Assembly: GCA_028718125.1 (NCBI GenBank) | Contig: JAQUMN010000017.1 | Coordinates: forward strand, 8,401-72,400 | Reading direction: 5' to 3' | Origin: Kiritimatiellia bacterium | GTDB taxonomy: Bacteria > Verrucomicrobiota > Kiritimatiellia > JAAZAB01 | Length of the DNA: 64,000 nt | In this document: one piece after another, positions 1 to 64,000 of the stretch | Layout of the letters: each line of letters starts with the position of its first letter | How positions within the stretch are numbered: position 1 is the first letter of the stretch | Program-made: the position numbers and the translations under genes | Notes under the pieces: model-generated | The model's input: the letters and a program-made list of their open reading frames with translations, nothing else | Databases searched by the model: none | Told to the model about the DNA's origin: nothing

Positions 1-371
1 CGTCCTTTGTCGGCAAAGTCGTGGGCGCGCTGGCTTACGGCGATCAGGTCGAGATCCAGCAAACGCAGGGCGCCTGGTCGAAGGTCGCCGGCGCGGGCGT
101 GTCCGGTTGGATGCACACCTCGGCGCTGTCCTCCAAGAAGATCGTGCTCGCGGCGGGCCAGAAACAGGCCAACGTGGCCGCCTCCGGCGACGAGCTGGCG
201 CTGGCCGGCAAGGGCTTTAACTCGGACGTCGAGGCCCAGTTCAAGGCCGGGCATAAGGACATTGATTTTACGTGGATCAACCGGATGGAAAAAATCCGCA
301 TTTCCGCGGCGGAAATGCAGGTCTTCCTTCAAAACGGCGGCGTAACGCCGAAGGAAGGAGGCGCGAAATGA
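1..371 (+). CDS. SH3 (bacterial SH3b)-domain protein, C-terminal fragment; 5' end lies outside the window
   Basis: Frame +3 is open from position 3 to the stop at 369-371. 'GDQVEIQQTQGAWSKVAGAGVSGWMHTSAL' is SH3b-like. The stop overlaps the next gene's ATG (ATGA). Confidence 0.5.
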   Translation, partial: SFVGKVVGALAYGDQVEIQQTQGAWSKVAGAGVSGWMHTSALSSKKIVLAAGQKQANVAASGDELALAGKGFNSDVEAQFKAGHKDIDFTWINRMEKIRISAAEMQVFLQNGGVTPKEGGAK

Positions 372-1288
372 ACATGCTCTACCGCGCTGCCATTTTGCCC
401 TTATGCGCCTTGGCCCTGGCCGGCTTGCCGGCCTGCCAGACCATGGATACGCTTTCGGAAGTCGGCGCCGGCGTGGCCGTGGCCACGGGTGTGGCCACCC
501 CCCAACAGGGGCAATCCATCAAGAAAGCTGGTTCGGCGGTCGGCAAGACGTTTGAATCCATTACGCCGGAACAGGAATACTATATTGGCCGGACGGTGGG
601 CGCCATGGTGCTCAACCAGTACAAGCCCCTGGACAACAAGGCGGCCAACAATTACCTGAACGTGCTCGGCCAGACGCTCGCCCAGTTCTCGGATAGGCCG
701 GAAACATTTGGCGGGTATCATTTCCTGGTCATGGAAACGGAGGATGTGAACGCCTTTTCCGCGCCGGGCGGTTTGATTTTCATCTCGCGTGGAATGATCC
801 GCTGCTGCCAGAACGAGGATGCGCTGGCCGCCGTGTTGGCCCATGAAATCGGGCACGTGGAACTTCAGCACGGCTTGCAGGCCATAAGTAAAAGCAGGAT
901 GACTTCGGCCCTGACGATCCTGGCCACCGAGAGCGCCAAGTCGTTTGGCGGGCAGGAGCTGGCCCAGCTGACGGAAGCGTTCGAAGGCTCGATTACCGAC
1001 ATCACTTCGACCATGATGAACAACGGGTATTCTCGCGGGTTCGAGCGCCAGGCCGACAGCGCCGCCGTGACGATCCTTCAACGTTCCGGCTATGACCCGA
1101 ACGGATTGATCGCCATGCTGACCCAGATGAAGAAACAACTCAAGCCCGGCGGGCATGATTTTGCCAAGACCCATCCCTCGCCGGACAGCCGCATTGAGGA
1201 TATCGCGAAGTTGGTTGGTCCGGCCACGCCGATAGTTTCCCCCGCAGCCCGTCAGGCAAGGTTTCAAGCGGCGGCAGGAAAAATCTAA
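368..1288 (+). CDS. M48-family zinc metallopeptidase, lipoprotein
   Basis: N-terminal signal peptide with lipobox 'LAGLPAC'. HExxH motif 'HEIGHVELQH' sits in an M48/Ste24-like context. ATG at 368 overlaps the upstream stop. Confidence 0.8.
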   Translation: MNMLYRAAILPLCALALAGLPACQTMDTLSEVGAGVAVATGVATPQQGQSIKKAGSAVGKTFESITPEQEYYIGRTVGAMVLNQYKPLDNKAANNYLNVLGQTLAQFSDRPETFGGYHFLVMETEDVNAFSAPGGLIFISRGMIRCCQNEDALAAVLAHEIGHVELQHGLQAISKSRMTSALTILATESAKSFGGQELAQLTEAFEGSITDITSTMMNNGYSRGFERQADSAAVTILQRSGYDPNGLIAMLTQMKKQLKPGGHDFAKTHPSPDSRIEDIAKLVGPATPIVSPAARQARFQAAAGKI

Positions 1289-2337
1289 TGGGCATGCGAA
1301 TAAAACCTCTTCATATAGTGCTTCTGTATAATGCGAGCATCCTGGGGGCGCCTGATCAGCCCGATGACACCAGCAGCACAGATGAACTGCGTCGCATGAT
1401 TCGGCGCATGGCGCGCGTGTTGCGGGGGCTTAATCACCGGGTAACGATCATGCCCCTGGCCCAGGACCTGCTGGCATTCCAACATCGCCTGCGGCATTTG
1501 CGGCCCGATGTGGTCTTCAATCAGTATGACGACGTTGTCCACGGGGCGCTCTATGAAATGCGCGTGGCAGCGCTGGTGCGCATGCTGGGCTACCCGATGA
1601 CCGGGTCGCCGGCTTTGGCATTAGGCCTGACCCGTTCCAAATATATGACCGCCAGTCTGCTTCACGGCGTCGGTATTTTGATTCCACCCAAAACCGAACT
1701 CCTCGAGCAAATTGGCGACGTGGACCGCTACGCTTGGCAATTTCCGCTGATTGTGCAAGCCAGCCAGGAGCATGCCGGCATCGGCCTGGAGCGCGATTCG
1801 GTGGTTTATTCCAAGAAGGCGCTCCGGCACAAGGTGCGGCATATCCTCAAGACGTACCTGCAGCCGGCGCTGGCCCAGCGGTTTTTACCTGGCCGGGAAT
1901 TCAACGTGGGCATCCTCGGTGGACGCAAGCCGTGTGTCCTGCCGTTGGCCGAGGTTAATTATTCTGAGTTGCCCTCTGATATTCCGCCGATCATGTCGTA
2001 TGCCGCCAAGTGGCTGGAGAACACTGTGGAATATAAGAAAACCAGCGTGATCTGCCCGGCACTGGTCGAACCCGAGTTGGCGCGCGAGATCGGGCGGACA
2101 GCTTTACGGTCGTTTCGCGCCGTCAGCGGCTGGGGATATGGGCGCGTGGATATCCGCCTGGACGCCTCCGGACAACCCCGTGTCCTGGAAGTGAATTGCA
2201 ATCCATCGCTGGAGGAAGGTGTGGCTCTGGCACGCTCCGCCCAGGCCGCAGGCATTCAGTATCCCCAGCTTTTACAGATGGTCATCAAGGCGGCGTTGGA
2301 ACACTCGCCCTTCGACGTCGAAGTTCCCATGCTGTAA
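1288..2337 (+). CDS. ATP-grasp domain protein (D-alanine-D-alanine ligase / RimK-like fold), cytoplasmic
   Basis: 349 aa with an ATP-grasp C-terminal half ('EFNVGILGG...GYGRVDIRLDASGQPRVLEVNCNPSL'). The start overlaps the M48 stop by 1 nt (TAATG), so the two genes are translationally coupled. Confidence 0.7.
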   Translation: MGMRIKPLHIVLLYNASILGAPDQPDDTSSTDELRRMIRRMARVLRGLNHRVTIMPLAQDLLAFQHRLRHLRPDVVFNQYDDVVHGALYEMRVAALVRMLGYPMTGSPALALGLTRSKYMTASLLHGVGILIPPKTELLEQIGDVDRYAWQFPLIVQASQEHAGIGLERDSVVYSKKALRHKVRHILKTYLQPALAQRFLPGREFNVGILGGRKPCVLPLAEVNYSELPSDIPPIMSYAAKWLENTVEYKKTSVICPALVEPELAREIGRTALRSFRAVSGWGYGRVDIRLDASGQPRVLEVNCNPSLEEGVALARSAQAAGIQYPQLLQMVIKAALEHSPFDVEVPML

Positions 2338-2350
2338 CGGCACAAGGGAA

Positions 2351-2534
2351 GGTGTTCAGTGTTCGGTGTTCAGAACCGGAAGAATCAGGTTGCCGACGTA
2401 ATAACATCCCCCCTTGGTGCGCACATCTCAATTGAAATATAAAATGTTGCGACACGTTTTAATCAAGCAGGCCCGCAGGATTACTGGATTTCAACCTGAA
2501 TCCCGAACCCTGAACACCGAACACCCCTGAACAG
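2351..2534. repeat. Imperfect ~25-35 bp inverted repeats (GGTGTTCAGTGTTCGGTGTTCAG / CTGAACACCGAACACCCCTGAACAG) flanking ~135 bp of AT-richer sequence between convergent genes; candidate small MITE or bidirectional terminator structure
   Basis: Read directly: left arm 2351-2373, right arm 2510-2534, sharing the 15-mer GTGTTCGGTGTTCAG in inverted orientation. Confidence 0.4.
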
Positions 2535-2540
2535 TCTCCC

Positions 2541-3578
2541 TTATTCCGTGAACCGGCCCATGTAGGTGACATCCATTGCCAGTGCGGTGGCCAGCGCGGT
2601 TACATCCATGAGGCGGTCTGTTTCCGTTGCACGGGGGAAGACCAGGCCCAACGCCCGTGTGCGATCTTCCAATTTGGTGATAATAGTGCCGACGTCTTCA
2701 CTGCCTAAGCCCGACCAGTGCGCAACCCGGGCCAATAGGTTGTCATGGTTCCGGTTGAGCAGTTCGTGCGCCGGCATGCGATTGTGGCCGCGCGTGCGCC
2801 GAAATATATCGCGGAGCTTGTCGTCCACATAACCTTGAGCGGCGGCGCGATAACGTTCCGCGCGCTGGCCGTAGTGCTCCGCCAGGAGCATCGTCATTTC
2901 CGAAATGGGATTTTCCAGCTTGCCGCCCAGGCAGCGCGCCGGCCGGCTTCGTATATGTCGCATCAGCGAATCCACATAACGGAGCTTGCGCAAGGCCGGC
3001 CATTGGCCATATTTCCGGCGCCAGGCCGAGCGTGGGGTCAACCATACGGCAAACGTTTCTGCAAAGTCCTCGTCAGGATGCTTTTGCGCATAATGACGGC
3101 CGTATTGGCTATGGGGAATATGCCAGACAAACTCGCGACTGGCTAGGTTGGGCTGGAAGCTGTCGCGATAGGGCTTGGAAAACCGACCGAACATATCCGT
3201 CCAGTCAGTGCGCTCCCACAGGCGATAGGCATAGTTGATGGCGTGGCCTGCTTCGTGGCGCAGAAACATCATCAAAAGCTGATCATCTTCCACTTCGCCG
3301 GTCTGCTCTTCCTCTATTTGACGTAAGCGCTTATCGGCTAAATAGAAAGGAATGCCGATCACCGGCACCTCGTCCGGGCAACCCCACGAATCCGTTAGAT
3401 AGAAGGATGGCTGAAAACGAAGGTCGCGGGCCGTAAACTCCCGGCGAATACGTTCCGCGGGAGCATCGAGGGGGGAGCCCTCGATAGTCAGGCCCAAGTC
3501 ACAAACCCTGGTATTGAGCAGTTCATACCGGATGGTATCCCAGCTGTTGATAAGCGATGACGTGCGGGCCGCTGACAT
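2541..3578 (-). CDS. Putative zinc-dependent peptidase (HExxH 'HEAGHAINYAY'), uncharacterised family
   Basis: 345-aa ORF with an HEAGH motif and no signal peptide. It is convergent with the ATP-grasp gene. Confidence 0.5.
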   Translation of the reverse strand: MSAARTSSLINSWDTIRYELLNTRVCDLGLTIEGSPLDAPAERIRREFTARDLRFQPSFYLTDSWGCPDEVPVIGIPFYLADKRLRQIEEEQTGEVEDDQLLMMFLRHEAGHAINYAYRLWERTDWTDMFGRFSKPYRDSFQPNLASREFVWHIPHSQYGRHYAQKHPDEDFAETFAVWLTPRSAWRRKYGQWPALRKLRYVDSLMRHIRSRPARCLGGKLENPISEMTMLLAEHYGQRAERYRAAAQGYVDDKLRDIFRRTRGHNRMPAHELLNRNHDNLLARVAHWSGLGSEDVGTIITKLEDRTRALGLVFPRATETDRLMDVTALATALAMDVTYMGRFTE

Positions 3579-3878
3579 TTTGTATGCCCTTTATATTAAA
3601 TGGTTGCGCAATAAGGACATTTGATGTAAAATGTATTGCAATGTTTAGGTGACGTTGTCCGCATTCTGGAATTTACACATGCGTTGCGGACGGCAATACT
3701 ACTCTGGGGCTGATGGAGTTCAAGACTAATCGGCGGGGGAAAAAGCGCGGGCGAGAAAACTACGAAATATGCGAAAAGCGCTAAAATTGGAGAAAGCGAT
3801 AAAATTTTGGTGCCCAACGGTTACCTGCCAGAGTTCACCACACCTATCCATTTCGCGTGTTTTGCGTTGTTTCGTAGT

Positions 3879-4077
3879 TAAATGTATAGGAATTTTCCGC
3901 CGGAGGCGGATCCGCCTATGGCGGACAATCCGTCTTTGTTGTCATTCCGAGCGTAGCGAGGAATCTCGCCGCGAGAGATCCCTTCGACTTCGCTCAGGGC
4001 AGGCTCTTCATTGCGTTCAGGATGACAATCCGAACAGAATAAAAGTCGCCCCGCCTTGCGGGGCCTAATTTGAAAAA
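3879..4077 (+). repeat. Interspersed repeat family 1, copy A (~200 bp, hairpin-rich MITE/REP-like element)
   Basis: About 95% identical to 8521-8706 and 22111-22310. Contains the palindrome GGCGGATCCGCC and the hairpins ATTCCGAGCGTAGCGAGGAAT and GCCCCGCCTTGCGGGGC. TTGTCATTCCGAGCG pairs with GCGTTCAGGATGACAA. Confidence 0.75.
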
Positions 4078-4113
4078 GGCCTGAATACTTGCTGTCAATG
4101 AATCGGAAATGCC

Positions 4114-6168
4114 ATGAATGATTATGCTTTTCTTACTGATCTTGCCGTTGTCATTGCTCTGGCTGGCGCCGCGGCGCTGATATGCCAGTGGCTGAAGCAA
4201 CCCCGGGTCATAGGCTATATATTGGCCGGTATTTTCATTGGCTTGCCAACCAATTTGACTCCGGTGCTGACCAATCAGGCATCCATTCATACGTTGGCGG
4301 AGCTTGGCCTGATTTTCCTCCTGTTTTCCCTCGGCTTGGATTTTAACCTGCGCAAGCTCCGCGACGTCGGTTTCGCGGCTCTGGGGATTGCCGTCGTGGA
4401 CGTTGCCGTCATGCTTTGGCTGGGGTACATGATTGGCCAGGCGCTTGGCTGGAATCTGGTGGAAAGTCTCTTCCTGGGCGCAATCATTTGCGATTCCTCC
4501 ACCGCAATTGTTGCCAAGATGTTGGGGGAAACGGATCAGCGGCGGGAAGCATATGCCAAGTTGATTCTGGGCACTACGATTGTCGAGGACCTGCTGGCGG
4601 TGGTCCTGATTGCGCTGCTAACCGCGATTGGCATTAGCGGCAATGTGCAGGCAAGCATGGTGTTCTCGCACCTCGGGAGCTTGGCAGTCTTTTTGGTGGT
4701 CTTGATAGTCGGCGGTCTGCTTTTTGTGCCCCGTCTGTTAAATATCGTCGGTCGGTCGCGGAGTGATGAATTGCTGATCGTAACGGTTACCGGTCTTTGT
4801 TTTGCCGTGGTCCTTCTGGGCATTCAGCTGGATTTTTCACTGGCGTTGAGCGCTTTTGTAATCGGGGCCATCATGTCCGAGAGCCGCCAACATGTGCGCA
4901 TTGAAATGCTGACCGATCCGCTGCGGGATGTATTTGCCGCGGTGTTTTTCGTGGCGGTAGGGCTGTTGGTGAACCTGCAGATCATCTATACCCACATAGG
5001 TGCGTTGTTGCTGTTGACCTGCGTGGTCATCCTGGCAAAATTTACGACGTGTTCGATCGGGGCCTTTGTCATGGGCAATGATCGGGATACGGCTGTCAGG
5101 ATGGGGTGCGGCATGGCCCAGGTTAATGAATTTGCGCTAATTATTGCGGCTTTGGGTGTGACCCTGAATGTGACCCGCGAGGTTGTCTATCCGCTGGCAG
5201 TGGGGGTGGCGGTGCTGACGACCTTCATCAATCCCTACATATTGCGCCATGCGGACATAATTACGCGCGGGTTGGATGCCGTCCTGCCGCGCTCGTTCCA
5301 GGCTGCCCTGGCGAACTATACGCAGTGGGCGTCGCGCTTCGAGCCGCGCGACGCGCCGGATGCGGTGCGCAAGGCCGTGAAGCGATGCCTGATGATCATC
5401 ATGATCAATGCGGGTTGGATCGCGGCAATTTTTATCATTACGGCCTACCTGGCCCGGCGGTTTCCATACTTGCTTGCCGGTGTCCCGGCGGCGTTGGGCG
5501 GTCCTAACGCCATTTTCTGGTTCGGGGCGGCGCTGGCCATCATTCCATTCCTGGTGGCCTCCTTGCGGAAACTTCAGGCGCTCGGCATGATCCTTGCGGA
5601 AATAAAATTTCCCCAGGCCCCCCATGGCAGCCGCATATCCATTCCGCGCATGCTCACCGAACTGGCGGTTCTCCTTTCGGGGTGCGTGGCGCTGATATTG
5701 TTTGTCCTCATGTTGAGTTCGGCCATTCTGCCGCCCTGGCCGGTCTTGCTGTTGTTGATTCTGGTCATTGCGCTTATCACCAGCCTGATGTGGACATTCA
5801 ATATCCGGATATATGCCAAAGCCCAGACGGCGTTACGCGAGGTGTTTGCCGGCGCGCACGAATGGTTCAGCCTGCATCCCATCGGCGCCATGGCTTATTT
5901 TTTCAAGGATGCGCGTCTCGGCAGCGTTGTCGTGGTGCGGGAATCCAGGGTGGTGGATAAGATTGTACGCGAATTGAATCTGCGCGCGCAAACAGGGGCA
6001 ACTATTATCGGCATTGAACGGCAGGGCATTATGATCATTAACCCGGAAGCAGATGAGACTTTTCAGCCGGGGGATCGCGTGATGTTGCTGGGAACCGGCG
6101 GGCAGATCGAAAACGCCCGTGCGTGGCTGAGTGAACATCCTGCCGGCGAGTCCGGCGCCGGGCGCTGA
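4114..6168 (+). CDS. CPA2-family cation:proton antiporter (Na+/H+ or K+/H+ exchanger) with C-terminal TrkA-C/RCK_C domain
   Basis: 684 aa. The N-terminal ~400 aa are polytopic and membrane-spanning. The C-terminus 'VVVRESRVVDKIVRELNLRAQTGATIIGIERQGIMIINPEADETFQPGDRVMLLG' is RCK_C-like. Confidence 0.8.
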   Translation: MNDYAFLTDLAVVIALAGAAALICQWLKQPRVIGYILAGIFIGLPTNLTPVLTNQASIHTLAELGLIFLLFSLGLDFNLRKLRDVGFAALGIAVVDVAVMLWLGYMIGQALGWNLVESLFLGAIICDSSTAIVAKMLGETDQRREAYAKLILGTTIVEDLLAVVLIALLTAIGISGNVQASMVFSHLGSLAVFLVVLIVGGLLFVPRLLNIVGRSRSDELLIVTVTGLCFAVVLLGIQLDFSLALSAFVIGAIMSESRQHVRIEMLTDPLRDVFAAVFFVAVGLLVNLQIIYTHIGALLLLTCVVILAKFTTCSIGAFVMGNDRDTAVRMGCGMAQVNEFALIIAALGVTLNVTREVVYPLAVGVAVLTTFINPYILRHADIITRGLDAVLPRSFQAALANYTQWASRFEPRDAPDAVRKAVKRCLMIIMINAGWIAAIFIITAYLARRFPYLLAGVPAALGGPNAIFWFGAALAIIPFLVASLRKLQALGMILAEIKFPQAPHGSRISIPRMLTELAVLLSGCVALILFVLMLSSAILPPWPVLLLLILVIALITSLMWTFNIRIYAKAQTALREVFAGAHEWFSLHPIGAMAYFFKDARLGSVVVVRESRVVDKIVRELNLRAQTGATIIGIERQGIMIINPEADETFQPGDRVMLLGTGGQIENARAWLSEHPAGESGAGR

Positions 6169-6194
6169 TTATTCTGCGAAGCCGAGATTCTTCG

Positions 6195-6278
6195 TAAAGC
6201 TCGGAATGACATAATCCTTACACGCGAGCTGTCATATAACAGTTTGTCATTTAGAGCATAGCGAGAAATCTCAAGTTC
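6195..6278. terminator. Long imperfect inverted repeat (GAGATTCTTCGTAAAGCTCGGAATGACA ... TGTCATTTAGAGCATAGCGAGAAATCTC) between convergent CPA2 and CDF genes; probable bidirectional terminator, related to the family-1 'TGTCATTCCGAGCGTAGCGAGGAATCTC' module
   Basis: Read directly. The arms are ~28 nt with a ~35 nt loop, and both contain the GTCATT/AATGAC core. Confidence 0.4.
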
Positions 6279-6294
6279 GTTCTCCAGTTGCTGT

Positions 6295-7230
6295 CTATGT
6301 CATCTGGCGTCTGGTGTTCGGCGTCTGCCCTATGTCCTCCGCCCTCCGGGCTCGGGTGGTGGGGGCGATCAGAACGTGACAGCCCGGAATGCTCCGTTCG
6401 AGAGCGGTCTCCATGCGGTTGATAATTTCCTGGACCTCGGCCATTTTTTTGTCGCCCTCAAATTCCAGCATGAGGTCCACGTATATATGGCTCCCGGACC
6501 GGCGCGAGCGGATGCCGTGAATTTCCTTGTAGTGATCGAAATAGGTTGTTAACTCCTTGACGATGACCAGTTGCAGGGATTCATCCAGCGTGCGGTCCAG
6601 TAAATCGTAGAATGAGTTGGACAGCATGCCCCAGATGGAATGCAGAATAAACCCGCCGATAAACAATGAAGCGGCCGGATCAATGTAAATGGCCCAGGTT
6701 TGAGTTCGCAGGGTCATGCTCAGAATCAGTGCCAGCAGCACGATCAGGTCGGAAAACGCCTTAGTCCGAAACATGCGCCACTGGGCCTCGATAATGGGTG
6801 AAAACTGCTGGCGACCCACCTGGTAATTCTTGATCCAGAGAGTAGTGTTGGCAATCACGCCAACCGTCATCAGGAATATGGCCAGCCATACCCCGCCGGG
6901 ATGCATATCCATCGGATGCCGGAGCCGTTCGAAGGCGCTGTGCAGGACAATGAACAGGGAAATAAACATTGCGCCGGCCACTATCACGCCGGTGATATTT
7001 TCCAGCTTACCCAAGCCGTAGTCGAACCGGACCTTTCGGCTGCGGCGCACCATGCGCAGGGCCAGCCAGGAAAGAAATGTGGCCAGCAGTTCATTGCCGC
7101 ATTTCAGCACATCCGCCCAAAGCGTGATCGAGTTGGCCATTAAGGCCGCGACGACGTCCGGGATAAAGAGCAGGAAATCCGTGACCAGGCTGATAAATAC
7201 GGATTTTTCCTTGTCATGGTGTATGGTCAT
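6295..7230 (-). CDS. Cation diffusion facilitator (CDF) family metal efflux transporter
   Basis: 311 aa with 6 predicted TM helices and a C-terminal cytoplasmic domain, resembling CzcD/FieF. Confidence 0.8.
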   Translation of the reverse strand: MTIHHDKEKSVFISLVTDFLLFIPDVVAALMANSITLWADVLKCGNELLATFLSWLALRMVRRSRKVRFDYGLGKLENITGVIVAGAMFISLFIVLHSAFERLRHPMDMHPGGVWLAIFLMTVGVIANTTLWIKNYQVGRQQFSPIIEAQWRMFRTKAFSDLIVLLALILSMTLRTQTWAIYIDPAASLFIGGFILHSIWGMLSNSFYDLLDRTLDESLQLVIVKELTTYFDHYKEIHGIRSRRSGSHIYVDLMLEFEGDKKMAEVQEIINRMETALERSIPGCHVLIAPTTRARRAEDIGQTPNTRRQMT

Positions 7231-7253
7231 AATTGTCCATGAGAATACGCAGG

Positions 7254-8276
7254 CTAAAAATAACCGGAATATGAAATCGTTTCAATGAGTTCTGTCGGCT
7301 CATGGCGGTAATCGGCCAGGTGCTTCAGCACCCAGTTGGCCAATGCCAGCAGCTCGGATCGCCCTTGGTCATCCTTCGCCAGGTTGCGGCGTGCCAGCGC
7401 ATTGAGCAGGAACTGGCGCGCCGCCGTGAGTGGAACTTCCGTGCGCTGGAGCGTCCAAACCAGGACGGTGCCCTTGACCTTGATTTTGCCGGCAGAATCA
7501 TACGTTGTAAAAGGGGGCTGCTCCATGGACGCGCGTTGGATTTCACCGACAATGCCGCCGGCCAGCCAGGTTTCCACCAGGACAGGCACTTCCGATCCAT
7601 GCCGGCGCACATCGAGACCGGGCGCCCAGTGGCTGGCCTGCGCCAGAACATCCAGGTAGCGCTGGGCCGCGGCGCGCGAATAGCATTTGAAACCGCTTTG
7701 CAGGTCTGGCGGCAGGTCATAGGCCGCGCTGAACTGCGTATTGAGCGCACCGCCGGCGCGCGAGACGGCGAACCGGACGGCGTCCATGATGACCTCGTTC
7801 ATCAGGGTCTCGTATTCGCCGCGCGCGAAACCCAGGTGGCGATGAATGCTCTGGCGTCGGCCGATGACAACCGTCATTTCTGTCCCGGCTTGGGACTGGA
7901 TATGCGCGGAGAGCCGCACCAGGTTCAGCGCGTCGTTGGCCAGATGGTCGTTGTCGTGGTCGCGGATGACAATAAACCGGATGGCGGGATTGGCAAGCAG
8001 CCGTTGGATGCCCTGCGCTACAGCGCCGCCTTTGCCCTCGTTGCGTTCGCCGGCGATTGTCCTGAATGTGCCCAGCCGTTTTTCCAGCCGGCGCAAAGGC
8101 TCGCGCAGGTAAGGGGCGCCGTCCACGATGGCCAGAACGTTATCGCTTGCTGCAAACGGCGCCGCATCCGCCAGGCAGGCGGCCAATAATTTTTGGACCT
8201 CGCCTGCCGGCAAACTTTTCGGATACCAGATCGGGATAATCATGCCGGTGGCGGCTTGGACTTGGGATAAATGCAT
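7254..8276 (-). CDS. Glycosyltransferase, GT2/GT81-like (glucosyl-3-phosphoglycerate synthase-like)
   Basis: 340 aa. 'ERNEGKGGAV' and a nucleotide-sugar-binding-like N-terminal half are present. Family assignment is tentative. Confidence 0.45.
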   Translation of the reverse strand: MHLSQVQAATGMIIPIWYPKSLPAGEVQKLLAACLADAAPFAASDNVLAIVDGAPYLREPLRRLEKRLGTFRTIAGERNEGKGGAVAQGIQRLLANPAIRFIVIRDHDNDHLANDALNLVRLSAHIQSQAGTEMTVVIGRRQSIHRHLGFARGEYETLMNEVIMDAVRFAVSRAGGALNTQFSAAYDLPPDLQSGFKCYSRAAAQRYLDVLAQASHWAPGLDVRRHGSEVPVLVETWLAGGIVGEIQRASMEQPPFTTYDSAGKIKVKGTVLVWTLQRTEVPLTAARQFLLNALARRNLAKDDQGRSELLALANWVLKHLADYRHEPTELIETISYSGYF

Positions 8277-8344
8277 GGGCTAATTTATCGGCAGTGATTG
8301 CCGGAATGCAAGCAAATTGCAGGGAGACCTGAAAGCCAGTCTTG

Positions 8345-8506
8345 CAGGAGTTCCCGCCGTCGTCCGGCAACTGCCGGACTATGGCGGGCAGGCTGCCCCT
8401 CCATGAATGCCGCTTTTTTCGCAATATTGGAGGGCGTCCTGATCACGCCGTGGGCGGGTATCGGGACTGCGACGCCGCTGCTTTCGACATGGATGACACA
8501 GCCGTG
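8345..8506 (+). repeat. Interspersed repeat family 2, copy 1 (~165 bp)
   Basis: Shares ~90% identity with 62690-62850 and, inverted and internally deleted, with 12181-12290. Contains the CCGGCAACTGCCGG hairpin and a CCTCCA...TGGAGG stem. Confidence 0.7.
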
Positions 8507-8520
8507 AAGCCGGCCATAAT

Positions 8521-8706
8521 TAAATGCATAGGAATTTTCCGCCGGAGGCGGATCCGCCTATGGCGGACAATCCGTCTTTGTTGTCATTCCGAGCGTAGCG
8601 AGGAATCTCGCCGCAAGAGATCCCTTCGACTTCGCTCAGGGCAGGCTCTTCACTGCGTTCAGGATGACAATCCGAACAGAATAAAAGCCGCCCCGCCTTG
8701 CGGAGC
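8521..8706 (+). repeat. Interspersed repeat family 1, copy B (immediately abutting family-2 copy)
   Basis: Near-identical to 3879-4077. A degenerate additional 'CCGGCCGGAGGCCTGGCGGCTATGG' module follows at ~8740-8770. Confidence 0.75.
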
Positions 8707-8762
8707 TTGATTAAATTAATATACAGGCAAACTCGAGTGGACCCCGGCCGGAGGCCTGGCGG

Positions 8763-9689
8763 CTATGGAAGCGCTTGCCGCCGATAGCCTGGGCGTAGCG
8801 TTCCGGCTATTACCTTGTTCAGGAAAGCGACATCACGGCGGAGCCGGTCTGTGCCAGTCATGTCGGGGGTGAAGTCCTCGATGATAATGGGCGCCTTGAC
8901 GCCGGCTGCATGCAGGGCGTTCAGCCAGGTGGGAATGTGCAGGTCGGAGTTCTCGAATGCCGAAAACTGCACGGTGACCACGTTGCACCCTAATGCATCC
9001 ACCTTGTCGACCACGCGCCGGGAGCCGCCCAGATGAACGCAGTCAATGTAGTCGCGGAGCACCGATACAGCCAGGTTTGGGTGCAGTTCGCCTTCGCGCG
9101 TGAAATTGGCGATATCGAAAATAACACCCAGCTCGCGCGGATCGAAGTGGCGGCAAATGGCCCAGGCCAGTCCCGGCGAGGTGACAAGCGAACGGCAATG
9201 AGTTTCAATGATGATTTTGATCCCCAGAGGACGCGCCATTGTCCGGACGATGATATCGTAACGGCGGATCATGCGTTCCAGAAGCTCCGCGTAATTGAAT
9301 GGCTTGTCGGGGCAGGGCGGGGGATCCACGCGCACACAGCGCGCTTGCGCTTTCGCCGCGCCTTCCAAGTGCAGACGCAGCGTTTCATCCGGATCATCAA
9401 TGTTTGCGCTGGGCAACGCGCCCCAGGGTTCCAGACCGGCCTTGCGCAACTGGGCGGTAATCACGGCGCCTTCCCGGAGAAATATTTGCGGTGTTAGATC
9501 GAACTTGTGGTTGCCCCAGTTGCTGTAGGGCTTGCTGCGCTGGGCTTCCGGGATGATCCGCGGACGATACTGGTAATAATGCAACCCCAATTCAGCGCAC
9601 AGCGCAATCTGTTCCTCAAAATCCAGTTCCGGCAACATGACCGCGGTAACGCCAAGGTCCATAATGGCCTCCGAAAAACATGGCTGCAT
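8763..9689 (-). CDS. Sugar phosphate isomerase/epimerase (xylose-isomerase-like TIM barrel)
   Basis: 308 aa with AP-endonuclease-2/xylose-isomerase-like TIM barrel hallmarks and no signal peptide. Confidence 0.65.
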   Translation of the reverse strand: MQPCFSEAIMDLGVTAVMLPELDFEEQIALCAELGLHYYQYRPRIIPEAQRSKPYSNWGNHKFDLTPQIFLREGAVITAQLRKAGLEPWGALPSANIDDPDETLRLHLEGAAKAQARCVRVDPPPCPDKPFNYAELLERMIRRYDIIVRTMARPLGIKIIIETHCRSLVTSPGLAWAICRHFDPRELGVIFDIANFTREGELHPNLAVSVLRDYIDCVHLGGSRRVVDKVDALGCNVVTVQFSAFENSDLHIPTWLNALHAAGVKAPIIIEDFTPDMTGTDRLRRDVAFLNKVIAGTLRPGYRRQALP

Positions 9690-9705
9690 TCAATCAGTTA
9701 TAGTC

Positions 9706-10809
9706 TCAGGCGTCGCCGAAACTGGTGCCCACCGCACGCGCCGCCATGACCTTCTGGGTCTGGGGCGTGACTAATTTCAGGTGCGCGATGGCATCCTTGA
9801 TCGGCACGGCTTCCACTTTGTTGCCATGCAGGGCAACCATCTGGCCGAACTTGCCTTTCATCGCCAGCCAGCATGCCCCCACGCCGAACCCCGTGGCCAG
9901 AATACGGTCGAAGGACGTAGGCGAGCCGCCGCGCTGTAGATGCCCCAGCACGGTGACGCGCGTTTCAAGTTCGGTGCTTTTCGTGATTTGCTTGGCCACG
10001 TATTCGCCGACCCCGCCTAATTGCTTGGCATCGGTGCGTTTCTCATCATAGGACTTAACGATTTCACCGCAGTCGGGAACGCGCGCACCTTCCGCCACGC
10101 AAATGATGCTGAAGCGTTTGCCATGCCGGCTGCGCTCAATGAGCTTGTGAAACACATGCTCCCATTGGAATGAAATTTCCGGGATCAGGATGACGTCGGC
10201 CCCGCCGGCCAGCCCGGCGGAAAGTGCAATCCAGCCGGCATAACGGCCCATGAGTTCGATGATCATGACCCGGTGGTGTGAGGACGCTGTGGTGTGCAGG
10301 CGGTCAATGGCTTCGGTGGCGACGCTTACGGCAGAATCGTGACCGAAGGTAAGGTCGGTGGCCGCCAGGTCGTTATCAATGGTCTTGGGCACACCTACAA
10401 TGTTGGCGCCCAGTTCCATGAGTTTGCTGGAGATGGTCATCGTGCCGTCGCCGCCGACGGTGATCAGCGCATCCAGTCCCCATTCCCGGTAATGATCCAT
10501 GGCTTTTCGGGATGTATCCTGGATCGTGACCTTGCCGTCCGCTCCTTTGACCGGGTAATGCCAGGGATCGCCCTTGTTGGAGGTACCCAGGATTGTGCCG
10601 CCTGTGGTGAGAATCCCGGAAACATCCGTGTTGTGCAGACGGCGCATCCGGCCTTCCACGAGACCTTCGAATCCATCCTCAACGCCAATGACCTCATAAC
10701 CCCCTTCGTTCATGGCCGACTTGGCCACCGCGCGTATTACCGCGTTCAGGCCCGGACAATCCCCGCCGCCGGTTAAAATGCCCAGTCGTTTCGTTTTGCT
10801 GTTGCTCAT
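9706..10809 (-). CDS. pfkA: 6-phosphofructokinase (ATP- or PPi-dependent)
   Basis: 'LTGGGDCPGLNAVIRAV', 'GGDGT' and 'MGRYAGW' motifs are diagnostic of the PFK-A family. Confidence 0.85.
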   Translation of the reverse strand: MSNSKTKRLGILTGGGDCPGLNAVIRAVAKSAMNEGGYEVIGVEDGFEGLVEGRMRRLHNTDVSGILTTGGTILGTSNKGDPWHYPVKGADGKVTIQDTSRKAMDHYREWGLDALITVGGDGTMTISSKLMELGANIVGVPKTIDNDLAATDLTFGHDSAVSVATEAIDRLHTTASSHHRVMIIELMGRYAGWIALSAGLAGGADVILIPEISFQWEHVFHKLIERSRHGKRFSIICVAEGARVPDCGEIVKSYDEKRTDAKQLGGVGEYVAKQITKSTELETRVTVLGHLQRGGSPTSFDRILATGFGVGACWLAMKGKFGQMVALHGNKVEAVPIKDAIAHLKLVTPQTQKVMAARAVGTSFGDA

Positions 10810-10925
10810 CGTCGTCTCCCGTATTATTAATCAATGATCAGTTCTTTATCCTGAGCTATACACTACACGCCGGACGCTCCACACTCAACGTGTTTTTGCG
10901 CCGTTCGTTGCATTTTCAATGTCTG

Positions 10926-12152
10926 TCACGTCATCCGTCGTCGGTCGAAAGTCATCTGGCCGCCGACGCCAAGATCTTTGCCGTAAATCGCGAAATAGAC
11001 CGTACCCAACAGGCCGCAGGCGCATGCCGTAATAAAATTAGTCGCCGGCGATACCATCCAGAGCAAGGCGCCGCCAAACGCGGCCACGGAAACAATCACG
11101 TCCCGGATCAAATAATACAGGCCGAACATTCCGGCTTTCTGGTCTTCCGGCGCCAGGTCCATGATCAACGCCTTGCGGGTCGGCTCGCCGAATTCCTTCA
11201 ATCCCCGGATCACAAACGCCGCCGCCATCATGGCAAACGAGTGCGAAAACAGCAGGATGAGCGGGAACAGGGCGAAGTTGAAAAACGTGATGACCACGAA
11301 CGGCTTCTTGGCGCTGCGGTCGGCCAGCCACGCCACGGGCACATAAATCAGCATGGCGGTGATCATTTCAATAGCCGTCAGCACGCCGAACTGAACGGCC
11401 GATAATGTGTTGTTTTTTAGGCACCAGATGACGACGAAGGCGTAGGGGATCTGCTCGGCAAATCGCACCAGGATATCGGAAACCAGTAATTGCTTCAGCG
11501 CCGGCGCCATACGGGCCCAGAGTGCGAACGGATTTTTTTCAGCCGCTCGGCGGCGCGGAGCATCCTCCCTGATCATGGCTTGCTGGAGCGCCATTGATAC
11601 CACCGCCAGTGCCAGGGCGATGCCAAAGGAAAGCCGCACCCCCGTACGTTCACCGAAGCTCTGAATCATGACGCCGCCCAGGAGCGGTCCTAAAGCCATC
11701 GGCATACGCCGCACCAGGGAATGCATGGAAACGCCCATGGTGCGTTTGTTGGCCGGCAGAACCTGGGCCACCAGGCTCATGGTCGCCGGCAGGGAAATGG
11801 CGGTCCAGGAAAGGAAGAAAACGGAGCCGACTATGACCGCCTGCCAGTAGGGAAACAGGATGACAATTGCATAGCCCAGCATGGCGATTCCGTTGAACAG
11901 CGCCAGGGCGCGCTTGGTGCCCAGCCGGTCGCTGATATATCCGCCTGGAAATGAATAGAGCGCCGAGAGCAGGTTATCCATGCCGTTGAGCACACCGACA
12001 GTCATGATTCCGCCGCCCAGGGCCAGCAGGTAAATTGGCAGAAACCGCTCAGCCATCTTTTCGCCCAAGCCGATCAGGACGACCATGGCCAGCAGTGCCA
12101 CCATGCTTTGTTTGAGCGCGAAAAAATGAATGACCTTATTTATTGCGGTCAT
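10926..12152 (-). CDS. MFS transporter
   Basis: About 12 TM helices. Start moved to the ATG (rc) at 12150-12152 ('MTAINKV...') because the first 34 codons of the track ORF are translated from the family-2 repeat. Confidence 0.7.
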   Translation of the reverse strand: MTAINKVIHFFALKQSMVALLAMVVLIGLGEKMAERFLPIYLLALGGGIMTVGVLNGMDNLLSALYSFPGGYISDRLGTKRALALFNGIAMLGYAIVILFPYWQAVIVGSVFFLSWTAISLPATMSLVAQVLPANKRTMGVSMHSLVRRMPMALGPLLGGVMIQSFGERTGVRLSFGIALALAVVSMALQQAMIREDAPRRRAAEKNPFALWARMAPALKQLLVSDILVRFAEQIPYAFVVIWCLKNNTLSAVQFGVLTAIEMITAMLIYVPVAWLADRSAKKPFVVITFFNFALFPLILLFSHSFAMMAAAFVIRGLKEFGEPTRKALIMDLAPEDQKAGMFGLYYLIRDVIVSVAAFGGALLWMVSPATNFITACACGLLGTVYFAIYGKDLGVGGQMTFDRRRMT

Positions 12153-12180
12153 AAAAATGCCATGCGGGCAATGTTTCGGC

Positions 12181-12290
12181 ACGGCTGTGTCATCCATGCC
12201 AAAACCAGCGGCGGCGCGGAGCTCCTCCCTCCAATATCGCGAAAACATTGGCATTCATGGAGGGTCGAGCTCCCGCGAGACCGTTCTTGA
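12181..12290 (-). repeat. Interspersed repeat family 2, copy 2 (inverted orientation, ~50 bp internal deletion)
   Basis: Reverse complement of the family-2 consensus: 'ACGGCTGTGTCATCCATG...GGCATTCATGGAGGG...GCGAGACCGTTCTT'. Confidence 0.65.
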
Positions 12291-12407
12291 CGCAGCCCTG
12301 AATGTTCCGGTTTCGTTTCTTGTTTTTTATGGCGATTTTGCGTTGAATAAGGTAATATATATCCAACCATGAAACCGCACACAAGGCAAATGGGAGCCGG
12401 CCCCGAC

Positions 12408-13715
12408 ATGACCCGGCGGCATTTCGTATTGCTTTCGGCAGCGGGGGCCGTAGCGGTGCTGACCGGCTGTGCTACTGACCCGGTAACGGGCAAAAAGCAG
12501 TTCATGCTGATGTCGGAAGCGGGCGAGGTGGGGGCGGACAAGGAAAATTCTCCCCACCAGATCTCGGCCGATTACGGCGCTTTGCAGAATACCGGTCTCA
12601 ACCGGTATATCACCACCGTTGGTGATTTGCTGGCCTCCAAATCCCACCGGCCGGCTATGCCTTATACATTTCGAGGCGTCAATGCCGTATATGTGAATGC
12701 CTATGCCTTTCCGGCGGGCACCATTGCCGTGACGCGCGGGATGCTGGTCGATCTGCAGAGCGAGGCCGAGCTGGGCGCCCTGCTGGGTCACGAGATCGGG
12801 CATGTTTGCGCCCGGCATGCCGCCGAGCAGGCCACCAAAGGCATCGTGTCCTCCGTGGTAGTGACGGGCCTGGCCGCATTCGTTCAGTATCAGTTCGACG
12901 GCTACGGCGACTTGACCTCCGGGCTGGGCATTGTGGCCGCCGGCGCGCTCCTGGCGCGCTACAGCCGCGCGGACGAGCGCGAGGCCGATGCCCTTGGCCT
13001 GGAATACATGACCCGCGTCGGCTATAATCCCGAAGGCTCGGTTGGCCTCATGGATATACTGCGCAAACTTTCCAAGGATAAACCCAACGCCATTGAAATG
13101 CTGTTTGCCACGCATCCCATGAGCGAGGAGCGCTATCAGACCGCCGTCGAGGCGGTGCGCACGAAATATGCGGCCGCTAAAAACAACCCCCTGAACCGCG
13201 AGCGTTACATGGATACAACCGCTTCGCTACGGGCCATCAAGGGTGCGATTGACCAGATGCAGAACGGCGAAAAGGCCATGAGCGCCGGCAAGTATGACGA
13301 GGCTGCCGCCTGTTATGCAAACGGCTTGCGTCAGGCGCCCAATGATTATGCCGGCTTGTTGATGCTGGCCCGCTGCCGGCTGATGCAGAAACAGGCTGCC
13401 GAAGCCGTTCGCCTGGCCCGCGAGGCCCAGGCTGTTTATCCCGGCGAAGCCCAGGCGGTCTATATTTCCGGAATGGCCAATCTGCAGACGCAAGCCTTTG
13501 ATGCCGCCTTTCAGGAATTTTCCAGCTACGAGAAACTTTTGCCCGGCAACCCGAACACGACTTATTTCAAGGGGTATGCCATGGAAGGTGCGGGCCAACG
13601 CCAGGCGGCCGCCGATAACTACATGCGCTACCTCAATTCCGTTCGCCAGGGCGAATATGCCGAGCACGCCCGGAGCAAGCTGGTCGAGTGGGGCTATATC
13701 AAGAAAGGCACATGA
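12408..13715 (+). CDS. M48-family peptidase with C-terminal TPR repeats (BepA-like periplasmic protease/chaperone), lipoprotein with Tat-like signal
   Basis: HExxH motif 'HEIGHVCARH'. 'TRRHFVLL' followed by the lipobox 'LTGCATD'. The C-terminal ~170 aa are TPR-like (alanine-rich helical repeats). Confidence 0.8.
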   Translation: MTRRHFVLLSAAGAVAVLTGCATDPVTGKKQFMLMSEAGEVGADKENSPHQISADYGALQNTGLNRYITTVGDLLASKSHRPAMPYTFRGVNAVYVNAYAFPAGTIAVTRGMLVDLQSEAELGALLGHEIGHVCARHAAEQATKGIVSSVVVTGLAAFVQYQFDGYGDLTSGLGIVAAGALLARYSRADEREADALGLEYMTRVGYNPEGSVGLMDILRKLSKDKPNAIEMLFATHPMSEERYQTAVEAVRTKYAAAKNNPLNRERYMDTTASLRAIKGAIDQMQNGEKAMSAGKYDEAAACYANGLRQAPNDYAGLLMLARCRLMQKQAAEAVRLAREAQAVYPGEAQAVYISGMANLQTQAFDAAFQEFSSYEKLLPGNPNTTYFKGYAMEGAGQRQAAADNYMRYLNSVRQGEYAEHARSKLVEWGYIKKGT

Positions 13716-13853
13716 CGCCGGGCGGGCGCCGGATGAAGGCAACGCTCGCGCAGGTTGCGCCGGGCGCGGAGGCCGCCGGCCGGCGCGGGAGATTTTGCGG
13801 ACCCGGCAACGGGCTGCGGCCAATCCGGCGCCCAACCCGCGGCACCGCCGCGC

Positions 13854-16811
13854 TCAAGCGAATATGATCGTTCCCAGGCGGGCGGTATCGTTGCGATAGT
13901 CATAGCCCTGGCACCACGCGCCGAAGGTGTTAATGCCCGCCGCCGGATTGGAGAGCACGTTGACCCGCCAGACGTCGTGGCGTTTCGGCTTGCCGCCGAG
14001 CTGGGACCATGGAATCACCACGTCGATTCGCCAGCTTGTATCGGTGTGCTCGAAGTGCGCGTGATACCCGGGGATTGGCTCCGGTGTGGTCATTTCCGAC
14101 AGGGTGCCGGACCGGTCGCGGAACAGCCGCCGTATTCCGCCTTTGCCCTCGTAAAAAATGCGGTAATCGAACACGCGCTCGCCCGTGTTGCCGGCGTCGA
14201 TAAAAATCTCCATGAACTCGTTCTGCTGGACCGTGCCGCGCTTCTGTTCCCAGGTGGCCCGGCGCCGGGCGAAGTTGATGTCGAACTCCCGCAGCGCCAG
14301 CTTCAGTCCGGCGCCGGTGTGCGTGATGCGCAGTTGCGTGTGAACGTCGCGGTCAAAATTAACCCGCCGGAAAAACGACGCGAAATCTTCAAGCGACGAT
14401 TCTCCCCAGCGGTAGTGCTGGTCGTGCACCATGGCGCGGAAACCGGAGTCGCGCCCGACGGCGTCGTCGGCAAAACATTGCATGGCCGGCGGGGTCGCCC
14501 CGTCGATCTCCGCCCGGACGTAATTGCGCCATGCCCGCACGTTGTCGTAATACACCGCGAGCTTCGCCGAGTTCGCCAGCTTCGCCAGCGCTTGTTCGGC
14601 CGCGGCCAGCGACGCCTTCAGCAGCTTCAGGTTGCGCGCCATGATCGGCCCGCGCACCGAGACATAGGGGCGGCTCATGCGGCGGATTTCGTTATAGCGT
14701 TCATGCGAACCCAGATACGCGGTCAGGGCCGCGGCGGGATAATCGGCCTTGGACGCGGCGAGAATCGCGGTGATGGCGTCGGCATCCTTTTGCGGCTGCC
14801 AGCGGGCGTGGAAGTTGGGCATGCAGAAATCGTCGGTCGCATGCAGATGCGGGCCCAGGACGTTGATGGCGTCCAGCAGGATAGACCGCGCGTTCGCCAG
14901 GTGCCTGCGGAACGCCGCCTTGCTGCCGGCAAAATAGCAGGCGCCCAGTTCGCGCGCGACGGCGATCTCGCGCCAGATGCGCTCCCCGCGCCGGCAGTTT
15001 TGGGCGACCGCGCCGATCAAGGCCTTGTCGGCCCCGGGGCCGACGAGCTGCCGCAGCCGTTTGACCGCCGCTTGCGACGCGGCGATATATGTCTGCAACT
15101 GCCGGATCATGTACCGCGGTCCGCGCGCCGCCTTCCGTTTAATCGCGGGATTAACCGAATCGATCGGGGCCTGCGTGTCGTCCGGCACGACCTTGGTCAC
15201 CTTGTCGCGCACAACCCATGTGCGCCAGCGCACGTTCGGGCGGATCGCGCCGAAGCGGTTCATGAACGACATCGGGTAGTAGAAAAAAGGCTCCTGGTAA
15301 TGCGAGAAGCGCCCGGGATGGAATCCACCCTCGGCGGCCGAGCCGTAACAGAACTGCTGGTAGCCCAGGAGCACGATCTGGCTCGATTTGAAAATCGCAT
15401 CGCGAATGGCCCGGCCCGCCGCCGGCGTTGTCCCGAACCAGGCCGCATAGCGCTGGGCCCATGCCTGCGGCGCGGGTGCTTCGCCGCGGACGTAATCGAC
15501 GACGGCCTCAACGTGCCCGCGGTTCATGCGCGCGTGAGACTGCAGCCATTTCCGGAAGATCGTTTTGCCCGGAAGCGCGTCCAGCAGCAGTTCGTGGCTC
15601 GACTGGCAGGAAATCGAGTCGGCGCCCCTGGCCTCGATGCTGGCCAGCAGGGCCTGGATGTAGGCCGGATCGGTCCATAGTTTCTGGGTGATATTCGCCG
15701 CGCAGTTGTGGCACGGCCCGAGGCTGAAGGTAAACTCCACTTCCGGCATGGCCTTCTTCCACACGGCCACCCGCGCGTCGGCGACGGGATAGAAATAAAA
15801 ATCGCTCGTGTCGTGGCTCTTGTGCACCAGGGCCTTGGGGCCCCGGTAGCTGCGCAGCAGTTGCGTCATGCCCGCGACATCCGACACCCCCCAGAGGCGG
15901 AAGAAAAGCACCGGTTTTTTTGCGAGCGCGTTCGCCACCCGCACCAGCGTCTTCTGCATGTACGGCACCGCGTTGCCCGACGATTCGAAGTTGATGTAAT
16001 ACCCGTCCAGTTCCGGCAGCACCTCGCGCGTGCGGCGATATATATAGCGGTTGTATTCTTCAACCACCGGGTGCTCGAAATTCGCCAGGAGGCTGCCGCG
16101 CGCCGATATCCCCAGTTTCAAATGGTCCGCCAGCGCCTGCGTGAAGTGCGTGGCGTAATGGTGCAGGAAAGTGCGCAGCCCGTACTTCTGCGCCCAGCCA
16201 AACAGGCGGCGCAACGCCGCGCGGGTTAGCTTGCGCTCGGCGGCGGGAATATGCGTCGCGTGCGCGAACCCCGCGTAGTCCAAAAAAAATTCGAACGGAT
16301 GATACCCGCAATAGACGACAAAACCGTTAAAGTGCCGCGCGGCCAGTTCCTGGAAAAACGCCTCCATTAACCGGTCCGTATACCCGCCCAGCCATGGCGG
16401 CGCATTCGGCGGCGCGGCGCCCACGCGCAGGTTCACTTCGTGCTTGTAGTTGCGCGACTTGAATTTAAGCGTGCATGCAAAATCTTCGAACTTGCCCGCC
16501 GCCGTCCGCCGGGCCAGCTCCAGCAGCGCGCCGATCGTGCCGGTGGCGGTGGCCGCGTCAATCGTGACGTTCTGTTCCGTCCACGCGACGGCGAACGCGT
16601 CGCCGGCCGGCTTATCCGGCGTTCTGAATATTAAGCGGCGCTTGCCCAGCGTGAAATTCCCGGCGTCTTGGACCATGCCCGGGACCCGCCCGGCCGCCCA
16701 GCGCACGCCGTGCGCTGCCGGGCCGAACCGTTGTTCCAATAGTTTGCTCTTTGCCATGGCATCTCCTCCTCTTTTAGCGGAAGCGGGCTTGCCGCCGGAT
16801 TGCAGGTTCAA
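13854..16811 (-). CDS. Large conserved hypothetical protein (985 aa), possible glycoside hydrolase-like catalytic core plus C-terminal carbohydrate-binding-like domain; no signal peptide
   Basis: Long ORF with a protein-like composition. Start uncertain: 'MAKSKLL' at ~16760 is plausible. The antisense ORF 13755..15680 is taken to be a GC shadow. Confidence 0.5.
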   Translation of the reverse strand: MNLQSGGKPASAKRGGDAMAKSKLLEQRFGPAAHGVRWAAGRVPGMVQDAGNFTLGKRRLIFRTPDKPAGDAFAVAWTEQNVTIDAATATGTIGALLELARRTAAGKFEDFACTLKFKSRNYKHEVNLRVGAAPPNAPPWLGGYTDRLMEAFFQELAARHFNGFVVYCGYHPFEFFLDYAGFAHATHIPAAERKLTRAALRRLFGWAQKYGLRTFLHHYATHFTQALADHLKLGISARGSLLANFEHPVVEEYNRYIYRRTREVLPELDGYYINFESSGNAVPYMQKTLVRVANALAKKPVLFFRLWGVSDVAGMTQLLRSYRGPKALVHKSHDTSDFYFYPVADARVAVWKKAMPEVEFTFSLGPCHNCAANITQKLWTDPAYIQALLASIEARGADSISCQSSHELLLDALPGKTIFRKWLQSHARMNRGHVEAVVDYVRGEAPAPQAWAQRYAAWFGTTPAAGRAIRDAIFKSSQIVLLGYQQFCYGSAAEGGFHPGRFSHYQEPFFYYPMSFMNRFGAIRPNVRWRTWVVRDKVTKVVPDDTQAPIDSVNPAIKRKAARGPRYMIRQLQTYIAASQAAVKRLRQLVGPGADKALIGAVAQNCRRGERIWREIAVARELGACYFAGSKAAFRRHLANARSILLDAINVLGPHLHATDDFCMPNFHARWQPQKDADAITAILAASKADYPAAALTAYLGSHERYNEIRRMSRPYVSVRGPIMARNLKLLKASLAAAEQALAKLANSAKLAVYYDNVRAWRNYVRAEIDGATPPAMQCFADDAVGRDSGFRAMVHDQHYRWGESSLEDFASFFRRVNFDRDVHTQLRITHTGAGLKLALREFDINFARRRATWEQKRGTVQQNEFMEIFIDAGNTGERVFDYRIFYEGKGGIRRLFRDRSGTLSEMTTPEPIPGYHAHFEHTDTSWRIDVVIPWSQLGGKPKRHDVWRVNVLSNPAAGINTFGAWCQGYDYRNDTARLGTIIFA

Positions 16812-16927
16812 CTGCGGCCCGGCGGGGCGCCACGCATCCTGTGCAAAGCCGCCCGTTTTCCAGGCTGTGTCGATGCATCAATCATTTGCTTCGCAGCTCG
16901 GTGTCTGCCGGCCGGGGTGCCGGCTGC

Positions 16928-19567
16928 TTAGAAATAAAGGGTTATTTCGGCCTTGCCCGCGAAGGGCGCGATGCGCACGGTTTCACTGGCCGCGTCATAG
17001 ACGCCGCCTTGCGCCCTGACGGCCCGGCGCCCCTCGGGATGCGGCAGGCGCAGCAGCACGGTCTTGGGTTTGCGCCCTCCGTCGCACTTCACCTGCGCGC
17101 TGATCCGGTTGCGGCCAAGCTGCGATTCGACCGCGAGCGTCAGCGGCCCGAAATAGGTGGCCACCTGGTCGAGCCGGACGGTTTGACCGTCCGCGAGCCA
17201 TGCGCGCGGGATGGCGCTTAACAGGCGCAAGTCATTGCCATCCTCCAGCCAGAGCATCCAGCGCGTCTGCATCAGGAACCAGGCCTGTTCATGGGTCTTG
17301 TGTTCGCTGGCGTGATGGTAATGTTCCCAGAATGTGTAGGTCTCGCGGTCCTGCAGCGCGGTGATCTGGTTGTAATAAGTTTTGAGGAACGCCGCGACCT
17401 CGCCGCGCCGGATATGCGCATAATCATGCCGGCAGTAATAAGGCTGGCTCAGCGCGGCGTTTTCCAGGGTCACGGGATATTGATTGGTCTTGAGCATGAA
17501 CTTCGCGCCGATTTCAGCGGGATCGAGCGCCTCGCTGATGACCAGCCACAGCGGGCCGGTCAAACAACTGCGCGCAGCGAAGGCGCCATGGGTGAACCAA
17601 TTGCCGCCATCGGCATAGAAACTGATCCCGCCGGTATATTCCACCCACGGCGGCATGAGCGGCGCCCAGGAGCCGTCGGCCAGCGGTATGAGCGGCGCGC
17701 GCGCCTGCGCGTGATAAAACCCGGCGCGAATGTCTTTTAAATATTCCGGCAATTCGCCCGCGAGCATCCGGGCATATTCCGGATCAACATCGCGCAGGAT
17801 TTCCGCCACGCGCTTCAGGCCGACATAAGTGCCGGCATTCAGGAAAAAAGAGTGATAAAAATCGTTGCAATCGGCCACCTTGCCGTTGACCATGCCGTAA
17901 AATCCCTTGGCGCGGTATTCCTCCAGCTTGTTGCGTTCCCGCCATTGCAGGAGGTAATCGGCGGCTTTCCTGATGTTAGGCAGTACGCGCTTGAGCCAGG
18001 CCGCATCGCGCGTATAGCGGAAATGCTCGCCGGCGGTCCAAAGCAATGGGCCGGTCTCGCTTTCATACTTGCCGAAGTTCTGAATGAACCCGTCGGGCCG
18101 CTGGCGCACGAAGAAGAAGTCAAGGCAGCGCTCGGCTAATTTGTGCCAGCCCATGGAATCGAAGAATTGAATAATCGGCGCGCTTTCGGTCCCGATGGGC
18201 GCGTACCAGCCGATCGTGGCCAGCACCGGCCCATCCGGCTCGCGTCCCAATGCCACGAGGTCGCAGTGTAACAGTCCTGCCTGGATGTTCTCCTGAATCG
18301 GCTTTTCCGGCACGGTAATTTTTGCTGCCGAGGCCAGGCGCGCGCGCCAATATTCGCGGCAGGCATCCAGATGTGCGTTAAAATCCAGTTTCAGCAAGGC
18401 TTGGGCGCGCGCCGCATCCAGGGGCGAGTGCGGGATCAGGATGTCGAATTTCACGGTCTGGCCCGGTTGCAGCAAAACAGCCATTTCCTCTTCCGGCAGG
18501 GCCTGGTCGTCAAGCCGGTTGACGGCATAAACCGTGCCGGCGGATTCCAAGACGGAAAAGCCGTTCTTGAATTGATGTTTATCCGGCGTCGCACGCCCGG
18601 GAAAACCGCATATGTGCCCGGCTTTGAACCAGGCATAGCGCGGCGTCTTGCCGGTGTTGACGGCTTCCACGCGCAGGCAACAGACAACTTCCTGCTCGCG
18701 CTGCCGCATCTCGGCTTGTAGCCGATCATACATTGCCGTTTTTTGTTCAGCGGTCAGCATATTGCCGCCGGCATTGGCATAGCAAGCATCCCACTCCGAT
18801 CCGCGGACGGCGTCCGCGCTGAGCGGTGCTTTTTCCAGCGAGGCAAATAGAACGAGATTGTAATGGACATCCTGCTCGACCTGGGTGGAGCGTAAAATGG
18901 GCAAGACGCCATCTTCCTGGCGCCGTGTGATTTGCGGGCGGCAGGAAGTCCCCTGGCCGATTTCAAAATTCACCTGGTAGGCCGTGGGGGGAGTGCGTTC
19001 CATTATCGGTGTCCGGCTTACGGGAATATATTGCGGGATGCTGTGATAACATGGTTGAATCTGTCCCCAATATTCGTAGCGTTCCTGATATCCCACGCGA
19101 AACATGCGCATATCGCGGCCAAGTCCCAGCCAGGTCGAACAATATTGCCTGCGATTCAAGCGCGCCGCATGGGCGTAAGATTCTTCCGGAGCGTTGTCAA
19201 ACCGCGTGAAGTCGGAAATCAAGCCGCGGGCGGCAACATCTCCGGCTACCTGCGCATAATCGCGCGCGTCACCTCCGGGAACCACCGCCGCCTGGAATTC
19301 CGGAATAAAAACGGGAGTGGCGGAATTGACGTCGCGCAAATTGAAGGCAAACGGATTTTCATCCGTAACGACATTGCAGATTGTCGGGAACGCCCCGCAT
19401 TTCAAGGTGAATTCCGAAAACGAAATTTCCAGCCGCCCGCCCTGCGGCAACTGGAAGCGATTTTCGGCGCTATTGCCGCCTGGCGCATGCAAACGCCCGA
19501 CTTTCCCGTTGCGCGCCATGATCGTGCCGTTGACATTATTCCGGCCGAACAATACTGTGATCTTCAT
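16928..19567 (-). CDS. Large hydrolase-like protein, paralog 1 (probable (alpha/alpha)6 six-hairpin glycosidase-like), cytoplasmic
   Basis: About 880 aa and roughly 60% identical over its full length to 25158..27782 (e.g. 'GWYAPIGTESAPIIQFFDSMGWHKLAERCLDFFFVRQRPDGFIQNF'). Start placed at 'MKITVLF'. Confidence 0.55.
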   Translation of the reverse strand: MKITVLFGRNNVNGTIMARNGKVGRLHAPGGNSAENRFQLPQGGRLEISFSEFTLKCGAFPTICNVVTDENPFAFNLRDVNSATPVFIPEFQAAVVPGGDARDYAQVAGDVAARGLISDFTRFDNAPEESYAHAARLNRRQYCSTWLGLGRDMRMFRVGYQERYEYWGQIQPCYHSIPQYIPVSRTPIMERTPPTAYQVNFEIGQGTSCRPQITRRQEDGVLPILRSTQVEQDVHYNLVLFASLEKAPLSADAVRGSEWDACYANAGGNMLTAEQKTAMYDRLQAEMRQREQEVVCCLRVEAVNTGKTPRYAWFKAGHICGFPGRATPDKHQFKNGFSVLESAGTVYAVNRLDDQALPEEEMAVLLQPGQTVKFDILIPHSPLDAARAQALLKLDFNAHLDACREYWRARLASAAKITVPEKPIQENIQAGLLHCDLVALGREPDGPVLATIGWYAPIGTESAPIIQFFDSMGWHKLAERCLDFFFVRQRPDGFIQNFGKYESETGPLLWTAGEHFRYTRDAAWLKRVLPNIRKAADYLLQWRERNKLEEYRAKGFYGMVNGKVADCNDFYHSFFLNAGTYVGLKRVAEILRDVDPEYARMLAGELPEYLKDIRAGFYHAQARAPLIPLADGSWAPLMPPWVEYTGGISFYADGGNWFTHGAFAARSCLTGPLWLVISEALDPAEIGAKFMLKTNQYPVTLENAALSQPYYCRHDYAHIRRGEVAAFLKTYYNQITALQDRETYTFWEHYHHASEHKTHEQAWFLMQTRWMLWLEDGNDLRLLSAIPRAWLADGQTVRLDQVATYFGPLTLAVESQLGRNRISAQVKCDGGRKPKTVLLRLPHPEGRRAVRAQGGVYDAASETVRIAPFAGKAEITLYF

Positions 19568-19591
19568 TACATCTCCCTGTATTTGCACTGT

Positions 19592-20419
19592 TTATATCCT
19601 TTGCAGCACCCATGACAACCCCTGCTTATCGTGAAGCGGCGAGTCATGATCGCCGCCAGGGATTTCATGATAGAAAAAGTTTTTTTTATCACGCAACAGT
19701 TCTGCCAGGATGCGCGACTGCTCCACGGGAATGATTCGATCGGCACCTCCATGCGTCAGATAAACCGGCATAGCAAGCCGGTTGACGTTGGCTTGAGCGG
19801 AGTGGCGGCGATAAATTTCCGGCGCATGGTCGGGATCGGCGCCGTAGGCCGTGAGGATGGCATCGGCAATTTCGCGCAGGATCGGCAGGGTTTGCGTTGT
19901 GCACCACCGGTAATAGCTGCCCACGTCGGACGCGACCCCCCGCGCCACAATTCCGGCGACGTCGCCCGGATATAAAACGCCGTAAATTAAATTGCCGGTT
20001 CCGCCCATTGACCCGGAGCAAAAAATAGTTTTTTGCATGCCGAATTCCGCGCGTAAAAAATCCAGAACGGCATGCATGTCGGCTGCAGCCGCCGGACACA
20101 TCCAGGCGTTGTCGCGCAAATTCAGGGTTATGATGCCGGCTCCGGTGTCCAGAAAATCCGGCAGCCATTTTTCGCGCACATCGCGCCGTGTATAAAGCTG
20201 GTCGCCGTGCGAGCCGTGTCCATGCAGCACCACGGTCCAAAGCTCGTGCCGTTTACCCGGCCGCAACAGGGCCCAATCCGGCGCGTCATCCACAGCGCTC
20301 GCATAATCCAGACGCTGCATACCTGCAGGAAAAAACGCGCCGGATACCGGCTGTAATTGCAAAATTTTAATTTTGTGTATCTTCCCTGCGTGGTTATTTT
20401 GCCATTCCGGCATTCTCAA
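19592..20419 (-). CDS. Alpha/beta-hydrolase (esterase/peptidase S9-like), paralog A
   Basis: GxSxG elbow 'GSMGG' and a conserved 'HGGADRIIP' near the C-terminus. Paralogous to 22547..23365 and 23368..24204. Confidence 0.65.
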   Translation of the reverse strand: MRMPEWQNNHAGKIHKIKILQLQPVSGAFFPAGMQRLDYASAVDDAPDWALLRPGKRHELWTVVLHGHGSHGDQLYTRRDVREKWLPDFLDTGAGIITLNLRDNAWMCPAAAADMHAVLDFLRAEFGMQKTIFCSGSMGGTGNLIYGVLYPGDVAGIVARGVASDVGSYYRWCTTQTLPILREIADAILTAYGADPDHAPEIYRRHSAQANVNRLAMPVYLTHGGADRIIPVEQSRILAELLRDKKNFFYHEIPGGDHDSPLHDKQGLSWVLQRI

Positions 20420-22013
20420 GAATTTTCCGCATGTTGGCGCCCAACCCGGGGATCAAGTCGGCATCCGGCAGCGGCATGGAAAGGTAGCGCCCAAGTTCCC
20501 AGGCCTGATCGTGCGCGGCGGTATCGGAGCCGAACAAAACGCGGTTTTTGCCGACCAATTGCAGCGAGGTTTCGAACGGCCGCGGCGTGGTGAAAGTACC
20601 GCAGAATTCCAGATAAACGTTTGGGTGCGCCTGGGCCAAGGCCTCGGCTTCCAGGCGGCCTGCGGTGCCGCCGCCGGAATGTCCCAGGATGAACGTTGCG
20701 TGCGGATATTGCATCACAATATCCTTTAACAGTGCGGGTGAATTGTATTTGTCATCCCAGGTATGCAGCAGAATCGGCCGTTGATGCCGGTCCGCATGTT
20801 CCCATACCGGCTGGTAACGCGGGTCGGTGGCGGGAATCTTCCAATAGGATGGCAGCAGTTTGAATCCCACAAAAAAACCGCGCTGGAAAAACTCGTCCAG
20901 CCGGGGGATCATCTCCCCGGCATATAACGGATTGAAAACCAGGTAACCCGAAAACCGGTCGCCGTGCTTTAACAGGATATCTTCCACCTCGCGATTGCCT
21001 CGATAGTTTTCGCCAAACAAGGCGGCTTCGGGAGAAAGGATCAGGCGCCGGACGCCCAAGCGATCCATCTGGGCAATCAGGGCGGCAATCCCGCTTTGGT
21101 AATCTTGCTGCCGGATGACCCATCCGCGCGTATGCGGCGGCGAATGGCCATGGGCATCAATGATTTCAACGTCCTTAATCGGCTTGCCTTCGCGCAAAAC
21201 ATTCCACAGCGGCTTTTGTTGCAGCAGCGCCGGGGGCCGGGTTATTTTCCCTGTGAGCGGGTCAAGCTTCAACAGGCGCTCGATATTGCCGTGCGCAATC
21301 TCATCGCGCTGGGCATCATCCAGCCGCGCATGCATGAGGGCGGCAATGGCGGCGCCGTAGTGCGATTTATAACCAATGCCGAAAAGCACGCGTGTGGCGC
21401 CGAAATTTTCGGTCAGAAGTTCAATTGTGTCGCGCATATGCAGCCAGGAAGTATCCACATAGACATTCGGACAGCGCCACATCAGGTCCAGGACGCTGCC
21501 GAACCCGCCCCACATTTTTTGGGTTATCACGAAGGAAATTTGCGGGAAGGTCCGCGCCAGGTGTTCCATGTCGCGGATGTCCAGCTCGTCATGGCCATGC
21601 CGGCAATCCCAGAACAGCGCCGGCTTGAATTGCGCCAGCTCGGAGAGCACCCGCTCAATCTCGCGGATCGGAAAGCGCGACATGTCCGGGGTGATGCGCA
21701 GGGCCCGCACCCGGCCTGCGCCAAATTGCGCCCGCAGAAAATCCGAAATTCCGTTTTCAAAAAAACAAGCCGGGGTGACGATAAACGTCGGCAAAAGGCG
21801 TTGTTCCAGGCCCGCCTCCGCGATTTCCTGCAGCAAACGCCGGTTGCCCAGCATGGGATTAAGATCGCGCGCCGCGACATGCCACACGAGCGAGCGGTCA
21901 ATCCCTAGATAATCCAAATGCGCCGCAAACGATGCCGCCGTTGGAAACTGGGGCTCCTCATAAGCGCCGCGCCCGATATGGCCATTGACATTGAACAAAG
22001 ACAGGTTTTTCAT
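20394..22013 (-). CDS. Amidohydrolase-2 family protein (two tandem metal-dependent TIM-barrel hydrolase domains)
   Basis: 539 aa with 'HxH...H...D' style motifs repeated in the N- and C-halves ('IDAHGHSPPH', 'ILGHSGGG'). Confidence 0.6.
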   Translation of the reverse strand: MKNLSLFNVNGHIGRGAYEEPQFPTAASFAAHLDYLGIDRSLVWHVAARDLNPMLGNRRLLQEIAEAGLEQRLLPTFIVTPACFFENGISDFLRAQFGAGRVRALRITPDMSRFPIREIERVLSELAQFKPALFWDCRHGHDELDIRDMEHLARTFPQISFVITQKMWGGFGSVLDLMWRCPNVYVDTSWLHMRDTIELLTENFGATRVLFGIGYKSHYGAAIAALMHARLDDAQRDEIAHGNIERLLKLDPLTGKITRPPALLQQKPLWNVLREGKPIKDVEIIDAHGHSPPHTRGWVIRQQDYQSGIAALIAQMDRLGVRRLILSPEAALFGENYRGNREVEDILLKHGDRFSGYLVFNPLYAGEMIPRLDEFFQRGFFVGFKLLPSYWKIPATDPRYQPVWEHADRHQRPILLHTWDDKYNSPALLKDIVMQYPHATFILGHSGGGTAGRLEAEALAQAHPNVYLEFCGTFTTPRPFETSLQLVGKNRVLFGSDTAAHDQAWELGRYLSMPLPDADLIPGLGANMRKILENAGMAK

Positions 22014-22110
22014 GAAAAATCCTGAATATCATACGTATGCGTGCTTTGCAAGCAATCCGATAAATTCCAAGTTCCACAATCAAAATTCCAGGGAATATTC
22101 AAATTCTAAT

Positions 22111-22310
22111 TAAATGCATAGGAATTTTCCGCCGGAGGCGGATCCGCCTATGACGGACAATCCGTCTTTGTTGTCATTCCGAGCGTAGCGAGGAATCTCG
22201 CCGCGAGAGATCCCTTCGACTTCGTTCAGGGCAGGCTCTTCATTGCGTTCAGGATGACAATCCGAACAGAATAAAAGTCGCCCCGCCTTGCGGGGCCTAA
22301 TTTGAAAAAA
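22111..22310 (+). repeat. Interspersed repeat family 1, copy C; an inverted partial copy of its 5' module lies at 22436-22492
   Basis: Near-identical to copies A and B. The downstream inverted 'GATAGGAAACAGGAATTTTTCCGCCCTGGCGGATGCGCACAGGCGGAAC' (rc) resembles the element's 5' end. Confidence 0.75.
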
Positions 22311-22546
22311 TGAATCCTGGTTTTATTTCTGTTTTGTTCCCTTTGCCTTAATCGATTGCATTTCCTTGGAATTTGAAACTTGGATTCGGGAGTTTCGGCC
22401 GTGTGACCGATCCTAGCCCATTCCATATCCGTGCCATCCGTAGTTCCGCCTGTGCGCATCCGCCAGGGCGGAAAAATTCCTGTTTCCTATCGCAGATCAC
22501 TATCCTTTCGTTGCTTCTGTGCGCTCTGCCTGCTCTCCGCGCCTTA

Positions 22547-23365
22547 TCATGACCGGATGCGCAACGTATCCAGGTCGATGTCCACCCAGAGGGCCGAATC
22601 ATGATTGCCCTGCGGTACCTCGTGGTAGACAAAATTTGGCTTTCCTTTCATGGCGGCGGCGATCTTGCGTGTTTCCACAACCGGGATCAGGGGATCGTTT
22701 CCGCCCATAGTGAGAATGATCGGCATGGTCAATTTGTTGATATGGGCCAATACGGAGCGCTCTTCGTACAGGTGTGGTTTTTCCTCCGGCGTTCCGCCGT
22801 AAGCGCTAAAGACGGTTTTTGTAAGCTCTTGGAGCACCGGCTTATTGCTGTTGCGTGCGAAATCCAGCCGCTGGAGGATGTCGCACATGCCCATGGCAAT
22901 GACCCCGTGAATGTTTTCCGGATGGATCACGGCGTAGGCCATGGCGCTGGAGGCCCCGCCCGAGCCGCCCAGCAATACGATATTCACGCATCCCAGTTTG
23001 TTCCGCGCGTAATCAAGCAAATCGGTCATGTCCGCTGTTACCGCCGGGTTCATGTAGGCGGTGCCCCGCATATTGAGCGACAGAAGAGGATGGCCGCCGT
23101 TCATTATCCGGGTAAGCCAGAAGGCGCGGACATCCTTGCGCGTAAATATCTGGTCAGCGTGTGAAAATGATCCGTGCAGGTAGACAATCGTATTCCTACG
23201 CTTATCACCGGGCAGGAAGAGCGCCCAGTCCTCTGCACCGTCGAAGGTGCTCTTGTACGTCAGCCGTATCGTCCCCGGCGGGTACTCGGCTCCGGCAACC
23301 GGCTGCGTGGATACGGCAATCATTTGCTTGCCCGCTTTCTGCTCCATAGCAATGGCCTTATTCAC
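22547..23365 (-). CDS. Alpha/beta-hydrolase, paralog B
   Basis: 'LLGGSGGAS' nucleophile elbow and 'MGGNDPLIP'. The N-terminus is similar to paralog A. Confidence 0.65.
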   Translation of the reverse strand: MNKAIAMEQKAGKQMIAVSTQPVAGAEYPPGTIRLTYKSTFDGAEDWALFLPGDKRRNTIVYLHGSFSHADQIFTRKDVRAFWLTRIMNGGHPLLSLNMRGTAYMNPAVTADMTDLLDYARNKLGCVNIVLLGGSGGASSAMAYAVIHPENIHGVIAMGMCDILQRLDFARNSNKPVLQELTKTVFSAYGGTPEEKPHLYEERSVLAHINKLTMPIILTMGGNDPLIPVVETRKIAAAMKGKPNFVYHEVPQGNHDSALWVDIDLDTLRIRS

Positions 23366-23367
23366 TT

Positions 23368-24204
23368 TTAGTTCTGTTCCCGGCCGCTGTTTCCGTATGC
23401 CTTGAAAATGAATTCAAGGGCCTGGGTGGTGTCTTCGTAGTTGGTTGTGTGTCCGGTGTCCTTGCGGTCAATCAACAGTGCTTCCCGCTTCATTGCCCGC
23501 AAGCGCTCCGCCAAACGACGGACGCTGTCCGGCGGGACGGATGTATCCTTGCCGCCCACGGTGAAGGCAACCGGCATGGTGAACTTGTCCGGAACCAGTT
23601 CCGGACTGCGTTTCCGGTATTCTTCCGGTTGCTCCTGCTTGTTGCCGCCGTATGCGACGGCAATTGCTGCCTGGAAGTTCAGATAATCCAGCATGTTGGC
23701 CGTGCCGTTTTGCGCACTGATCCCGGCCACCAGTTCGGGGTGCAGCGCGGCAAAAATCAGTGCCGAAGTTCCGCCCATGGACCCGCCCGCCAGGAAAACC
23801 TTGCGGACGCGGTGCTTGTTGCGGAGCAAGGCAATGATCTGCAACAGGTCGGCCTCGGCTTTCGGCCCCATCCACGAAGTGGATGCCCGGTAGTCCGGCG
23901 ACACCATGATCATCGCGTGCCGGGCGGCAAAATCGCGAACCGCCTTGCACTCGCTACGCTCATCCTTGATGTATTGCCAGCGATCGGAACCATGCCCATG
24001 CAAGGCGATCACGACGTCGTAAGGCATGGATGGCCGGAAATCTTTGGGGAGTATTTCCACGTAACGTTGCGCGGTCCCGTCCACGTCAGCCTTGAACTCC
24101 ACGTCCACAGGCTTCCCAGGATCGCCCGCCGTGAGGGAGGTCCCGATTGGGGCCTTTGAGCCGAAAATGGTCATAATAACAGACCATGATAGCGCTAATT
24201 TCAT
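23368..24204 (-). CDS. Alpha/beta-hydrolase, paralog C
   Basis: 'LAGGSMGGTS' elbow and 'VGGKDTSVP'. Only 2 nt separate it from paralog B. Confidence 0.65.
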   Translation of the reverse strand: MKLALSWSVIMTIFGSKAPIGTSLTAGDPGKPVDVEFKADVDGTAQRYVEILPKDFRPSMPYDVVIALHGHGSDRWQYIKDERSECKAVRDFAARHAMIMVSPDYRASTSWMGPKAEADLLQIIALLRNKHRVRKVFLAGGSMGGTSALIFAALHPELVAGISAQNGTANMLDYLNFQAAIAVAYGGNKQEQPEEYRKRSPELVPDKFTMPVAFTVGGKDTSVPPDSVRRLAERLRAMKREALLIDRKDTGHTTNYEDTTQALEFIFKAYGNSGREQN

Positions 24205-24211
24205 AATAAAA

Positions 24212-25024
24212 TCAGTCCTTCAGGTGCGTCAGCGTCCGGCGCAGGCTTTCGGATGGTTCCAGCGTCGGCGTGTATTCCAGCGCGAAAATGCCCTTGTAGC
24301 CCATGGCTTCAATCTGGCGGACCAGGAAAGGATAATTGGTTTCGCCCAGCCAGAGCTCGTGCCGGCCGGGATAGCCCGCTGAATGAATATGGCCGATCAC
24401 ATCCAGGTTTTTGCGGATGTGGCCGGTCAGGTCGCCTTCCATGATTTGCATGTGGTAGCAATCGAACAGCAATTTCATGCGCGGCGAATTGACTTCGCGG
24501 CACATGGCGGCGCCCTCGTCGGAGCTGGTCAGGAAATAATTGGCATGGTCCACCTTGTCGTTGAGCACTTCAAGCAACAGCGTGATGTCGGCCTTTTCAG
24601 CCCGCTCCGCCGTGGCTTTCAGGCCATCCAGAACGTTCTTTTGCATTTGCGCGCGCGCGAGGCCCTTGACCAGGTTGCCGGTGCAGATTATCGCGGCGCC
24701 GATATTGGCCTCCTTGCAATATGCCAGCGTGGCATCGGTCTGTTTTAACCATTCCGTGCGGTGGGTGGCATCAGTTAGCCCGCCTCCCAGTTTGCCGTCC
24801 GGAGACCCGATCACAACGTTGGTCATGGTAACCCCGGCTTTTTCAGCGGCGGCGCGGATTTTTGCCGCGCGCTTAAATTTCCTGGCGTCATCCGCGCCCT
24901 TTGCAGGCGCGAGGTCGCCGAACCACATCTCGGCGAATGTAAAGCCAGCATTCGCGGCCAATTGGATGCGATCGAGGAACGGACGATCCGTGAAAACCAT
25001 TTCCAGACAAACGCCATAGTTCAT
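24212..25024 (-). CDS. Hydroxypyruvate isomerase-family protein (xylose-isomerase-like TIM barrel)
   Basis: 270 aa; 'LEMVF...FAEMWF' and 'LLLEVLN...EY' hallmarks of the Hyi/IolE-like family. Confidence 0.6.
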   Translation of the reverse strand: MNYGVCLEMVFTDRPFLDRIQLAANAGFTFAEMWFGDLAPAKGADDARKFKRAAKIRAAAEKAGVTMTNVVIGSPDGKLGGGLTDATHRTEWLKQTDATLAYCKEANIGAAIICTGNLVKGLARAQMQKNVLDGLKATAERAEKADITLLLEVLNDKVDHANYFLTSSDEGAAMCREVNSPRMKLLFDCYHMQIMEGDLTGHIRKNLDVIGHIHSAGYPGRHELWLGETNYPFLVRQIEAMGYKGIFALEYTPTLEPSESLRRTLTHLKD

Positions 25025-25157
25025 TGCATGCCTCCTTTTTTTATTGTTAGGAATTTCAAAATCACGCGGCTACAGTAGAAACTTTTCAGAATGTAACTAC
25101 CACTCGGTTGGGGCGTCTGCAAAGTTAACCCGTTCCTCGGGGCTTAATTTAATCTGA

Positions 25158-27782
25158 TCAGAAATATATTACCACATCAGCCTTGCCCTTGAAGGGCGTG
25201 ATGCGCACCGTTTCATGTTTTGCGTCGTAAACGCCGCCTTCAACTTTTATGGCTTTGCGTCCTTCGGGATGCGGCACACGAATAAGCACTGTCTTCGGCT
25301 TGCGGTTGCCGTCGCACTCCACGTGGGCGCTAATCCGGTTGCGGTTAAGCTGCGATTCGACGGCGAACGTCAGCGGCCCGAAATAGCTGGCCACCCGGTT
25401 TAGCCGGATTGCTTGGCCGTCCGCGAGCCATGCGCGCGGGATGGCGCTTAACAGGCGCAAGTCCTTGCCATCCTCCAGCCAGAGCATCCAGCGCGTCTGC
25501 ATCAGAAACCAGGCCTCTTCGTGGGTCTTGTGCTGACTGGCGCCAAGGTAATGTTCCCAGAATGTGTAGGTTCCCCGGTCTTGGAGGGCGGTGAATTGAT
25601 TATAGTAAGTTTTGAGGAACGCCTTGACTTCACCGCGCTTAAGGTGGATGTAGTCATGGCGGCAATAGTAGGGCTGGCTCAAGCCGGCATTGCGCACAGT
25701 CATCAGTGCCTGGTGCGACTTCAGCGGGAATTCCGTGCCAAGCTCATTCGCATCGAGCACCTCCGAAATAACCAGGTACAGGGAGCCGATAAGCGAGTCC
25801 CGTCCGCTGAATGTTCCGTGGGTGAACCACTTGCCGCCCTCGGCATAAAGCGCCAGCGCCCCGGGGTATTCGGTCCAGGGCGGCGCCGATGAAACCCATG
25901 TCCCGTCCCCGATGGGAACAACCGGCGACCGGGCAAGGGCCTCGTAAAAAGCCGCCCGGATATCCTGCTTGAACTCGCGCGCTTCCCGGGCCAGGCGCCG
26001 GGATGCTTGCGGATCGATGTTAGCCAGCATTTCCGCAACACGCTGGATGCCGACATAAGAAAGGCCGTTCAGCATGAAGGAATGGAAAAAATCCTGGGGG
26101 TCGGCGACCTTGCCGTCAAGCAACCCGTAACCCTTGCCGCGCAGTTCCGGCTTCTTGTTCCGTTCCCGCCAGGCGAGCAGGTATTCGCAGGCCTTGAGCA
26201 GGTTCGGCCGGATTCGCTTCACCCAGGCAATGTCGCGGGTGTAGCGGAAATGTTCGCCCATGGTCCAGAGGGCCGGCCCGGTTTCCAGTTGATACCCGTT
26301 AAAATTCTGGATGAAACCATCCTCCCGCTGGCGGTTGAAAAAAAACTGTAACGCGCGCTCGGCCAGGTGATGCCAGCCCATCGAATCGAAAAACTGGATG
26401 ATGGGCGCGCTTTCCGAGCCGATCGGCGAGTACCAGCCGATCGTGGCCAGCGCGGCGCCATCCGGCTCCTTGCCAAGTGTGGTAATGTCGCAGTGCAACA
26501 GGCCCGCCTGGATGCGTTCGTTGATCGCCCGCTCCGGGACGTGGATTGATGCGGCAGCGGACAGCTTGGCGCGCCAGAATTTCCGGCAGGCATTGAGGTG
26601 TGCGTCAAAATCGAGCTTGGACAGTTTGGCGGCGCGCGCGCGCGGCAGCGGTTGATGGGGAATCAATATTTCAAATATGGCTGTCTCCCCCGGCTGGAGC
26701 AGAACCGCCATTTCCTCTTCGGGCATGGGCGCGCCATTGAGGCGATGGATGGCGAACACGCGTCCTGATTCCAGGATGCCATAGCCGTTTGCGCTTTGAT
26801 AGCCCGCCGGTTTAAGCAGACGCGCTCCATAGAAAGACCCGCCTTTGAACCATGCGTATTGCGGAGTGCGCTCCGTGTTCACCGCCGCGATGCGGATGAC
26901 ACAGACTGTTTCCTCGTCGCGCGCGCGCATTTCAGCGCGCAATAGATCCTTAAGTTTCTCCCGTTCCTCCGGCGTAAGCATGTTGCCGCCGGTATTGGGA
27001 TAACATGCGGTCCATTCGGAACCGCGCACGGCATTGGCCGAGAGCGGGCGATTTTCCAGGGTACAGAAGACGGTAAGATGATAATGGACATTTTCTTCGC
27101 GCTGCGTCGAGCGCAGGATGGGCAGGACGCCATCCTCCAGGCGCCGCGTGATGTCATACCGGCAGGAATTGCCCGGGCCAACCACGAATCCGATACTATA
27201 AGGCTTGTCGCCCGATTCCGGAATATTTTGAAGCGTGGAGTGATAGCGCGGCTGGACATATCCCCAGTAACCCAATTTGGGGTCGTAGCCTACTTCGAAA
27301 AAACGCATGTCGCGGCCAAGTCCCAACCAGGTAGGACACATCAGGTCCCGATTGCCGCGGCAGGCATTTTCGTAAGTTTCCTCCGGCTCCAGCTCGATTT
27401 GTTGAGATTTGCCTACAAAGCCCAGTTCGCGAATTTCCGCTTCGATTTCGGTATAAGATCGCCGATCAGCAGCTTCCGTGATCATGACGCCGTAGGCAGG
27501 AATATAGATCGGATGATCCCGGTTGATATCCCGCACAAAGCATGTGAACGCGTGCGGTTTGCCGGTAACGGTCAGACGGGTGGCAAATGCCCCGGCCTTC
27601 AATTGGGCATCGGCTATCCGGCATTCCAGCCGCACGGGACCTTTAGCCTGAATCCTGCCTTTTCCCGAAACGCGCCCCTTGCCTTGGACAATCCGGACTG
27701 ACTGTAATTGCCCATGCACAACGGTCAGTTCCGCTTGCACCGGCCCCGATTGCCACTCAAGGGCAATACATTTGGTTTTCAT
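25158..27782 (-). CDS. Large hydrolase-like protein, paralog 2
   Basis: Paralog of 16928..19567. Start placed at 'MKTKCIALEWQ' (27780-27782), immediately after the upstream gene's stop. The longer track ORF would overlap that gene by 134 nt. Confidence 0.55.
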   Translation of the reverse strand: MKTKCIALEWQSGPVQAELTVVHGQLQSVRIVQGKGRVSGKGRIQAKGPVRLECRIADAQLKAGAFATRLTVTGKPHAFTCFVRDINRDHPIYIPAYGVMITEAADRRSYTEIEAEIRELGFVGKSQQIELEPEETYENACRGNRDLMCPTWLGLGRDMRFFEVGYDPKLGYWGYVQPRYHSTLQNIPESGDKPYSIGFVVGPGNSCRYDITRRLEDGVLPILRSTQREENVHYHLTVFCTLENRPLSANAVRGSEWTACYPNTGGNMLTPEEREKLKDLLRAEMRARDEETVCVIRIAAVNTERTPQYAWFKGGSFYGARLLKPAGYQSANGYGILESGRVFAIHRLNGAPMPEEEMAVLLQPGETAIFEILIPHQPLPRARAAKLSKLDFDAHLNACRKFWRAKLSAAASIHVPERAINERIQAGLLHCDITTLGKEPDGAALATIGWYSPIGSESAPIIQFFDSMGWHHLAERALQFFFNRQREDGFIQNFNGYQLETGPALWTMGEHFRYTRDIAWVKRIRPNLLKACEYLLAWRERNKKPELRGKGYGLLDGKVADPQDFFHSFMLNGLSYVGIQRVAEMLANIDPQASRRLAREAREFKQDIRAAFYEALARSPVVPIGDGTWVSSAPPWTEYPGALALYAEGGKWFTHGTFSGRDSLIGSLYLVISEVLDANELGTEFPLKSHQALMTVRNAGLSQPYYCRHDYIHLKRGEVKAFLKTYYNQFTALQDRGTYTFWEHYLGASQHKTHEEAWFLMQTRWMLWLEDGKDLRLLSAIPRAWLADGQAIRLNRVASYFGPLTFAVESQLNRNRISAHVECDGNRKPKTVLIRVPHPEGRKAIKVEGGVYDAKHETVRITPFKGKADVVIYF

Positions 27783-27792
27783 GAGACTCTGA

Positions 27793-29112
27793 TTACACCT
27801 TGGCCAGCACCTTGTTAATGCCCTCGGCAATGGCGCGGCAATCCGCGGCGGAATAATTGGCGCTGATGCCGATACTGACCACCCGCGAGAGATAATCGAG
27901 CGTCTGCGGGCACATATCCGGCGCATAAGCCGGCAGTTCCGACTTCTTTACGCCGCTCCAGGGCAGCCCGTCCGGGGCGACCGCTTTCTGTTCCATGATA
28001 TGGTCCCAGTGCGTGTAAATGTGCCAGTTCTTGATCTTGGCGTCGTAAATGCCGCCGGCCGGGACGCCTTCGGCCACCATGGCCTTCGTGGCCCACTTGG
28101 TTTTTTCCACGTCAGGCATAAACATCACCAGGGTCGTGCCGACAACGCCGTCAGGATCGGACAAACGCTGGAGCTTGACACCCCGGGGCAACTCCAAGGC
28201 GTTCATGATTCGTCCGAATGCCGTGCGGTAGCCCTTGACAATCTTGGCGGCCTTGCGGATTTGCGCCAGGGCCACCGCCCCCTGCAGTTCGCTCATGCGA
28301 TAATTTTCGCCGCAGAAAAGCTCGCCCTCGCGCCGTTCCGAGGCGAACCGGTTCGGGCGCCAGCAAGCGGCGCAATCGTGCCAGGACTGCGCGCGGGTGT
28401 GGAGCCACTCGTTGCTGGTCGTGATGAAGCCGCCTTCGCCGCTGTTCAAAACCTTGTAATAGTCAAAGCTGAAACAGCCGATTGTGCCGATGCTGCCCAG
28501 CATTTTGCCGCGATAGGATCCGCCCGCCGCCTGGGCCACGTCCTCGATCAGCGCAATCTTATTTTTGTCGGCCAGCGCTTTCAGTTCGGCCATCTGGGCC
28601 GGAAGCCCAAGCATATGCACGACGGCGATAGCCTTCGTGCGCGGCGTGATCCGTCGCGCGACATCTTTCGGGTCGAGGGTCAGCGTGTCATCCACGTCGG
28701 CGATCACGGGGATGGCGTTGCAGGCGCCCACCGCGGCGGCCGTGGCAAAAAACGTGTAGGCCGGCACGATGACTTCGTCGCCCATGCCGACGCCCACGGC
28801 CCGCATGGCGGCAATCAGGGCCGAGGTGCAGGAGTTAACGGCCAGGCAGTAGGGAACACCAATGTATTTGCCAAACGCCTTTTCGGCCGCCTCCACTTTG
28901 CTCGGGCGCGGGTTGTAATAGCGGAAGAGATGCGGCCCCTTGATATCCTTGGCCGATTTGCGAATGGCTGTCTCAACCGTTTTGCGTGCGGGCGCCGGGA
29001 GTTCCCAGAGATCGAGCACTTCCAGCAGTTCGTCCACGTGAATCTTGGTGGGGTGGGGCCCCATTTTACCAACAGCCTTTGCGCCGCCTTCGATGGCCAG
29101 TTGCTTGCTCAT
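27793..29112 (-). CDS. DegT/DnrJ/EryC1/StrS-family PLP-dependent sugar aminotransferase/dehydratase
   Basis: 439 aa. 'AVNSCTSAL', 'DEVIVPAYTFFAT' and 'SFDYYKVL' (PLP-lysine region) are characteristic. The SD 'GGGAGA' sits 8 nt upstream of the ATG. Confidence 0.8.
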   Translation of the reverse strand: MSKQLAIEGGAKAVGKMGPHPTKIHVDELLEVLDLWELPAPARKTVETAIRKSAKDIKGPHLFRYYNPRPSKVEAAEKAFGKYIGVPYCLAVNSCTSALIAAMRAVGVGMGDEVIVPAYTFFATAAAVGACNAIPVIADVDDTLTLDPKDVARRITPRTKAIAVVHMLGLPAQMAELKALADKNKIALIEDVAQAAGGSYRGKMLGSIGTIGCFSFDYYKVLNSGEGGFITTSNEWLHTRAQSWHDCAACWRPNRFASERREGELFCGENYRMSELQGAVALAQIRKAAKIVKGYRTAFGRIMNALELPRGVKLQRLSDPDGVVGTTLVMFMPDVEKTKWATKAMVAEGVPAGGIYDAKIKNWHIYTHWDHIMEQKAVAPDGLPWSGVKKSELPAYAPDMCPQTLDYLSRVVSIGISANYSAADCRAIAEGINKVLAKV

Positions 29113-29124
29113 GGTGTGATCTCC

Positions 29125-29187
29125 CGATTTCCGATTTCTAATTTCTAATTTCTAATTTCTAATTTCTAATTTCTAATTTCTAATTTC
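29125..29187. repeat. Heptanucleotide microsatellite: 7 perfect AATTTCT units plus degenerate flanking units (GATTTCC, GATTTCT at the 5' end; AATTTCA at the 3' end); fills the divergent aminotransferase/AraC promoter region
   Basis: Read directly. It begins 13 nt from the aminotransferase start codon and ends ~25 nt before the AraC ORF. Confidence 0.9.
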
Positions 29188-29213
29188 AACCTACTCTATT
29201 TCGCTGGGTTAAA

Positions 29214-30236
29214 ATGGCAATGGACGGGCAGGTAAATTATTTGTATTATCTTGCAATGGCTAAACAAGCGATTGCTGCGAATGCGAAGGGGTATGGTTGG
29301 ACTTGGCTGACGGTGCCGGCGGAGATGCCTGTGCTGGTCAACGCGACTCGCGCGGTTGGGATGGCGTCGCATTCGAGCCGGGGTGTCCGGCACAGCAATC
29401 CATACTGGGTGCTTGATTACAGTTTATCGGACTTGGGGTTGTTCAAGGTGGGACGGCGGACGGCTCCCTGGCTTCGTCATGCGGCCGGCGAAGCCCTGTT
29501 GTATCCGCCGCATACGCCCTACTGGGAGGACATGAGTTCAGTCAAGCCGCCGATTCGCAATGCCTGGCTGATGTTCTGCGGCGGTCCGGGCGCGGGTCTG
29601 GATACGCTGGTGAGGAGCGCGGCCGGCTATGCGCGATTTGTAGATCCCGAAGGCCGCTTGGGGCGTCTGATTGAGCAGGCGGCTGAAGTCGGGCAGCTTG
29701 AAGGGGACGGCGGTTTCTGGAAGGCCATGGGATTATTGTGCGAGGCTCTGGATTTGCTGCGGCATAGTGTGCCGATCAATGTTGATACCTACCGGATCCC
29801 GGCGACTATTTTGCCGGAGACGCCGACGCTGGCCACGGCAGTAACGGCCTACCTGCGCGAGCATATGGCCCAACGTCTTTCGCTGGGGATAATGGCGGGG
29901 CATCTGCATGTCAGCGTCTCGACGCTTTCGCATAGGTATCGCGCCGAAACGGGCGAGTCGCCGATCGCCACGCTCATTCGCCTGCGTATTCAGCAGGCCC
30001 GGAATCTCTTGATGAAAGGCCAGCGCCTTAAAACGATTGCCGCAACGCTCGGCTTCAGCGACGTCTATCACCTTTCCAAAATGTTCAAGCGCGTGGAAGG
30101 CCGCTCTCCCCGTCAATTTGTGAAAGCGATCAATGCGCCGCCCGGTCCGCAGCGCCCGGCTGCCGCGCGTGCAGGTCGTGTATGCGCAAGCGCGGGAAGC
30201 CCGCAGACGACCCGGGATCGCCGCCGAATTTTGTGA
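29214..30236 (+). CDS. AraC-family transcriptional regulator
   Basis: C-terminal AraC HTH ('IATLIRLRIQQARNLL...IAATLGFSDVYHLSKMFKRVEGRSPRQF'). The N-terminal domain is ligand-binding-like. The start could instead be 29259. Confidence 0.8.
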   Translation: MAMDGQVNYLYYLAMAKQAIAANAKGYGWTWLTVPAEMPVLVNATRAVGMASHSSRGVRHSNPYWVLDYSLSDLGLFKVGRRTAPWLRHAAGEALLYPPHTPYWEDMSSVKPPIRNAWLMFCGGPGAGLDTLVRSAAGYARFVDPEGRLGRLIEQAAEVGQLEGDGGFWKAMGLLCEALDLLRHSVPINVDTYRIPATILPETPTLATAVTAYLREHMAQRLSLGIMAGHLHVSVSTLSHRYRAETGESPIATLIRLRIQQARNLLMKGQRLKTIAATLGFSDVYHLSKMFKRVEGRSPRQFVKAINAPPGPQRPAAARAGRVCASAGSPQTTRDRRRIL

Positions 30237-30309
30237 ACCGAATGTGTGCCACGAACCACTTGGAACAAAAATACGACGAAGGAAGTAGACAATCATCATA
30301 GGAGGCGCC

Positions 30310-31488
30310 ATGAATAAGAACCTGGATTACACCATCACGCGCGATGTTCTCTCCGAAGGCTCCGATGGCCGCACCCAATGGTTCCAGCCCCGCGCGGCCA
30401 TCCTGCCGCCGAATTCGGCGGTGATCATGATGACTCGGTCCATCCTGTCGGGCAGTGATTTATTTACCGCCATCCAGTCCATGCAGTCGGATGACGGGGG
30501 CCGGACCTGGTCAAAACCGGTGGCGCATCCGGCCACTCTGGGCCGGCACCTCGAACCCGAGGGCACCGAAGTGGTGCCGTGCGATATGACCCCCGCCTGG
30601 CACGCGGCTTCGGGAAAACTGCTGGCCACGGGACATACGTGCCGCTATTTAAACGGCAAACATGCCCCGCCCCCGCAGCGCCGCGAAACCCCATATGCCA
30701 TCTATGATCCTGACACCCGCGCCTGGTCGCCCTGGCGCCACCTGGATCTGCCCGACCGTGACGGAAAGTTCTTCAATGCGGGCGCCGGCTGTACCCAGCG
30801 CGTCGACCTGGCGAACGGTGACATCCTGTTGCCCATTTATTTTATACCTCGCGCGGCGACGCACGACTCCAGGCATAACTGCTATTACGCCACCGTGGTG
30901 CGCTGTGGTTTTGACGGCGCCACCCTCCGCTACCTGGAACAAGGCGACGAACTGACTTGTCCGGATCCGCGCGGCTTTTGTGAGCCGTCCCTGGTCCGTT
31001 TCCAGGGTCTTTTTTATCTGACCTTGCGCAATGACGTGCGCGGCTATGTGACCGTGGGTGAAGACGGACTTCACTTCCAGCCGCCCCGGCCGTGGACGTT
31101 TGACGACCGCCAGGAACTGGGCAGTTACAACACCCAGCAACACTGGGTGGCCCACAGCGAAGGATTATTTCTGGTTTACACCCGGCGCGGCGCCGACAAT
31201 GACCATGTTATCCGGCATCGCGCGCCGCTGTTCATGGCGCGCGTGGATACCGAGCGCCTGTGCGTGTTAAGGGAAACCGAGCGAATCCTTTTGCCGGAAA
31301 AGGGAGCTCAGTTCGGTAATTTCGGGACCGTGAACGCCTCCGCAGACGAATCATGGGTCACTGATGCCGAGGGACTGCAAGGCGACGCAAAAAAGCCCAT
31401 GGACATTGCACGCACGATCCAACGGGGCGCTGCCAACCGGCTTTACCTCTGCCGGTTGCGATGGAACCGGCCCAATCGCCTGGCATAA
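30310..31488 (+). CDS. BNR/Asp-box repeat protein, sialidase (exo-alpha-sialidase)-like six-bladed propeller, cytoplasmic
   Basis: Asp-box 'SDDGGRTW' with no signal peptide. A 'GGAGG' SD lies upstream. Confidence 0.6.
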   Translation: MNKNLDYTITRDVLSEGSDGRTQWFQPRAAILPPNSAVIMMTRSILSGSDLFTAIQSMQSDDGGRTWSKPVAHPATLGRHLEPEGTEVVPCDMTPAWHAASGKLLATGHTCRYLNGKHAPPPQRRETPYAIYDPDTRAWSPWRHLDLPDRDGKFFNAGAGCTQRVDLANGDILLPIYFIPRAATHDSRHNCYYATVVRCGFDGATLRYLEQGDELTCPDPRGFCEPSLVRFQGLFYLTLRNDVRGYVTVGEDGLHFQPPRPWTFDDRQELGSYNTQQHWVAHSEGLFLVYTRRGADNDHVIRHRAPLFMARVDTERLCVLRETERILLPEKGAQFGNFGTVNASADESWVTDAEGLQGDAKKPMDIARTIQRGAANRLYLCRLRWNRPNRLA

Positions 31489-31611
31489 AACAGGAAAACA
31501 AAACCGGTTGGATAGTCGCTCATAGGTAACAGTTAAACAAGCGATCGTGAAGCTAACTGTTACATGAAAAATCGGCACGTTTTACGTGCAGGTGGCGGGA
31601 AGTGACGCTTT

Positions 31612-32442
31612 TTACCGCCGGCGGAACGCCAGCGACAGAATAAAAAACAACATGGCCCACAGGACAATGGTGGCGCCGGTGGCCGTCCCCCAATAGAATG
31701 AAGTTATCAATCCCAAAACGCCGGCCAGCGCGCTGATGACCACCGCGCCCAGCACGTAAGCTGCCATGTTGCGCGCCATGTTGCGCGAGGCCGCGGCCGG
31801 CACGATCAGCAGGGCGTTGATCACCAGCAGGCCGACCAGGGGAATGGTGATGGTCACCGCCAGCGCGACGATTACGGCAAAAAAAGTTTCCAGACGCCAG
31901 ACAGGAAATCCGCGCGCCTTGGCCAATGAGCGATTCAAACAGGCAAAAAATAGCGGGTTAAAAAAGGTCAGCCACACACCGGCCACCAATACGAGCAAAA
32001 GCACAAGCCGCAGGATCTCAAACGGGGTAATTGTCAGCAGATCGCCGATCAGGTAACGGGAATAACGCGCAAATCCTCCGCCCCGCGACAGCAGGACCAC
32101 GCCCAGCGCCACGGCAAACGCCATCATGAGCGCGATAATAGTATCGGTTGAAGCAGAACTGTAGCGGCGCAAAACGGAGACGAGGATGGCCAGCACAGTG
32201 GCAAAGGCCAGCATGGTCCAGAGCGGATCAGCCAGCCCCGCCAGCGCGCCGATGGCAATGCCCGTCAGGGCCGCATGCCCGATAGCGTCGGAAAAAAACG
32301 CCATCTGGTTGCTGATGACCAGGCATCCGATCAGCGCAAAGAGCGGCGCGATCAAAAGCACGGCCAGCAGGGCATTCTGCATGAACGTGAATTGCGCCCA
32401 CTCAAGCGGCAAATACGCGATGATGTGATAACACAATGTCAT
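31612..32442 (-). CDS. Metal ABC transporter permease (ZnuB/MntB/TroCD 'ABC-3' family)
   Basis: 276 aa with ~8 TM helices. It overlaps the upstream ATPase gene by 4 nt. Confidence 0.75.
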   Translation of the reverse strand: MTLCYHIIAYLPLEWAQFTFMQNALLAVLLIAPLFALIGCLVISNQMAFFSDAIGHAALTGIAIGALAGLADPLWTMLAFATVLAILVSVLRRYSSASTDTIIALMMAFAVALGVVLLSRGGGFARYSRYLIGDLLTITPFEILRLVLLLVLVAGVWLTFFNPLFFACLNRSLAKARGFPVWRLETFFAVIVALAVTITIPLVGLLVINALLIVPAAASRNMARNMAAYVLGAVVISALAGVLGLITSFYWGTATGATIVLWAMLFFILSLAFRRR

Positions 32443-33263
32443 GGATGGTGTTGCACCGGCTGCTCAAACCGGTTTCCCAGTTGTTGAATAGCCGCGTTGG
32501 TCAGGTCAATTCCGAAAGTCTGGCGGATGCACGGGCCCGCGAGCACTTCATGCGGCGATCCGTCGCATAGAATGGTGCGGTTCAAAAAAATCATACGGTC
32601 GGCAAAACGGGCCGCCGTCGGGATGTCGTGCGAAACAAGCAGGATCGAAAGATCGAAGGTCCGGCGCAATTCGGAAACCATGCGGTAGAAAAGGTCAATG
32701 CCCGCAGGATCCACGCCCGATACCGGCTCGTCCAGGAGCAGGAGGTCGGGAACCGGTATCAAGGCCAGGGCCAGCAGGACCCGCTGGAGCTGGCCGCAGG
32801 AGAGTTGGCCCAGGCGCTGGTCGAGCAGGGCATGGGCGTTGACCACGGAGAGCATGTCGGAAGCTTTCATGCGGATCGCGGCGGAATGGCCCAGCCAGAT
32901 CGGACGGCGCGCCAGGGCTCCGGCAAACAAATCCAACACGGTGACCGGCGCCAGGGGGTCAATATCGAGCTTCTGGGGAACATACCCGATCCGCGGATGA
33001 ATAAAGCGTTCTTCGCTGCTCGCGTGAACAAAATGGAGCGCTCCGGTATAGGGCAACTCGCCCAGCATGGCGCGGAACAGCGTGGTTTTCCCGGCGCCGT
33101 TTGGGCCAAGGAGCACGGTCAGTTCGCCGCAATGCACGTGCAGGTTGATGGCTTCCAGGATCACGCCCCCCCCAAGCTGCACGCCGAAGTTGATCAGCCG
33201 CGTGCAACATCCGCCGCAGGAGGACCCCGAGACGACTGACTCTTGTTTGAGTGCCGATATCAT
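32439..33263 (-). CDS. Metal ABC transporter ATP-binding protein (ZnuC-like)
   Basis: Walker A 'GPNGAGKTT', signature 'LSCGQLQR' and Walker B 'LLLLDEP'. Confidence 0.8.
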   Translation of the reverse strand: MISALKQESVVSGSSCGGCCTRLINFGVQLGGGVILEAINLHVHCGELTVLLGPNGAGKTTLFRAMLGELPYTGALHFVHASSEERFIHPRIGYVPQKLDIDPLAPVTVLDLFAGALARRPIWLGHSAAIRMKASDMLSVVNAHALLDQRLGQLSCGQLQRVLLALALIPVPDLLLLDEPVSGVDPAGIDLFYRMVSELRRTFDLSILLVSHDIPTAARFADRMIFLNRTILCDGSPHEVLAGPCIRQTFGIDLTNAAIQQLGNRFEQPVQHHP

Positions 33264-33537
33264 GACTGCAAAAAGAATGCGGGATTCAGCGCCGATTTAC
33301 AAACATTTTTAGTAACTACCGAACTACCCGCAATTGTTAACTACGAAACACGCGAAAATCGCGAAAGATACTCCTGCAAAGCGCAGGAGGATTGGTAGAC
33401 CTCCAAACAGGTCCCGACTATTCGACAGCTTTTCTTCTTAAACAGAATTCCTGTTCCCATTTTCGTGCCTTTCGCGTATTTCGTAATTTTCTTCCCTGAT
33501 GGCAGGCGCTGCGTAGTTGACGTTTTTATTCAGGGGC

Positions 33538-34416
33538 CTATTTACCGAGCGCCTGCTCCAGTGTCTGCAGGTTGGCCTGCATTATGGCAAGATAAGCGTC
33601 GGCCGTCATCGGGCCGGTGACCACGGGATCAAGGCGATACACGCTGGCGCCCGTTTCGCGGGCGATGGCGTCCGCCGCCTTGGCCGAATACTGGGGTTCG
33701 GCAAAAATGGCTTTGACGCCGGTCTTCTTCACAAGAGTTATGGCTTGGGCCAGCTCGCGGGCGCTCGGTTCCGAGCCCGGCTCGCGCTCGATCACGGCTA
33801 CTACAGTCAATCCGAATTCCCGGGCGAAGTAGGGGAAGGCTTCGTGAAAAGTGATGATGTCGCGGGTCTTGACGTTCTGTAACCCCGCGTGCATGGTCGC
33901 GCGGAGCGTTTCCAGTCTGGCAAGGTAAGCGGAAGCATTCTTTCGATACAAGTTTACGTGATCCGGATCGAGGCGCTCCAAGCCCGCGGCAATGTTCTCC
34001 ACCTGTTGCATGTGCAGTTTCACGCTGACCCACACGTGCGGATTGGCAACGCCCGCGGTGGACATTAAGGAAATTCCCTCGCTGGCCTGGATTAGCTTAA
34101 GCCTTGGGACCTGCTGGATGGCCTTATCCAGAAAAGTCTCCATGCCCGCCCCGTTGACAACGAAAATGTCTGCCTTCTCCAGTGTGACGAGGTCCCCCGG
34201 GGTCATCTGGTAATCATGCAGGCATCCCGTAAAAGGCCGGGTCATGTTTATCACCTCAACTCCGGGGATGTCCCGGGCCACATTGAGCGTTGCCAGGTAG
34301 ATGGGGTAAAACGAGGTGACGATTCTCAGTCCGGCTGCGTTTGCGCTGCCGGCCAGGGATAGAAGGCAGGCGGCAGCTATGGCCGGCCAATATCGGTAGA
34401 GCAACCCTGAATTCAT
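33538..34416 (-). CDS. Metal ABC transporter substrate-binding protein (ZnuA/TroA family)
   Basis: Start placed at 'MNSGLLYRYWPAIAAACLLSLAGSANA' (signal peptide). 'TSFYPIYLATLNVA' and the 'HVW' motif are typical. Confidence 0.7.
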   Translation of the reverse strand: MNSGLLYRYWPAIAAACLLSLAGSANAAGLRIVTSFYPIYLATLNVARDIPGVEVINMTRPFTGCLHDYQMTPGDLVTLEKADIFVVNGAGMETFLDKAIQQVPRLKLIQASEGISLMSTAGVANPHVWVSVKLHMQQVENIAAGLERLDPDHVNLYRKNASAYLARLETLRATMHAGLQNVKTRDIITFHEAFPYFAREFGLTVVAVIEREPGSEPSARELAQAITLVKKTGVKAIFAEPQYSAKAADAIARETGASVYRLDPVVTGPMTADAYLAIMQANLQTLEQALGK

Positions 34417-34632
34417 AAAGCCATACAATAAACGTATTGGCCGCAAAGGGACACAAAAAAATTCAAGAGTTGGAGTGGCCGAAAAGCTGATTGCCCTGCC
34501 TGACCGCCAAAAATTCTCGCTATGGCGCAACCATGTCGCTATGTTTAACAGACACATCAGGCTCGGTGCTTTGCCGGGTGCAGGCGCCCATTGAAAGTGG
34601 CGTGGAAAAGACAACAACCAGATAGAAGGAAA

Positions 34633-35886
34633 ATGAACATGTCCGTCAGCCGGCATGATCGGGATGTTTTAAGGCGGCTTGCGAGGCGAAAGGCTGAAAT
34701 CGCGGCTTTGCCCATTCAGCAGGTGCGCAGGAAAATGTGGACGCGCCTTAACCAGCTTGAAAAAGCCAGGCCCATGGTTTGGATATTTGAGGTGCCCTGG
34801 CACGAGATGAACGTGAATGACGAATTAACGCTTCAATGCGAGAGTGAGTTCTGCCGGAAATTTGAGTTCGGCCTGCGCAAAGAGCTATATCAATGGGACC
34901 ATATGCAGGGCGACATGGTGGTCCATCCGGTCATTCCGGTAAATCCGGTGGTGCAGGATACCGGCGTCGGGTTAGTCGAAGAGGTTGATGTTGTGCAGAC
35001 GGATACGGCCAGCGACGTTGTTTCCCGTCACTTTCACGTCCAAATTCAGAATGAAGATGATATCCGGAAAATTAAAATGCCCGAGGTCACGCTGGACCAG
35101 GACGCCTGGGATCGTAACTATAGCCTGGTCAACGGGATTTTTGACGGCATTATTCCCGTGGTGAAGACCGGCATCAACGGAACAACTATTGCCCCGTGGG
35201 ATTTTCTGGTCCGCCTGACGGGGGTTGACAACCTTCTCATGGATCTGAGTATGCGACCGGACTATGTGCACAAGCTCATTGACCGGATGACCCAGGCATG
35301 CATTTGCAGGCTGGAACAATACGAGGCCCTTAACCTTCTGGCGCTTAATAATGAAACGTGGCTAGGCGGCGGCCCTCAGTTCACGGATGAACTGCCGCAA
35401 GCGGACTGGAATCCCGCAAAGATCAGGCCGATTGACATGTGGGGGCGCACCATGTCGCAAATCTTCTCCGCGGTATCGCCGGCCATGCATGAGGAGTTTG
35501 CGCTCCAGTATGAATGCCGTTGGCTCAGTCGGTTCGGGCTGACGTATTACGGGTGCTGCGATCCGCTGGATAGAAAGGTCGGCATTCTGCGCAAGCACGT
35601 GCCGAACCTGCGGAAAATCTCGATGAGCCCGTGGATCAATCTCGACGTGGCGATTGAAAACGTCGGGACGGATTATGTGTTTTCGCTAAAAACCAGCCCG
35701 GCGGTCCTCGCCGAAAACACCTGGCATCCCGATGCCGTCCGGCGCGACCTGGAGCTGACGCTCAGCCGTCTTAAGGGGCTCCACGTGGAGATCATTATGA
35801 AGGACATCAGCACGGTCTGTTATAAACCGCAGCGCCTTTGGGAATGGGCGGAAATAGCAATGGCTGCAGCGGCCAAATACGCATGA
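34633..35886 (+). CDS. Hypothetical protein, possibly uroporphyrinogen-decarboxylase (URO-D/MtaA)-like TIM barrel
   Basis: SD 'AGGAAAATGAAC' precedes the ATG. The family call is a weak fold-level resemblance only. Confidence 0.35.
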   Translation: MNMSVSRHDRDVLRRLARRKAEIAALPIQQVRRKMWTRLNQLEKARPMVWIFEVPWHEMNVNDELTLQCESEFCRKFEFGLRKELYQWDHMQGDMVVHPVIPVNPVVQDTGVGLVEEVDVVQTDTASDVVSRHFHVQIQNEDDIRKIKMPEVTLDQDAWDRNYSLVNGIFDGIIPVVKTGINGTTIAPWDFLVRLTGVDNLLMDLSMRPDYVHKLIDRMTQACICRLEQYEALNLLALNNETWLGGGPQFTDELPQADWNPAKIRPIDMWGRTMSQIFSAVSPAMHEEFALQYECRWLSRFGLTYYGCCDPLDRKVGILRKHVPNLRKISMSPWINLDVAIENVGTDYVFSLKTSPAVLAENTWHPDAVRRDLELTLSRLKGLHVEIIMKDISTVCYKPQRLWEWAEIAMAAAAKYA

Positions 35887-36017
35887 CAATTAATTTGCTG
35901 CGGAGGTCCGGTGATAAGCCGCCATGCAGACGGAGTGCGAAGCCCCGAATTGCATGCTCCCGGGGTTCTCCGTTGGCAGCATTTATGATCATATTGCCTG
36001 GCGATCATTTAACATCC

Positions 36018-37271
36018 ATGTTTAAATTTTTGCATTTCCTGCACCACAAACGCAAACCGGTTCTCGGCGCACTGGAGATATTGAAATATATCGGACCGGG
36101 GTTGCTTGTTACTGTCGGGTTTATCGACCCGGGCAATTGGGCGGCCAACCTGGCCGCCGGCGCCGGCTATGGGTATAGCCTCCTCTGGATGGTGACGCTT
36201 TCCACCCTCATGCTGGTTTTATTGCAGCATAACGTGGCTCACCTTGGCATTGCCACGGGGCTTTGCCTTTCGGAAGCGGCAACCTTGCATTTACCACGCC
36301 GGGCTTCGGTGCCGGTGCTTGTTTCTGCCATGGCCGCATCGGTTTCCACATCGCTGGCGGAAATACTGGGGGGTGCTATAGCCTTGGGCATGCTCTTCGA
36401 TATGCCGCTGAAGATTGGCGCCGTGATCATGCTGATAACGGTAGCGACGCTTATCTTTAGCAATTCCTATAGACGGCTGGAAAAATGGATCATCGGGTTT
36501 GTTTCCATCATCGGCCTTTCTTTTGTATATGAGCTGTCGATGGTGACTATCGATTGGGGCCAGGCGGCAGCGGGCTGGGTAAAACCTTTCATCCCGGAAG
36601 GATCCATGCTTGTAATCATGAGCGTACTTGGCGCCGTGGTGATGCCGCATAATCTTTTTCTGCATTCGGAGATTATTCAGAGCCGCCAATGGAATCGCGA
36701 AGACGAGGCGGTGATAAAGAAACAGCTCAAATACGAATTTCTTGATACGTTCTTTTCGATGATGGTTGGCTGGGCCATCAACAGCGCCATGATCCTGATG
36801 GCTGCCGCTACATTCTTTCACCATGCCATACCGGTAACGGAACTGCAGCAGGCCCAGCAAATGCTGGCGCCATTGCTGGGTCAGAGTGCATCGGCCATAT
36901 TTGCCATCGCTTTACTCTTCGCGGGGATAGCCTCGAGCATTACTTCGGGAATGGCCGGCGGCTGCATATTTTCGGGCTTTTTCCGCGAGCCGCTCGACCT
37001 GAAGGACAACCACAGCCGCTTGGGCGTATGTATTTCGCTCGTCTTTGCCGCGGCGATTGTCTTTTTGATCAGCAATCCATTCAAAGGCTTGATTATCTCG
37101 CAGATGATCCTGAGCATCCAGTTGCCGTTTACAATTTTCCTGCAAATTTACCTCACTTCATCCCGGAAGGTTATGGGCAAATACGCAAATTCAAGATGGT
37201 TTAACTTTGTGCTTTTACTGGTGGGAATGGTCGTTACTTGTCTCAATATCCGTTTGTTGATGAGTTTTTGA
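36018..37271 (+). CDS. mntH: Nramp-family divalent metal (Mn2+/Fe2+):H+ symporter
   Basis: 'GPGLLVTVGFIDPGNWAANLAAGAGYGYSLLWMV' is the Nramp DPGN signature. Start placed at 'MFKFLHF'. Confidence 0.8.
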   Translation: MFKFLHFLHHKRKPVLGALEILKYIGPGLLVTVGFIDPGNWAANLAAGAGYGYSLLWMVTLSTLMLVLLQHNVAHLGIATGLCLSEAATLHLPRRASVPVLVSAMAASVSTSLAEILGGAIALGMLFDMPLKIGAVIMLITVATLIFSNSYRRLEKWIIGFVSIIGLSFVYELSMVTIDWGQAAAGWVKPFIPEGSMLVIMSVLGAVVMPHNLFLHSEIIQSRQWNREDEAVIKKQLKYEFLDTFFSMMVGWAINSAMILMAAATFFHHAIPVTELQQAQQMLAPLLGQSASAIFAIALLFAGIASSITSGMAGGCIFSGFFREPLDLKDNHSRLGVCISLVFAAAIVFLISNPFKGLIISQMILSIQLPFTIFLQIYLTSSRKVMGKYANSRWFNFVLLLVGMVVTCLNIRLLMSF

Positions 37272-38265
37272 CAAGGGATATGAAGTTCAAGGGGGTAGGG
37301 ATAGACAGCCTGTCCGCGCGTTAGACGCTTCCCCATTACGATACACGTTTTTGCATGTATAAATATAAATATAAGTTCGAAATGCTTGTTGCGGAGATCG
37401 TTAAACGTTGCCTTATCCTCCCCTTCTAACGAAGGCAACTGGGCGGCATGCAACCGTGTGGCGAATTTGGTTTCCGCCGGAGGCGGATTCGCAAAAGCAA
37501 GGCAAGCTTGGGCTGGATGTGGGTGCGCCGCGCGAAGCATAGGACTTAACTCCATGCGAGCGCGGCAAACTCGCAGGCGGCCCAAGATCGCCGCCGCCCT
37601 TTGCGAACCTAATTCGCCACACTGCCGAGGGAAGAAACATAATTGGATTGCGGGCGCTTAGCCCGCCTTAAGGCATTAAGTGCATTACCGTAAAATCCTG
37701 CGGCACAGGGCGGCTGAAACAAAATCTTGAAAAGGCCGGCTTGGGTGATATCCTGATTGACGTGAAGCATACCCCTATTTTAACCGGGAGTTTTCTTTTA
37801 CTCCTGTTTGCCATCGGTATCGTTCTGTTACCGGTCTGGCATAAAGCCAACCTGGGCGCTTTCTCCGCCATGCTAACGCAAGGCGCCTCGAATGCGCCGA
37901 TCAAGAAAAACAACGAAAGCGGAAAAGCTTCCCGCACGGAACACAACACGGCGACATGCATGATTTGCCGTGTGGCAAGCATGGCCTTTGCATCGCCAAC
38001 GCCGGCGGTTATCCCCGCCATTGGAACGTTATTCATTCTTGGATTTATTCATCCGTCTAACGTTGTCGCGTCCCGCGTCTTTCTTGCCCTGCCTCCCGTT
38101 CGCGCTCCGCCGCCCGCACATTCCTGACGGTCATTCGGCAACATCGTTCGGTGGACATATTCATCAATCCCGGGAGTGTTTGTTCGTGGTCAAGAAATCG
38201 GTTGTTTTGTTCGACCGAATTGATCGGAAACGGGCCGGCGCACCTTCATGGGTTAATGGGCAAGC

Positions 38266-38277
38266 AATAATTGATTA
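38266..38277. promoter_or_regulatory. Candidate Fur/metalloregulator box (ATAAT-TG-ATTAT palindrome) ~77 nt upstream of feoA
   Basis: AT-rich inverted repeat 'AATAATTGATTATCG' in a GC-rich background. feoAB is classically Fur-controlled. Confidence 0.3.
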
Positions 38278-38353
38278 TCGCGACGACAATAGCTCCTTGA
38301 ACGCACTCAGCTTGGGCGTGGGGATTAATGCGCGCTTCTAATGGTAACTTGCC

Positions 38354-38590
38354 ATGAATGAAACAACGCTCGCGCTGCTGAAACAGGGTGACAAGGCAAC
38401 CGTCGTGGCCTTGCAAGGCGGTGGCGGCTTTCAACACCGAGTTCGAAGCGTTGGTTTGAAAGAGGGCAAACTGCTCCGCGTGGTCGCCAGGCATCATTTT
38501 TCAGGCCCGTTGGTTGTGGAAATCGAGCGGCGCCATATCACCATCGGACGGGGAATGGCTCGGAAAATTGTTGTTGCGCAGGTGCCATGA
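38354..38590 (+). CDS. feoA: Ferrous iron transport protein A
   Basis: 78 aa, SH3-like FeoA ('KGDKATVVAL...GLKEGKLLRVV'). Its stop overlaps the feoB start. Confidence 0.8.
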   Translation: MNETTLALLKQGDKATVVALQGGGGFQHRVRSVGLKEGKLLRVVARHHFSGPLVVEIERRHITIGRGMARKIVVAQVP

Positions 38591-40293
38591 AAACCATCCT
38601 CCTTATCGGCGATCCCAATGTCGGCAAGAGCGTGCTTTTTTCCCGGCTGACGGGCGTGGACGTCATCGCTTCGAATTATCCCGGCACGACAGTGGACTAC
38701 TTGAAGGGGCGGATGAATCTTCACGGAGAATCCGTGGAAATTCTCGATGCCCCAGGCACGTATTCGTTGGCGGCGACCAACAAGGCGGAGGAAGTGGCCG
38801 TCTCCCTGCTGGGTCAAGCCGACGTGATCGTGAATGTCGTGGACGCCACGAGTCTCGAACGCTGCCTGCTCCTGACGGTCGAACTGCTGGAGAAGCGCAA
38901 GGCGGTCATCGTGGCGTTGAACATGTGGGATGAAGCCCAACACCTGGGCATCCATATTGATGTTCGCGAATTGGAAAATATCCTGCAGGTTCCTGTCGTT
39001 CCCACGGTGGCTATCACGGCTGAAGGCATCAAAGAGCTGGTCCTCCGCCTGGATGAAGCGCGGGTTTCCGAGCGGCCCAGGCTGAAAGACAATGACCAGG
39101 TCTGGGCGGAAGTCGGGCATATTGTCCGCAAGGTGCAGACCGTGGCCCACCGGCATCATAGCATCTGGGATCGGCTGACGGATGCCACCGTCAAATCCGG
39201 CACGGGCTGGCTGTCGGCCCTGGTGATTCTGTTCGCGCTCTTCTGGATGGTCCGGCTCGTGGGGGAGGGACTTATTCGATATGGCGCTGAGCCGTTATTC
39301 GAGTTGTGTCGCGCGCCGCTCATGGCGTTGAACGATTGGCTGGAACCCGGATTTCTCCACGATGTTTTGATCGGCAAGCTGATTGACGGTAAAGTGGATT
39401 TTATCCAGTCCATGGGCATTCTGACCACCGGCCTTTTTATGCCGTTTGGCATGGTGCTGCCCTATATCGCGGCCTTCTATTTTGCGCTGGCGCTGTTGGA
39501 GGACACGGGCTATCTGCCACGGCTTGCCACAGTCACCGACAACCTGTTTCATCGGTTGGGGATGCATGGCCACGGGATCATTCCCGTCTTGCTTGGATTA
39601 GGGTGCAAGGTTCCGGGAATATTGTCGGCGCGAGCGCTGGAGACGCGCAAACAGCGTTTTATTGCCGCGACGCTCGTGGGCATTACAATTCCCTGCACCG
39701 CGCAGACCGCCATGATCTTCGGGATTCTTGGACACTACGGCGCAAAATATGTCCTGATCGTTCTCGGAACGATGGCGGCCGTGTTCCTGCTCCTGGGATT
39801 GATTCTTAACCGGACATCGCATGAGGAATGCCCGGAACTGTTCCTCGATATTCCTCCCTATCGCATGCCAAGCCTGTTGGCCGTCTTAAAAAAAACCTGG
39901 ATGCGTATCCGTTGGTTCCTGTCGGAGGCGTTGCCGCTCCTGTTTCTGGGTGTCCTGGCCGCTTGCATTTTCGATGCGGCGGGCTTAACCGCAAAACTAG
40001 CCGATCATGCGGCGCCGTTCATGCAAGGCTGGTTTGGATTGCCCGGTGCGGCTGTGCCGGCTTTGTTGAGCGGTTTTCTGCGCAAGGAGATGGCCGTGGG
40101 GATGCTGGTTCCCCTGGCACTCACGCCCGCGCAACTGACCGTTGCCGTGACGGTTTTTGCCTTTTTCCCCTGTATCGCCGCCCTGGCCGTCATGCTCAAG
40201 GAGCTGGGTATAAAGGATATGATGAAAGCCTTGGCGGCCATGATTTTGACGTCGCTGATTGTGGGCGGCATCCTGCGGCTGATGCTCATCTAA
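38587..40293 (+). CDS. feoB: Ferrous iron transporter B (N-terminal G-protein domain plus membrane permease)
   Basis: G1 motif 'GDPNVGKS' and G4 'NMWD', followed by a polytopic membrane domain. Confidence 0.85.
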   Translation: MKTILLIGDPNVGKSVLFSRLTGVDVIASNYPGTTVDYLKGRMNLHGESVEILDAPGTYSLAATNKAEEVAVSLLGQADVIVNVVDATSLERCLLLTVELLEKRKAVIVALNMWDEAQHLGIHIDVRELENILQVPVVPTVAITAEGIKELVLRLDEARVSERPRLKDNDQVWAEVGHIVRKVQTVAHRHHSIWDRLTDATVKSGTGWLSALVILFALFWMVRLVGEGLIRYGAEPLFELCRAPLMALNDWLEPGFLHDVLIGKLIDGKVDFIQSMGILTTGLFMPFGMVLPYIAAFYFALALLEDTGYLPRLATVTDNLFHRLGMHGHGIIPVLLGLGCKVPGILSARALETRKQRFIAATLVGITIPCTAQTAMIFGILGHYGAKYVLIVLGTMAAVFLLLGLILNRTSHEECPELFLDIPPYRMPSLLAVLKKTWMRIRWFLSEALPLLFLGVLAACIFDAAGLTAKLADHAAPFMQGWFGLPGAAVPALLSGFLRKEMAVGMLVPLALTPAQLTVAVTVFAFFPCIAALAVMLKELGIKDMMKALAAMILTSLIVGGILRLMLI

Positions 40294-40300
40294 GCCAGCA

Positions 40301-41044
40301 TCAATGCGGGTGCAGGTGCCGCAGGCTGTGCGGGCGTTCCAGGCCGTGGGCCAGCATCAGGGCTTCGTCGTTCAGGAGTTCCACGGTCGGGCCTTCGGCC
40401 ATGACTTTCCCGTCGTCAAGTACGATCACGCGGGAACATAGCTCGACAACAAATTCCAAATCATGGGTGGCAATAATCTTGGTGTGCTTAAATGACGCGA
40501 GCAGTTCAATCAGGCGCCGACGGCCGCGTGGATCGAGATGCGCGGAAGGCTCGTCCATGACCAGGACATCGGGTGACATGGCCAGTACCGTGGCAATGGC
40601 CACGGCGCGTTTCTCGCCTGCCGAGAGCTTGTAAGGCGGGCGGTTTCTCAGATGAGACATACCCACCCGCTCCAGCGCCGAGACTACGCGATGTTCAATT
40701 TCATTCGGAGGCAGGCCGGCGTTCAAAGGGCCAAACGCAACATCCTCAAACACGGTTGGCATGAAAAGCTGGTCATCGGGGTCCTGGAAGACCATGCCGA
40801 CAGCGCGGCGCGCCGAAACAACCGTCGCGCGCGTCAGCGGCGCGTCGCCGATGCGCACTTCGCCGCGCGTGGGCGTCAAATAACCGTTCAAATGCAGGAG
40901 CAGCGTGGATTTGCCGGCCCCGTTGGCCCCGACCAGGGCCACCGATTCGCCATGCGTGATCCGGAAAGAAACGCCTTTCAGCACATCCGTGCCGTCGGGA
41001 TAGGTGAAATGCAAGTCGCGGACTTCAACAAGATGGTGGCTCAT
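40301..41044 (-). CDS. ECF-transporter ATPase component (NikO/CbiO)
   Basis: Walker A 'GANGAGKST', signature 'LSAGEKRAV' and Walker B 'VLVMDEP'. Start taken at 'MSHHLVEV', overlapping the upstream stop (ATGA) per the ORF track. Confidence 0.8.
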
Positions 41045-41877
41045 GAACCGCCTCCTGCCACCATACGTCCCAAGGCATTGGCGAGATTCCATATGCGAGC
41101 CACGGCAAAAAACGCCGTCCAACCCCCTATAAATGCCCAATCGGTCCACCGAAAGGAAGTCTGGCACAAAACCCGGATCTCGCCATTTCCGCCGCTGGCG
41201 GATCCGCCTACGGTGGAAAAACCGCGGGATACCATAGCGCGATAAACGCGATCCGCGCGATCCATGGAGCGCAGGAAAAGATGCCCCACGAGCGAGCCAT
41301 ACACGCGCAAGCGCAAAGACCGCGGTCCGGCGGAACGGAGTTCCATGCTGCGCATCATCCGGGCGCCTTCGTCGGCGACAACGAACAGGTAGCGGTAGAG
41401 GAACAGCAGTTGGACCACAAACACCTGCGGCACGCACATCCGTTCCAAACCCGCACCAAGCCGGTGAATGCCGGTGCAGGCTATCAGCGCCAGGGCCGCG
41501 CTGACCGTCAAAAAGAAGCGGAGCATGATCGAGGCGAACGAAAGCCACCCGCCCGAAATGCTCCATGCCCCAACGCTGGCGATCGTCTGGCGGTCCAGCA
41601 AAGGATTGAACATGCCTATGACCAATGCAAACGGCACGGCGATTAGAATTTTTCGAAAAATATATCCGAACGGAATCCGTCCCAATGCAAGCAATGTGAA
41701 CGGATAGAGAAAAAAAGGCATTAGGGCGGACACTTCATAACGCGGGAACGACATGACGACCACTATGAAAATCAGGGTTGTGATGACCTTGGCCCGAGCA
41801 TCGAGACGATGCACGGGCGTGTCCAGTCGCCCCAGTTCATCCATGCGGCCAATTTCAATCCATTGTCCTATTCCCAT
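41041..41877 (-). CDS. ECF-transporter transmembrane T component (NikQ/CbiQ)
   Basis: 278 aa, CbiQ-like membrane protein. Confidence 0.75.
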   Translation of the reverse strand: MGIGQWIEIGRMDELGRLDTPVHRLDARAKVITTLIFIVVVMSFPRYEVSALMPFFLYPFTLLALGRIPFGYIFRKILIAVPFALVIGMFNPLLDRQTIASVGAWSISGGWLSFASIMLRFFLTVSAALALIACTGIHRLGAGLERMCVPQVFVVQLLFLYRYLFVVADEGARMMRSMELRSAGPRSLRLRVYGSLVGHLFLRSMDRADRVYRAMVSRGFSTVGGSASGGNGEIRVLCQTSFRWTDWAFIGGWTAFFAVARIWNLANALGRMVAGGGS

Positions 41878-41886
41878 CCGGTTAAT

Positions 41887-42930
41887 TTATACTCCCGCGT
41901 GCCGCGCTTTCAAGGCGAAACCGATCAGGCCGGCCAAGCCCAGCGTGATCAGGCCGCCCGCAATGCCTGATAAGGACGTTCCGGCGCTGATGGCTGGCCA
42001 TGGTTCAGGCTCAGCCGCGGTTTTTTCCGCAGGCGCGGCTTCGGGTTCCGTGGATTTAAAACCATAGTCCGGCAGGAAGGCGGTTTTTTCCTGTATCCGG
42101 CCTAATCCCTTGTGCAAGTTGTCTTCCGTGCCGGAGACCTCTTCTTTACCGGAGACCTTGACGATGGACCATTCCAATCCGTCAGGGTGGGTCGAGGCAA
42201 ACCAGCTTGCGGCCCCGCCGACAATCACGGTGGCGATCAATAGACCGATCAAGACCGGCCGCAGGCTATTTTGCGATTCCTCGTCCGCTCGTGCCGCAAA
42301 CAGGGCTTCCGGCCGCGCTCGGGCTACAAATGCAACCACTGCGGCCGTTGCCAGGCCTTCCACTATGCCGATGGCCAGATGAATGGGCTGCATCAGCAGA
42401 ACAAAGGCGCCAAACGGCAGTTCCGAGATGCCGGAGGCCTTGGTCTCCAGCACGACGCCGAATGCGCCCAATTGCAGTCCCACGACAGCGGCGACAATTG
42501 CGGCGATCCATGCGCGCAGGGTGCCGTGCTCATCCCGGGCAATCGCACGGTAAATGAACGGATAGGCGATAAACGCGGGAAAAAAACCAAGATTGAAAAT
42601 ATTGCACCCCAGCGCCAGCAGGCCGCCATCGGCGAAGAAAAAAGCCTGCACCACCAGGACCGACGAGATCGCTAAAAAGGCGGCGTAGGGTCCTAACAGA
42701 ATCGTCAGAATCAGGCCGCCTCCCAGGTGTCCGCTCGAGCCCGTGCCGGGGATCGAAAAATTGATCATCATGGCCGCAAAGATAAACGCGCCAAGCACGC
42801 CCATCATCGGGACCAATTTATCGTTCATGGTTTGCTTGACTTTGCGCGCGCAATACGCGATCAGTCCGGCGGTTACAATCCACATCGTCCCGCCAACGGC
42901 GGGGTTAATCAAAGCATCGGCCATATGCAT
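41887..42930 (-). CDS. Nickel/cobalt ECF transporter substrate-capture component, CbiM/NikM fused to CbiN/NikN-like C-terminus
   Basis: N-terminus 'MHMADALINP' is characteristic of CbiM/NikM. The C-terminal extension carries the 'PDGLEW' NikN/L-like motif and a final TM helix. Confidence 0.75.
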   Translation of the reverse strand: MHMADALINPAVGGTMWIVTAGLIAYCARKVKQTMNDKLVPMMGVLGAFIFAAMMINFSIPGTGSSGHLGGGLILTILLGPYAAFLAISSVLVVQAFFFADGGLLALGCNIFNLGFFPAFIAYPFIYRAIARDEHGTLRAWIAAIVAAVVGLQLGAFGVVLETKASGISELPFGAFVLLMQPIHLAIGIVEGLATAAVVAFVARARPEALFAARADEESQNSLRPVLIGLLIATVIVGGAASWFASTHPDGLEWSIVKVSGKEEVSGTEDNLHKGLGRIQEKTAFLPDYGFKSTEPEAAPAEKTAAEPEPWPAISAGTSLSGIAGGLITLGLAGLIGFALKARHAGV

Positions 42931-42960
42931 GTTACTTCTCCTATATTTGTTTGATTTCTA

Positions 42961-43764
42961 CTACTTACTTTCTTCCTGTGCAAACCCGAATGTCCATGTC
43001 AAGCCGGCCGTTGCCGTGAAATCCGGCGCGTCACCGGCAATGCGCGAGCCGGCGGCGATGTCGGCGACCAGGCTGTCGAGAATGCTGTAGCGCAAACCGG
43101 TGTTGAACATGACGACGGTATTTACCCCGCGGCGCAACTCGTCTTCCGCATATACTTCACCCACCCACTGCAGGGGATCAACGATCTTGTAGTCGAACGC
43201 TAATCCGTAGTGCAGAATATCGCCTGCATCCTCATCCGCCGGTTCGCCGATCCAGGAATAACCGACGTTGATATGCCCGCCCATCTTCTCGCAAAAGGAT
43301 TTTGAAGCGATCCAGGTGAGATCGTAATCCGTTTTGCCGCTTCCCAATCCCTTGTCTTTGTCGGACGTGGGGAACTTGACCGCGGGAACTATGGCTTGGC
43401 GGGGCAACCACGTCGTTTCAACCCAAAACTGCCATTTTACGTTGACGACCAAATCGCCGATACCGTTCTCGGAAGAGGTGCATTCCCCGCCGCTGTTTTC
43501 GTCAATTTCGGTCCGTTCCTCGAATTGTCCGCCGAACCCGGCGCCGAGTTCCACAGAGGGGATGATGCCGCATCCCACCGCGAAGGGGACATCCCAGTGT
43601 TTGCACCCGGAATCTTTCTCATACCAGCCGCCGCCTTCTATTTTGAAATCCTTGAACTCCAGCGGATCGGCGTCGTCGATGATCAACGGCCGGGCGGCAA
43701 ATGCGCCGCTTGCCGCCAGGACTATGGCGGTAACCAAAACGCCGACTATTTTTCTCTCGCTCAT
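42961..43764 (-). CDS. Outer-membrane beta-barrel protein (MetA-pathway/'transporter' PF13557-like) heading the nik operon
   Basis: Signal peptide 'MSERKIVGVLVTAIVLAASGAFA', alternating amphipathic strands and a C-terminal '...TWTF' aromatic terminus. Confidence 0.6.
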   Translation of the reverse strand: MSERKIVGVLVTAIVLAASGAFAARPLIIDDADPLEFKDFKIEGGGWYEKDSGCKHWDVPFAVGCGIIPSVELGAGFGGQFEERTEIDENSGGECTSSENGIGDLVVNVKWQFWVETTWLPRQAIVPAVKFPTSDKDKGLGSGKTDYDLTWIASKSFCEKMGGHINVGYSWIGEPADEDAGDILHYGLAFDYKIVDPLQWVGEVYAEDELRRGVNTVVMFNTGLRYSILDSLVADIAAGSRIAGDAPDFTATAGLTWTFGFAQEESK

Positions 43765-43844
43765 GTTTCGCGCTCCTTTCGTGTTTTTGCGTCGGCAAAT
43801 CCTGGGTTGCGCGTTACGGTGTCCGGCCGACACTTACGGCGTCG

Positions 43845-43869
43845 TAATACGATTTGTAAAAACGTGTTA
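43845..43869. promoter_or_regulatory. Putative NikR operator 1 (TAATAC-N13-GTGTTA)
   Basis: A 6-N13-6 palindrome with one mismatch, lying inside the first copy of a ~70-bp direct repeat upstream of the OMP-nikMNQO operon. Confidence 0.4.
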
Positions 43870-43987
43870 TCAATAGACCGAAAAAAGCAGCCGACTTTAA
43901 TCGCGCATGACTTTAACTCCTTTCCCCATTGTTGAGGCGGCAACCGTTGTTTGGTCATGGTGGCGCTTGGCCACCCATACGGCGCCA

Positions 43988-44012
43988 TAATACGATTTAT
44001 AAATAAGTATTA
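43988..44012. promoter_or_regulatory. Putative NikR operator 2 (TAATAC-N13-GTATTA, perfect)
   Basis: A perfect 6-bp inverted repeat with a 13-nt AT-rich spacer, inside the second copy of the direct repeat and just downstream of the nikR stop. Confidence 0.45.
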
Positions 44013-44050
44013 CCGATAAACTAAAAAAACACCACCAACCGAATAACATA

Positions 44051-44464
44051 TTATTTCGATGCCTGGCCGGAGGCGGTGATTGTCAGGCCGCCATGCTTGA
44101 CGCCCCGCAGGGCGATCAGGCGGTCGGCCAGAACCTTTACCCGCGATGCGGGTCCGCGGACCATGATGACCTCCAGGCAGTTATCGTGGTCCAGGTGGAC
44201 GTGAGTTGTGCTGAGGATCAGGTCGTGGTCCTCGTGCTGCAAATCGGTCAAATGATCCTGCAATTTGTGTTGTTGATGTTCATAGGCCAGGGAGATCACG
44301 CCGACCACATTACCTTGCGCGCTGCGCCACTGTTCGTCCACCAGGTTCTTGCGGATCAGGTCGCGCACGGCTTCCGAACGGTTCTGATACTCATGCCGGC
44401 TGATAAACTGGTCGAAGGCGGCCAGCAGATCCTGCTCCAAGGCGGTGGAAAATCGGGTGATCAT
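44051..44464 (-). CDS. nikR: Nickel-responsive transcriptional regulator NikR
   Basis: N-terminal ribbon-helix-helix domain. The C-terminal ACT-like domain carries His/Cys nickel ligands ('HEHQQHKLQDH...THVHLDHDNCLEV'). Confidence 0.85.
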   Translation of the reverse strand: MITRFSTALEQDLLAAFDQFISRHEYQNRSEAVRDLIRKNLVDEQWRSAQGNVVGVISLAYEHQQHKLQDHLTDLQHEDHDLILSTTHVHLDHDNCLEVIMVRGPASRVKVLADRLIALRGVKHGGLTITASGQASK

Positions 44465-44536
44465 TGTAACACTATTGTTCCTTTCGTATTAATCTACGAC
44501 CCGGACACCGCCATGTCAAATAAAAAAACAAGAAAA

Positions 44537-44947
44537 TTACGGAGCCGGGTCCGGCGGGTTTTTAGGCGCGAACTGCTTGCAGGTATCTGTGGCTTCCACC
44601 TCCCGGTTGGATCGGCTACAACGCTGGAGGAAGGGGTTGACCACGTAATGGGCGCAATGGCGGCACAGCCGGCTGACCGTTTCGAGCACCTCCCGCTCGT
44701 CAAATACCTTGGGCGGCGGCGGCAGGTCCTGGCGCCCGAAGCCCGGCACAACTTTTTTTGCCTTGAACGAAACCGCGGCTTCGTCGGGAAATACATGGCC
44801 GCAGGCGGTGCAGGACAATGTTTCGCCCGCGCGCTTGAATCCCTCGTATACGGGTTCGCGTCTTAAAAGCGTGTCCTTCCCGCAGGACGAACACATGATG
44901 GCAACCGGCCGCGAACCCGTTTTGCGATCCATTTTTTCCATGGCCAT
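44537..44947 (-). CDS. Small Cys-rich zinc-ribbon protein (CxxC x2 plus CxHC...C), unknown function
   Basis: 136 aa. 'CSSCG...CTACGH' and 'CRHCAHYVVNPFLQRC' are present. It runs co-directionally 72 nt upstream of nikR. Confidence 0.45.
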   Translation of the reverse strand: MAMEKMDRKTGSRPVAIMCSSCGKDTLLRREPVYEGFKRAGETLSCTACGHVFPDEAAVSFKAKKVVPGFGRQDLPPPPKVFDEREVLETVSRLCRHCAHYVVNPFLQRCSRSNREVEATDTCKQFAPKNPPDPAP

Positions 44948-45153
44948 CAGTCTGGGAAAAAAGCGTTGTGAATGTCAAGAATGGAAATGCGCCGCGTTGG
45001 AAATGCGCCGCGGAGAAGAGTGATCCGGCTGTCGTTTTGTGCTTGCGATGGACGCCGGCCATGTTATGTTCTTTCATTTCTATTTAAATTACCGGTTTGC
45101 CTGGGTGAAGAGCTTCGGCAAAGATGGAATAGTATAAAAGAGGAACTGCTTGT

Positions 45154-46335
45154 ATGACAAAAGACGCCGTTCAGGGCAAATCGATTACATTTTCAATCGA
45201 GAAGAAGGCATGCGTGGTGCCGGAGCATCCGATCATTCCGTTCATTGAAGGCGACGGCACGGGGCCGGACATCTGGCGGGCTGCTGTGCGTGTGTTGGAT
45301 GGAGCCGTCGCCAAAGCCTACGGCGGGCGGCGGCAGATCTGCTGGCGGGAATTGCTGGCGGGCGAAAAAGCGTTCAAACAGACCGGCAACTGGCTGCCGG
45401 ACGAAACGGTTGCCGCCTTCAAGCAATATCTGGTCGGCATCAAGGGGCCGCTCACCACCCCGATCGGCGGCGGGCATCGCAGTTTAAACGTCGCCTTGCG
45501 CCGGCTGCTCGATCTTTACGTTTGCCTGCGGCCGGTGCGCTGGTTCGAGGGCGTCCCGAGCCCTGTCAAGGAACCCGGCAAGGTGGATATGGTCGTGTTC
45601 CGCGAAAACACGGAAGACGTTTATGCCGGCTTGGAAGTCAGTGCCGGTAGCCAGCAAGCTCAAAAACTCATTGGCTTCCTGAAAACAGAATTCGGCTGGA
45701 ACATTCGTCCGGATTCGGGCATCGGCGTCAAGCCCATCAGCGAGACCTGCAGCAAACGCCTGGTCCGGGCCGCCATCGAGTATGCCATCCAAAACAAGCG
45801 CCGAAGTGTGACGCTCGTCCACAAGGGCAATATCCAGAAATTTACGGAGGGCGCCTTCCTGGCCTGGGGCTATGAAGTGGCCAAAGAATATAGCGGCCGC
45901 ATTGCGGTCAAAGACGCTATAGCGGACATCTTCTTCCAGCAGGCCCTGACCCGGCCCGGGGAATTCGATGTTATCGCCACCATGAATCTGAACGGGGACT
46001 ACATGTCCGATGCGCTGGCGGCGCAAGTCGGCGGCATTGGCATTGCCCCGGGCGGCAACATCAACTATCAGACCGGGCACGCTATTTTCGAGGCTACGCA
46101 CGGTACGGCGCCTAAGTATGCCGGCCAGGACAAGGTCAACCCCGGCTCCGTAATCCTCTCCGGCGAAATGATGTTCCGCTACATGGGCTGGGCGGAAGCG
46201 GCCGACCTGATTATCCGCGGCCTCGGCGAGGCCATCCGGCGCCGGAAAGTGACCTACGATTTCCACCGGCTGATGGACCATGCGACGCTGTTAAAATGCT
46301 CGGAATTTGCCGACGAAATCATAACCCACATGTAA
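45154..46335 (+). CDS. icd: Isocitrate dehydrogenase (NADP-type, homodimeric IDH/IMDH family)
   Basis: '[14 protein letters not shown]', '[19 protein letters not shown]' and '[25 protein letters not shown]' motifs. Confidence 0.85.
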
Positions 46336-46348
46336 AATCCGCGGCCCA

Positions 46349-47578
46349 ATGCAACAAATCACCGAACTGACATTTTTAACGCAATTGGCCAAGCGGTCTA
46401 AACTGCCGACGCCGGAATATGCCGTCACGCCTTTGGACCGCAAAGCCCTGAAGGGCCTGCTGGATACATGGCAGAAAGCCGTGGTCAAGCCGGATATCCT
46501 GGCCGGCAAGAAAGGGAAAGCCGGCCTGGTCAAGGTTGTGGACGATCCCGCGCGCGCCCTGCAGGAAATCAACCGCCTGCTCAACGCCGATTTCGGCGGC
46601 AAAATACCGCGCACGGTGTATCTGACGCGCTATATTCCCGCCGAGTTGGAAATCTACACGGCCATCACGTATAACTCCAGTTTCCTGGGGCCGTCGCTGA
46701 CCCTTTCGCTGAAGGGCGGCATGGACATCGAAACCGTGGAAGACACATACAAGCGCACGATCCCGGTGGACGTCTACAAGGGACTGGATGCCTACCAGGC
46801 AAGCCAGATCTTATCGGATTTGCAATGCCCCAAGAAAATTGTCAGCGCATTTTCCCGCTGCCTGGTAAATTTCTGGGATTTCTTCATTACCAGCGGCATG
46901 CGGATGTGCGAAATCAATCCATGGCGGGTGACGCCGGCCGGGGAATTTTATGTCTGCGATTTCAAGGCCGTCCCGGACGAGTCCAATTTCAAAGCCGGGA
47001 ACCTGGCGATCACGTTCCCGGAATATCCGGAGACCATTACGCCGTTCGAGGAGGAAATGAAGGAACTGGCCGCCTCCTCTTACCAGGGCCAGCTGCATAT
47101 ATCCGACCTGCATGGCGACCTGATCCTGCCGATTCTGTTTGGCGGCGGCGCCTCGACGATCATCACCGAAACGCTCTGCACCTGCGGCGGCAGTCCGATC
47201 TTTCTTTCCGATTTCGGCGGTAATCCGACCTACGAGCGCATGCGCCAGGCCACCGCCGTGTGTTTTAAACATCATCTGAAGAAGGCGGCGCTGCTGCTCA
47301 TTCTGGGCGGGAAAGCCAATAATACGCTGATCGACGTGACTTTTCAGGCGATCGGTGATGCCCTGACCCATTACGTGGAAGAGCACGGCCCCGTCTTTCT
47401 GCCGGTCGTGATCGGCCGCGGCGGGCCGCGCCTGGCCAAAGGCCTGATGATCATGAAAGAAATCATGGAGACCTTGAAACTGCCGTATGTCATCTTCGGT
47501 TACGATACGCCGGTGACCCTGGTGGCCGAATATGCCGCCCGCCTGGCCAAGGCGTTTGCGCCGATGAGGAAACCATGA
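46349..47578 (+). CDS. aclB: ATP-citrate lyase small subunit (SucC-like ATP-grasp; AclB-type) or citryl-CoA synthetase large subunit
   Basis: 409 aa with a succinyl-CoA synthetase beta-like ATP-grasp. Its stop overlaps the next gene's start. Confidence 0.65.
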   Translation: MQQITELTFLTQLAKRSKLPTPEYAVTPLDRKALKGLLDTWQKAVVKPDILAGKKGKAGLVKVVDDPARALQEINRLLNADFGGKIPRTVYLTRYIPAELEIYTAITYNSSFLGPSLTLSLKGGMDIETVEDTYKRTIPVDVYKGLDAYQASQILSDLQCPKKIVSAFSRCLVNFWDFFITSGMRMCEINPWRVTPAGEFYVCDFKAVPDESNFKAGNLAITFPEYPETITPFEEEMKELAASSYQGQLHISDLHGDLILPILFGGGASTIITETLCTCGGSPIFLSDFGGNPTYERMRQATAVCFKHHLKKAALLLILGGKANNTLIDVTFQAIGDALTHYVEEHGPVFLPVVIGRGGPRLAKGLMIMKEIMETLKLPYVIFGYDTPVTLVAEYAARLAKAFAPMRKP

Positions 47579-49695
47579 AAGCCACACAACTCGCGGATTT
47601 ATTGAGCAAAGGCGACCGGGTGGCGGTATCCAACATCACGGGGCGCGAATCCAGCATGGTCACCATTGTCTCGCATCGTTACTGCGGCAACATCGTGGGC
47701 GGCTGGGCGCTCGGCAAAGGCGGACAGACGATCGAATACGAACCCGGTAAGACCATTCCGGTGTTTGCGACCTTCGATGAATTGCTCAAAAGCCTGCCGG
47801 CCAAAAAACACCCCAACAAGGTCATTGTCTATTCGCCGCCGGAAGCCGTCTATGGCGAGGTGAAGGAAGTGGTTTCCTTTGGCAAGAAACACATCAAGAC
47901 GATTTTTATCATTACCGAGCATGTCGCCATTGAGGTGACCGCCAAGATCGCCTCGCTGGCGCGCGAAGCCGGCATAGATGTGATCGGCTGTAATACCCTG
48001 GGGATGATCAACACCTATGACGGCGTTCGCGTGGGCGCCGTGGGTGGAGACAACCCCGGTGAAAGTTTCAAAAAGGGCAGTGCCGCAATTATATCCAACA
48101 GCGGCAACATGGTCACAACCATGGCCACGTACCTGATGTCGGCGGGCATCGGCACCTCGTTCGGCCTTTCCACGGGCAAAGACGCGCTGATCCTGACGCC
48201 CTTGAAGGACCTGCTGGCACTGGCGGACAAGGATCGTCACACCCGGATCATCGTGCTCTACATCGAGCCGGGCGGCCTTTACGAGAAAGAGGCCGTGGAT
48301 CTGCTCAAGCGGGCGAAAAATGCCAAGCCTGTGATTGTCTATGTGGCCGGTAAAATCCTCGAAACCCAGAACGTGTCGCTCGGCCATGCCGGTGCCGTGG
48401 TGGAAGGCGCCTTTACCACGGCCTCGGCCAAAATGCAGCTGTTTGACGACTATTTCGGGGTCGAGGCCTTCGATCCCCAGAAACGCTATGAACACACCCC
48501 GAAATTGCGGCAGGCCCTGCTGCGGGGCATCCGCATTCAAACCTTGCACACCCTGCCGCAGGCCGCCAGCCTGGTGTATCGCGTCTGCGAATGGGAGCGC
48601 GATTTCAGTCCCCACGAAACCCTCCAGTTGAATCCCTGGTTTGTCAACCTCGGCGAACTGGGCAAGAAACTGCCGGCGCCGCTCATCTTGACGCCGGGCA
48701 AGATCGCCGAACCCTACGCCACGCAATTTGCCTCCCTGGCCGAGAGGAAACTGGGCAAAATGGCAACCCAGCGGTCCATGCGTAACGCCAGCTACGCCTC
48801 CGGCAACGACGGGCAGGCCGCATCCATTTACGGCTATGCGGTGGCCGATCTCATGCAACGCGGCAATTTTGCCGAAGCGCTCATTCTGCAGTGGTTGGGC
48901 GAATTACCCCAGCATGCCTTCGAAGCGCGGCTCGTGGAAATGTGCCTGATCGCATCGTTGAGCAACGGGCCGGGCACCATTTCCGCCCAGGCCGCCAAAT
49001 TATCGGCTTCGGCCGGCAACTCCCCCCATACGGGCATGATTGCCGCGCTGGCCAGTGTGGGTGACGTGCATGGCGGCAACGGCCGGGAAGCGATTGAATA
49101 CCTGCTGAAGGTGTTCGGGAGCACGGACCTGGTCGATCCCTACAATCCAAAAGCCTCCAGCGTGAACCTGGAAAGCCTCGTGTTGCAGGAGGCGGAAGCG
49201 TTCAAAACCCGGAAAGCCATTGCCCAGGAATCCGGGACCGGCTACATTAAAATTCCGTGCCTTGGGCATCCGGTGTTCAAGGACAAGGACGTTAATTTTG
49301 ATCCGCGCGAAGAGGCCATTTATGCCTATCTGCAGGAGCAGGGCCTCTACAACATATTCCTGGATTTTTATCGCCGGCTGGCGCAGACCATGAAACACAT
49401 CGGCGCCACATCCAAGGTGCTGGCGGTGAACGTGGATGCCGCCATTGCCTGTATCTGGCTGGGAATCTGCTGGAAACTGCTGAAGGACAGGCGCATTACC
49501 CTGAAGCGTGCCATAGACATCCCCCTGGTTGCTTTTGCCTTGGGCCGCGCTGCCGGCGCCGCCGGGGAATTTCTGGATCACCATGATCATGGCACCGACA
49601 TGGACATGCGCGTGCCTGCTGCGGAATGTGAAATATTGACCAAGCCTCGGGACCTGGCGCCGGCGGGTAAAAAAGCAGGTCGTAGCCGCGTCTAA
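47575..49695 (+). CDS. aclA: ATP-citrate lyase large subunit (CoA-binding plus SucD-like phosphohistidine domain plus citrate-synthase-like C-terminal domain; AclA-type)
   Basis: 706 aa. 'GHAGAVVEG' is the phospho-His loop. The C-terminal ~250 aa resemble citrate synthase / citryl-CoA lyase. Confidence 0.65.
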   Translation: MKATQLADLLSKGDRVAVSNITGRESSMVTIVSHRYCGNIVGGWALGKGGQTIEYEPGKTIPVFATFDELLKSLPAKKHPNKVIVYSPPEAVYGEVKEVVSFGKKHIKTIFIITEHVAIEVTAKIASLAREAGIDVIGCNTLGMINTYDGVRVGAVGGDNPGESFKKGSAAIISNSGNMVTTMATYLMSAGIGTSFGLSTGKDALILTPLKDLLALADKDRHTRIIVLYIEPGGLYEKEAVDLLKRAKNAKPVIVYVAGKILETQNVSLGHAGAVVEGAFTTASAKMQLFDDYFGVEAFDPQKRYEHTPKLRQALLRGIRIQTLHTLPQAASLVYRVCEWERDFSPHETLQLNPWFVNLGELGKKLPAPLILTPGKIAEPYATQFASLAERKLGKMATQRSMRNASYASGNDGQAASIYGYAVADLMQRGNFAEALILQWLGELPQHAFEARLVEMCLIASLSNGPGTISAQAAKLSASAGNSPHTGMIAALASVGDVHGGNGREAIEYLLKVFGSTDLVDPYNPKASSVNLESLVLQEAEAFKTRKAIAQESGTGYIKIPCLGHPVFKDKDVNFDPREEAIYAYLQEQGLYNIFLDFYRRLAQTMKHIGATSKVLAVNVDAAIACIWLGICWKLLKDRRITLKRAIDIPLVAFALGRAAGAAGEFLDHHDHGTDMDMRVPAAECEILTKPRDLAPAGKKAGRSRV

Positions 49696-49699
49696 AAGC

Positions 49700-49737
49700 A
49701 ATGTGGCCGCGACTTCTGTGTCGCGGCCACATGCTAA
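49700..49737. terminator. Bidirectional rho-independent terminator hairpin (AATGTGGCCGCGAC-ttctgt-GTCGCGGCCACAT)
   Basis: A perfect 13-bp GC-rich stem between convergent genes, with a U-tract on the minus-strand side. Confidence 0.6.
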
Positions 49738-49763
49738 CATACGATCCGTGAATTCAAGTCAGG

Positions 49764-50579
49764 TTACCAATTCGCGTTAACAATGGGGAGAATTTTCCAG
49801 ATGCTTTCTTTGCCCCACGCGATATTGAGAACGCCGATCTGCAGGCCATTCAATATGGATGTGTAGTTGATCACGCCAAGCTGGAGCCCCTTGACTTCAT
49901 TGGCGAAATTCAAGCCCACCCACTGGGCGCCATCCAACTTGTCGGCCCAGTTAATCAATCCCGTCTGCCAACAGGCTTCTTCCATAGCTGCGTTGATGAT
50001 GCCGAACTGAGCATCAATCGCACTGCCGGCGGCATTAATGCCACCCACCTGGCCGCCGGCCACGCTGCCGCTGTTCAAGTTGATCAAGCCGACTTCCAAG
50101 CCCTCAGCATTTCCGCCAACCATGTTCAGGATGCCGTAATCATAGCCGGACAAATTCCCGCTGGTCAAGTTGATCAGGCCTGCTTCCGCGCCGGAGACAT
50201 TGCCGCCGACCAGGTTGATGAACGACACCGTTGAGCCGGACACGTTCCCGGCCACAAAGTTGATGGCGCCCAATTGACCGCCGGTCACGTTGCCGCCGAC
50301 CAGGTTAATGATACCAAGTTGCAGACCTCTCTGGTCCTTGTTCACTTGGTTCGCAATACCCAGGTCAACGCCGGTCACATTTTCATTGGCCCCGTAGATC
50401 AGGTTGATCCGCAGGCCGTTGACCGAGGAACTGTCGCTGAGAATAGCAACCGGGCTGACGAGTGAGAGTTGGAACGGATAGGCTTTTTCGGTTACTGTCG
50501 CTTTTGGAGCCTGCGCAACCGCACTGCTGACCAGCCCGATTACACACGCGAGACTGAATAATATCGAATAACGTTTCAT
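49764..50579 (-). CDS. Secreted protein built of ~13-aa tandem repeats (G-x-I-N-x-V-G-G-N-V-x-G), beta-solenoid-like
   Basis: Signal peptide 'MKRYSILFSLACVIGLVSSAVAQA'. At least 10 consecutive 'GLINL/GIINLVGGNVTG'-type repeats follow. Confidence 0.6.
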   Translation of the reverse strand: MKRYSILFSLACVIGLVSSAVAQAPKATVTEKAYPFQLSLVSPVAILSDSSSVNGLRINLIYGANENVTGVDLGIANQVNKDQRGLQLGIINLVGGNVTGGQLGAINFVAGNVSGSTVSFINLVGGNVSGAEAGLINLTSGNLSGYDYGILNMVGGNAEGLEVGLINLNSGSVAGGQVGGINAAGSAIDAQFGIINAAMEEACWQTGLINWADKLDGAQWVGLNFANEVKGLQLGVINYTSILNGLQIGVLNIAWGKESIWKILPIVNANW

Positions 50580-50887
50580 TTCTTTTCCCTTCATTGCACG
50601 TCATGATTGAGACGAAATAACCGTTTGTTTAGTAAACCCAGCACCACTCACATGTCGTTCAATCACCTCCTTCCGGATTTGTAATCATTTTGAGTATACA
50701 CAAACATGCAATATATATTTGAATTATTACAAGCACCTGCTGCTTTGTCAATATATTTTTAAAATAGTCAACGGGCGGGGACATCATTCAATGATTACGT
50801 GCTTGTCAACTGGTGTGATCTCATGAAATAATTACAAAAGTTAAACGGTTAAAGGGCGAGTTGAAATGTCGATCGTGATTACGCGCC

Positions 50888-51460
50888 ATGGCCATTCGCA
50901 TCACAGCTGGGGAGTGGCGGGGACGGCAAATCAAGGTGCCGTGCAGGGACGTTCGCCCCTCGCAGGACCGGGTGCGGCTGGCGGTTTTTTCTTCGCTGGC
51001 CGACCGGGTGGCCGGCGCGCGGGTGCTGGACCTGTTTGCCGGCACGGGAGCTTACGGGCTGGAGGCCTTGAGCCGCGGCGCTGCTGCGGCCACCTGGGTG
51101 GAAAGCGACCGCCGGGTCCTGGCGATACTTCGCGAGAATGTCGCTACCCTCTGCGGTCCCGATCCGGCTGCGGGCGTTGTGTCCGCGGAGGCCCTGCGAT
51201 TTCTGGAGCGGGGTGGGGGCGATGCGCCTTACGACCTGATTTTTGCCGATCCGCCTTATGACCGGGACGGCGGCTGGTTGAAAAAAATCTTGTCAGTGCT
51301 GACCGGGCGGTCTATCTTAAAAAGCAATGGATTACTGGTCATGGAACAGTCTGTGCATGTTCCGGCGGTAAGCCATGAAGGTTGGCAACATCTCAAGCGC
51401 CGGGTTTATGGTGAAACGCAAATTGACTATATGGCGCCGTTGCAGCCAGACGTCAGATGA
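50888..51460 (+). CDS. rsmD: 16S rRNA (guanine966-N2)-methyltransferase
   Basis: 'LDLFAGTGAYGLEALSRGA' SAM-binding site and an 'ADPPY' motif. Confidence 0.8.
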   Translation: MAIRITAGEWRGRQIKVPCRDVRPSQDRVRLAVFSSLADRVAGARVLDLFAGTGAYGLEALSRGAAAATWVESDRRVLAILRENVATLCGPDPAAGVVSAEALRFLERGGGDAPYDLIFADPPYDRDGGWLKKILSVLTGRSILKSNGLLVMEQSVHVPAVSHEGWQHLKRRVYGETQIDYMAPLQPDVR

Positions 51461-51517
51461 CGGACGCCAGACGCCGGATGCCGGAGAGCAGATGACAGGC
51501 GAAAATCAGGAGTCAGA

Positions 51518-52000
51518 ATGAAAAAACTGGCGGTCTATCCGGGTACGTTTGATCCCTTGACCCTGGGACACGTTGATGTGGTGCATCGCGCCGCGCGGCT
51601 GTTTGATCGGTTAATATTGGCAGTGGCGGTGGGCAAGCGGAACGACACTCTGTTTTCGATCAAGGAGCGCATGGCGATGGCCCGCAGTCTTGCGGGAACA
51701 ATGCCAAACGTGGAGGCGATCCAGTTCAACGGCCTGCTGGTGGATTATGTCCGGCATATCGGAGCGCGCGTGATAATCCGCGGTTTGCGGGCGTTTTCCG
51801 ATTTCGAGTATGAGTTTCAGATGGCCTTGACCAACCGAAAAATGGCTCCGGACGTGGAGGTCCTGTTCATGATGCCGCGCGAAAGCTATAGTTACATCAG
51901 CTCCAGCGTGGTCCGTGAGATTGCGTCCCTGGGCGGAGATACCAGCAAGTTTGTGCAACCCTACGTTCATGCGGCGCTTAAGCGGAAATTTGCTCCGTGA
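51518..52000 (+). CDS. coaD: Phosphopantetheine adenylyltransferase
   Basis: 'AVYPGTFDPLTLGHVDVV' nucleotidyltransferase motif; 160 aa. Confidence 0.85.
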   Translation: MKKLAVYPGTFDPLTLGHVDVVHRAARLFDRLILAVAVGKRNDTLFSIKERMAMARSLAGTMPNVEAIQFNGLLVDYVRHIGARVIIRGLRAFSDFEYEFQMALTNRKMAPDVEVLFMMPRESYSYISSSVVREIASLGGDTSKFVQPYVHAALKRKFAP

Positions 52001-52036
52001 TGGACCATTCTGTTCCCTTGCGGGAAAAGAAGGTTT

Positions 52037-52507
52037 ATGAATATCGAAACCGGCCAGGTGCATAAATTTCCCAAGCGGTTTTCCGGCGAGGAGCCCGCTG
52101 CCATCCTGGAACTGAATCAAGATAGCCAATTCCAGGTAGTCGGCAATGTGCGCTATGCGTTGACCGCCCAGCGCTTTGACACCGACCTACTGGTGCGCGG
52201 CATTCTGGAGGTTGATGTCCGCAGTCGCTGTGCGCGGTGCGGGGAGCGCTGTGCCCAGACCATTCGGGATGAAGATTTTGTGCGCTCATATCCGTTATCT
52301 ACCGCCAATGAATTAATAAACTTGACCGCCGATATCCGCGAAGCTATCCTCCTCGCTCTTCCGATGAATTACGTGTGTTCGTCGGCGTGCCGGGGACTGT
52401 GCGTCAAATGCGGGGCCAATTTAAACAAGACATCCTGCAAGTGCGGACGGATTCGGCAAGAGACACCGTGGGGAATGCTGGACCAAGTGAAGATTGAGCG
52501 GAAATAA
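52037..52507 (+). CDS. yceD: DUF177/YceD-family protein (23S rRNA accumulation factor)
   Basis: C-terminal Cys cluster 'CSSACRGLCVKCGANLN...CKC', conserved in position upstream of rpmF. Confidence 0.65.
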   Translation: MNIETGQVHKFPKRFSGEEPAAILELNQDSQFQVVGNVRYALTAQRFDTDLLVRGILEVDVRSRCARCGERCAQTIRDEDFVRSYPLSTANELINLTADIREAILLALPMNYVCSSACRGLCVKCGANLNKTSCKCGRIRQETPWGMLDQVKIERK

Positions 52508-52562
52508 ATTGCCCGGCCTGCGCGGCACTATGCGGGGCTTGGGTTTGGCTAGGAGATATCCG

Positions 52563-52745
52563 ATGGCAGTACCGAAAAGGAAAACGTCGAAAAGCAGGAT
52601 TCGCATACGCCGGCGGTCCCATAAAGCAACCCTGACAGCGACGAAAGCGTGCCCTAACTGCGGCGAACCGCAACAGTCACACCGGGTGTGTCCTTCATGC
52701 GGCCACTACAAGGGACGGCAAGTCCTGACCATTGTTGCCAAATAG
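52563..52745 (+). CDS. rpmF: 50S ribosomal protein L32
   Basis: 'MAVPKRKTSKSRIRIRRRSH' with the zinc-ribbon CxxC...CxxC. SD 'AGGAG' sits 7 nt upstream. Confidence 0.85.
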   Translation: MAVPKRKTSKSRIRIRRRSHKATLTATKACPNCGEPQQSHRVCPSCGHYKGRQVLTIVAK

Positions 52746-52832
52746 CCGGGCGCACAGGAATTTCAATCCATGCGGGAGCGGCTTTATGCCACGATAGGAT
52801 CGGGAGGCCGAACCGTCTCCTGTATAAAACAG

Positions 52833-52854
52833 CCCCGCTTCGGGGTCTAATTTT
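52833..52854 (+). terminator. Hairpin (CCCCG-cttc-GGGG) plus T-tract between rpmF and plsX; attenuator or terminator
   Basis: Read directly: 'AGCCCCGCTTCGGGGTCTAATTTT' immediately precedes the plsX ATG. Confidence 0.4.
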
Positions 52855-53853
52855 ATGCATATTGCAGTAGATGCCATGGGCGGTGATTTCGCTCCCCGCG
52901 AGATCGTACGAGGAGCGGTCGAGGCGGCTAAGTCCTTGCCGGGCTTGGATAAGATCACGCTGGTCGGGGATGAGGCGGCCATCCGTCGGGAATACGCAGT
53001 TTGCGGGACGATTCCCGGCATTCTGGATATTCTCCGTACCACGGAAGTTGTGGGCATGGAGGAAAGCCCGGCCAACGCCATCCGCCGCAAAAAAGACAAC
53101 TCCATCAGCCGTGCCGTCGATCTTGTGAAAAGAGGCGATGCGGACGCCATGATTTCCGCCGGCAATACGGGCGCCGTGGTGGTGGCCGCCACGCTAAAAT
53201 TGCGCACCCTTCGGGGGATTGATCGTCCTGCCATTGCCACGGTCATGCCGACACCGGAAAAGCCGTTTGTGCTGATTGATGCCGGCGCGAATACTGATTG
53301 CTCCGCGCGGATGATGCTCCAGTTTGCCGTTATGGGTCATGTCTACGCGAAGAAAATTCTCGGGTGTTCCAATCCCCTGGTGGGTTTAATGAGCGTCGGG
53401 ACGGAGGACTCCAAGGGAAACGAGGTCACCAAGGAGGCTTTTCGCCTGATCAGCGAATCCAAACTTAATTTTTACGGCAATATTGAAGGCCATGATCTCT
53501 ATAAGGGCCACGTGGATGTTGCCGTCTGCGACGGGTTTGTAGGCAATGTGATCCTGAAGACGAGCGAAAGCGTGGTGCACGCTGTCGGTCATTGGATCAA
53601 ACAGGAATTCAGCCGCTCGCCGGTGCGCGTCCTGGGCGCACTGATGCTGACCAGGGCGCTCCAGGATATGAAAAAGCGGGTTGACCCGGATCTCTCCGGC
53701 GGAGCTCCGCTCCTGGGAGTCAACGGGGTGTGCATCATTTCGCATGGCGCGTCCAGCGCGCGTGCCATCTACCATGCCATCCGCGTGGCGCAGGATTCCG
53801 TCAATTCCCGTATCAACGAGTTAATTACTCAAACAATCAGCAGTGCCTTATGA
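52855..53853 (+). CDS. plsX: Phosphate acyltransferase
   Basis: 'MHIAVDAMGGDFAP' and 'ISAGNTGA' PlsX signatures. Confidence 0.85.
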   Translation: MHIAVDAMGGDFAPREIVRGAVEAAKSLPGLDKITLVGDEAAIRREYAVCGTIPGILDILRTTEVVGMEESPANAIRRKKDNSISRAVDLVKRGDADAMISAGNTGAVVVAATLKLRTLRGIDRPAIATVMPTPEKPFVLIDAGANTDCSARMMLQFAVMGHVYAKKILGCSNPLVGLMSVGTEDSKGNEVTKEAFRLISESKLNFYGNIEGHDLYKGHVDVAVCDGFVGNVILKTSESVVHAVGHWIKQEFSRSPVRVLGALMLTRALQDMKKRVDPDLSGGAPLLGVNGVCIISHGASSARAIYHAIRVAQDSVNSRINELITQTISSAL

Positions 53854-54977
53854 AAACAAAATTTGTTGCTCACGAAAGTGTTCCTAAAACGCTGAGATCG
53901 GTATCCATCGTTGGCACCGGTTCCTATCTGCCCAAGCGCGTCCTGACCAATGCAGATCTTGCCAAGGTGATGGATACTTCCGATGAATGGATTACTACGC
54001 GCACCGGCATCAAGGAGCGTCATATTGCCGCCGTCGATCAAGCCACCTCCGACCTGGCTGCCGAAGCCGCCCGCCGGGCGCTCCGCCATGCCGGCTTGAC
54101 GGCCGAGGAACTGGATATGATCATTATTGCCACGGTCACGCCGGATATGTTTTTTCCCAGCACCGCCTGCTTTGTGCAAAAGGCCATCGGCGCCAGCAAT
54201 GCCATTTGCTTTGACATTGAGGCTGCCTGTTCCGGGTTCCTGTTCGCGCTGGAAACGGCCCGTCAGTTTGTGGGTTCGGGCGCCATCACGACGGCGCTCG
54301 TTATCGGCGCCGATAAATTGACCGCTATAACGGACTGGGAAGACCGTGCCACCTGTGTCCTGTTTGGCGACGGCGCCGGCGCCGCGATCGTCCGGAGTCG
54401 GCCGGGCGTGCGCGGCATTATTGCCACGGCCATGGCTTCGGACGGCAACCTGGGCCATTTGCTCTTTATGCCCGGCGGCGGCAGCCGTAATCCGGCCACG
54501 GCCCAGACAGTCAAAGACCGCCTTCATTTTCTGAAAATGGCCGGCAAGGAAGTCTTCAAATACGCGGTCGGCTCCATGTTGAGCGCGTCCAAGGCGGCGC
54601 TGAAGAAAGCCAATATGACGATTGACGACGTGGATTGCGTCATTCCCCATCAGGCTAATATGCGGATTATCAATGCCATCGGGGAGCGCCTGGGCGTGCC
54701 CTTGGAAAAATATTATATTAACCTTCCGAGCACCGGCAACATGTCGGCCGCCTCGATTCCCGTGGCGCTGGATGAAGCGGTGCGTGCAGGCTTTGTCAAG
54801 GACGGCGCCGTCGTCCTGATGATGGCTTTTGGCGGCGGATTTACCTGGGGCGCCACCCTGATGGAGTGGCGCAAGCCGGAGCCATCCCAGCGAAGCAGCG
54901 CGAAAGATATCAGCCGCGCGCGTGTAGCCAACGCCCAGAAACGCCGGTTTTCAACCAACGCCAGCAACCTGTGGTAA
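53850..54977 (+). CDS. fabH: 3-oxoacyl-ACP synthase III (with unusual ~37-aa basic C-terminal extension)
   Basis: Active-site 'AACSGF' (Cys), 'HQAN' and 'GNMSAASIP'. The start overlaps the plsX stop. Confidence 0.8.
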   Translation: MKTKFVAHESVPKTLRSVSIVGTGSYLPKRVLTNADLAKVMDTSDEWITTRTGIKERHIAAVDQATSDLAAEAARRALRHAGLTAEELDMIIIATVTPDMFFPSTACFVQKAIGASNAICFDIEAACSGFLFALETARQFVGSGAITTALVIGADKLTAITDWEDRATCVLFGDGAGAAIVRSRPGVRGIIATAMASDGNLGHLLFMPGGGSRNPATAQTVKDRLHFLKMAGKEVFKYAVGSMLSASKAALKKANMTIDDVDCVIPHQANMRIINAIGERLGVPLEKYYINLPSTGNMSAASIPVALDEAVRAGFVKDGAVVLMMAFGGGFTWGATLMEWRKPEPSQRSSAKDISRARVANAQKRRFSTNASNLW

Positions 54978-55082
54978 CCGTTGCCCGTTCTTCGTTCCCG
55001 GTTCCTCGTTTGTGATGCTTGATTTCAATGCATCGGGATGCCGAACAAAAAACGAATAACCAAGAACGGTCCTGTTAATATC

Positions 55083-56006
55083 ATGAATACACTTCTTTTT
55101 GCCGGGCAGGGGGCGCAGGCGGTTGGCATGGGTCGCGACTTGGCCGAAGCGTATCCGGAATGCAAGGAGTTCTACACCAAGGCCAATGAAATTCTGGGTT
55201 ACGATCTGGCCAGGATTTGCTGGGAAGGACCGGAAAGCGAACTGGTCAAGTCCAACCATTGTCAGCCGGCGATTTTTATAACCAGCGCGGTCTGCTGGCA
55301 GGCCCTGCGGCGCGAGCGGAAGGCCTTGGCCATCCAGTCAACAGCGGGGCTGAGCCTGGGCGAATGGACCGCGCTCTGGCTGGCGGAAGCGGTTTCGTTC
55401 GAAGGAACCTTGCGCATTCTGGAAGCCCGCGGCCGGTTTATCCAGGAAGCCTGCGAGGAGCGCGAAGGCGCCATGCTGAGCGTCATCGGGCTTGAGCCGG
55501 AAAAACTTAAAGCGGTTGCGGCGGATGCCGGCGTGGAGATCGCCAATTATAATTCGCCCGAGCAAACCGTGCTTTCCGGTGCGCGCGCGGGCATTCAAAC
55601 GGCCGAAAAGCTGGCTAAGGAAGCCGGCGCCAAGCGCGCCATCCTGCTGAACGTGGCCGGCGCCTACCATTCCACGCTCATGGCGTCGGCCGCCCGACGT
55701 CTGGAAGCGTTCATTCACGATGTGCCCATTCGCCCACCATGCCTCCCGGTAGTATCTAACGTGACCGGCCAGCCGCACGGAACTCCCGAGGACATTCGGC
55801 GCCAGATGGTGCTCCAGGTAACCTCGCCGGTCCAGTGGATTGCCTGCGTGCAGGGGCTCAAAAAGCAGGGAGTGACGCGCTATATCGAGTGCGGGCCGGG
55901 CCGCGTGCTGTCGGGCCTGGTTAAGCGCATCCATCCCGAGGCCGAACTCTGTAATGTACAGGACGGCCCCTCCCTGGCCAAAACCATCGCTATTCTGCCG
56001 GCCTGA
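55083..56006 (+). CDS. fabD: Malonyl-CoA:ACP transacylase
   Basis: 'FAGQGAQAVGMG' and 'GLSLGEW' (active Ser) motifs. Confidence 0.85.
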   Translation: MNTLLFAGQGAQAVGMGRDLAEAYPECKEFYTKANEILGYDLARICWEGPESELVKSNHCQPAIFITSAVCWQALRRERKALAIQSTAGLSLGEWTALWLAEAVSFEGTLRILEARGRFIQEACEEREGAMLSVIGLEPEKLKAVAADAGVEIANYNSPEQTVLSGARAGIQTAEKLAKEAGAKRAILLNVAGAYHSTLMASAARRLEAFIHDVPIRPPCLPVVSNVTGQPHGTPEDIRRQMVLQVTSPVQWIACVQGLKKQGVTRYIECGPGRVLSGLVKRIHPEAELCNVQDGPSLAKTIAILPA

Positions 56007-56034
56007 CCAGTGACCGGCATATGGCGGGACAATT

Positions 56035-56925
56035 ATGAACCAGATCCATTTGGGCTACCTGCTGGCCATCATCACGACCCTGGCGTGGGGACTGGTAGTC
56101 ATTCCCGTAAAAAAAGCCCGTTCGCCCGGTTATCTAGGCGTGGCGATCAGCATGCCGGCCGGCATTCTGGCGCTGTTGCCCGTCCTGCTGTTGCTGAAGC
56201 CGGCTGACTGGATGCTGTCGGGGATTAATTGGCAAACGGGTTTGCTCATCGTGCTTGCGGGTCTGTGCCAATTTCCCCTGGCGACACTGTTTTATTACGA
56301 AGCCATTCGTCGGGCCGAGATTTCCACCGTGACGCCGCTGAAGTGCGTGAAGAGCATCATGGTTATTGGGCTGGTTATTCTGCTGGGCATCGAGGCCATT
56401 ACCGGGCGCATGATTGCCGCGGCGCTGATCGGCGTCATGGGGGCGATTATCCTGACCTGGTCGAAGCGCGGGGAGAATACCGGCCCAGGCGGCGTCGAGC
56501 GCTACAAAGGCATTGTGTGCGCGCTTGTGGCCTGCCTTTTCTGGAGCCTGGGCGATATTCTCATGCGCCAGGCCGTTCGCGAGGTGAACGCCCTGCTGGC
56601 AACGCCACTGGCGCTGTTGGCCGGGGCCGTGGTTTTTTACGTCTGGTTGGCGGTGCGGCGCCAAGGTCGCGCGGTACTGGCCATGCCGCGGCACGACAAG
56701 CTTTGTTATGCCACGCATGGCGTGGTGAGTTTTGCCGTGGGTTATTGCGCTTTTTTTACCGCCATGCAATATATCGGCGTGACGCGGGCCGTGATCATTA
56801 CGAGCGCCTGGCCGATTATTTCGTTTATCGTGGGACTCTGGCTGTACCGGGAACACCTGAGTGTTCAGAAAGTGCTGGGTCTGCTCCTGCTGGTAGCCAG
56901 CGTGTATCTGGTGATGGCGAAATGA
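56035..56925 (+). CDS. EamA/DMT-family transporter
   Basis: 296 aa with 10 TM helices in two EamA repeats. Confidence 0.7.
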   Translation: MNQIHLGYLLAIITTLAWGLVVIPVKKARSPGYLGVAISMPAGILALLPVLLLLKPADWMLSGINWQTGLLIVLAGLCQFPLATLFYYEAIRRAEISTVTPLKCVKSIMVIGLVILLGIEAITGRMIAAALIGVMGAIILTWSKRGENTGPGGVERYKGIVCALVACLFWSLGDILMRQAVREVNALLATPLALLAGAVVFYVWLAVRRQGRAVLAMPRHDKLCYATHGVVSFAVGYCAFFTAMQYIGVTRAVIITSAWPIISFIVGLWLYREHLSVQKVLGLLLLVASVYLVMAK

Positions 56926-57002
56926 ACCGGAAAAAATCCGGGCGCTCTCCCGGCACGGTTACCGCGCGTTGCTGTTCCTGGAACAGGGCAGCGTGGGGCA
57001 AG

Positions 57003-57911
57003 TCAATCCGTTGTGAATAGGCCCGGGCGGCAGGCATAGTGCCGCAGAGCCTCGGCGGTTTGCGGGGAGCGGCTTTCGAGTATGCTGCCGATGCAAGCTT
57101 GGGCTTGCGGTGCGATGATCGTTTGCGACACGACCTCGACCGTCACATCGGTCCGGTCAAACCGGCCAACGGGCGCGCCAGCCAGAACAACCGATGCCAT
57201 CTGCATGGTCGGATCGAGCACGGGTTCCACCGCCACGCCGTGCGCCCTGAATGCGGCCTTGAACAGCGGGAGCGCGAAGCCGAAATGGGTGCATAGCAAG
57301 GCCGCCACGCGCGGCTTACACCTGTCCGACGCCTTCGCCACGGCCTCGGCGACGGATCGATCAATCAGCGCGCGCGCCTCCTGCGCGCCGCTTTCAATCA
57401 GATTCGGCAAGGCCCCGCAATCCTGATAGATCGCCTGCTCCGCGGAATATCCCCGCTTTGCAAGCCGCTTGCGATGGATGCCCGATTGGACCGTGGTGGG
57501 TGCGGCGAACATCAGGATATAGTCGCCGGGATGGTTTTGCAGATGGCTCACCATCAGGTCCACGCCGATTTCCATCAGGCCGATGACCGGTCCATGCGCC
57601 ACGCGCGCGAAGGCCGTTTGATCGAATAGGACGGATAAAGTATTGCAGGCGATCAAAATCACGTCCGGAGTAAATTCGCGCACCATGGCGTCCAACGCGT
57701 TTGAAAAGACGCGATACCGGCGCTCCGGGGTGGTCATGGTGTCGAACCCGAACGTTTCCGCCGGCCGGCAGTTGAAAAAAGCGACATGGGCCCGACAGAA
57801 TAGGCCGTTCATTTTCAAGCGTTCCACGAGGTCGGCGGTAACCGCCAATCCGCCCAGGCCGGAATCGGTGGCTACCACCCGGATGGCTTCGCCTTCAAAT
57901 AGCGAATGCAT
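57003..57911 (-). CDS. Glutamate/aspartate racemase-family enzyme (two-Cys, MurI-like)
   Basis: 'VVATDSGLGGLAV', 'IACNTLS' and 'LLCTHFG' match MurI catalytic motifs. At 302 aa it is longer than a typical MurI. Confidence 0.6.
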   Translation of the reverse strand: MHSLFEGEAIRVVATDSGLGGLAVTADLVERLKMNGLFCRAHVAFFNCRPAETFGFDTMTTPERRYRVFSNALDAMVREFTPDVILIACNTLSVLFDQTAFARVAHGPVIGLMEIGVDLMVSHLQNHPGDYILMFAAPTTVQSGIHRKRLAKRGYSAEQAIYQDCGALPNLIESGAQEARALIDRSVAEAVAKASDRCKPRVAALLCTHFGFALPLFKAAFRAHGVAVEPVLDPTMQMASVVLAGAPVGRFDRTDVTVEVVSQTIIAPQAQACIGSILESRSPQTAEALRHYACRPGLFTTD

Positions 57912-57914
57912 GCT

Positions 57915-59078
57915 TCAGCTTTCCCGGAGATAATCGAGGTTGAGCAGGAGGTTGGCCGTCAAAACGATGCGCTGGAACAGCGATTCCGTGACAATGTATT
58001 CCTGGTCGGTAAAGTCGTTGGCGCCGATGGGGCCGAGTCCGTCAATGGATTGAATGCCGGCATAGGCCAGCCAGCTGGCGTCAGACCCGCCACCGCGCTC
58101 TTCCGGCGGCAGGCTCTGGCCCAGGGAGGCGGCCACGTCCTGGGCCAGTCGGAATAACTTTTTGGCGTTGGCATCCGGCCGCATCGGCGGGCGGAAGGTC
58201 CGACGTTTAAGGGTGAGGCTGCATCCCGGCACCGACGGCTGCGTGACCATCTGTTGGACTTCGTTCATTACTTTTTCGCCGACAGCCGGATCCCAATAGC
58301 GAAGCTCAAACGTAACCGTGGCGTCTTCCGGAATGGCGTTATAGGCAATCCCGCCATTGATCATACCCACATGCGCGCGCACACTGCCGTCAGGCCGGTT
58401 CAGCGATTCGATGGCCATGACTTTGTTGGCGGCTTCCTTAATGGCGCTGACTTTGGCGCCTTGGTAAAGGCCGGCATGTCCCGGCTGGCCCTTGATGGCC
58501 AGGTCATAGACAAGGATGCCCCGCCGGGTGGTTACGGCCGAGTTGTTAAGTCCCGCGCATTCAAAGATGATTCCGGCGGAAGCCTTGCCCCGCATACCGG
58601 CAAACAGATCGCTGGAGGTTGGCGAGTTGATTTCCTCGTCTGAATTGAAGATGCAGACCACGGGGATATTTTCCAGCAGGCCCTCTTGTTCCAGAACCTT
58701 GAGCGCCCATATCAGGACAACCAGCCCGCCTTTCATGTCGGCCGTGGCTGGCCCCCGCAAGCGATCGCCGTCCGGCGTAAGCTGTTCAAACCCGGGTGGA
58801 CAAATCGTGTCCATGTGGCCGCCCAGGACCACGGGCAGGCGCGGTGGACGAAGGCGGGAAAAAATCAGGTGGTTGCCATAGATGTCCTGACGAACCACGT
58901 CCCGCGTGAAGCCCCGGGGCATTTCGCGCGTGATGCGCTCGCCGATCCAATCGACGCCGGCTTTGTCGACGCTGGCGCTGGAGTGCTCGACAATGGCTTT
59001 CAGGAACTCCAGAATACGGGTCCGGTTGGCGAGCACGGCATGCGCAATGCGGTTATCAATTATAATCGGCATACCCAT
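57915..59078 (-). CDS. M20-family metallopeptidase (ArgE/DapE/carboxypeptidase G2-like)
   Basis: 'GGHMDT', 'ATADMKGG' and 'NSDEE' metal-ligand motifs. Start placed at 'MGMPIIID'. Confidence 0.7.
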   Translation of the reverse strand: MGMPIIIDNRIAHAVLANRTRILEFLKAIVEHSSASVDKAGVDWIGERITREMPRGFTRDVVRQDIYGNHLIFSRLRPPRLPVVLGGHMDTICPPGFEQLTPDGDRLRGPATADMKGGLVVLIWALKVLEQEGLLENIPVVCIFNSDEEINSPTSSDLFAGMRGKASAGIIFECAGLNNSAVTTRRGILVYDLAIKGQPGHAGLYQGAKVSAIKEAANKVMAIESLNRPDGSVRAHVGMINGGIAYNAIPEDATVTFELRYWDPAVGEKVMNEVQQMVTQPSVPGCSLTLKRRTFRPPMRPDANAKKLFRLAQDVAASLGQSLPPEERGGGSDASWLAYAGIQSIDGLGPIGANDFTDQEYIVTESLFQRIVLTANLLLNLDYLRES

Positions 59079-59258
59079 GTGCTCCGTTTTAGAAATTTGA
59101 TCCGCTTGTAGGGCGGGCACTTCCCCGATGCGGCAACGGGGAATGCCCGCCGGGTTGGATCGCAGAACGGCGGGCAATCAAAGCAGTATTCCTGCCCTAC
59201 ATAAGTAACAATAACGCCGTTCCTCGGGGTTAATTCAATGTTAAGTCAAAGTTTGAAC

Positions 59259-59387
59259 TGGATTCCCGCTTTCGCGGGAATGACCCCGCTTCGCTCGGAG
59301 GCTGCGCAGGGCAGGCAGAATGGATGGACATTGTTTGTCATTCCCGACCTGACTCGCCTCGGCGGAGCCAGGGTCGGGAATCCAGGA
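59259..59387. repeat. REP/MITE-like element with two ATTCCC...GGGAAT hairpins (ATTCCCGC-tttc-GCGGGAAT and ATTCCCGACC-N22-GGTCGGGAAT) downstream of glnA
   Basis: Read directly. The ends are inverted (TGGATTCCCG ... CGGGAATCCAGG). Confidence 0.55.
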
Positions 59388-59415
59388 TTTTGGGCGCGGC
59401 GTTATCCGAACAGGC

Positions 59416-60840
59416 TCAGATGTCGTAATACAGCGTGAATTCCCAGGGATGCGGCCGCAGGTCCAGGGCCAGAACCTCATTCTTCATCTTGTAATCAATC
59501 CAGGTTTCGATGACATCCTGAGTGAAGACATCGTTCTTCATCAGGAAGGCATGATCTTTTTCCAGGGCCATCAGCGCCTCGCGCAACGATCCGGGGGTCT
59601 GCGGCACCTTGGCCAGCTCTTCCGGCGGCAGGTCGTAAAGATCCTTGTCAAAGGGCTCGCCCGGATCAATTTTGTTGAGGATGCCGTCAACCGCAGCCAT
59701 CAGGATGGCCGCGAATGCCAGGTACGGATTACAGCTCGGATCCGGACAGCGAAACTCGACGCGCTTGGACTTAGGCGACGTTGAATACATGGGAATGCGC
59801 ACCGCGGCGCTACGGTTCCGCCGGGAATAGGCCAGGTTAACCGGAGCCTCGTAACCCGGAACCAGGCGTTTATAGCTGTTAGTCGTGGGGCTGGTCAAGG
59901 CCAGGAGCGACGCGGCATGTTTCAGAATGCCGCCGATCGCAAACATGGCGGTTTCCGACATGCCCGCGTAGCCCTCTCCCGAAAAAAGGTTCTTATCCCC
60001 TTTCCACAGCGAAAGATTCACGTGCATGCCGCTGCCATTGTCGCCGAAAAGCGGCTTGGGCATGAAAGTTGCCGTTTTGTTATATTTGCGCGCCACGTTC
60101 TTGATTACATATTTGTACTTAAGCATGGCGTCGGCCATGTGCAACAAGGTCCCAAAGCGCATGTCAATTTCGCACTGTCCCCCCGTGGCCGCCTCGTGAT
60201 GCTGGGCTTCGATGGGTATGCCGATGCGCTCAAGGATCAGCATCATTTCACTGCGGATATCCTGGAGCGTATCCGTGGGGGGCACGGGAAAATAGCCTTC
60301 CTTGTACCTGATTTTGTATCCCGAGTTGGGGTTTTCGATCCGGCCGGTGTTCCATTGTCCTTCGTTGGAATCAATATGATAATATCCTTCGTGGGAATTT
60401 TGATCGAAACGCACATCGTCGAAAATAAAAAATTCAGCCTCGGGCCCAATGGAGGCAACGTCGGCCAAGCCGGTGCTCTTGAGATAGGCTTCCGCCTTGC
60501 GGGCGATATTGCGGGGGTCACGCGTGTAGTCCTCGCCGGTAATCGGATCGCAGATATTGCAGATCAACACCAGGGTTTTATCCTTAAAAAACGGATCCAC
60601 GAATGCCGTTTCCGGCACGGGTTTTACAAGCATGTCCGATTCGTTGATTACCTGCCAGCCGCGGATGCTGGAGCCGTCGAACCCCAACCCTTTTTCGAAC
60701 GTTTCCTCTTTCATCTCGCGTGCCGGCACGGAAAAGTGCTGCCAGAGACCCGGGAAATCCATGAACCGCAGATCCACAACCTCAACCTTTTCTTTCTGGA
60801 TAAACGTGACGATGTCGCGGGGTGTTTTAATGCCATTCAT
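59416..60840 (-). CDS. glnA: Glutamine synthetase type I
   Basis: 474 aa with full-length GS-I similarity ('DGSSIRGW', '[10 protein letters not shown]', '[14 protein letters not shown]', '[14 protein letters not shown]'). Confidence 0.9.
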
Positions 60841-60949
60841 ATGCCAACCTCCTGTGTTGAACCAATCCCGTTAGTCCCCAACAAATTATTTCCAAAAGTA
60901 TTGCACGAAACGTTCCGGATGCGCAAAACATTATTAAACCAAAAAAAGT

Positions 60950-62530
60950 CTAACCGAAATCGTAACAAAACGCGGACAGTGCCCGAATCTTCCGGCTGAT
61001 GTTATCCATGACCTGCGCCGGAACTGGCTTGTTGATCCGCATTATGACCAGCGATTCGTTGACCTTCAGGTGATGCGGGTTGCGCACGTCCTCGATATTG
61101 ATTTTGGCCATGGCCAGGGCCGAGCCGATCTGACCCAGGACGCCGGGGCGGTCCTCGTAAATGAAAAATACGGTGGGCCCCTTTGGCTCAAAATACAGCC
61201 TGTCGAAGTCGTTGATCCGCGCAATCATGAGCGCTCCTTCCACGACCGTGCCGCGCACGCTGATCCGACGCAGGCTTCCGGCATCCAGCGTGCCGACCAG
61301 GTCAATGGTCATGGAATTCTCAAAGTGCTTGTTGGGATCGGTTGTGCGGTTGGCCACCTCGATCCCCATATCCTTCAGAAACTTACGTGCTGATTTGTTG
61401 TCCATAGGCTGGTCAATCCGATCGCCCAGCGCGGTGACCACGGGGATCATCAGCCAGTCGCTGAATGGTTCCAGCAACCCGTAAAAGCTGGTTTCGAGGC
61501 TCGCCAACTTGGCGGTCGGGCCCAGCAGATGGCGACAGAGCTTGGTAATTGTAAAGGCCAGCTTGCCGTAGGCTTCATTCAGGCCCTCGGGCACCTCGCG
61601 GTTGACGATGAAGCTGGTAATTCCCTTCTCATCCAGTTCAATCAGTTCCTCGGCGGCGCGGCGCGCGGCGTTGGTATTGGCTTCCACCGTACTGGCGCCC
61701 AGGTGGGGCAACATGATGTCGGCAATGTCGGCCACGCTTTTGAGGCCCTCGGCGTCCTTGGGATAGACATCGTTAAGGAACCGGATATTTTTCGCCGCCT
61801 TGACCTGACGTAGCGCCGCCTCATCCAGAATGCCGGCCCGGGCGCAATTGATCAGGGTAGCGCCTTCTTTCATCCGGCTGATGAGTGCCAGGTTAATCAG
61901 TCCGCGGGTTTCTTCGTTTTCCGGGATGTGCAGGGTGATATAATCGGCCTGAGCAAAAAGCACGGGGAGTTCGACCAGTCCCACTGCCATGGCATCGGCG
62001 CGTTCCTGGGAGATGAGGGGGTCGTAGCCCAGCAACTTGACATCAAACCCCGCCAGGCGCTTGGCAACCAGTTGGCCGATATTGCCCAGGCCGACAATTC
62101 CGATTGTTTTACCCGTGAGTTCGCGGCCCATTAATTTTTTCTTTTCCCATTTGCCCTCGCGCGTGGTGATGTCGCCCGCGATAATGTGGCGGGCGTCCGC
62201 CAGCATGAGCGCGACGACTTCCTCGGCCACGGCGTTGGAGTTGGCGCCGGGAGTGTTCATGACGTCAATGCCCTTCTTGCGGGCGTGCTTGATGTCGATT
62301 GTGTCATATCCCGTACCGGCGCGAACGATCACCTTGAGATGAGGTAGGGCGTTCATTAGCGCGGGGGTCACTTTTTCACTGCGCACGATAAGCGCATAGG
62401 TGTCGGCATGCTGGCCGACCAGCGCAAGAATGTCGGTTTTATCGTCTTGAATGACCGTGTAGTGCCCGTTGGCTTCCAGGAGCTTGCGCGCTCCGCTTTC
62501 TAGCTTGGTAGGGATTAATACTTTTTTCAT
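60950..62530 (-). CDS. serA: D-3-phosphoglycerate dehydrogenase with C-terminal ACT domain
   Basis: 'GIVGLGNIGQLVAKR' NAD-binding motif. Long SerA form (526 aa) with ASB and ACT domains. Confidence 0.85.
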   Translation of the reverse strand: MKKVLIPTKLESGARKLLEANGHYTVIQDDKTDILALVGQHADTYALIVRSEKVTPALMNALPHLKVIVRAGTGYDTIDIKHARKKGIDVMNTPGANSNAVAEEVVALMLADARHIIAGDITTREGKWEKKKLMGRELTGKTIGIVGLGNIGQLVAKRLAGFDVKLLGYDPLISQERADAMAVGLVELPVLFAQADYITLHIPENEETRGLINLALISRMKEGATLINCARAGILDEAALRQVKAAKNIRFLNDVYPKDAEGLKSVADIADIMLPHLGASTVEANTNAARRAAEELIELDEKGITSFIVNREVPEGLNEAYGKLAFTITKLCRHLLGPTAKLASLETSFYGLLEPFSDWLMIPVVTALGDRIDQPMDNKSARKFLKDMGIEVANRTTDPNKHFENSMTIDLVGTLDAGSLRRISVRGTVVEGALMIARINDFDRLYFEPKGPTVFFIYEDRPGVLGQIGSALAMAKINIEDVRNPHHLKVNESLVIMRINKPVPAQVMDNISRKIRALSAFCYDFG

Positions 62531-62689
62531 AGATTTCGCCTTCTGGTATGGTGAACTGGATGATCGTCATCATTTTATTGTTTTTGTGAACTTTTGTGCT
62601 TTTGTGAGTGCAAATATACGCATCTTGGGCCATATACACAAGCCGTGTTTTGTTCCAGGGCTGTGTCAAGAACGGTCTCGCAGAAGAGC

Positions 62690-62850
62690 CCTCCTTCGTC
62701 CGGCAACTGCCGGACTATGGCGGGCAGGCGGCCCCTCCATGAATGCCAATGCTTTCGCGATATTGGAGGGCGTCCCGATCACGCCGCGAGGGCGGGTTAT
62801 CGGGCGGGACTGCGACGCCGCTGGTTTCAGCATGGATGACACAGCTGTGC
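62690..62850 (+). repeat. Interspersed repeat family 2, copy 3
   Basis: About 90% identical to 8345-8506. An additional ~25 bp on its 5' side (from 62668) matches the 3' end of inverted copy 2 at ~12266-12290, so the element boundaries are fuzzy. Confidence 0.7.
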
Positions 62851-62947
62851 ACTTGACAAGCCATGGCCTGGGATTAATTTTGATTGACATGAGTTCCATT
62901 AAATCGGAATATATACATATAAATATTAAATTAAGGGAATCATTCGC

Positions 62948-63130
62948 ATGAATAAGCCGGTCTGCAAGGGTTCGCATAAAGGGCACCTATGCGTGCTTGC
63001 CAGCGATGAACGGTTTGAGGAGATCAAGGCGCTTGTGGCCAAGCCGAAGGTCATCTGCTTCAACTGCGGACGGGTCGCCAATTCCCGGAAAAACCTCTGT
63101 AATCCCATGCCGTTGAAAGAAAAGAAATAA
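62948..63130 (+). CDS. Small (60 aa) Cys/His-containing hypothetical protein
   Basis: SD 'AAGGGA' ~10 nt upstream. 'CKGSHKGHLC' and 'CFNCG...C'. Confidence is low. Confidence 0.35.
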   Translation: MNKPVCKGSHKGHLCVLASDERFEEIKALVAKPKVICFNCGRVANSRKNLCNPMPLKEKK

Positions 63131-63205
63131 TTTGACGTTGACATAATATCGCCCGTGGTTTATAAAAAAAATAAATTAAGGTTTAACCGTTGCGCAGGAG
63201 GTATA

Positions 63206-63490
63206 ATGAAGATAGGTATCATGGGAATGATGGTCGGCGTGCTGTTGGCCGGGAGCACCCTGACGGCGTCGGCAATGAATGAAAGTCGCGGCGGCCTGAT
63301 GGGCTTTATTGCCGGATGCTGTTTCGGCATGCGCGCCGGCGCGGCTTATAATGACGGCAAGGAAGTTCACTGGCGCGAATGGATCTCCTTGATTATCCCG
63401 ATTATTCCCCCGGTGTGGGCCGGTGTTGACGGCGCCAACGGCATGACTACATCTGATTATGCGAAGAAATACGGCGCAATCTTTTATTAA
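63206..63490 (+). CDS. Small secreted/membrane protein, tandem paralog 1 (unknown family)
   Basis: Strong SD 'AGGAGG' and signal peptide 'MKIGIMGMMVGVLLAGSTLTASA'. The conserved core 'NESRGGLMGFIAGCCFGMRAGAAYNDGKEVHWREW' is shared with the next gene. Confidence 0.6.
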   Translation: MKIGIMGMMVGVLLAGSTLTASAMNESRGGLMGFIAGCCFGMRAGAAYNDGKEVHWREWISLIIPIIPPVWAGVDGANGMTTSDYAKKYGAIFY

Positions 63491-63528
63491 ATGTATTAGT
63501 CGGTAACCAATAAAAAGGAGGGGTTTAG

Positions 63529-63819
63529 ATGAAAAAGCTGATTGCCGGTTTAATGGTCGGACTGATGCTGTTGTGCGCGGTGAGCACATCCTCGGCGTTG
63601 AATGAAAACCGCGGCGGCCTGATGGGCTTTATCGCCGGATGCTGCTTTGGCATTCGCTCCGGCGCGGCCTATAATGACGGCAAGGAAATTCACTGGCGCG
63701 AGTGGGTTCTGCTGATTCCGGTGGCTAATATCGTGTTTGCCATCTGGAACGGTGTTGACGGCGCCAATGGAATGACCTCGACCGATTATCAGAAAGCATA
63801 TGGCACGGCGTTCTTTTAA
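63529..63819 (+). CDS. Small secreted/membrane protein, tandem paralog 2
   Basis: SD 'AGGAGG' and signal peptide 'MKKLIAGLMVGLMLLCAVSTSSA'. About 65% identical to paralog 1, including 'GVDGANGMT' and 'DY.K.YG..F' at the C-terminus. Confidence 0.6.
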   Translation: MKKLIAGLMVGLMLLCAVSTSSALNENRGGLMGFIAGCCFGIRSGAAYNDGKEIHWREWVLLIPVANIVFAIWNGVDGANGMTSTDYQKAYGTAFF

Positions 63820-64000
63820 ACGTCCGACGCGCCCCGAGCGCGAAGCCCTCCTGCCCCGAGCTAAGCCAAAGGGCAGGGATGGCTATGCATGAATAAATCA
63901 GGTAAGCCGGGACGGTAAAGTTATTGTTAAAAAGAGATTCCAGGCCGTTGGCTTGGAATCTCTTTTTGCTTCAGGCTGGCGGGAACGAAAAATGCGAGTT

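What the first reader, a model, noticed from the sequence alone, without database searches (positions are those of the whole stretch)
45154..49695. Two-subunit ATP-citrate lyase immediately downstream of isocitrate dehydrogenase
46349..47578 (SucC-like ATP-grasp) and 47575..49695 (CoA-binding plus phospho-His 'GHAGA' loop plus citrate-synthase-like C-terminus) have the AclB/AclA architecture, with overlapping stop and start. Bacterial ACL is largely restricted to reductive-TCA autotrophs (Chlorobi, Nitrospirae, Aquificae, Campylobacterota). Its presence here, beside icd and in a genome otherwise rich in heterotrophic glycan-catabolic genes, points either to rTCA capacity or to an unusual cytosolic acetyl-CoA-generating citrate shunt.
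Basis: partly seen in the sequence, partly recalled or inferred. Interest (0 to 1): 0.55.

Follow-up and report, generated by a model that had tools for sequence, protein, structure and literature searches.

The report
Fused CCS–CCL-type ATP-citrate lyase operon
A Kiritimatiellae (anaerobic sugar-fermenting) genome carries, just after its isocitrate dehydrogenase gene, an intact two-subunit ATP-citrate-lyase-like enzyme from a widespread but never-characterised lineage that sits between the known bacterial forms, so the gene call is right but it does not show that the organism fixes CO2.

Summary

The pair is not SucCD and not canonical Chlorobium-type AclBA. Trees for all three domains place it in a tight clade (55-94% identity) of fused CcsB-Ccl enzymes. 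That clade is sister to the proteobacterial 'type II ACL' and next to Hydrogenobacter CCS/CCL. It lacks the ~212-aa type II insertion. Every catalytic residue is invariant (H271, H499, H565, D621).

Thiel et al. 2017 already noted this lineage, but it has no biochemistry and databases mostly call it 'hypothetical'. It occurs in at least 80 confirmed species genomes (up to ~578 candidates), all MAGs in what I sampled: PVC phyla, Spirochaetota, Fibrobacterota and syntrophic Desulfobacterota.

About a fifth of loci have NADP-IDH (two non-orthologous types) and/or aconitase adjacent. None has recurrent OGOR, PFOR or fumarate reductase. Canonical ACL loci show the same adjacency, so direction stays unresolved. 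Close relatives lack exactly this 3.36-kb pair. rTCA is neither shown nor excluded.

The parts
45138..45144 (+). Shine-Dalgarno-like AAGAGGA, 9 nt upstream of the icd start
   Evidence: Read directly from the sequence. No sigma-70-like + strand promoter was found in the 206-nt upstream intergenic region.
45154..46335 (+). icd, NADP-dependent isocitrate dehydrogenase (393 aa), first gene of the unit
   Evidence: Pfam Iso_dh E 6e-92. NCBIfam equivalog NF005425 scores 626 bits against a cutoff of 490. It is 100% identical to P0323, annotated 'MAG: isocitrate dehydrogenase (NADP+) [Kiritimatiellae bacterium]'.
46349..47578 (+). Small (beta, CcsA/AclB-like) subunit, 409 aa. ATP-grasp at aa 13-192 (nt 46385-46924); citrate-binding domain at aa 235-396 (nt 47051-47536).
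   Evidence: Pfam PF08442 plus PF16114. The best solved relative is H. thermophilus CCS large subunit 6hxq_B (154 bits), ahead of M. concilii ACLY-A (104) and C. limicola AclB (67). N324, T326 and R357 align with human ACLY N346, T348 and R379 of the citrate loop (the role of the human residues is from memory of Sun et al. 2010).
47575..49695 (+). Large (alpha) subunit, 706 aa, a CcsB-like domain fused to a Ccl-like domain
   Evidence: Pfam CoA_binding/Ligase_CoA/Succ_CoA_lig plus Citrate_synt. Best solved relatives are 6hxq_A CcsB (128 bits) and 6hxp_A CCL. The AF2 model (pLDDT 77) aligns over about 700 columns to ACL large subunits 6hxj_B, human ACLY and 6hxi_B.
47575..48474 (+). N-terminal CoA-binding/SucD-like domain (aa 1-300) with the phospho-histidine loop GHAGA (nt 48382-48396; H271 at nt 48385-48387)
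   Evidence: H271 is invariant in 25 family members. The N-domain superposes on 6hxq_A with TM 0.82 and rmsd 2.8 A.
48475..48786 (+). Linker (aa 301-404) with the lineage motif LNPWFVN (aa 352-358). It is about 212 aa shorter than the corresponding part of type II ACL.
   Evidence: pLDDT is below 50 for aa 349-413. The GHAGA-to-HGG spacing is 229 aa here and 441 aa in P0125/P0127. The motif is shared with type II as LKPWFVN.
48787..49659 (+). C-terminal citryl-CoA-lyase/citrate-synthase-like domain (aa 405-695). Catalytic residues: H499 (nt 49069-49071), H565 (49267-49269), D621 (49435-49437). Arg578, Arg658 and Arg679 are also invariant.
   Evidence: H565 and D621 align with C. limicola AclA H491 and D543 (these residues are named as ACL markers in PMC13147460). 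H499 sits in an HGG motif kept in CCL, citrate synthase and type II ACL but replaced by FGG in type I ACL. All are invariant in alignment A1. Coordinates were checked.
49701..49732 (.). 13-bp perfect GC-rich hairpin between the convergent large-subunit gene and the 276-aa minus-strand gene; the shared terminator
   Evidence: (T-run on the minus strand). In relatives that lack the S-L pair, the homologous hairpin follows icd directly.

Best explanation
icd, the small subunit and the large subunit form one transcription unit that ends at the 49701-49732 hairpin. The small and large pair encodes a genuine ACL-type enzyme that interconverts citrate + ATP + CoA with acetyl-CoA + oxaloacetate + ADP + Pi.

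Inferred mechanism, by homology with CCS/CCL and ACL. The ATP-grasp subunit binds ATP and citrate. ATP phosphorylates His271 on the mobile GHAGA loop of the large subunit. The phosphate passes to citrate to give citryl-phosphate, and CoA bound on the N-domain attacks it to give citryl-CoA. The fused citrate-synthase-like C-domain (His499, His565, Asp621, with Arg578/658/679) then cleaves citryl-CoA. Every step is reversible.

The enzyme belongs to the uncharacterised fused CcsB-Ccl lineage. That lineage is sister to type II ACL and next to Aquificae CCS/CCL. It is not type I AclBA.

Physiologically it works with NADP-IDH, and with an aconitase encoded elsewhere, as a three-step bridge between acetyl-CoA + oxaloacetate and 2-oxoglutarate. 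I think that in this anaerobic, sugar-fermenting Kiritimatiellae organism the bridge serves a branched, non-autotrophic TCA network rather than a complete CO2-fixing rTCA cycle.

The direction is not settled. My split within this explanation is roughly even between two options. One is citrate formation with ATP conservation, a citrate-synthase substitute as in Desulfobacter postgatei. The other is cleavage of citrate made by reductive carboxylation of 2-oxoglutarate.

What is shown: gene structure, domain architecture, conserved residues, phylogenetic position and neighbourhood statistics. What is inferred: the chemistry, co-transcription and the physiological role. My confidence in the enzyme identity alone is about 0.8. 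For the whole statement, including the non-autotrophic role, it is about 0.55.
For: Architecture and domain scores.

Nearest solved relatives are CCS and CCL for all three modules. The full-length fold matches ACL large subunits.

Catalytic residues are aligned and invariant, and the citrate-loop residues are conserved.

NJ trees with 100 bootstraps for the N-domain, the CCL domain and the small subunit all give a monophyletic family (100%). It is sister to type II ACL (100, 93 and 100%), then Hydrogenobacter CCS, with type I separate. This matches the published placement (PMC5459899).

The small subunit lies directly upstream in 82 of 86 loci. A true IDH and/or aconitase lies within 10 kb in 19 of 86 loci, and in 10 of the 37 loci with at least 6 kb on each side. 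There are at least 5 different gene orders and two non-orthologous NADP-IDH subfamilies, which indicates functional coupling.

No OGOR, PFOR or fumarate reductase lies in the window or recurs beside the pair.

Operon structure: 13-nt gap, ATGA overlap and a shared hairpin.

Reversibility precedent: D. postgatei ACL (Moller 1987, cited in PMC12743299). The reaction is near equilibrium at -8 kJ/mol (PMC13147460).
Against: No member of this lineage has been assayed.

By phylogenetic bracketing, both neighbours are tied to citrate cleavage in rTCA organisms: type II ACL in Endoriftia, Magnetococcus and G. metallireducens (PMC3522073, PMC6315080, PMC3998878), and Aquificae CCS/CCL.

I could not inspect the rest of any genome for OGOR, PFOR, fumarate reductase or citrate synthase.

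Canonical type I ACL loci also have aconitase and IDH adjacent (L086, L087), so the neighbourhood does not separate a branched pathway from a full cycle.

Close relatives keep icd but lack the pair at this site. That argues against the pair being the only citrate-forming enzyme, unless it is encoded elsewhere in those genomes.

No promoter was detected upstream of icd.
Confidence: 0.55

Rival explanations
1. The pair is the citrate-cleaving step of a complete reductive TCA cycle, so this Kiritimatiellae organism, and many other carriers, can fix CO2 autotrophically or mixotrophically.
For: The sister clade (type II ACL) and the next outgroup (CCS/CCL) operate in rTCA organisms. Thiel et al. 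read the lineage as an rTCA marker in Planctomycetes OTU-14. icd and acn adjacency is the same as in canonical ACL loci. Cleavage is the mildly favoured direction thermodynamically. OGOR, PFOR and fumarate reductase are common in anaerobes and could lie outside the window.
Against: No OGOR, PFOR or fumarate reductase lies in 64 kb of window, and none recurs within 10 kb of the pair in 86 loci. In contrast, the Geobacter type II locus sits beside a TfrAB-like fumarate reductase and ppc. Carriers are overwhelmingly lineages known as fermenters or syntrophs. The pair is absent from this site in very close relatives.
Confidence: 0.2
2. The pair is a regulated catabolic enzyme for exogenous citrate or a related tricarboxylate. 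It splits the substrate into acetyl-CoA (then acetate plus ATP) and oxaloacetate (then pyruvate). It would be an ATP-neutral alternative to CitDEF citrate lyase.
For: A GntR-family regulator lies directly upstream on the same strand in 14 of 86 loci. The patchy presence among close relatives is typical of accessory catabolic traits.
Against: No citrate or tricarboxylate transporter lies beside the pair in the window or recurs in the loci. The window itself has no GntR. The recurrent partners are IDH and aconitase, which are not needed for citrate fermentation through oxaloacetate.
Confidence: 0.1
3. The enzyme acts on a different substrate pair, for example another hydroxy-acid or dicarboxylate CoA ligase coupled to a lyase, or it is a diverged succinyl-CoA synthetase with an accessory domain. 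Under this reading the ACL-like chemistry on citrate is wrong.
For: All matches to curated citryl-CoA lyase and SucCD models are below cutoff. Identity to any characterised enzyme is at most 32-38%. Nothing in the lineage has been assayed.
Against: The ACL citrate-binding domain PF16114 scores above its cutoff. The citrate-loop residues N324, T326 and R357 are conserved. The full citrate-synthase catalytic set is invariant. The recurrent neighbours are the two enzymes that process citrate.
Confidence: 0.08
4. This is a eukaryote-style citrate shunt: IDH and ACL supply acetyl-CoA for lipid synthesis, echoed by the coaD-plsX-fabH-fabD cluster 1-5 kb downstream.
For: Synteny of the pair with rsmD-coaD-yceD-plsX-fabH holds in the window and in L001/L002.
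Against: The same fatty-acid cluster follows icd in relatives that lack the pair (L093), so the linkage reflects the chromosomal site and not the pair. No fatty-acid genes recur beside the pair outside this clade. A bacterium has no compartment barrier that would make such a shunt useful (established knowledge).
Confidence: 0.04

Closest known systems
Fused ccsB-ccl 'heterodimeric ACL' of uncultured Planctomycetes, Phycisphaerae and Spirochaetes (Thiel et al. 2017, Front Microbiol 8:943, PMC5459899)
   Same: Same two-gene architecture, with the small CCS subunit fused to CCL. Same phylogenetic position between Aquificae/Leptospirillum CCS-CCL and type II ACL. The window protein is 59-60% identical to Spirochaetes DG_61 (P0116) and Phycisphaerae SM23_30 (P0058), which come from the same MAG set cited there.
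   Different: Here it is in Kiritimatiellae, placed as the tail of an icd operon. The paper treated the lineage only as a tree branch and as an rTCA marker. It gave no residue analysis, no distribution, no neighbourhood analysis and no biochemistry.
Type II ATP-citrate lyase (Hugler & Sievert 2011; Ca. Endoriftia, Magnetococcus, Thioflavicoccus; homologues in Geobacter metallireducens P0125/P0270 and Variovorax P0127)
   Same: Sister clade in all three domain trees. It shares the lineage motifs L[NK]PWFVN, HGGNG, HPVF[KR]DKxVNxDPRE and VNVDAxIA, has identical HGG-to-His and His-to-Asp spacing, and has two subunits with the small one upstream.
   Different: The type II large subunit is about 908 aa, with about 212 extra residues between the phospho-His loop and HGG. 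Identity is only 33-38%. The published type II primer motifs VAKEEWF and NGFEAIA read AKMQLF and NGREAIE here. The taxa are proteobacterial, and in Geobacter the context includes ppc and a TfrAB-like fumarate reductase.
Citryl-CoA synthetase (CcsAB) plus citryl-CoA lyase (Ccl) of Hydrogenobacter thermophilus (PDB 6HXQ, 6HXP)
   Same: Best-scoring solved relatives of all three modules (154, 128 and 56 bits). The HGG histidine is retained. About 32% identity.
   Different: In Hydrogenobacter there are three separate polypeptides and citryl-CoA is released between two enzymes. Here CcsB and Ccl are one chain, so the intermediate is presumably channelled as in ACL.
Type I ATP-citrate lyase AclBA (Chlorobium limicola 6HXJ; Methanothrix 6HXI; human ACLY)
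   Same: Same overall subunit and domain plan, and the best full-length fold match. The catalytic His and Asp of the lyase module are conserved.
   Different: 21-26% identity, in a separate clade. Type I has FGG where this family has HGG. The large subunit is about 100 aa shorter (about 608 aa).
Succinyl-CoA synthetase SucCD
   Same: Homologous ATP-grasp and CoA-binding/phospho-His modules.
   Different: SucD has no citrate-synthase-like domain. SucC/SucD models score far below cutoff. SucC lacks the ACL citrate-binding domain, which is present here.

Membership tests
Fused CcsB-Ccl heterodimeric ACL lineage (Thiel et al. 2017) | The CCS small-subunit homologue and the CCL homologue are fused in one ORF, preceded by a CcsA/AclB-like ORF | tested here: met
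   The pair order is conserved in 82 of 86 loci.
Fused CcsB-Ccl heterodimeric ACL lineage (Thiel et al. 2017) | Phylogenetic position between Aquificae CCS/CCL and type II ACL, clustering with the Spirochaetes, Phycisphaerae and Planctomycetes MAG proteins | tested here: met
   NJ bootstrap trees of three modules. 59-60% identity to P0116 (Spirochaetes DG_61) and P0058 (Phycisphaerae SM23_30).
Fused CcsB-Ccl heterodimeric ACL lineage (Thiel et al. 2017) | ATP-dependent citrate cleavage activity | not testable with these tools
   I found no biochemical data for any member. No cultured carrier was found.
Type II ACL (Hugler & Sievert 2011) | Falls inside the clade that contains the Endoriftia, Magnetococcus and Geobacter sequences | tested here: not met
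   It is sister to that clade, not nested in it (type II is monophyletic at 100/93/100%). At 50% clustering the family forms its own single cluster.
Type II ACL (Hugler & Sievert 2011) | Long (~900 aa) large subunit with an insertion between the CoA-ligase part and the lyase core. I inferred this feature from P0125, P0127 and P0133, not from the original definition, which I could not read. | tested here: not met
   The window protein is 706 aa. The GHAGA-to-HGG spacing is 229 aa against 441 aa.
Type I ACL (AclBA, KEGG K15230/K15231) | Beta subunit with ATP-grasp plus citrate-binding; alpha subunit with CoA-binding, phospho-His and a CCL module | tested here: met
Type I ACL (AclBA, KEGG K15230/K15231) | Lyase catalytic residues equivalent to C. 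limicola AclA H491 and D543 | tested here: met
   H565 and D621 align with them and are invariant.
Type I ACL (AclBA, KEGG K15230/K15231) | Clusters with Chlorobium, Nitrospira and Campylobacterota AclA/AclB | tested here: not met
   21-26% identity. Type I (L086, C. limicola, M. concilii) forms a separate, 100%-supported group.
CCS/CCL two-enzyme system (Aquificaceae, Leptospirillum) | CcsA, CcsB and Ccl are three separate polypeptides | tested here: not met
   The CcsB-like and Ccl-like parts are one 706-aa ORF with no internal stop.
CCS/CCL two-enzyme system (Aquificaceae, Leptospirillum) | Closest sequence similarity to H. thermophilus CcsA, CcsB and Ccl among characterised enzymes | tested here: met
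   6hxq_B at 154 bits, 6hxq_A at 128 bits and 6hxp_A at 56 bits are the top hits.
Succinyl-CoA synthetase (SucCD) | Passes the SucC/SucD family cutoffs, and the alpha subunit ends after the CoA-ligase domain | tested here: not met
   101 bits against a cutoff of 375, and 136 against 336. About 400 extra C-terminal residues include a Citrate_synt domain.
Reductive TCA cycle (pathway membership) | [quoted passage not shown] | not testable with these tools
   Only the 64-kb window and 10-kb flanks of related loci were readable. None of these genes was seen there.

The most novel reading that the evidence does not exclude
Hundreds of uncultured 'heterotrophic' anaerobes (Kiritimatiellia, Phycisphaerae and other Planctomycetota, Spirochaetota, Fibrobacterota, Lentisphaeria, syntrophic Desulfobacterota) carry an unannotated citrate-cleaving enzyme that closes a complete reductive TCA cycle. 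If so, surveys keyed to aclAB or ccsAB/ccl miss a large reservoir of mixotrophic CO2 fixation. A second unexcluded reading has probability of about 0.3 and somewhat lower impact: the same enzyme is the 'missing', ATP-conserving citrate synthase of these anaerobes.
Probability: 0.15. Interest if true: 0.8.

Novelty: new member of a known kind. Interest (0 to 1): 0.45.

Why it matters
ACL and CCS/CCL genes are used as the diagnostic markers of the reductive TCA cycle in genome and metagenome surveys. This lineage is common: at least 80 confirmed species-level genomes, possibly several hundred. It is strongly conserved (55-60% identity across phyla, with all catalytic residues invariant). Public records mostly label it 'hypothetical protein', 'CoA-binding protein', 'citrate/2-methylcitrate synthase' or 'succinyl-CoA synthetase alpha', so marker-based surveys neither count it nor exclude it.

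Whichever way it runs, it changes the reconstructed central carbon metabolism of major uncultured anaerobic polysaccharide degraders and syntrophs. Cleavage would mean reductive carbon flow. Citrate formation would mean ATP-conserving citrate synthesis. The lineage also documents an evolutionary intermediate between the two-enzyme CCS/CCL system and fused ACLs.

For this window specifically, the practical message is a caution: the gene pair is real and probably active, but on its own it is not evidence of autotrophy.

Tried and rejected
(1) SucCD reading: rejected.

(2) Canonical type I ACL membership: rejected by the trees and by identity.

(3) Recovering full-length Chlorobium AclA by searching with a 100-aa fragment taken from a PDB alignment returned only short fragments. 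I recovered a canonical aclB and a frameshifted aclA from locus L086 instead. The type I reference is therefore partial.

(4) My first neighbourhood analysis used greedy ORF calling with blastp clustering. It miscounted IDH: it dropped real genes such as L006 icd, and phmmer did not link the two IDH subfamilies. I replaced it with tblastn counts.

(5) I tried to infer direction from neighbours. This failed because canonical ACL loci show the same acn/icd adjacency.

(6) I looked for the icd of the relative that has the pair without icd, hoping to find a citrate synthase beside it. Instead I found relatives with icd but without the pair. That is informative about gain and loss, but not about direction.

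(7) Exact look-ups of the window's large subunit and of P0323 found no contig on record. The source is known only as a 79-kb Kiritimatiellae MAG contig.

(8) The sigma-70 promoter scan found nothing on the + strand upstream of icd. Rfam and tRNA scans of the whole window were empty.

(9) The search for cultured carriers found none among the named cluster members or the top 80 genomes.

(10) Literature searches for this enzyme in Kiritimatiellota, Phycisphaerae, Smithella and related lineages found only Thiel et al. 2017, plus a report that a Smithella draft genome lacked a detectable citrate synthase. That report is only suggestive.

(11) The figure '578 genomes' may include type II ACL, because one search pattern (Y[VI]EPGGxYE) also fits P0125. 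Only the 80 listed loci (55-94% identity) are confirmed members.

Full report
OBSERVATION. The icd product passes NCBI's NADP-IDH equivalog model (626 bits, cutoff 490). The 409-aa protein carries an ATP-grasp domain and the ACL citrate-binding domain PF16114. The 706-aa protein carries CoA-binding and CoA-ligase domains followed by a citrate-synthase C-terminal domain. The small-subunit stop and large-subunit start overlap as ATGA, and icd is only 13 nt upstream. The GHAGA loop is at residues 270-274. GC content and GC3 match the neighbouring genes.

WHAT IT IS NOT. It is not succinyl-CoA synthetase. SucC and SucD models score 101 and 136 bits against cutoffs of 375 and 336, and SucD has no lyase domain. 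It is also not the Chlorobium-type (type I) ACL. Among solved structures the best sequence matches are the Hydrogenobacter thermophilus enzymes. These are citryl-CoA synthetase (6hxq_B at 154 bits for the small subunit, 6hxq_A at 128 bits for the N-half of the large subunit) and citryl-CoA lyase (6hxp_A for the C-half). They score ahead of Methanothrix ACL, human ACLY and C. limicola AclBA at 65-67 bits.

WHAT IT IS. An exhaustive search of 1.84 billion cluster representatives shows that all full-length close relatives collapse into one 50%-identity cluster (P0095). The next full-length relatives are ~908-aa proteins from Geobacter metallireducens and Variovorax at 38-41% identity.

The published PCR primers for 'type II ACL' (PMC3522073) translate to VAKEEWF and NGFEAIA. 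Those motifs occur at the expected positions in the ~908-aa proteins, which identifies them as the type II lineage. Compared with them, the window protein lacks about 212 residues between the phospho-His loop and the HGG motif (229 aa against 441 aa). It keeps all the other spacings and several lineage-specific motifs.

I built neighbour-joining trees with 100 bootstraps for the N-terminal SucD-like domain, the lyase domain and the small subunit. All three give the same picture. The window family is monophyletic (100%) and sister to type II ACL (100, 93 and 100%). Hydrogenobacter CcsB/CcsA comes next, and type I ACL (a canonical locus L086, C. limicola, M. concilii) forms a separate group at 21-26% identity.

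An AlphaFold model (mean pLDDT 77; the linker at 349-413 is disordered) aligns over about 700 columns to ACL large subunits. Its N-domain superposes on CcsB with TM 0.82.

This is the arrangement that Thiel et al. 2017 described in passing. [quoted passage not shown] Two of my family members are the Spirochaetes DG_61 and Phycisphaerae SM23_30 proteins from that MAG set. The lineage is therefore known as a tree branch. I found no biochemistry, no name and no cultured carrier.

IS IT FUNCTIONAL? In a 25-sequence family alignment spanning 58-91% identity, the following are all invariant:
- the phospho-histidine H271;
- the lyase residues H565 and D621, which align with C. limicola AclA H491 and D543, the residues used as ACL markers in PMC13147460;
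- a third histidine, H499;
- three arginines: R578, R658 and R679.

H499 lies in an HGG motif shared with citrate synthase, CCL and type II ACL. Type I ACLs have FGG at that position. In the small subunit, N324, T326 and R357 align with human ACLY N346, T348 and R379. I recall these as citrate-binding residues from Sun et al. 2010, and I did not verify that here. The enzyme looks fully competent.

DISTRIBUTION. The window's IDH is 100% identical to a protein annotated from a Kiritimatiellae MAG (79-kb contig). The closest large-subunit match (94%) is a Kiritimatiellaeota MAG from Lac Pavin.

A scan of one genome per GTDB species returned 578 candidate loci. The 80 listed are 55-94% identical, and all of them are MAGs. 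They come from Kiritimatiellia, Verrucomicrobiota, Planctomycetota (Phycisphaerae, Pirellulales, Thermoguttaceae, Sedimentisphaerales), Lentisphaeria/Victivallales, Spirochaetota, Fibrobacterota, Desulfobacterota (Smithella, Syntrophaceae, Desulfomonilia), Anaerolineales, Bacillota and a few Nitrospiraceae. One search pattern also fits type II ACL, so 578 is an upper bound. Source annotations are 'hypothetical protein', 'citrate/2-methylcitrate synthase' or 'succinyl-CoA synthetase alpha subunit/citrate synthase'.

GENOMIC CONTEXT. The window is heterotroph-like. It holds alpha/beta-hydrolase esterases, AraC regulators, PFK, xylose-isomerase-like barrels, an MFS transporter and a long run of metal-uptake genes. 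Downstream of the pair lie rsmD, coaD, yceD, plsX, fabH and fabD, then glnA and serA. No OGOR, PFOR, fumarate reductase, aconitase or conventional citrate synthase lies in the 64 kb.

Across 86 loci, using tblastn so that the counts do not depend on ORF calling:
- the small subunit is immediately upstream in 82;
- an icd-type NADP-IDH lies within 10 kb in 10;
- a second, non-orthologous NADP-IDH (PRK08299 subfamily, confirmed) lies within 10 kb in 7;
- a PRK07229-type aconitase lies within 10 kb in 10;
- a GntR regulator lies directly upstream in 14.

A true IDH and/or aconitase is present in 19 of 86 loci, and in 10 of the 37 loci with at least 6 kb on each side. At least five gene orders occur: icd-S-L; acn-icd-S-L; S-L-acn-icd; S-L-icd; and gntR-S-L with divergent icd or acn. 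For a single-copy gene the chance expectation is well under 1%. The variety of arrangements and the two IDH types argue for repeated selection for linkage. The enzyme is therefore functionally coupled to the citrate-isocitrate-2-oxoglutarate segment. The same adjacency is seen at canonical type I ACL loci (aclB-aclA-acn in L086; acn-icd-aclB-aclA in L087), so it does not reveal the direction of flux.

A PRESENCE/ABSENCE POLYMORPHISM. Close Kiritimatiellia relatives differ at exactly this site. Nucleotide alignment shows window 45154-46335 (icd) matching L093 10001-11182. The match resumes at window 49694, which corresponds to L093 11190. So window 46336-49693, which is precisely the spacer plus both subunit genes, is absent in L093 and in L090-L092 (icd 91-92% identical). 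There the same GC-rich hairpin follows icd directly. L001 and L002 (large subunit 91%) have the pair but no adjacent icd. L006 (94%), L008 (76%) and L009 (73%) share the window's icd-S-L order. The more distant L008 and L009 keep icd-S-L, so loss or relocation in the L090/L093 lineage is more parsimonious than a recent insertion here, though this is not proven. The pattern supports co-transcription from the icd promoter with a shared terminator. It also shows that the pair is not rigidly tied to icd.

HOW IT MOST LIKELY WORKS. By homology with CCS/CCL and ACL, the steps are:
1. ATP bound by the ATP-grasp subunit phosphorylates H271.
2. The phosphate passes to citrate, giving citryl-phosphate.
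3. CoA attacks to give citryl-CoA.
4. The fused lyase domain cleaves citryl-CoA into acetyl-CoA and oxaloacetate.

The overall reaction is close to equilibrium (-8 kJ/mol at 1 mM; PMC13147460). ACL is known to run backwards with ATP gain in Desulfobacter postgatei (Moller et al. 1987, cited in PMC12743299).

I put about 0.8 on this enzymology. For physiology I favour, at about 0.55 overall, a role as a reversible bridge between acetyl-CoA + oxaloacetate and 2-oxoglutarate in a branched, non-autotrophic TCA network.

Arguments for citrate formation: the carriers are fermenters and syntrophs that must make glutamate, S-L-acn-icd operons resemble citrate synthase-acn-icd biosynthetic clusters, and a Smithella draft genome was reported without a citrate synthase (PMC5606693).

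Arguments for cleavage: thermodynamics, the phylogenetic bracket (type II ACL in Endoriftia and in G. metallireducens, where it underlies CO2-fixing growth on formate in PMC3998878; and Aquificae CCS/CCL), and the dispensability of the pair in close relatives that retain icd.

A complete rTCA cycle is neither shown nor excluded (rival, about 0.2). The 'citrate shunt for lipid synthesis' idea is weak, because the fatty-acid cluster also follows icd in relatives that lack the pair.

NOVELTY AND VERDICT. The gene call is right, but the family assignment needs correcting: this is the fused CCS-CCL lineage, sister to type II ACL, not Chlorobium-type AclBA. The inference of autotrophy is unsupported. 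The window's copy is a new member of a lineage already noted in the literature. What this analysis adds:
- the residue-level case for activity;
- the ~212-aa difference from type II;
- the breadth of distribution in uncultured anaerobic heterotrophs;
- the statistical link to IDH and aconitase;
- the clean indel among close relatives.

Interest is moderate. The lineage is large, conserved, mis-annotated and functionally untested, and a simple enzyme assay plus a genome census would settle whether it marks hidden CO2 fixation, an ATP-saving citrate synthase substitute, or neither.

LIMITS. The trees are distance-based and use partial reference sequences reconstructed from PDB alignments and a frameshifted metagenomic aclA. 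Only 10-kb flanks of related loci were readable. No whole-genome inventory could be made.

Noticed in passing
window 46336-49693 compared with L093:11183-11189 and L090:11180-11363: Exact 3,358-bp presence/absence polymorphism. The spacer plus both ACL-like genes are missing in close Kiritimatiellia relatives (icd 91-92% identical), which otherwise keep the synteny icd-hairpin-hyp(-)-rsmD-coaD-yceD-plsX-fabH. A third configuration (L001/L002) has the pair but no adjacent icd. Whether the pair lies elsewhere in the genomes that lack it is unknown.
   Followed up: partly
window 49764-50594 (- strand): 276-aa protein with no Pfam match and a signal-peptide-like N-terminus. It is built of repeated G-x-I-N-L-V-G-G-N-V-S-G-like units, with a 45-nt period seen at 50189-50311. 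It is conserved next to this site in relatives (61-82% identity in L001, L006, L090, L093), whether or not the ACL-like pair is present.
   Followed up: partly
window 31612-44464: A 13-kb run of metal-homeostasis genes: ZnuA, ABC-3 and an ABC ATPase (31612-34656), Nramp (35838-37271), FeoB (38587-40293), a CbiO-like ATPase and CbiM-PDGLE Ni/Co uptake (40301-42930), a MetA-pathway-like outer-membrane protein (42961-43833) and NikR (44051-44464). The NikR and CbiM part is syntenic in L001 and L090.
   Followed up: no
window 44537-44947 (- strand): 136-aa Cys-rich zinc-ribbon-like ORF between nikR and icd, with only a sub-threshold Pfam hit. It is conserved at 75% next to nikR in L001.
   Followed up: no
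window 13854-16811, 16928-19588, 25158-27926 (- strand): Three very large ORFs (985, 886 and 922 aa) with no Pfam domain at E<=0.001, among esterases, an amidohydrolase and sugar-isomerase-like barrels. They may be uncharacterised glycan-active or surface proteins.
   Followed up: no
P0164 (725 aa, ENA metagenomes): An apparently independent CcsB-Ccl fusion. Its lyase half groups with H. thermophilus CCL (99% bootstrap; motifs IPGYGHRYY and LNVDGAIG) and not with the window family or type II ACL. The CcsB-Ccl fusion may therefore have arisen more than once.
   Followed up: partly
L088 (Geobacter metallireducens RCH3, contig AGJM01000033.1) 3396-14867: The type II ACL pair of G. metallireducens sits between a divergent PEP carboxylase and a CBS-domain gene, followed by a three-gene thiol:fumarate-reductase-like set (flavoprotein, Fe-S, CCG domain). 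This is an rTCA-flavoured cluster, unlike anything beside the window's pair.
   Followed up: no
L035:4590-7883 and two other family loci: A ~1,100-aa multidomain Fe-S flavoprotein (Fer2_4, Pyr_redox_2, 4Fe-4S dicluster, BFD-like 2Fe-2S, DAO) lies just downstream of the ACL-like pair in 3 loci, including Phycisphaerae SM23_30. Its function and any link to the pair are unknown.
   Followed up: no
L086 and L087 (ENA long-read metagenome contigs): Canonical type I aclA, and in L087 also acn, icd and aclB, are broken into several short ORFs by frameshifts. These are probably long-read assembly errors. This explains why a database search with a Chlorobium AclA fragment returned only 120-175-aa 'proteins'.
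   Followed up: partly
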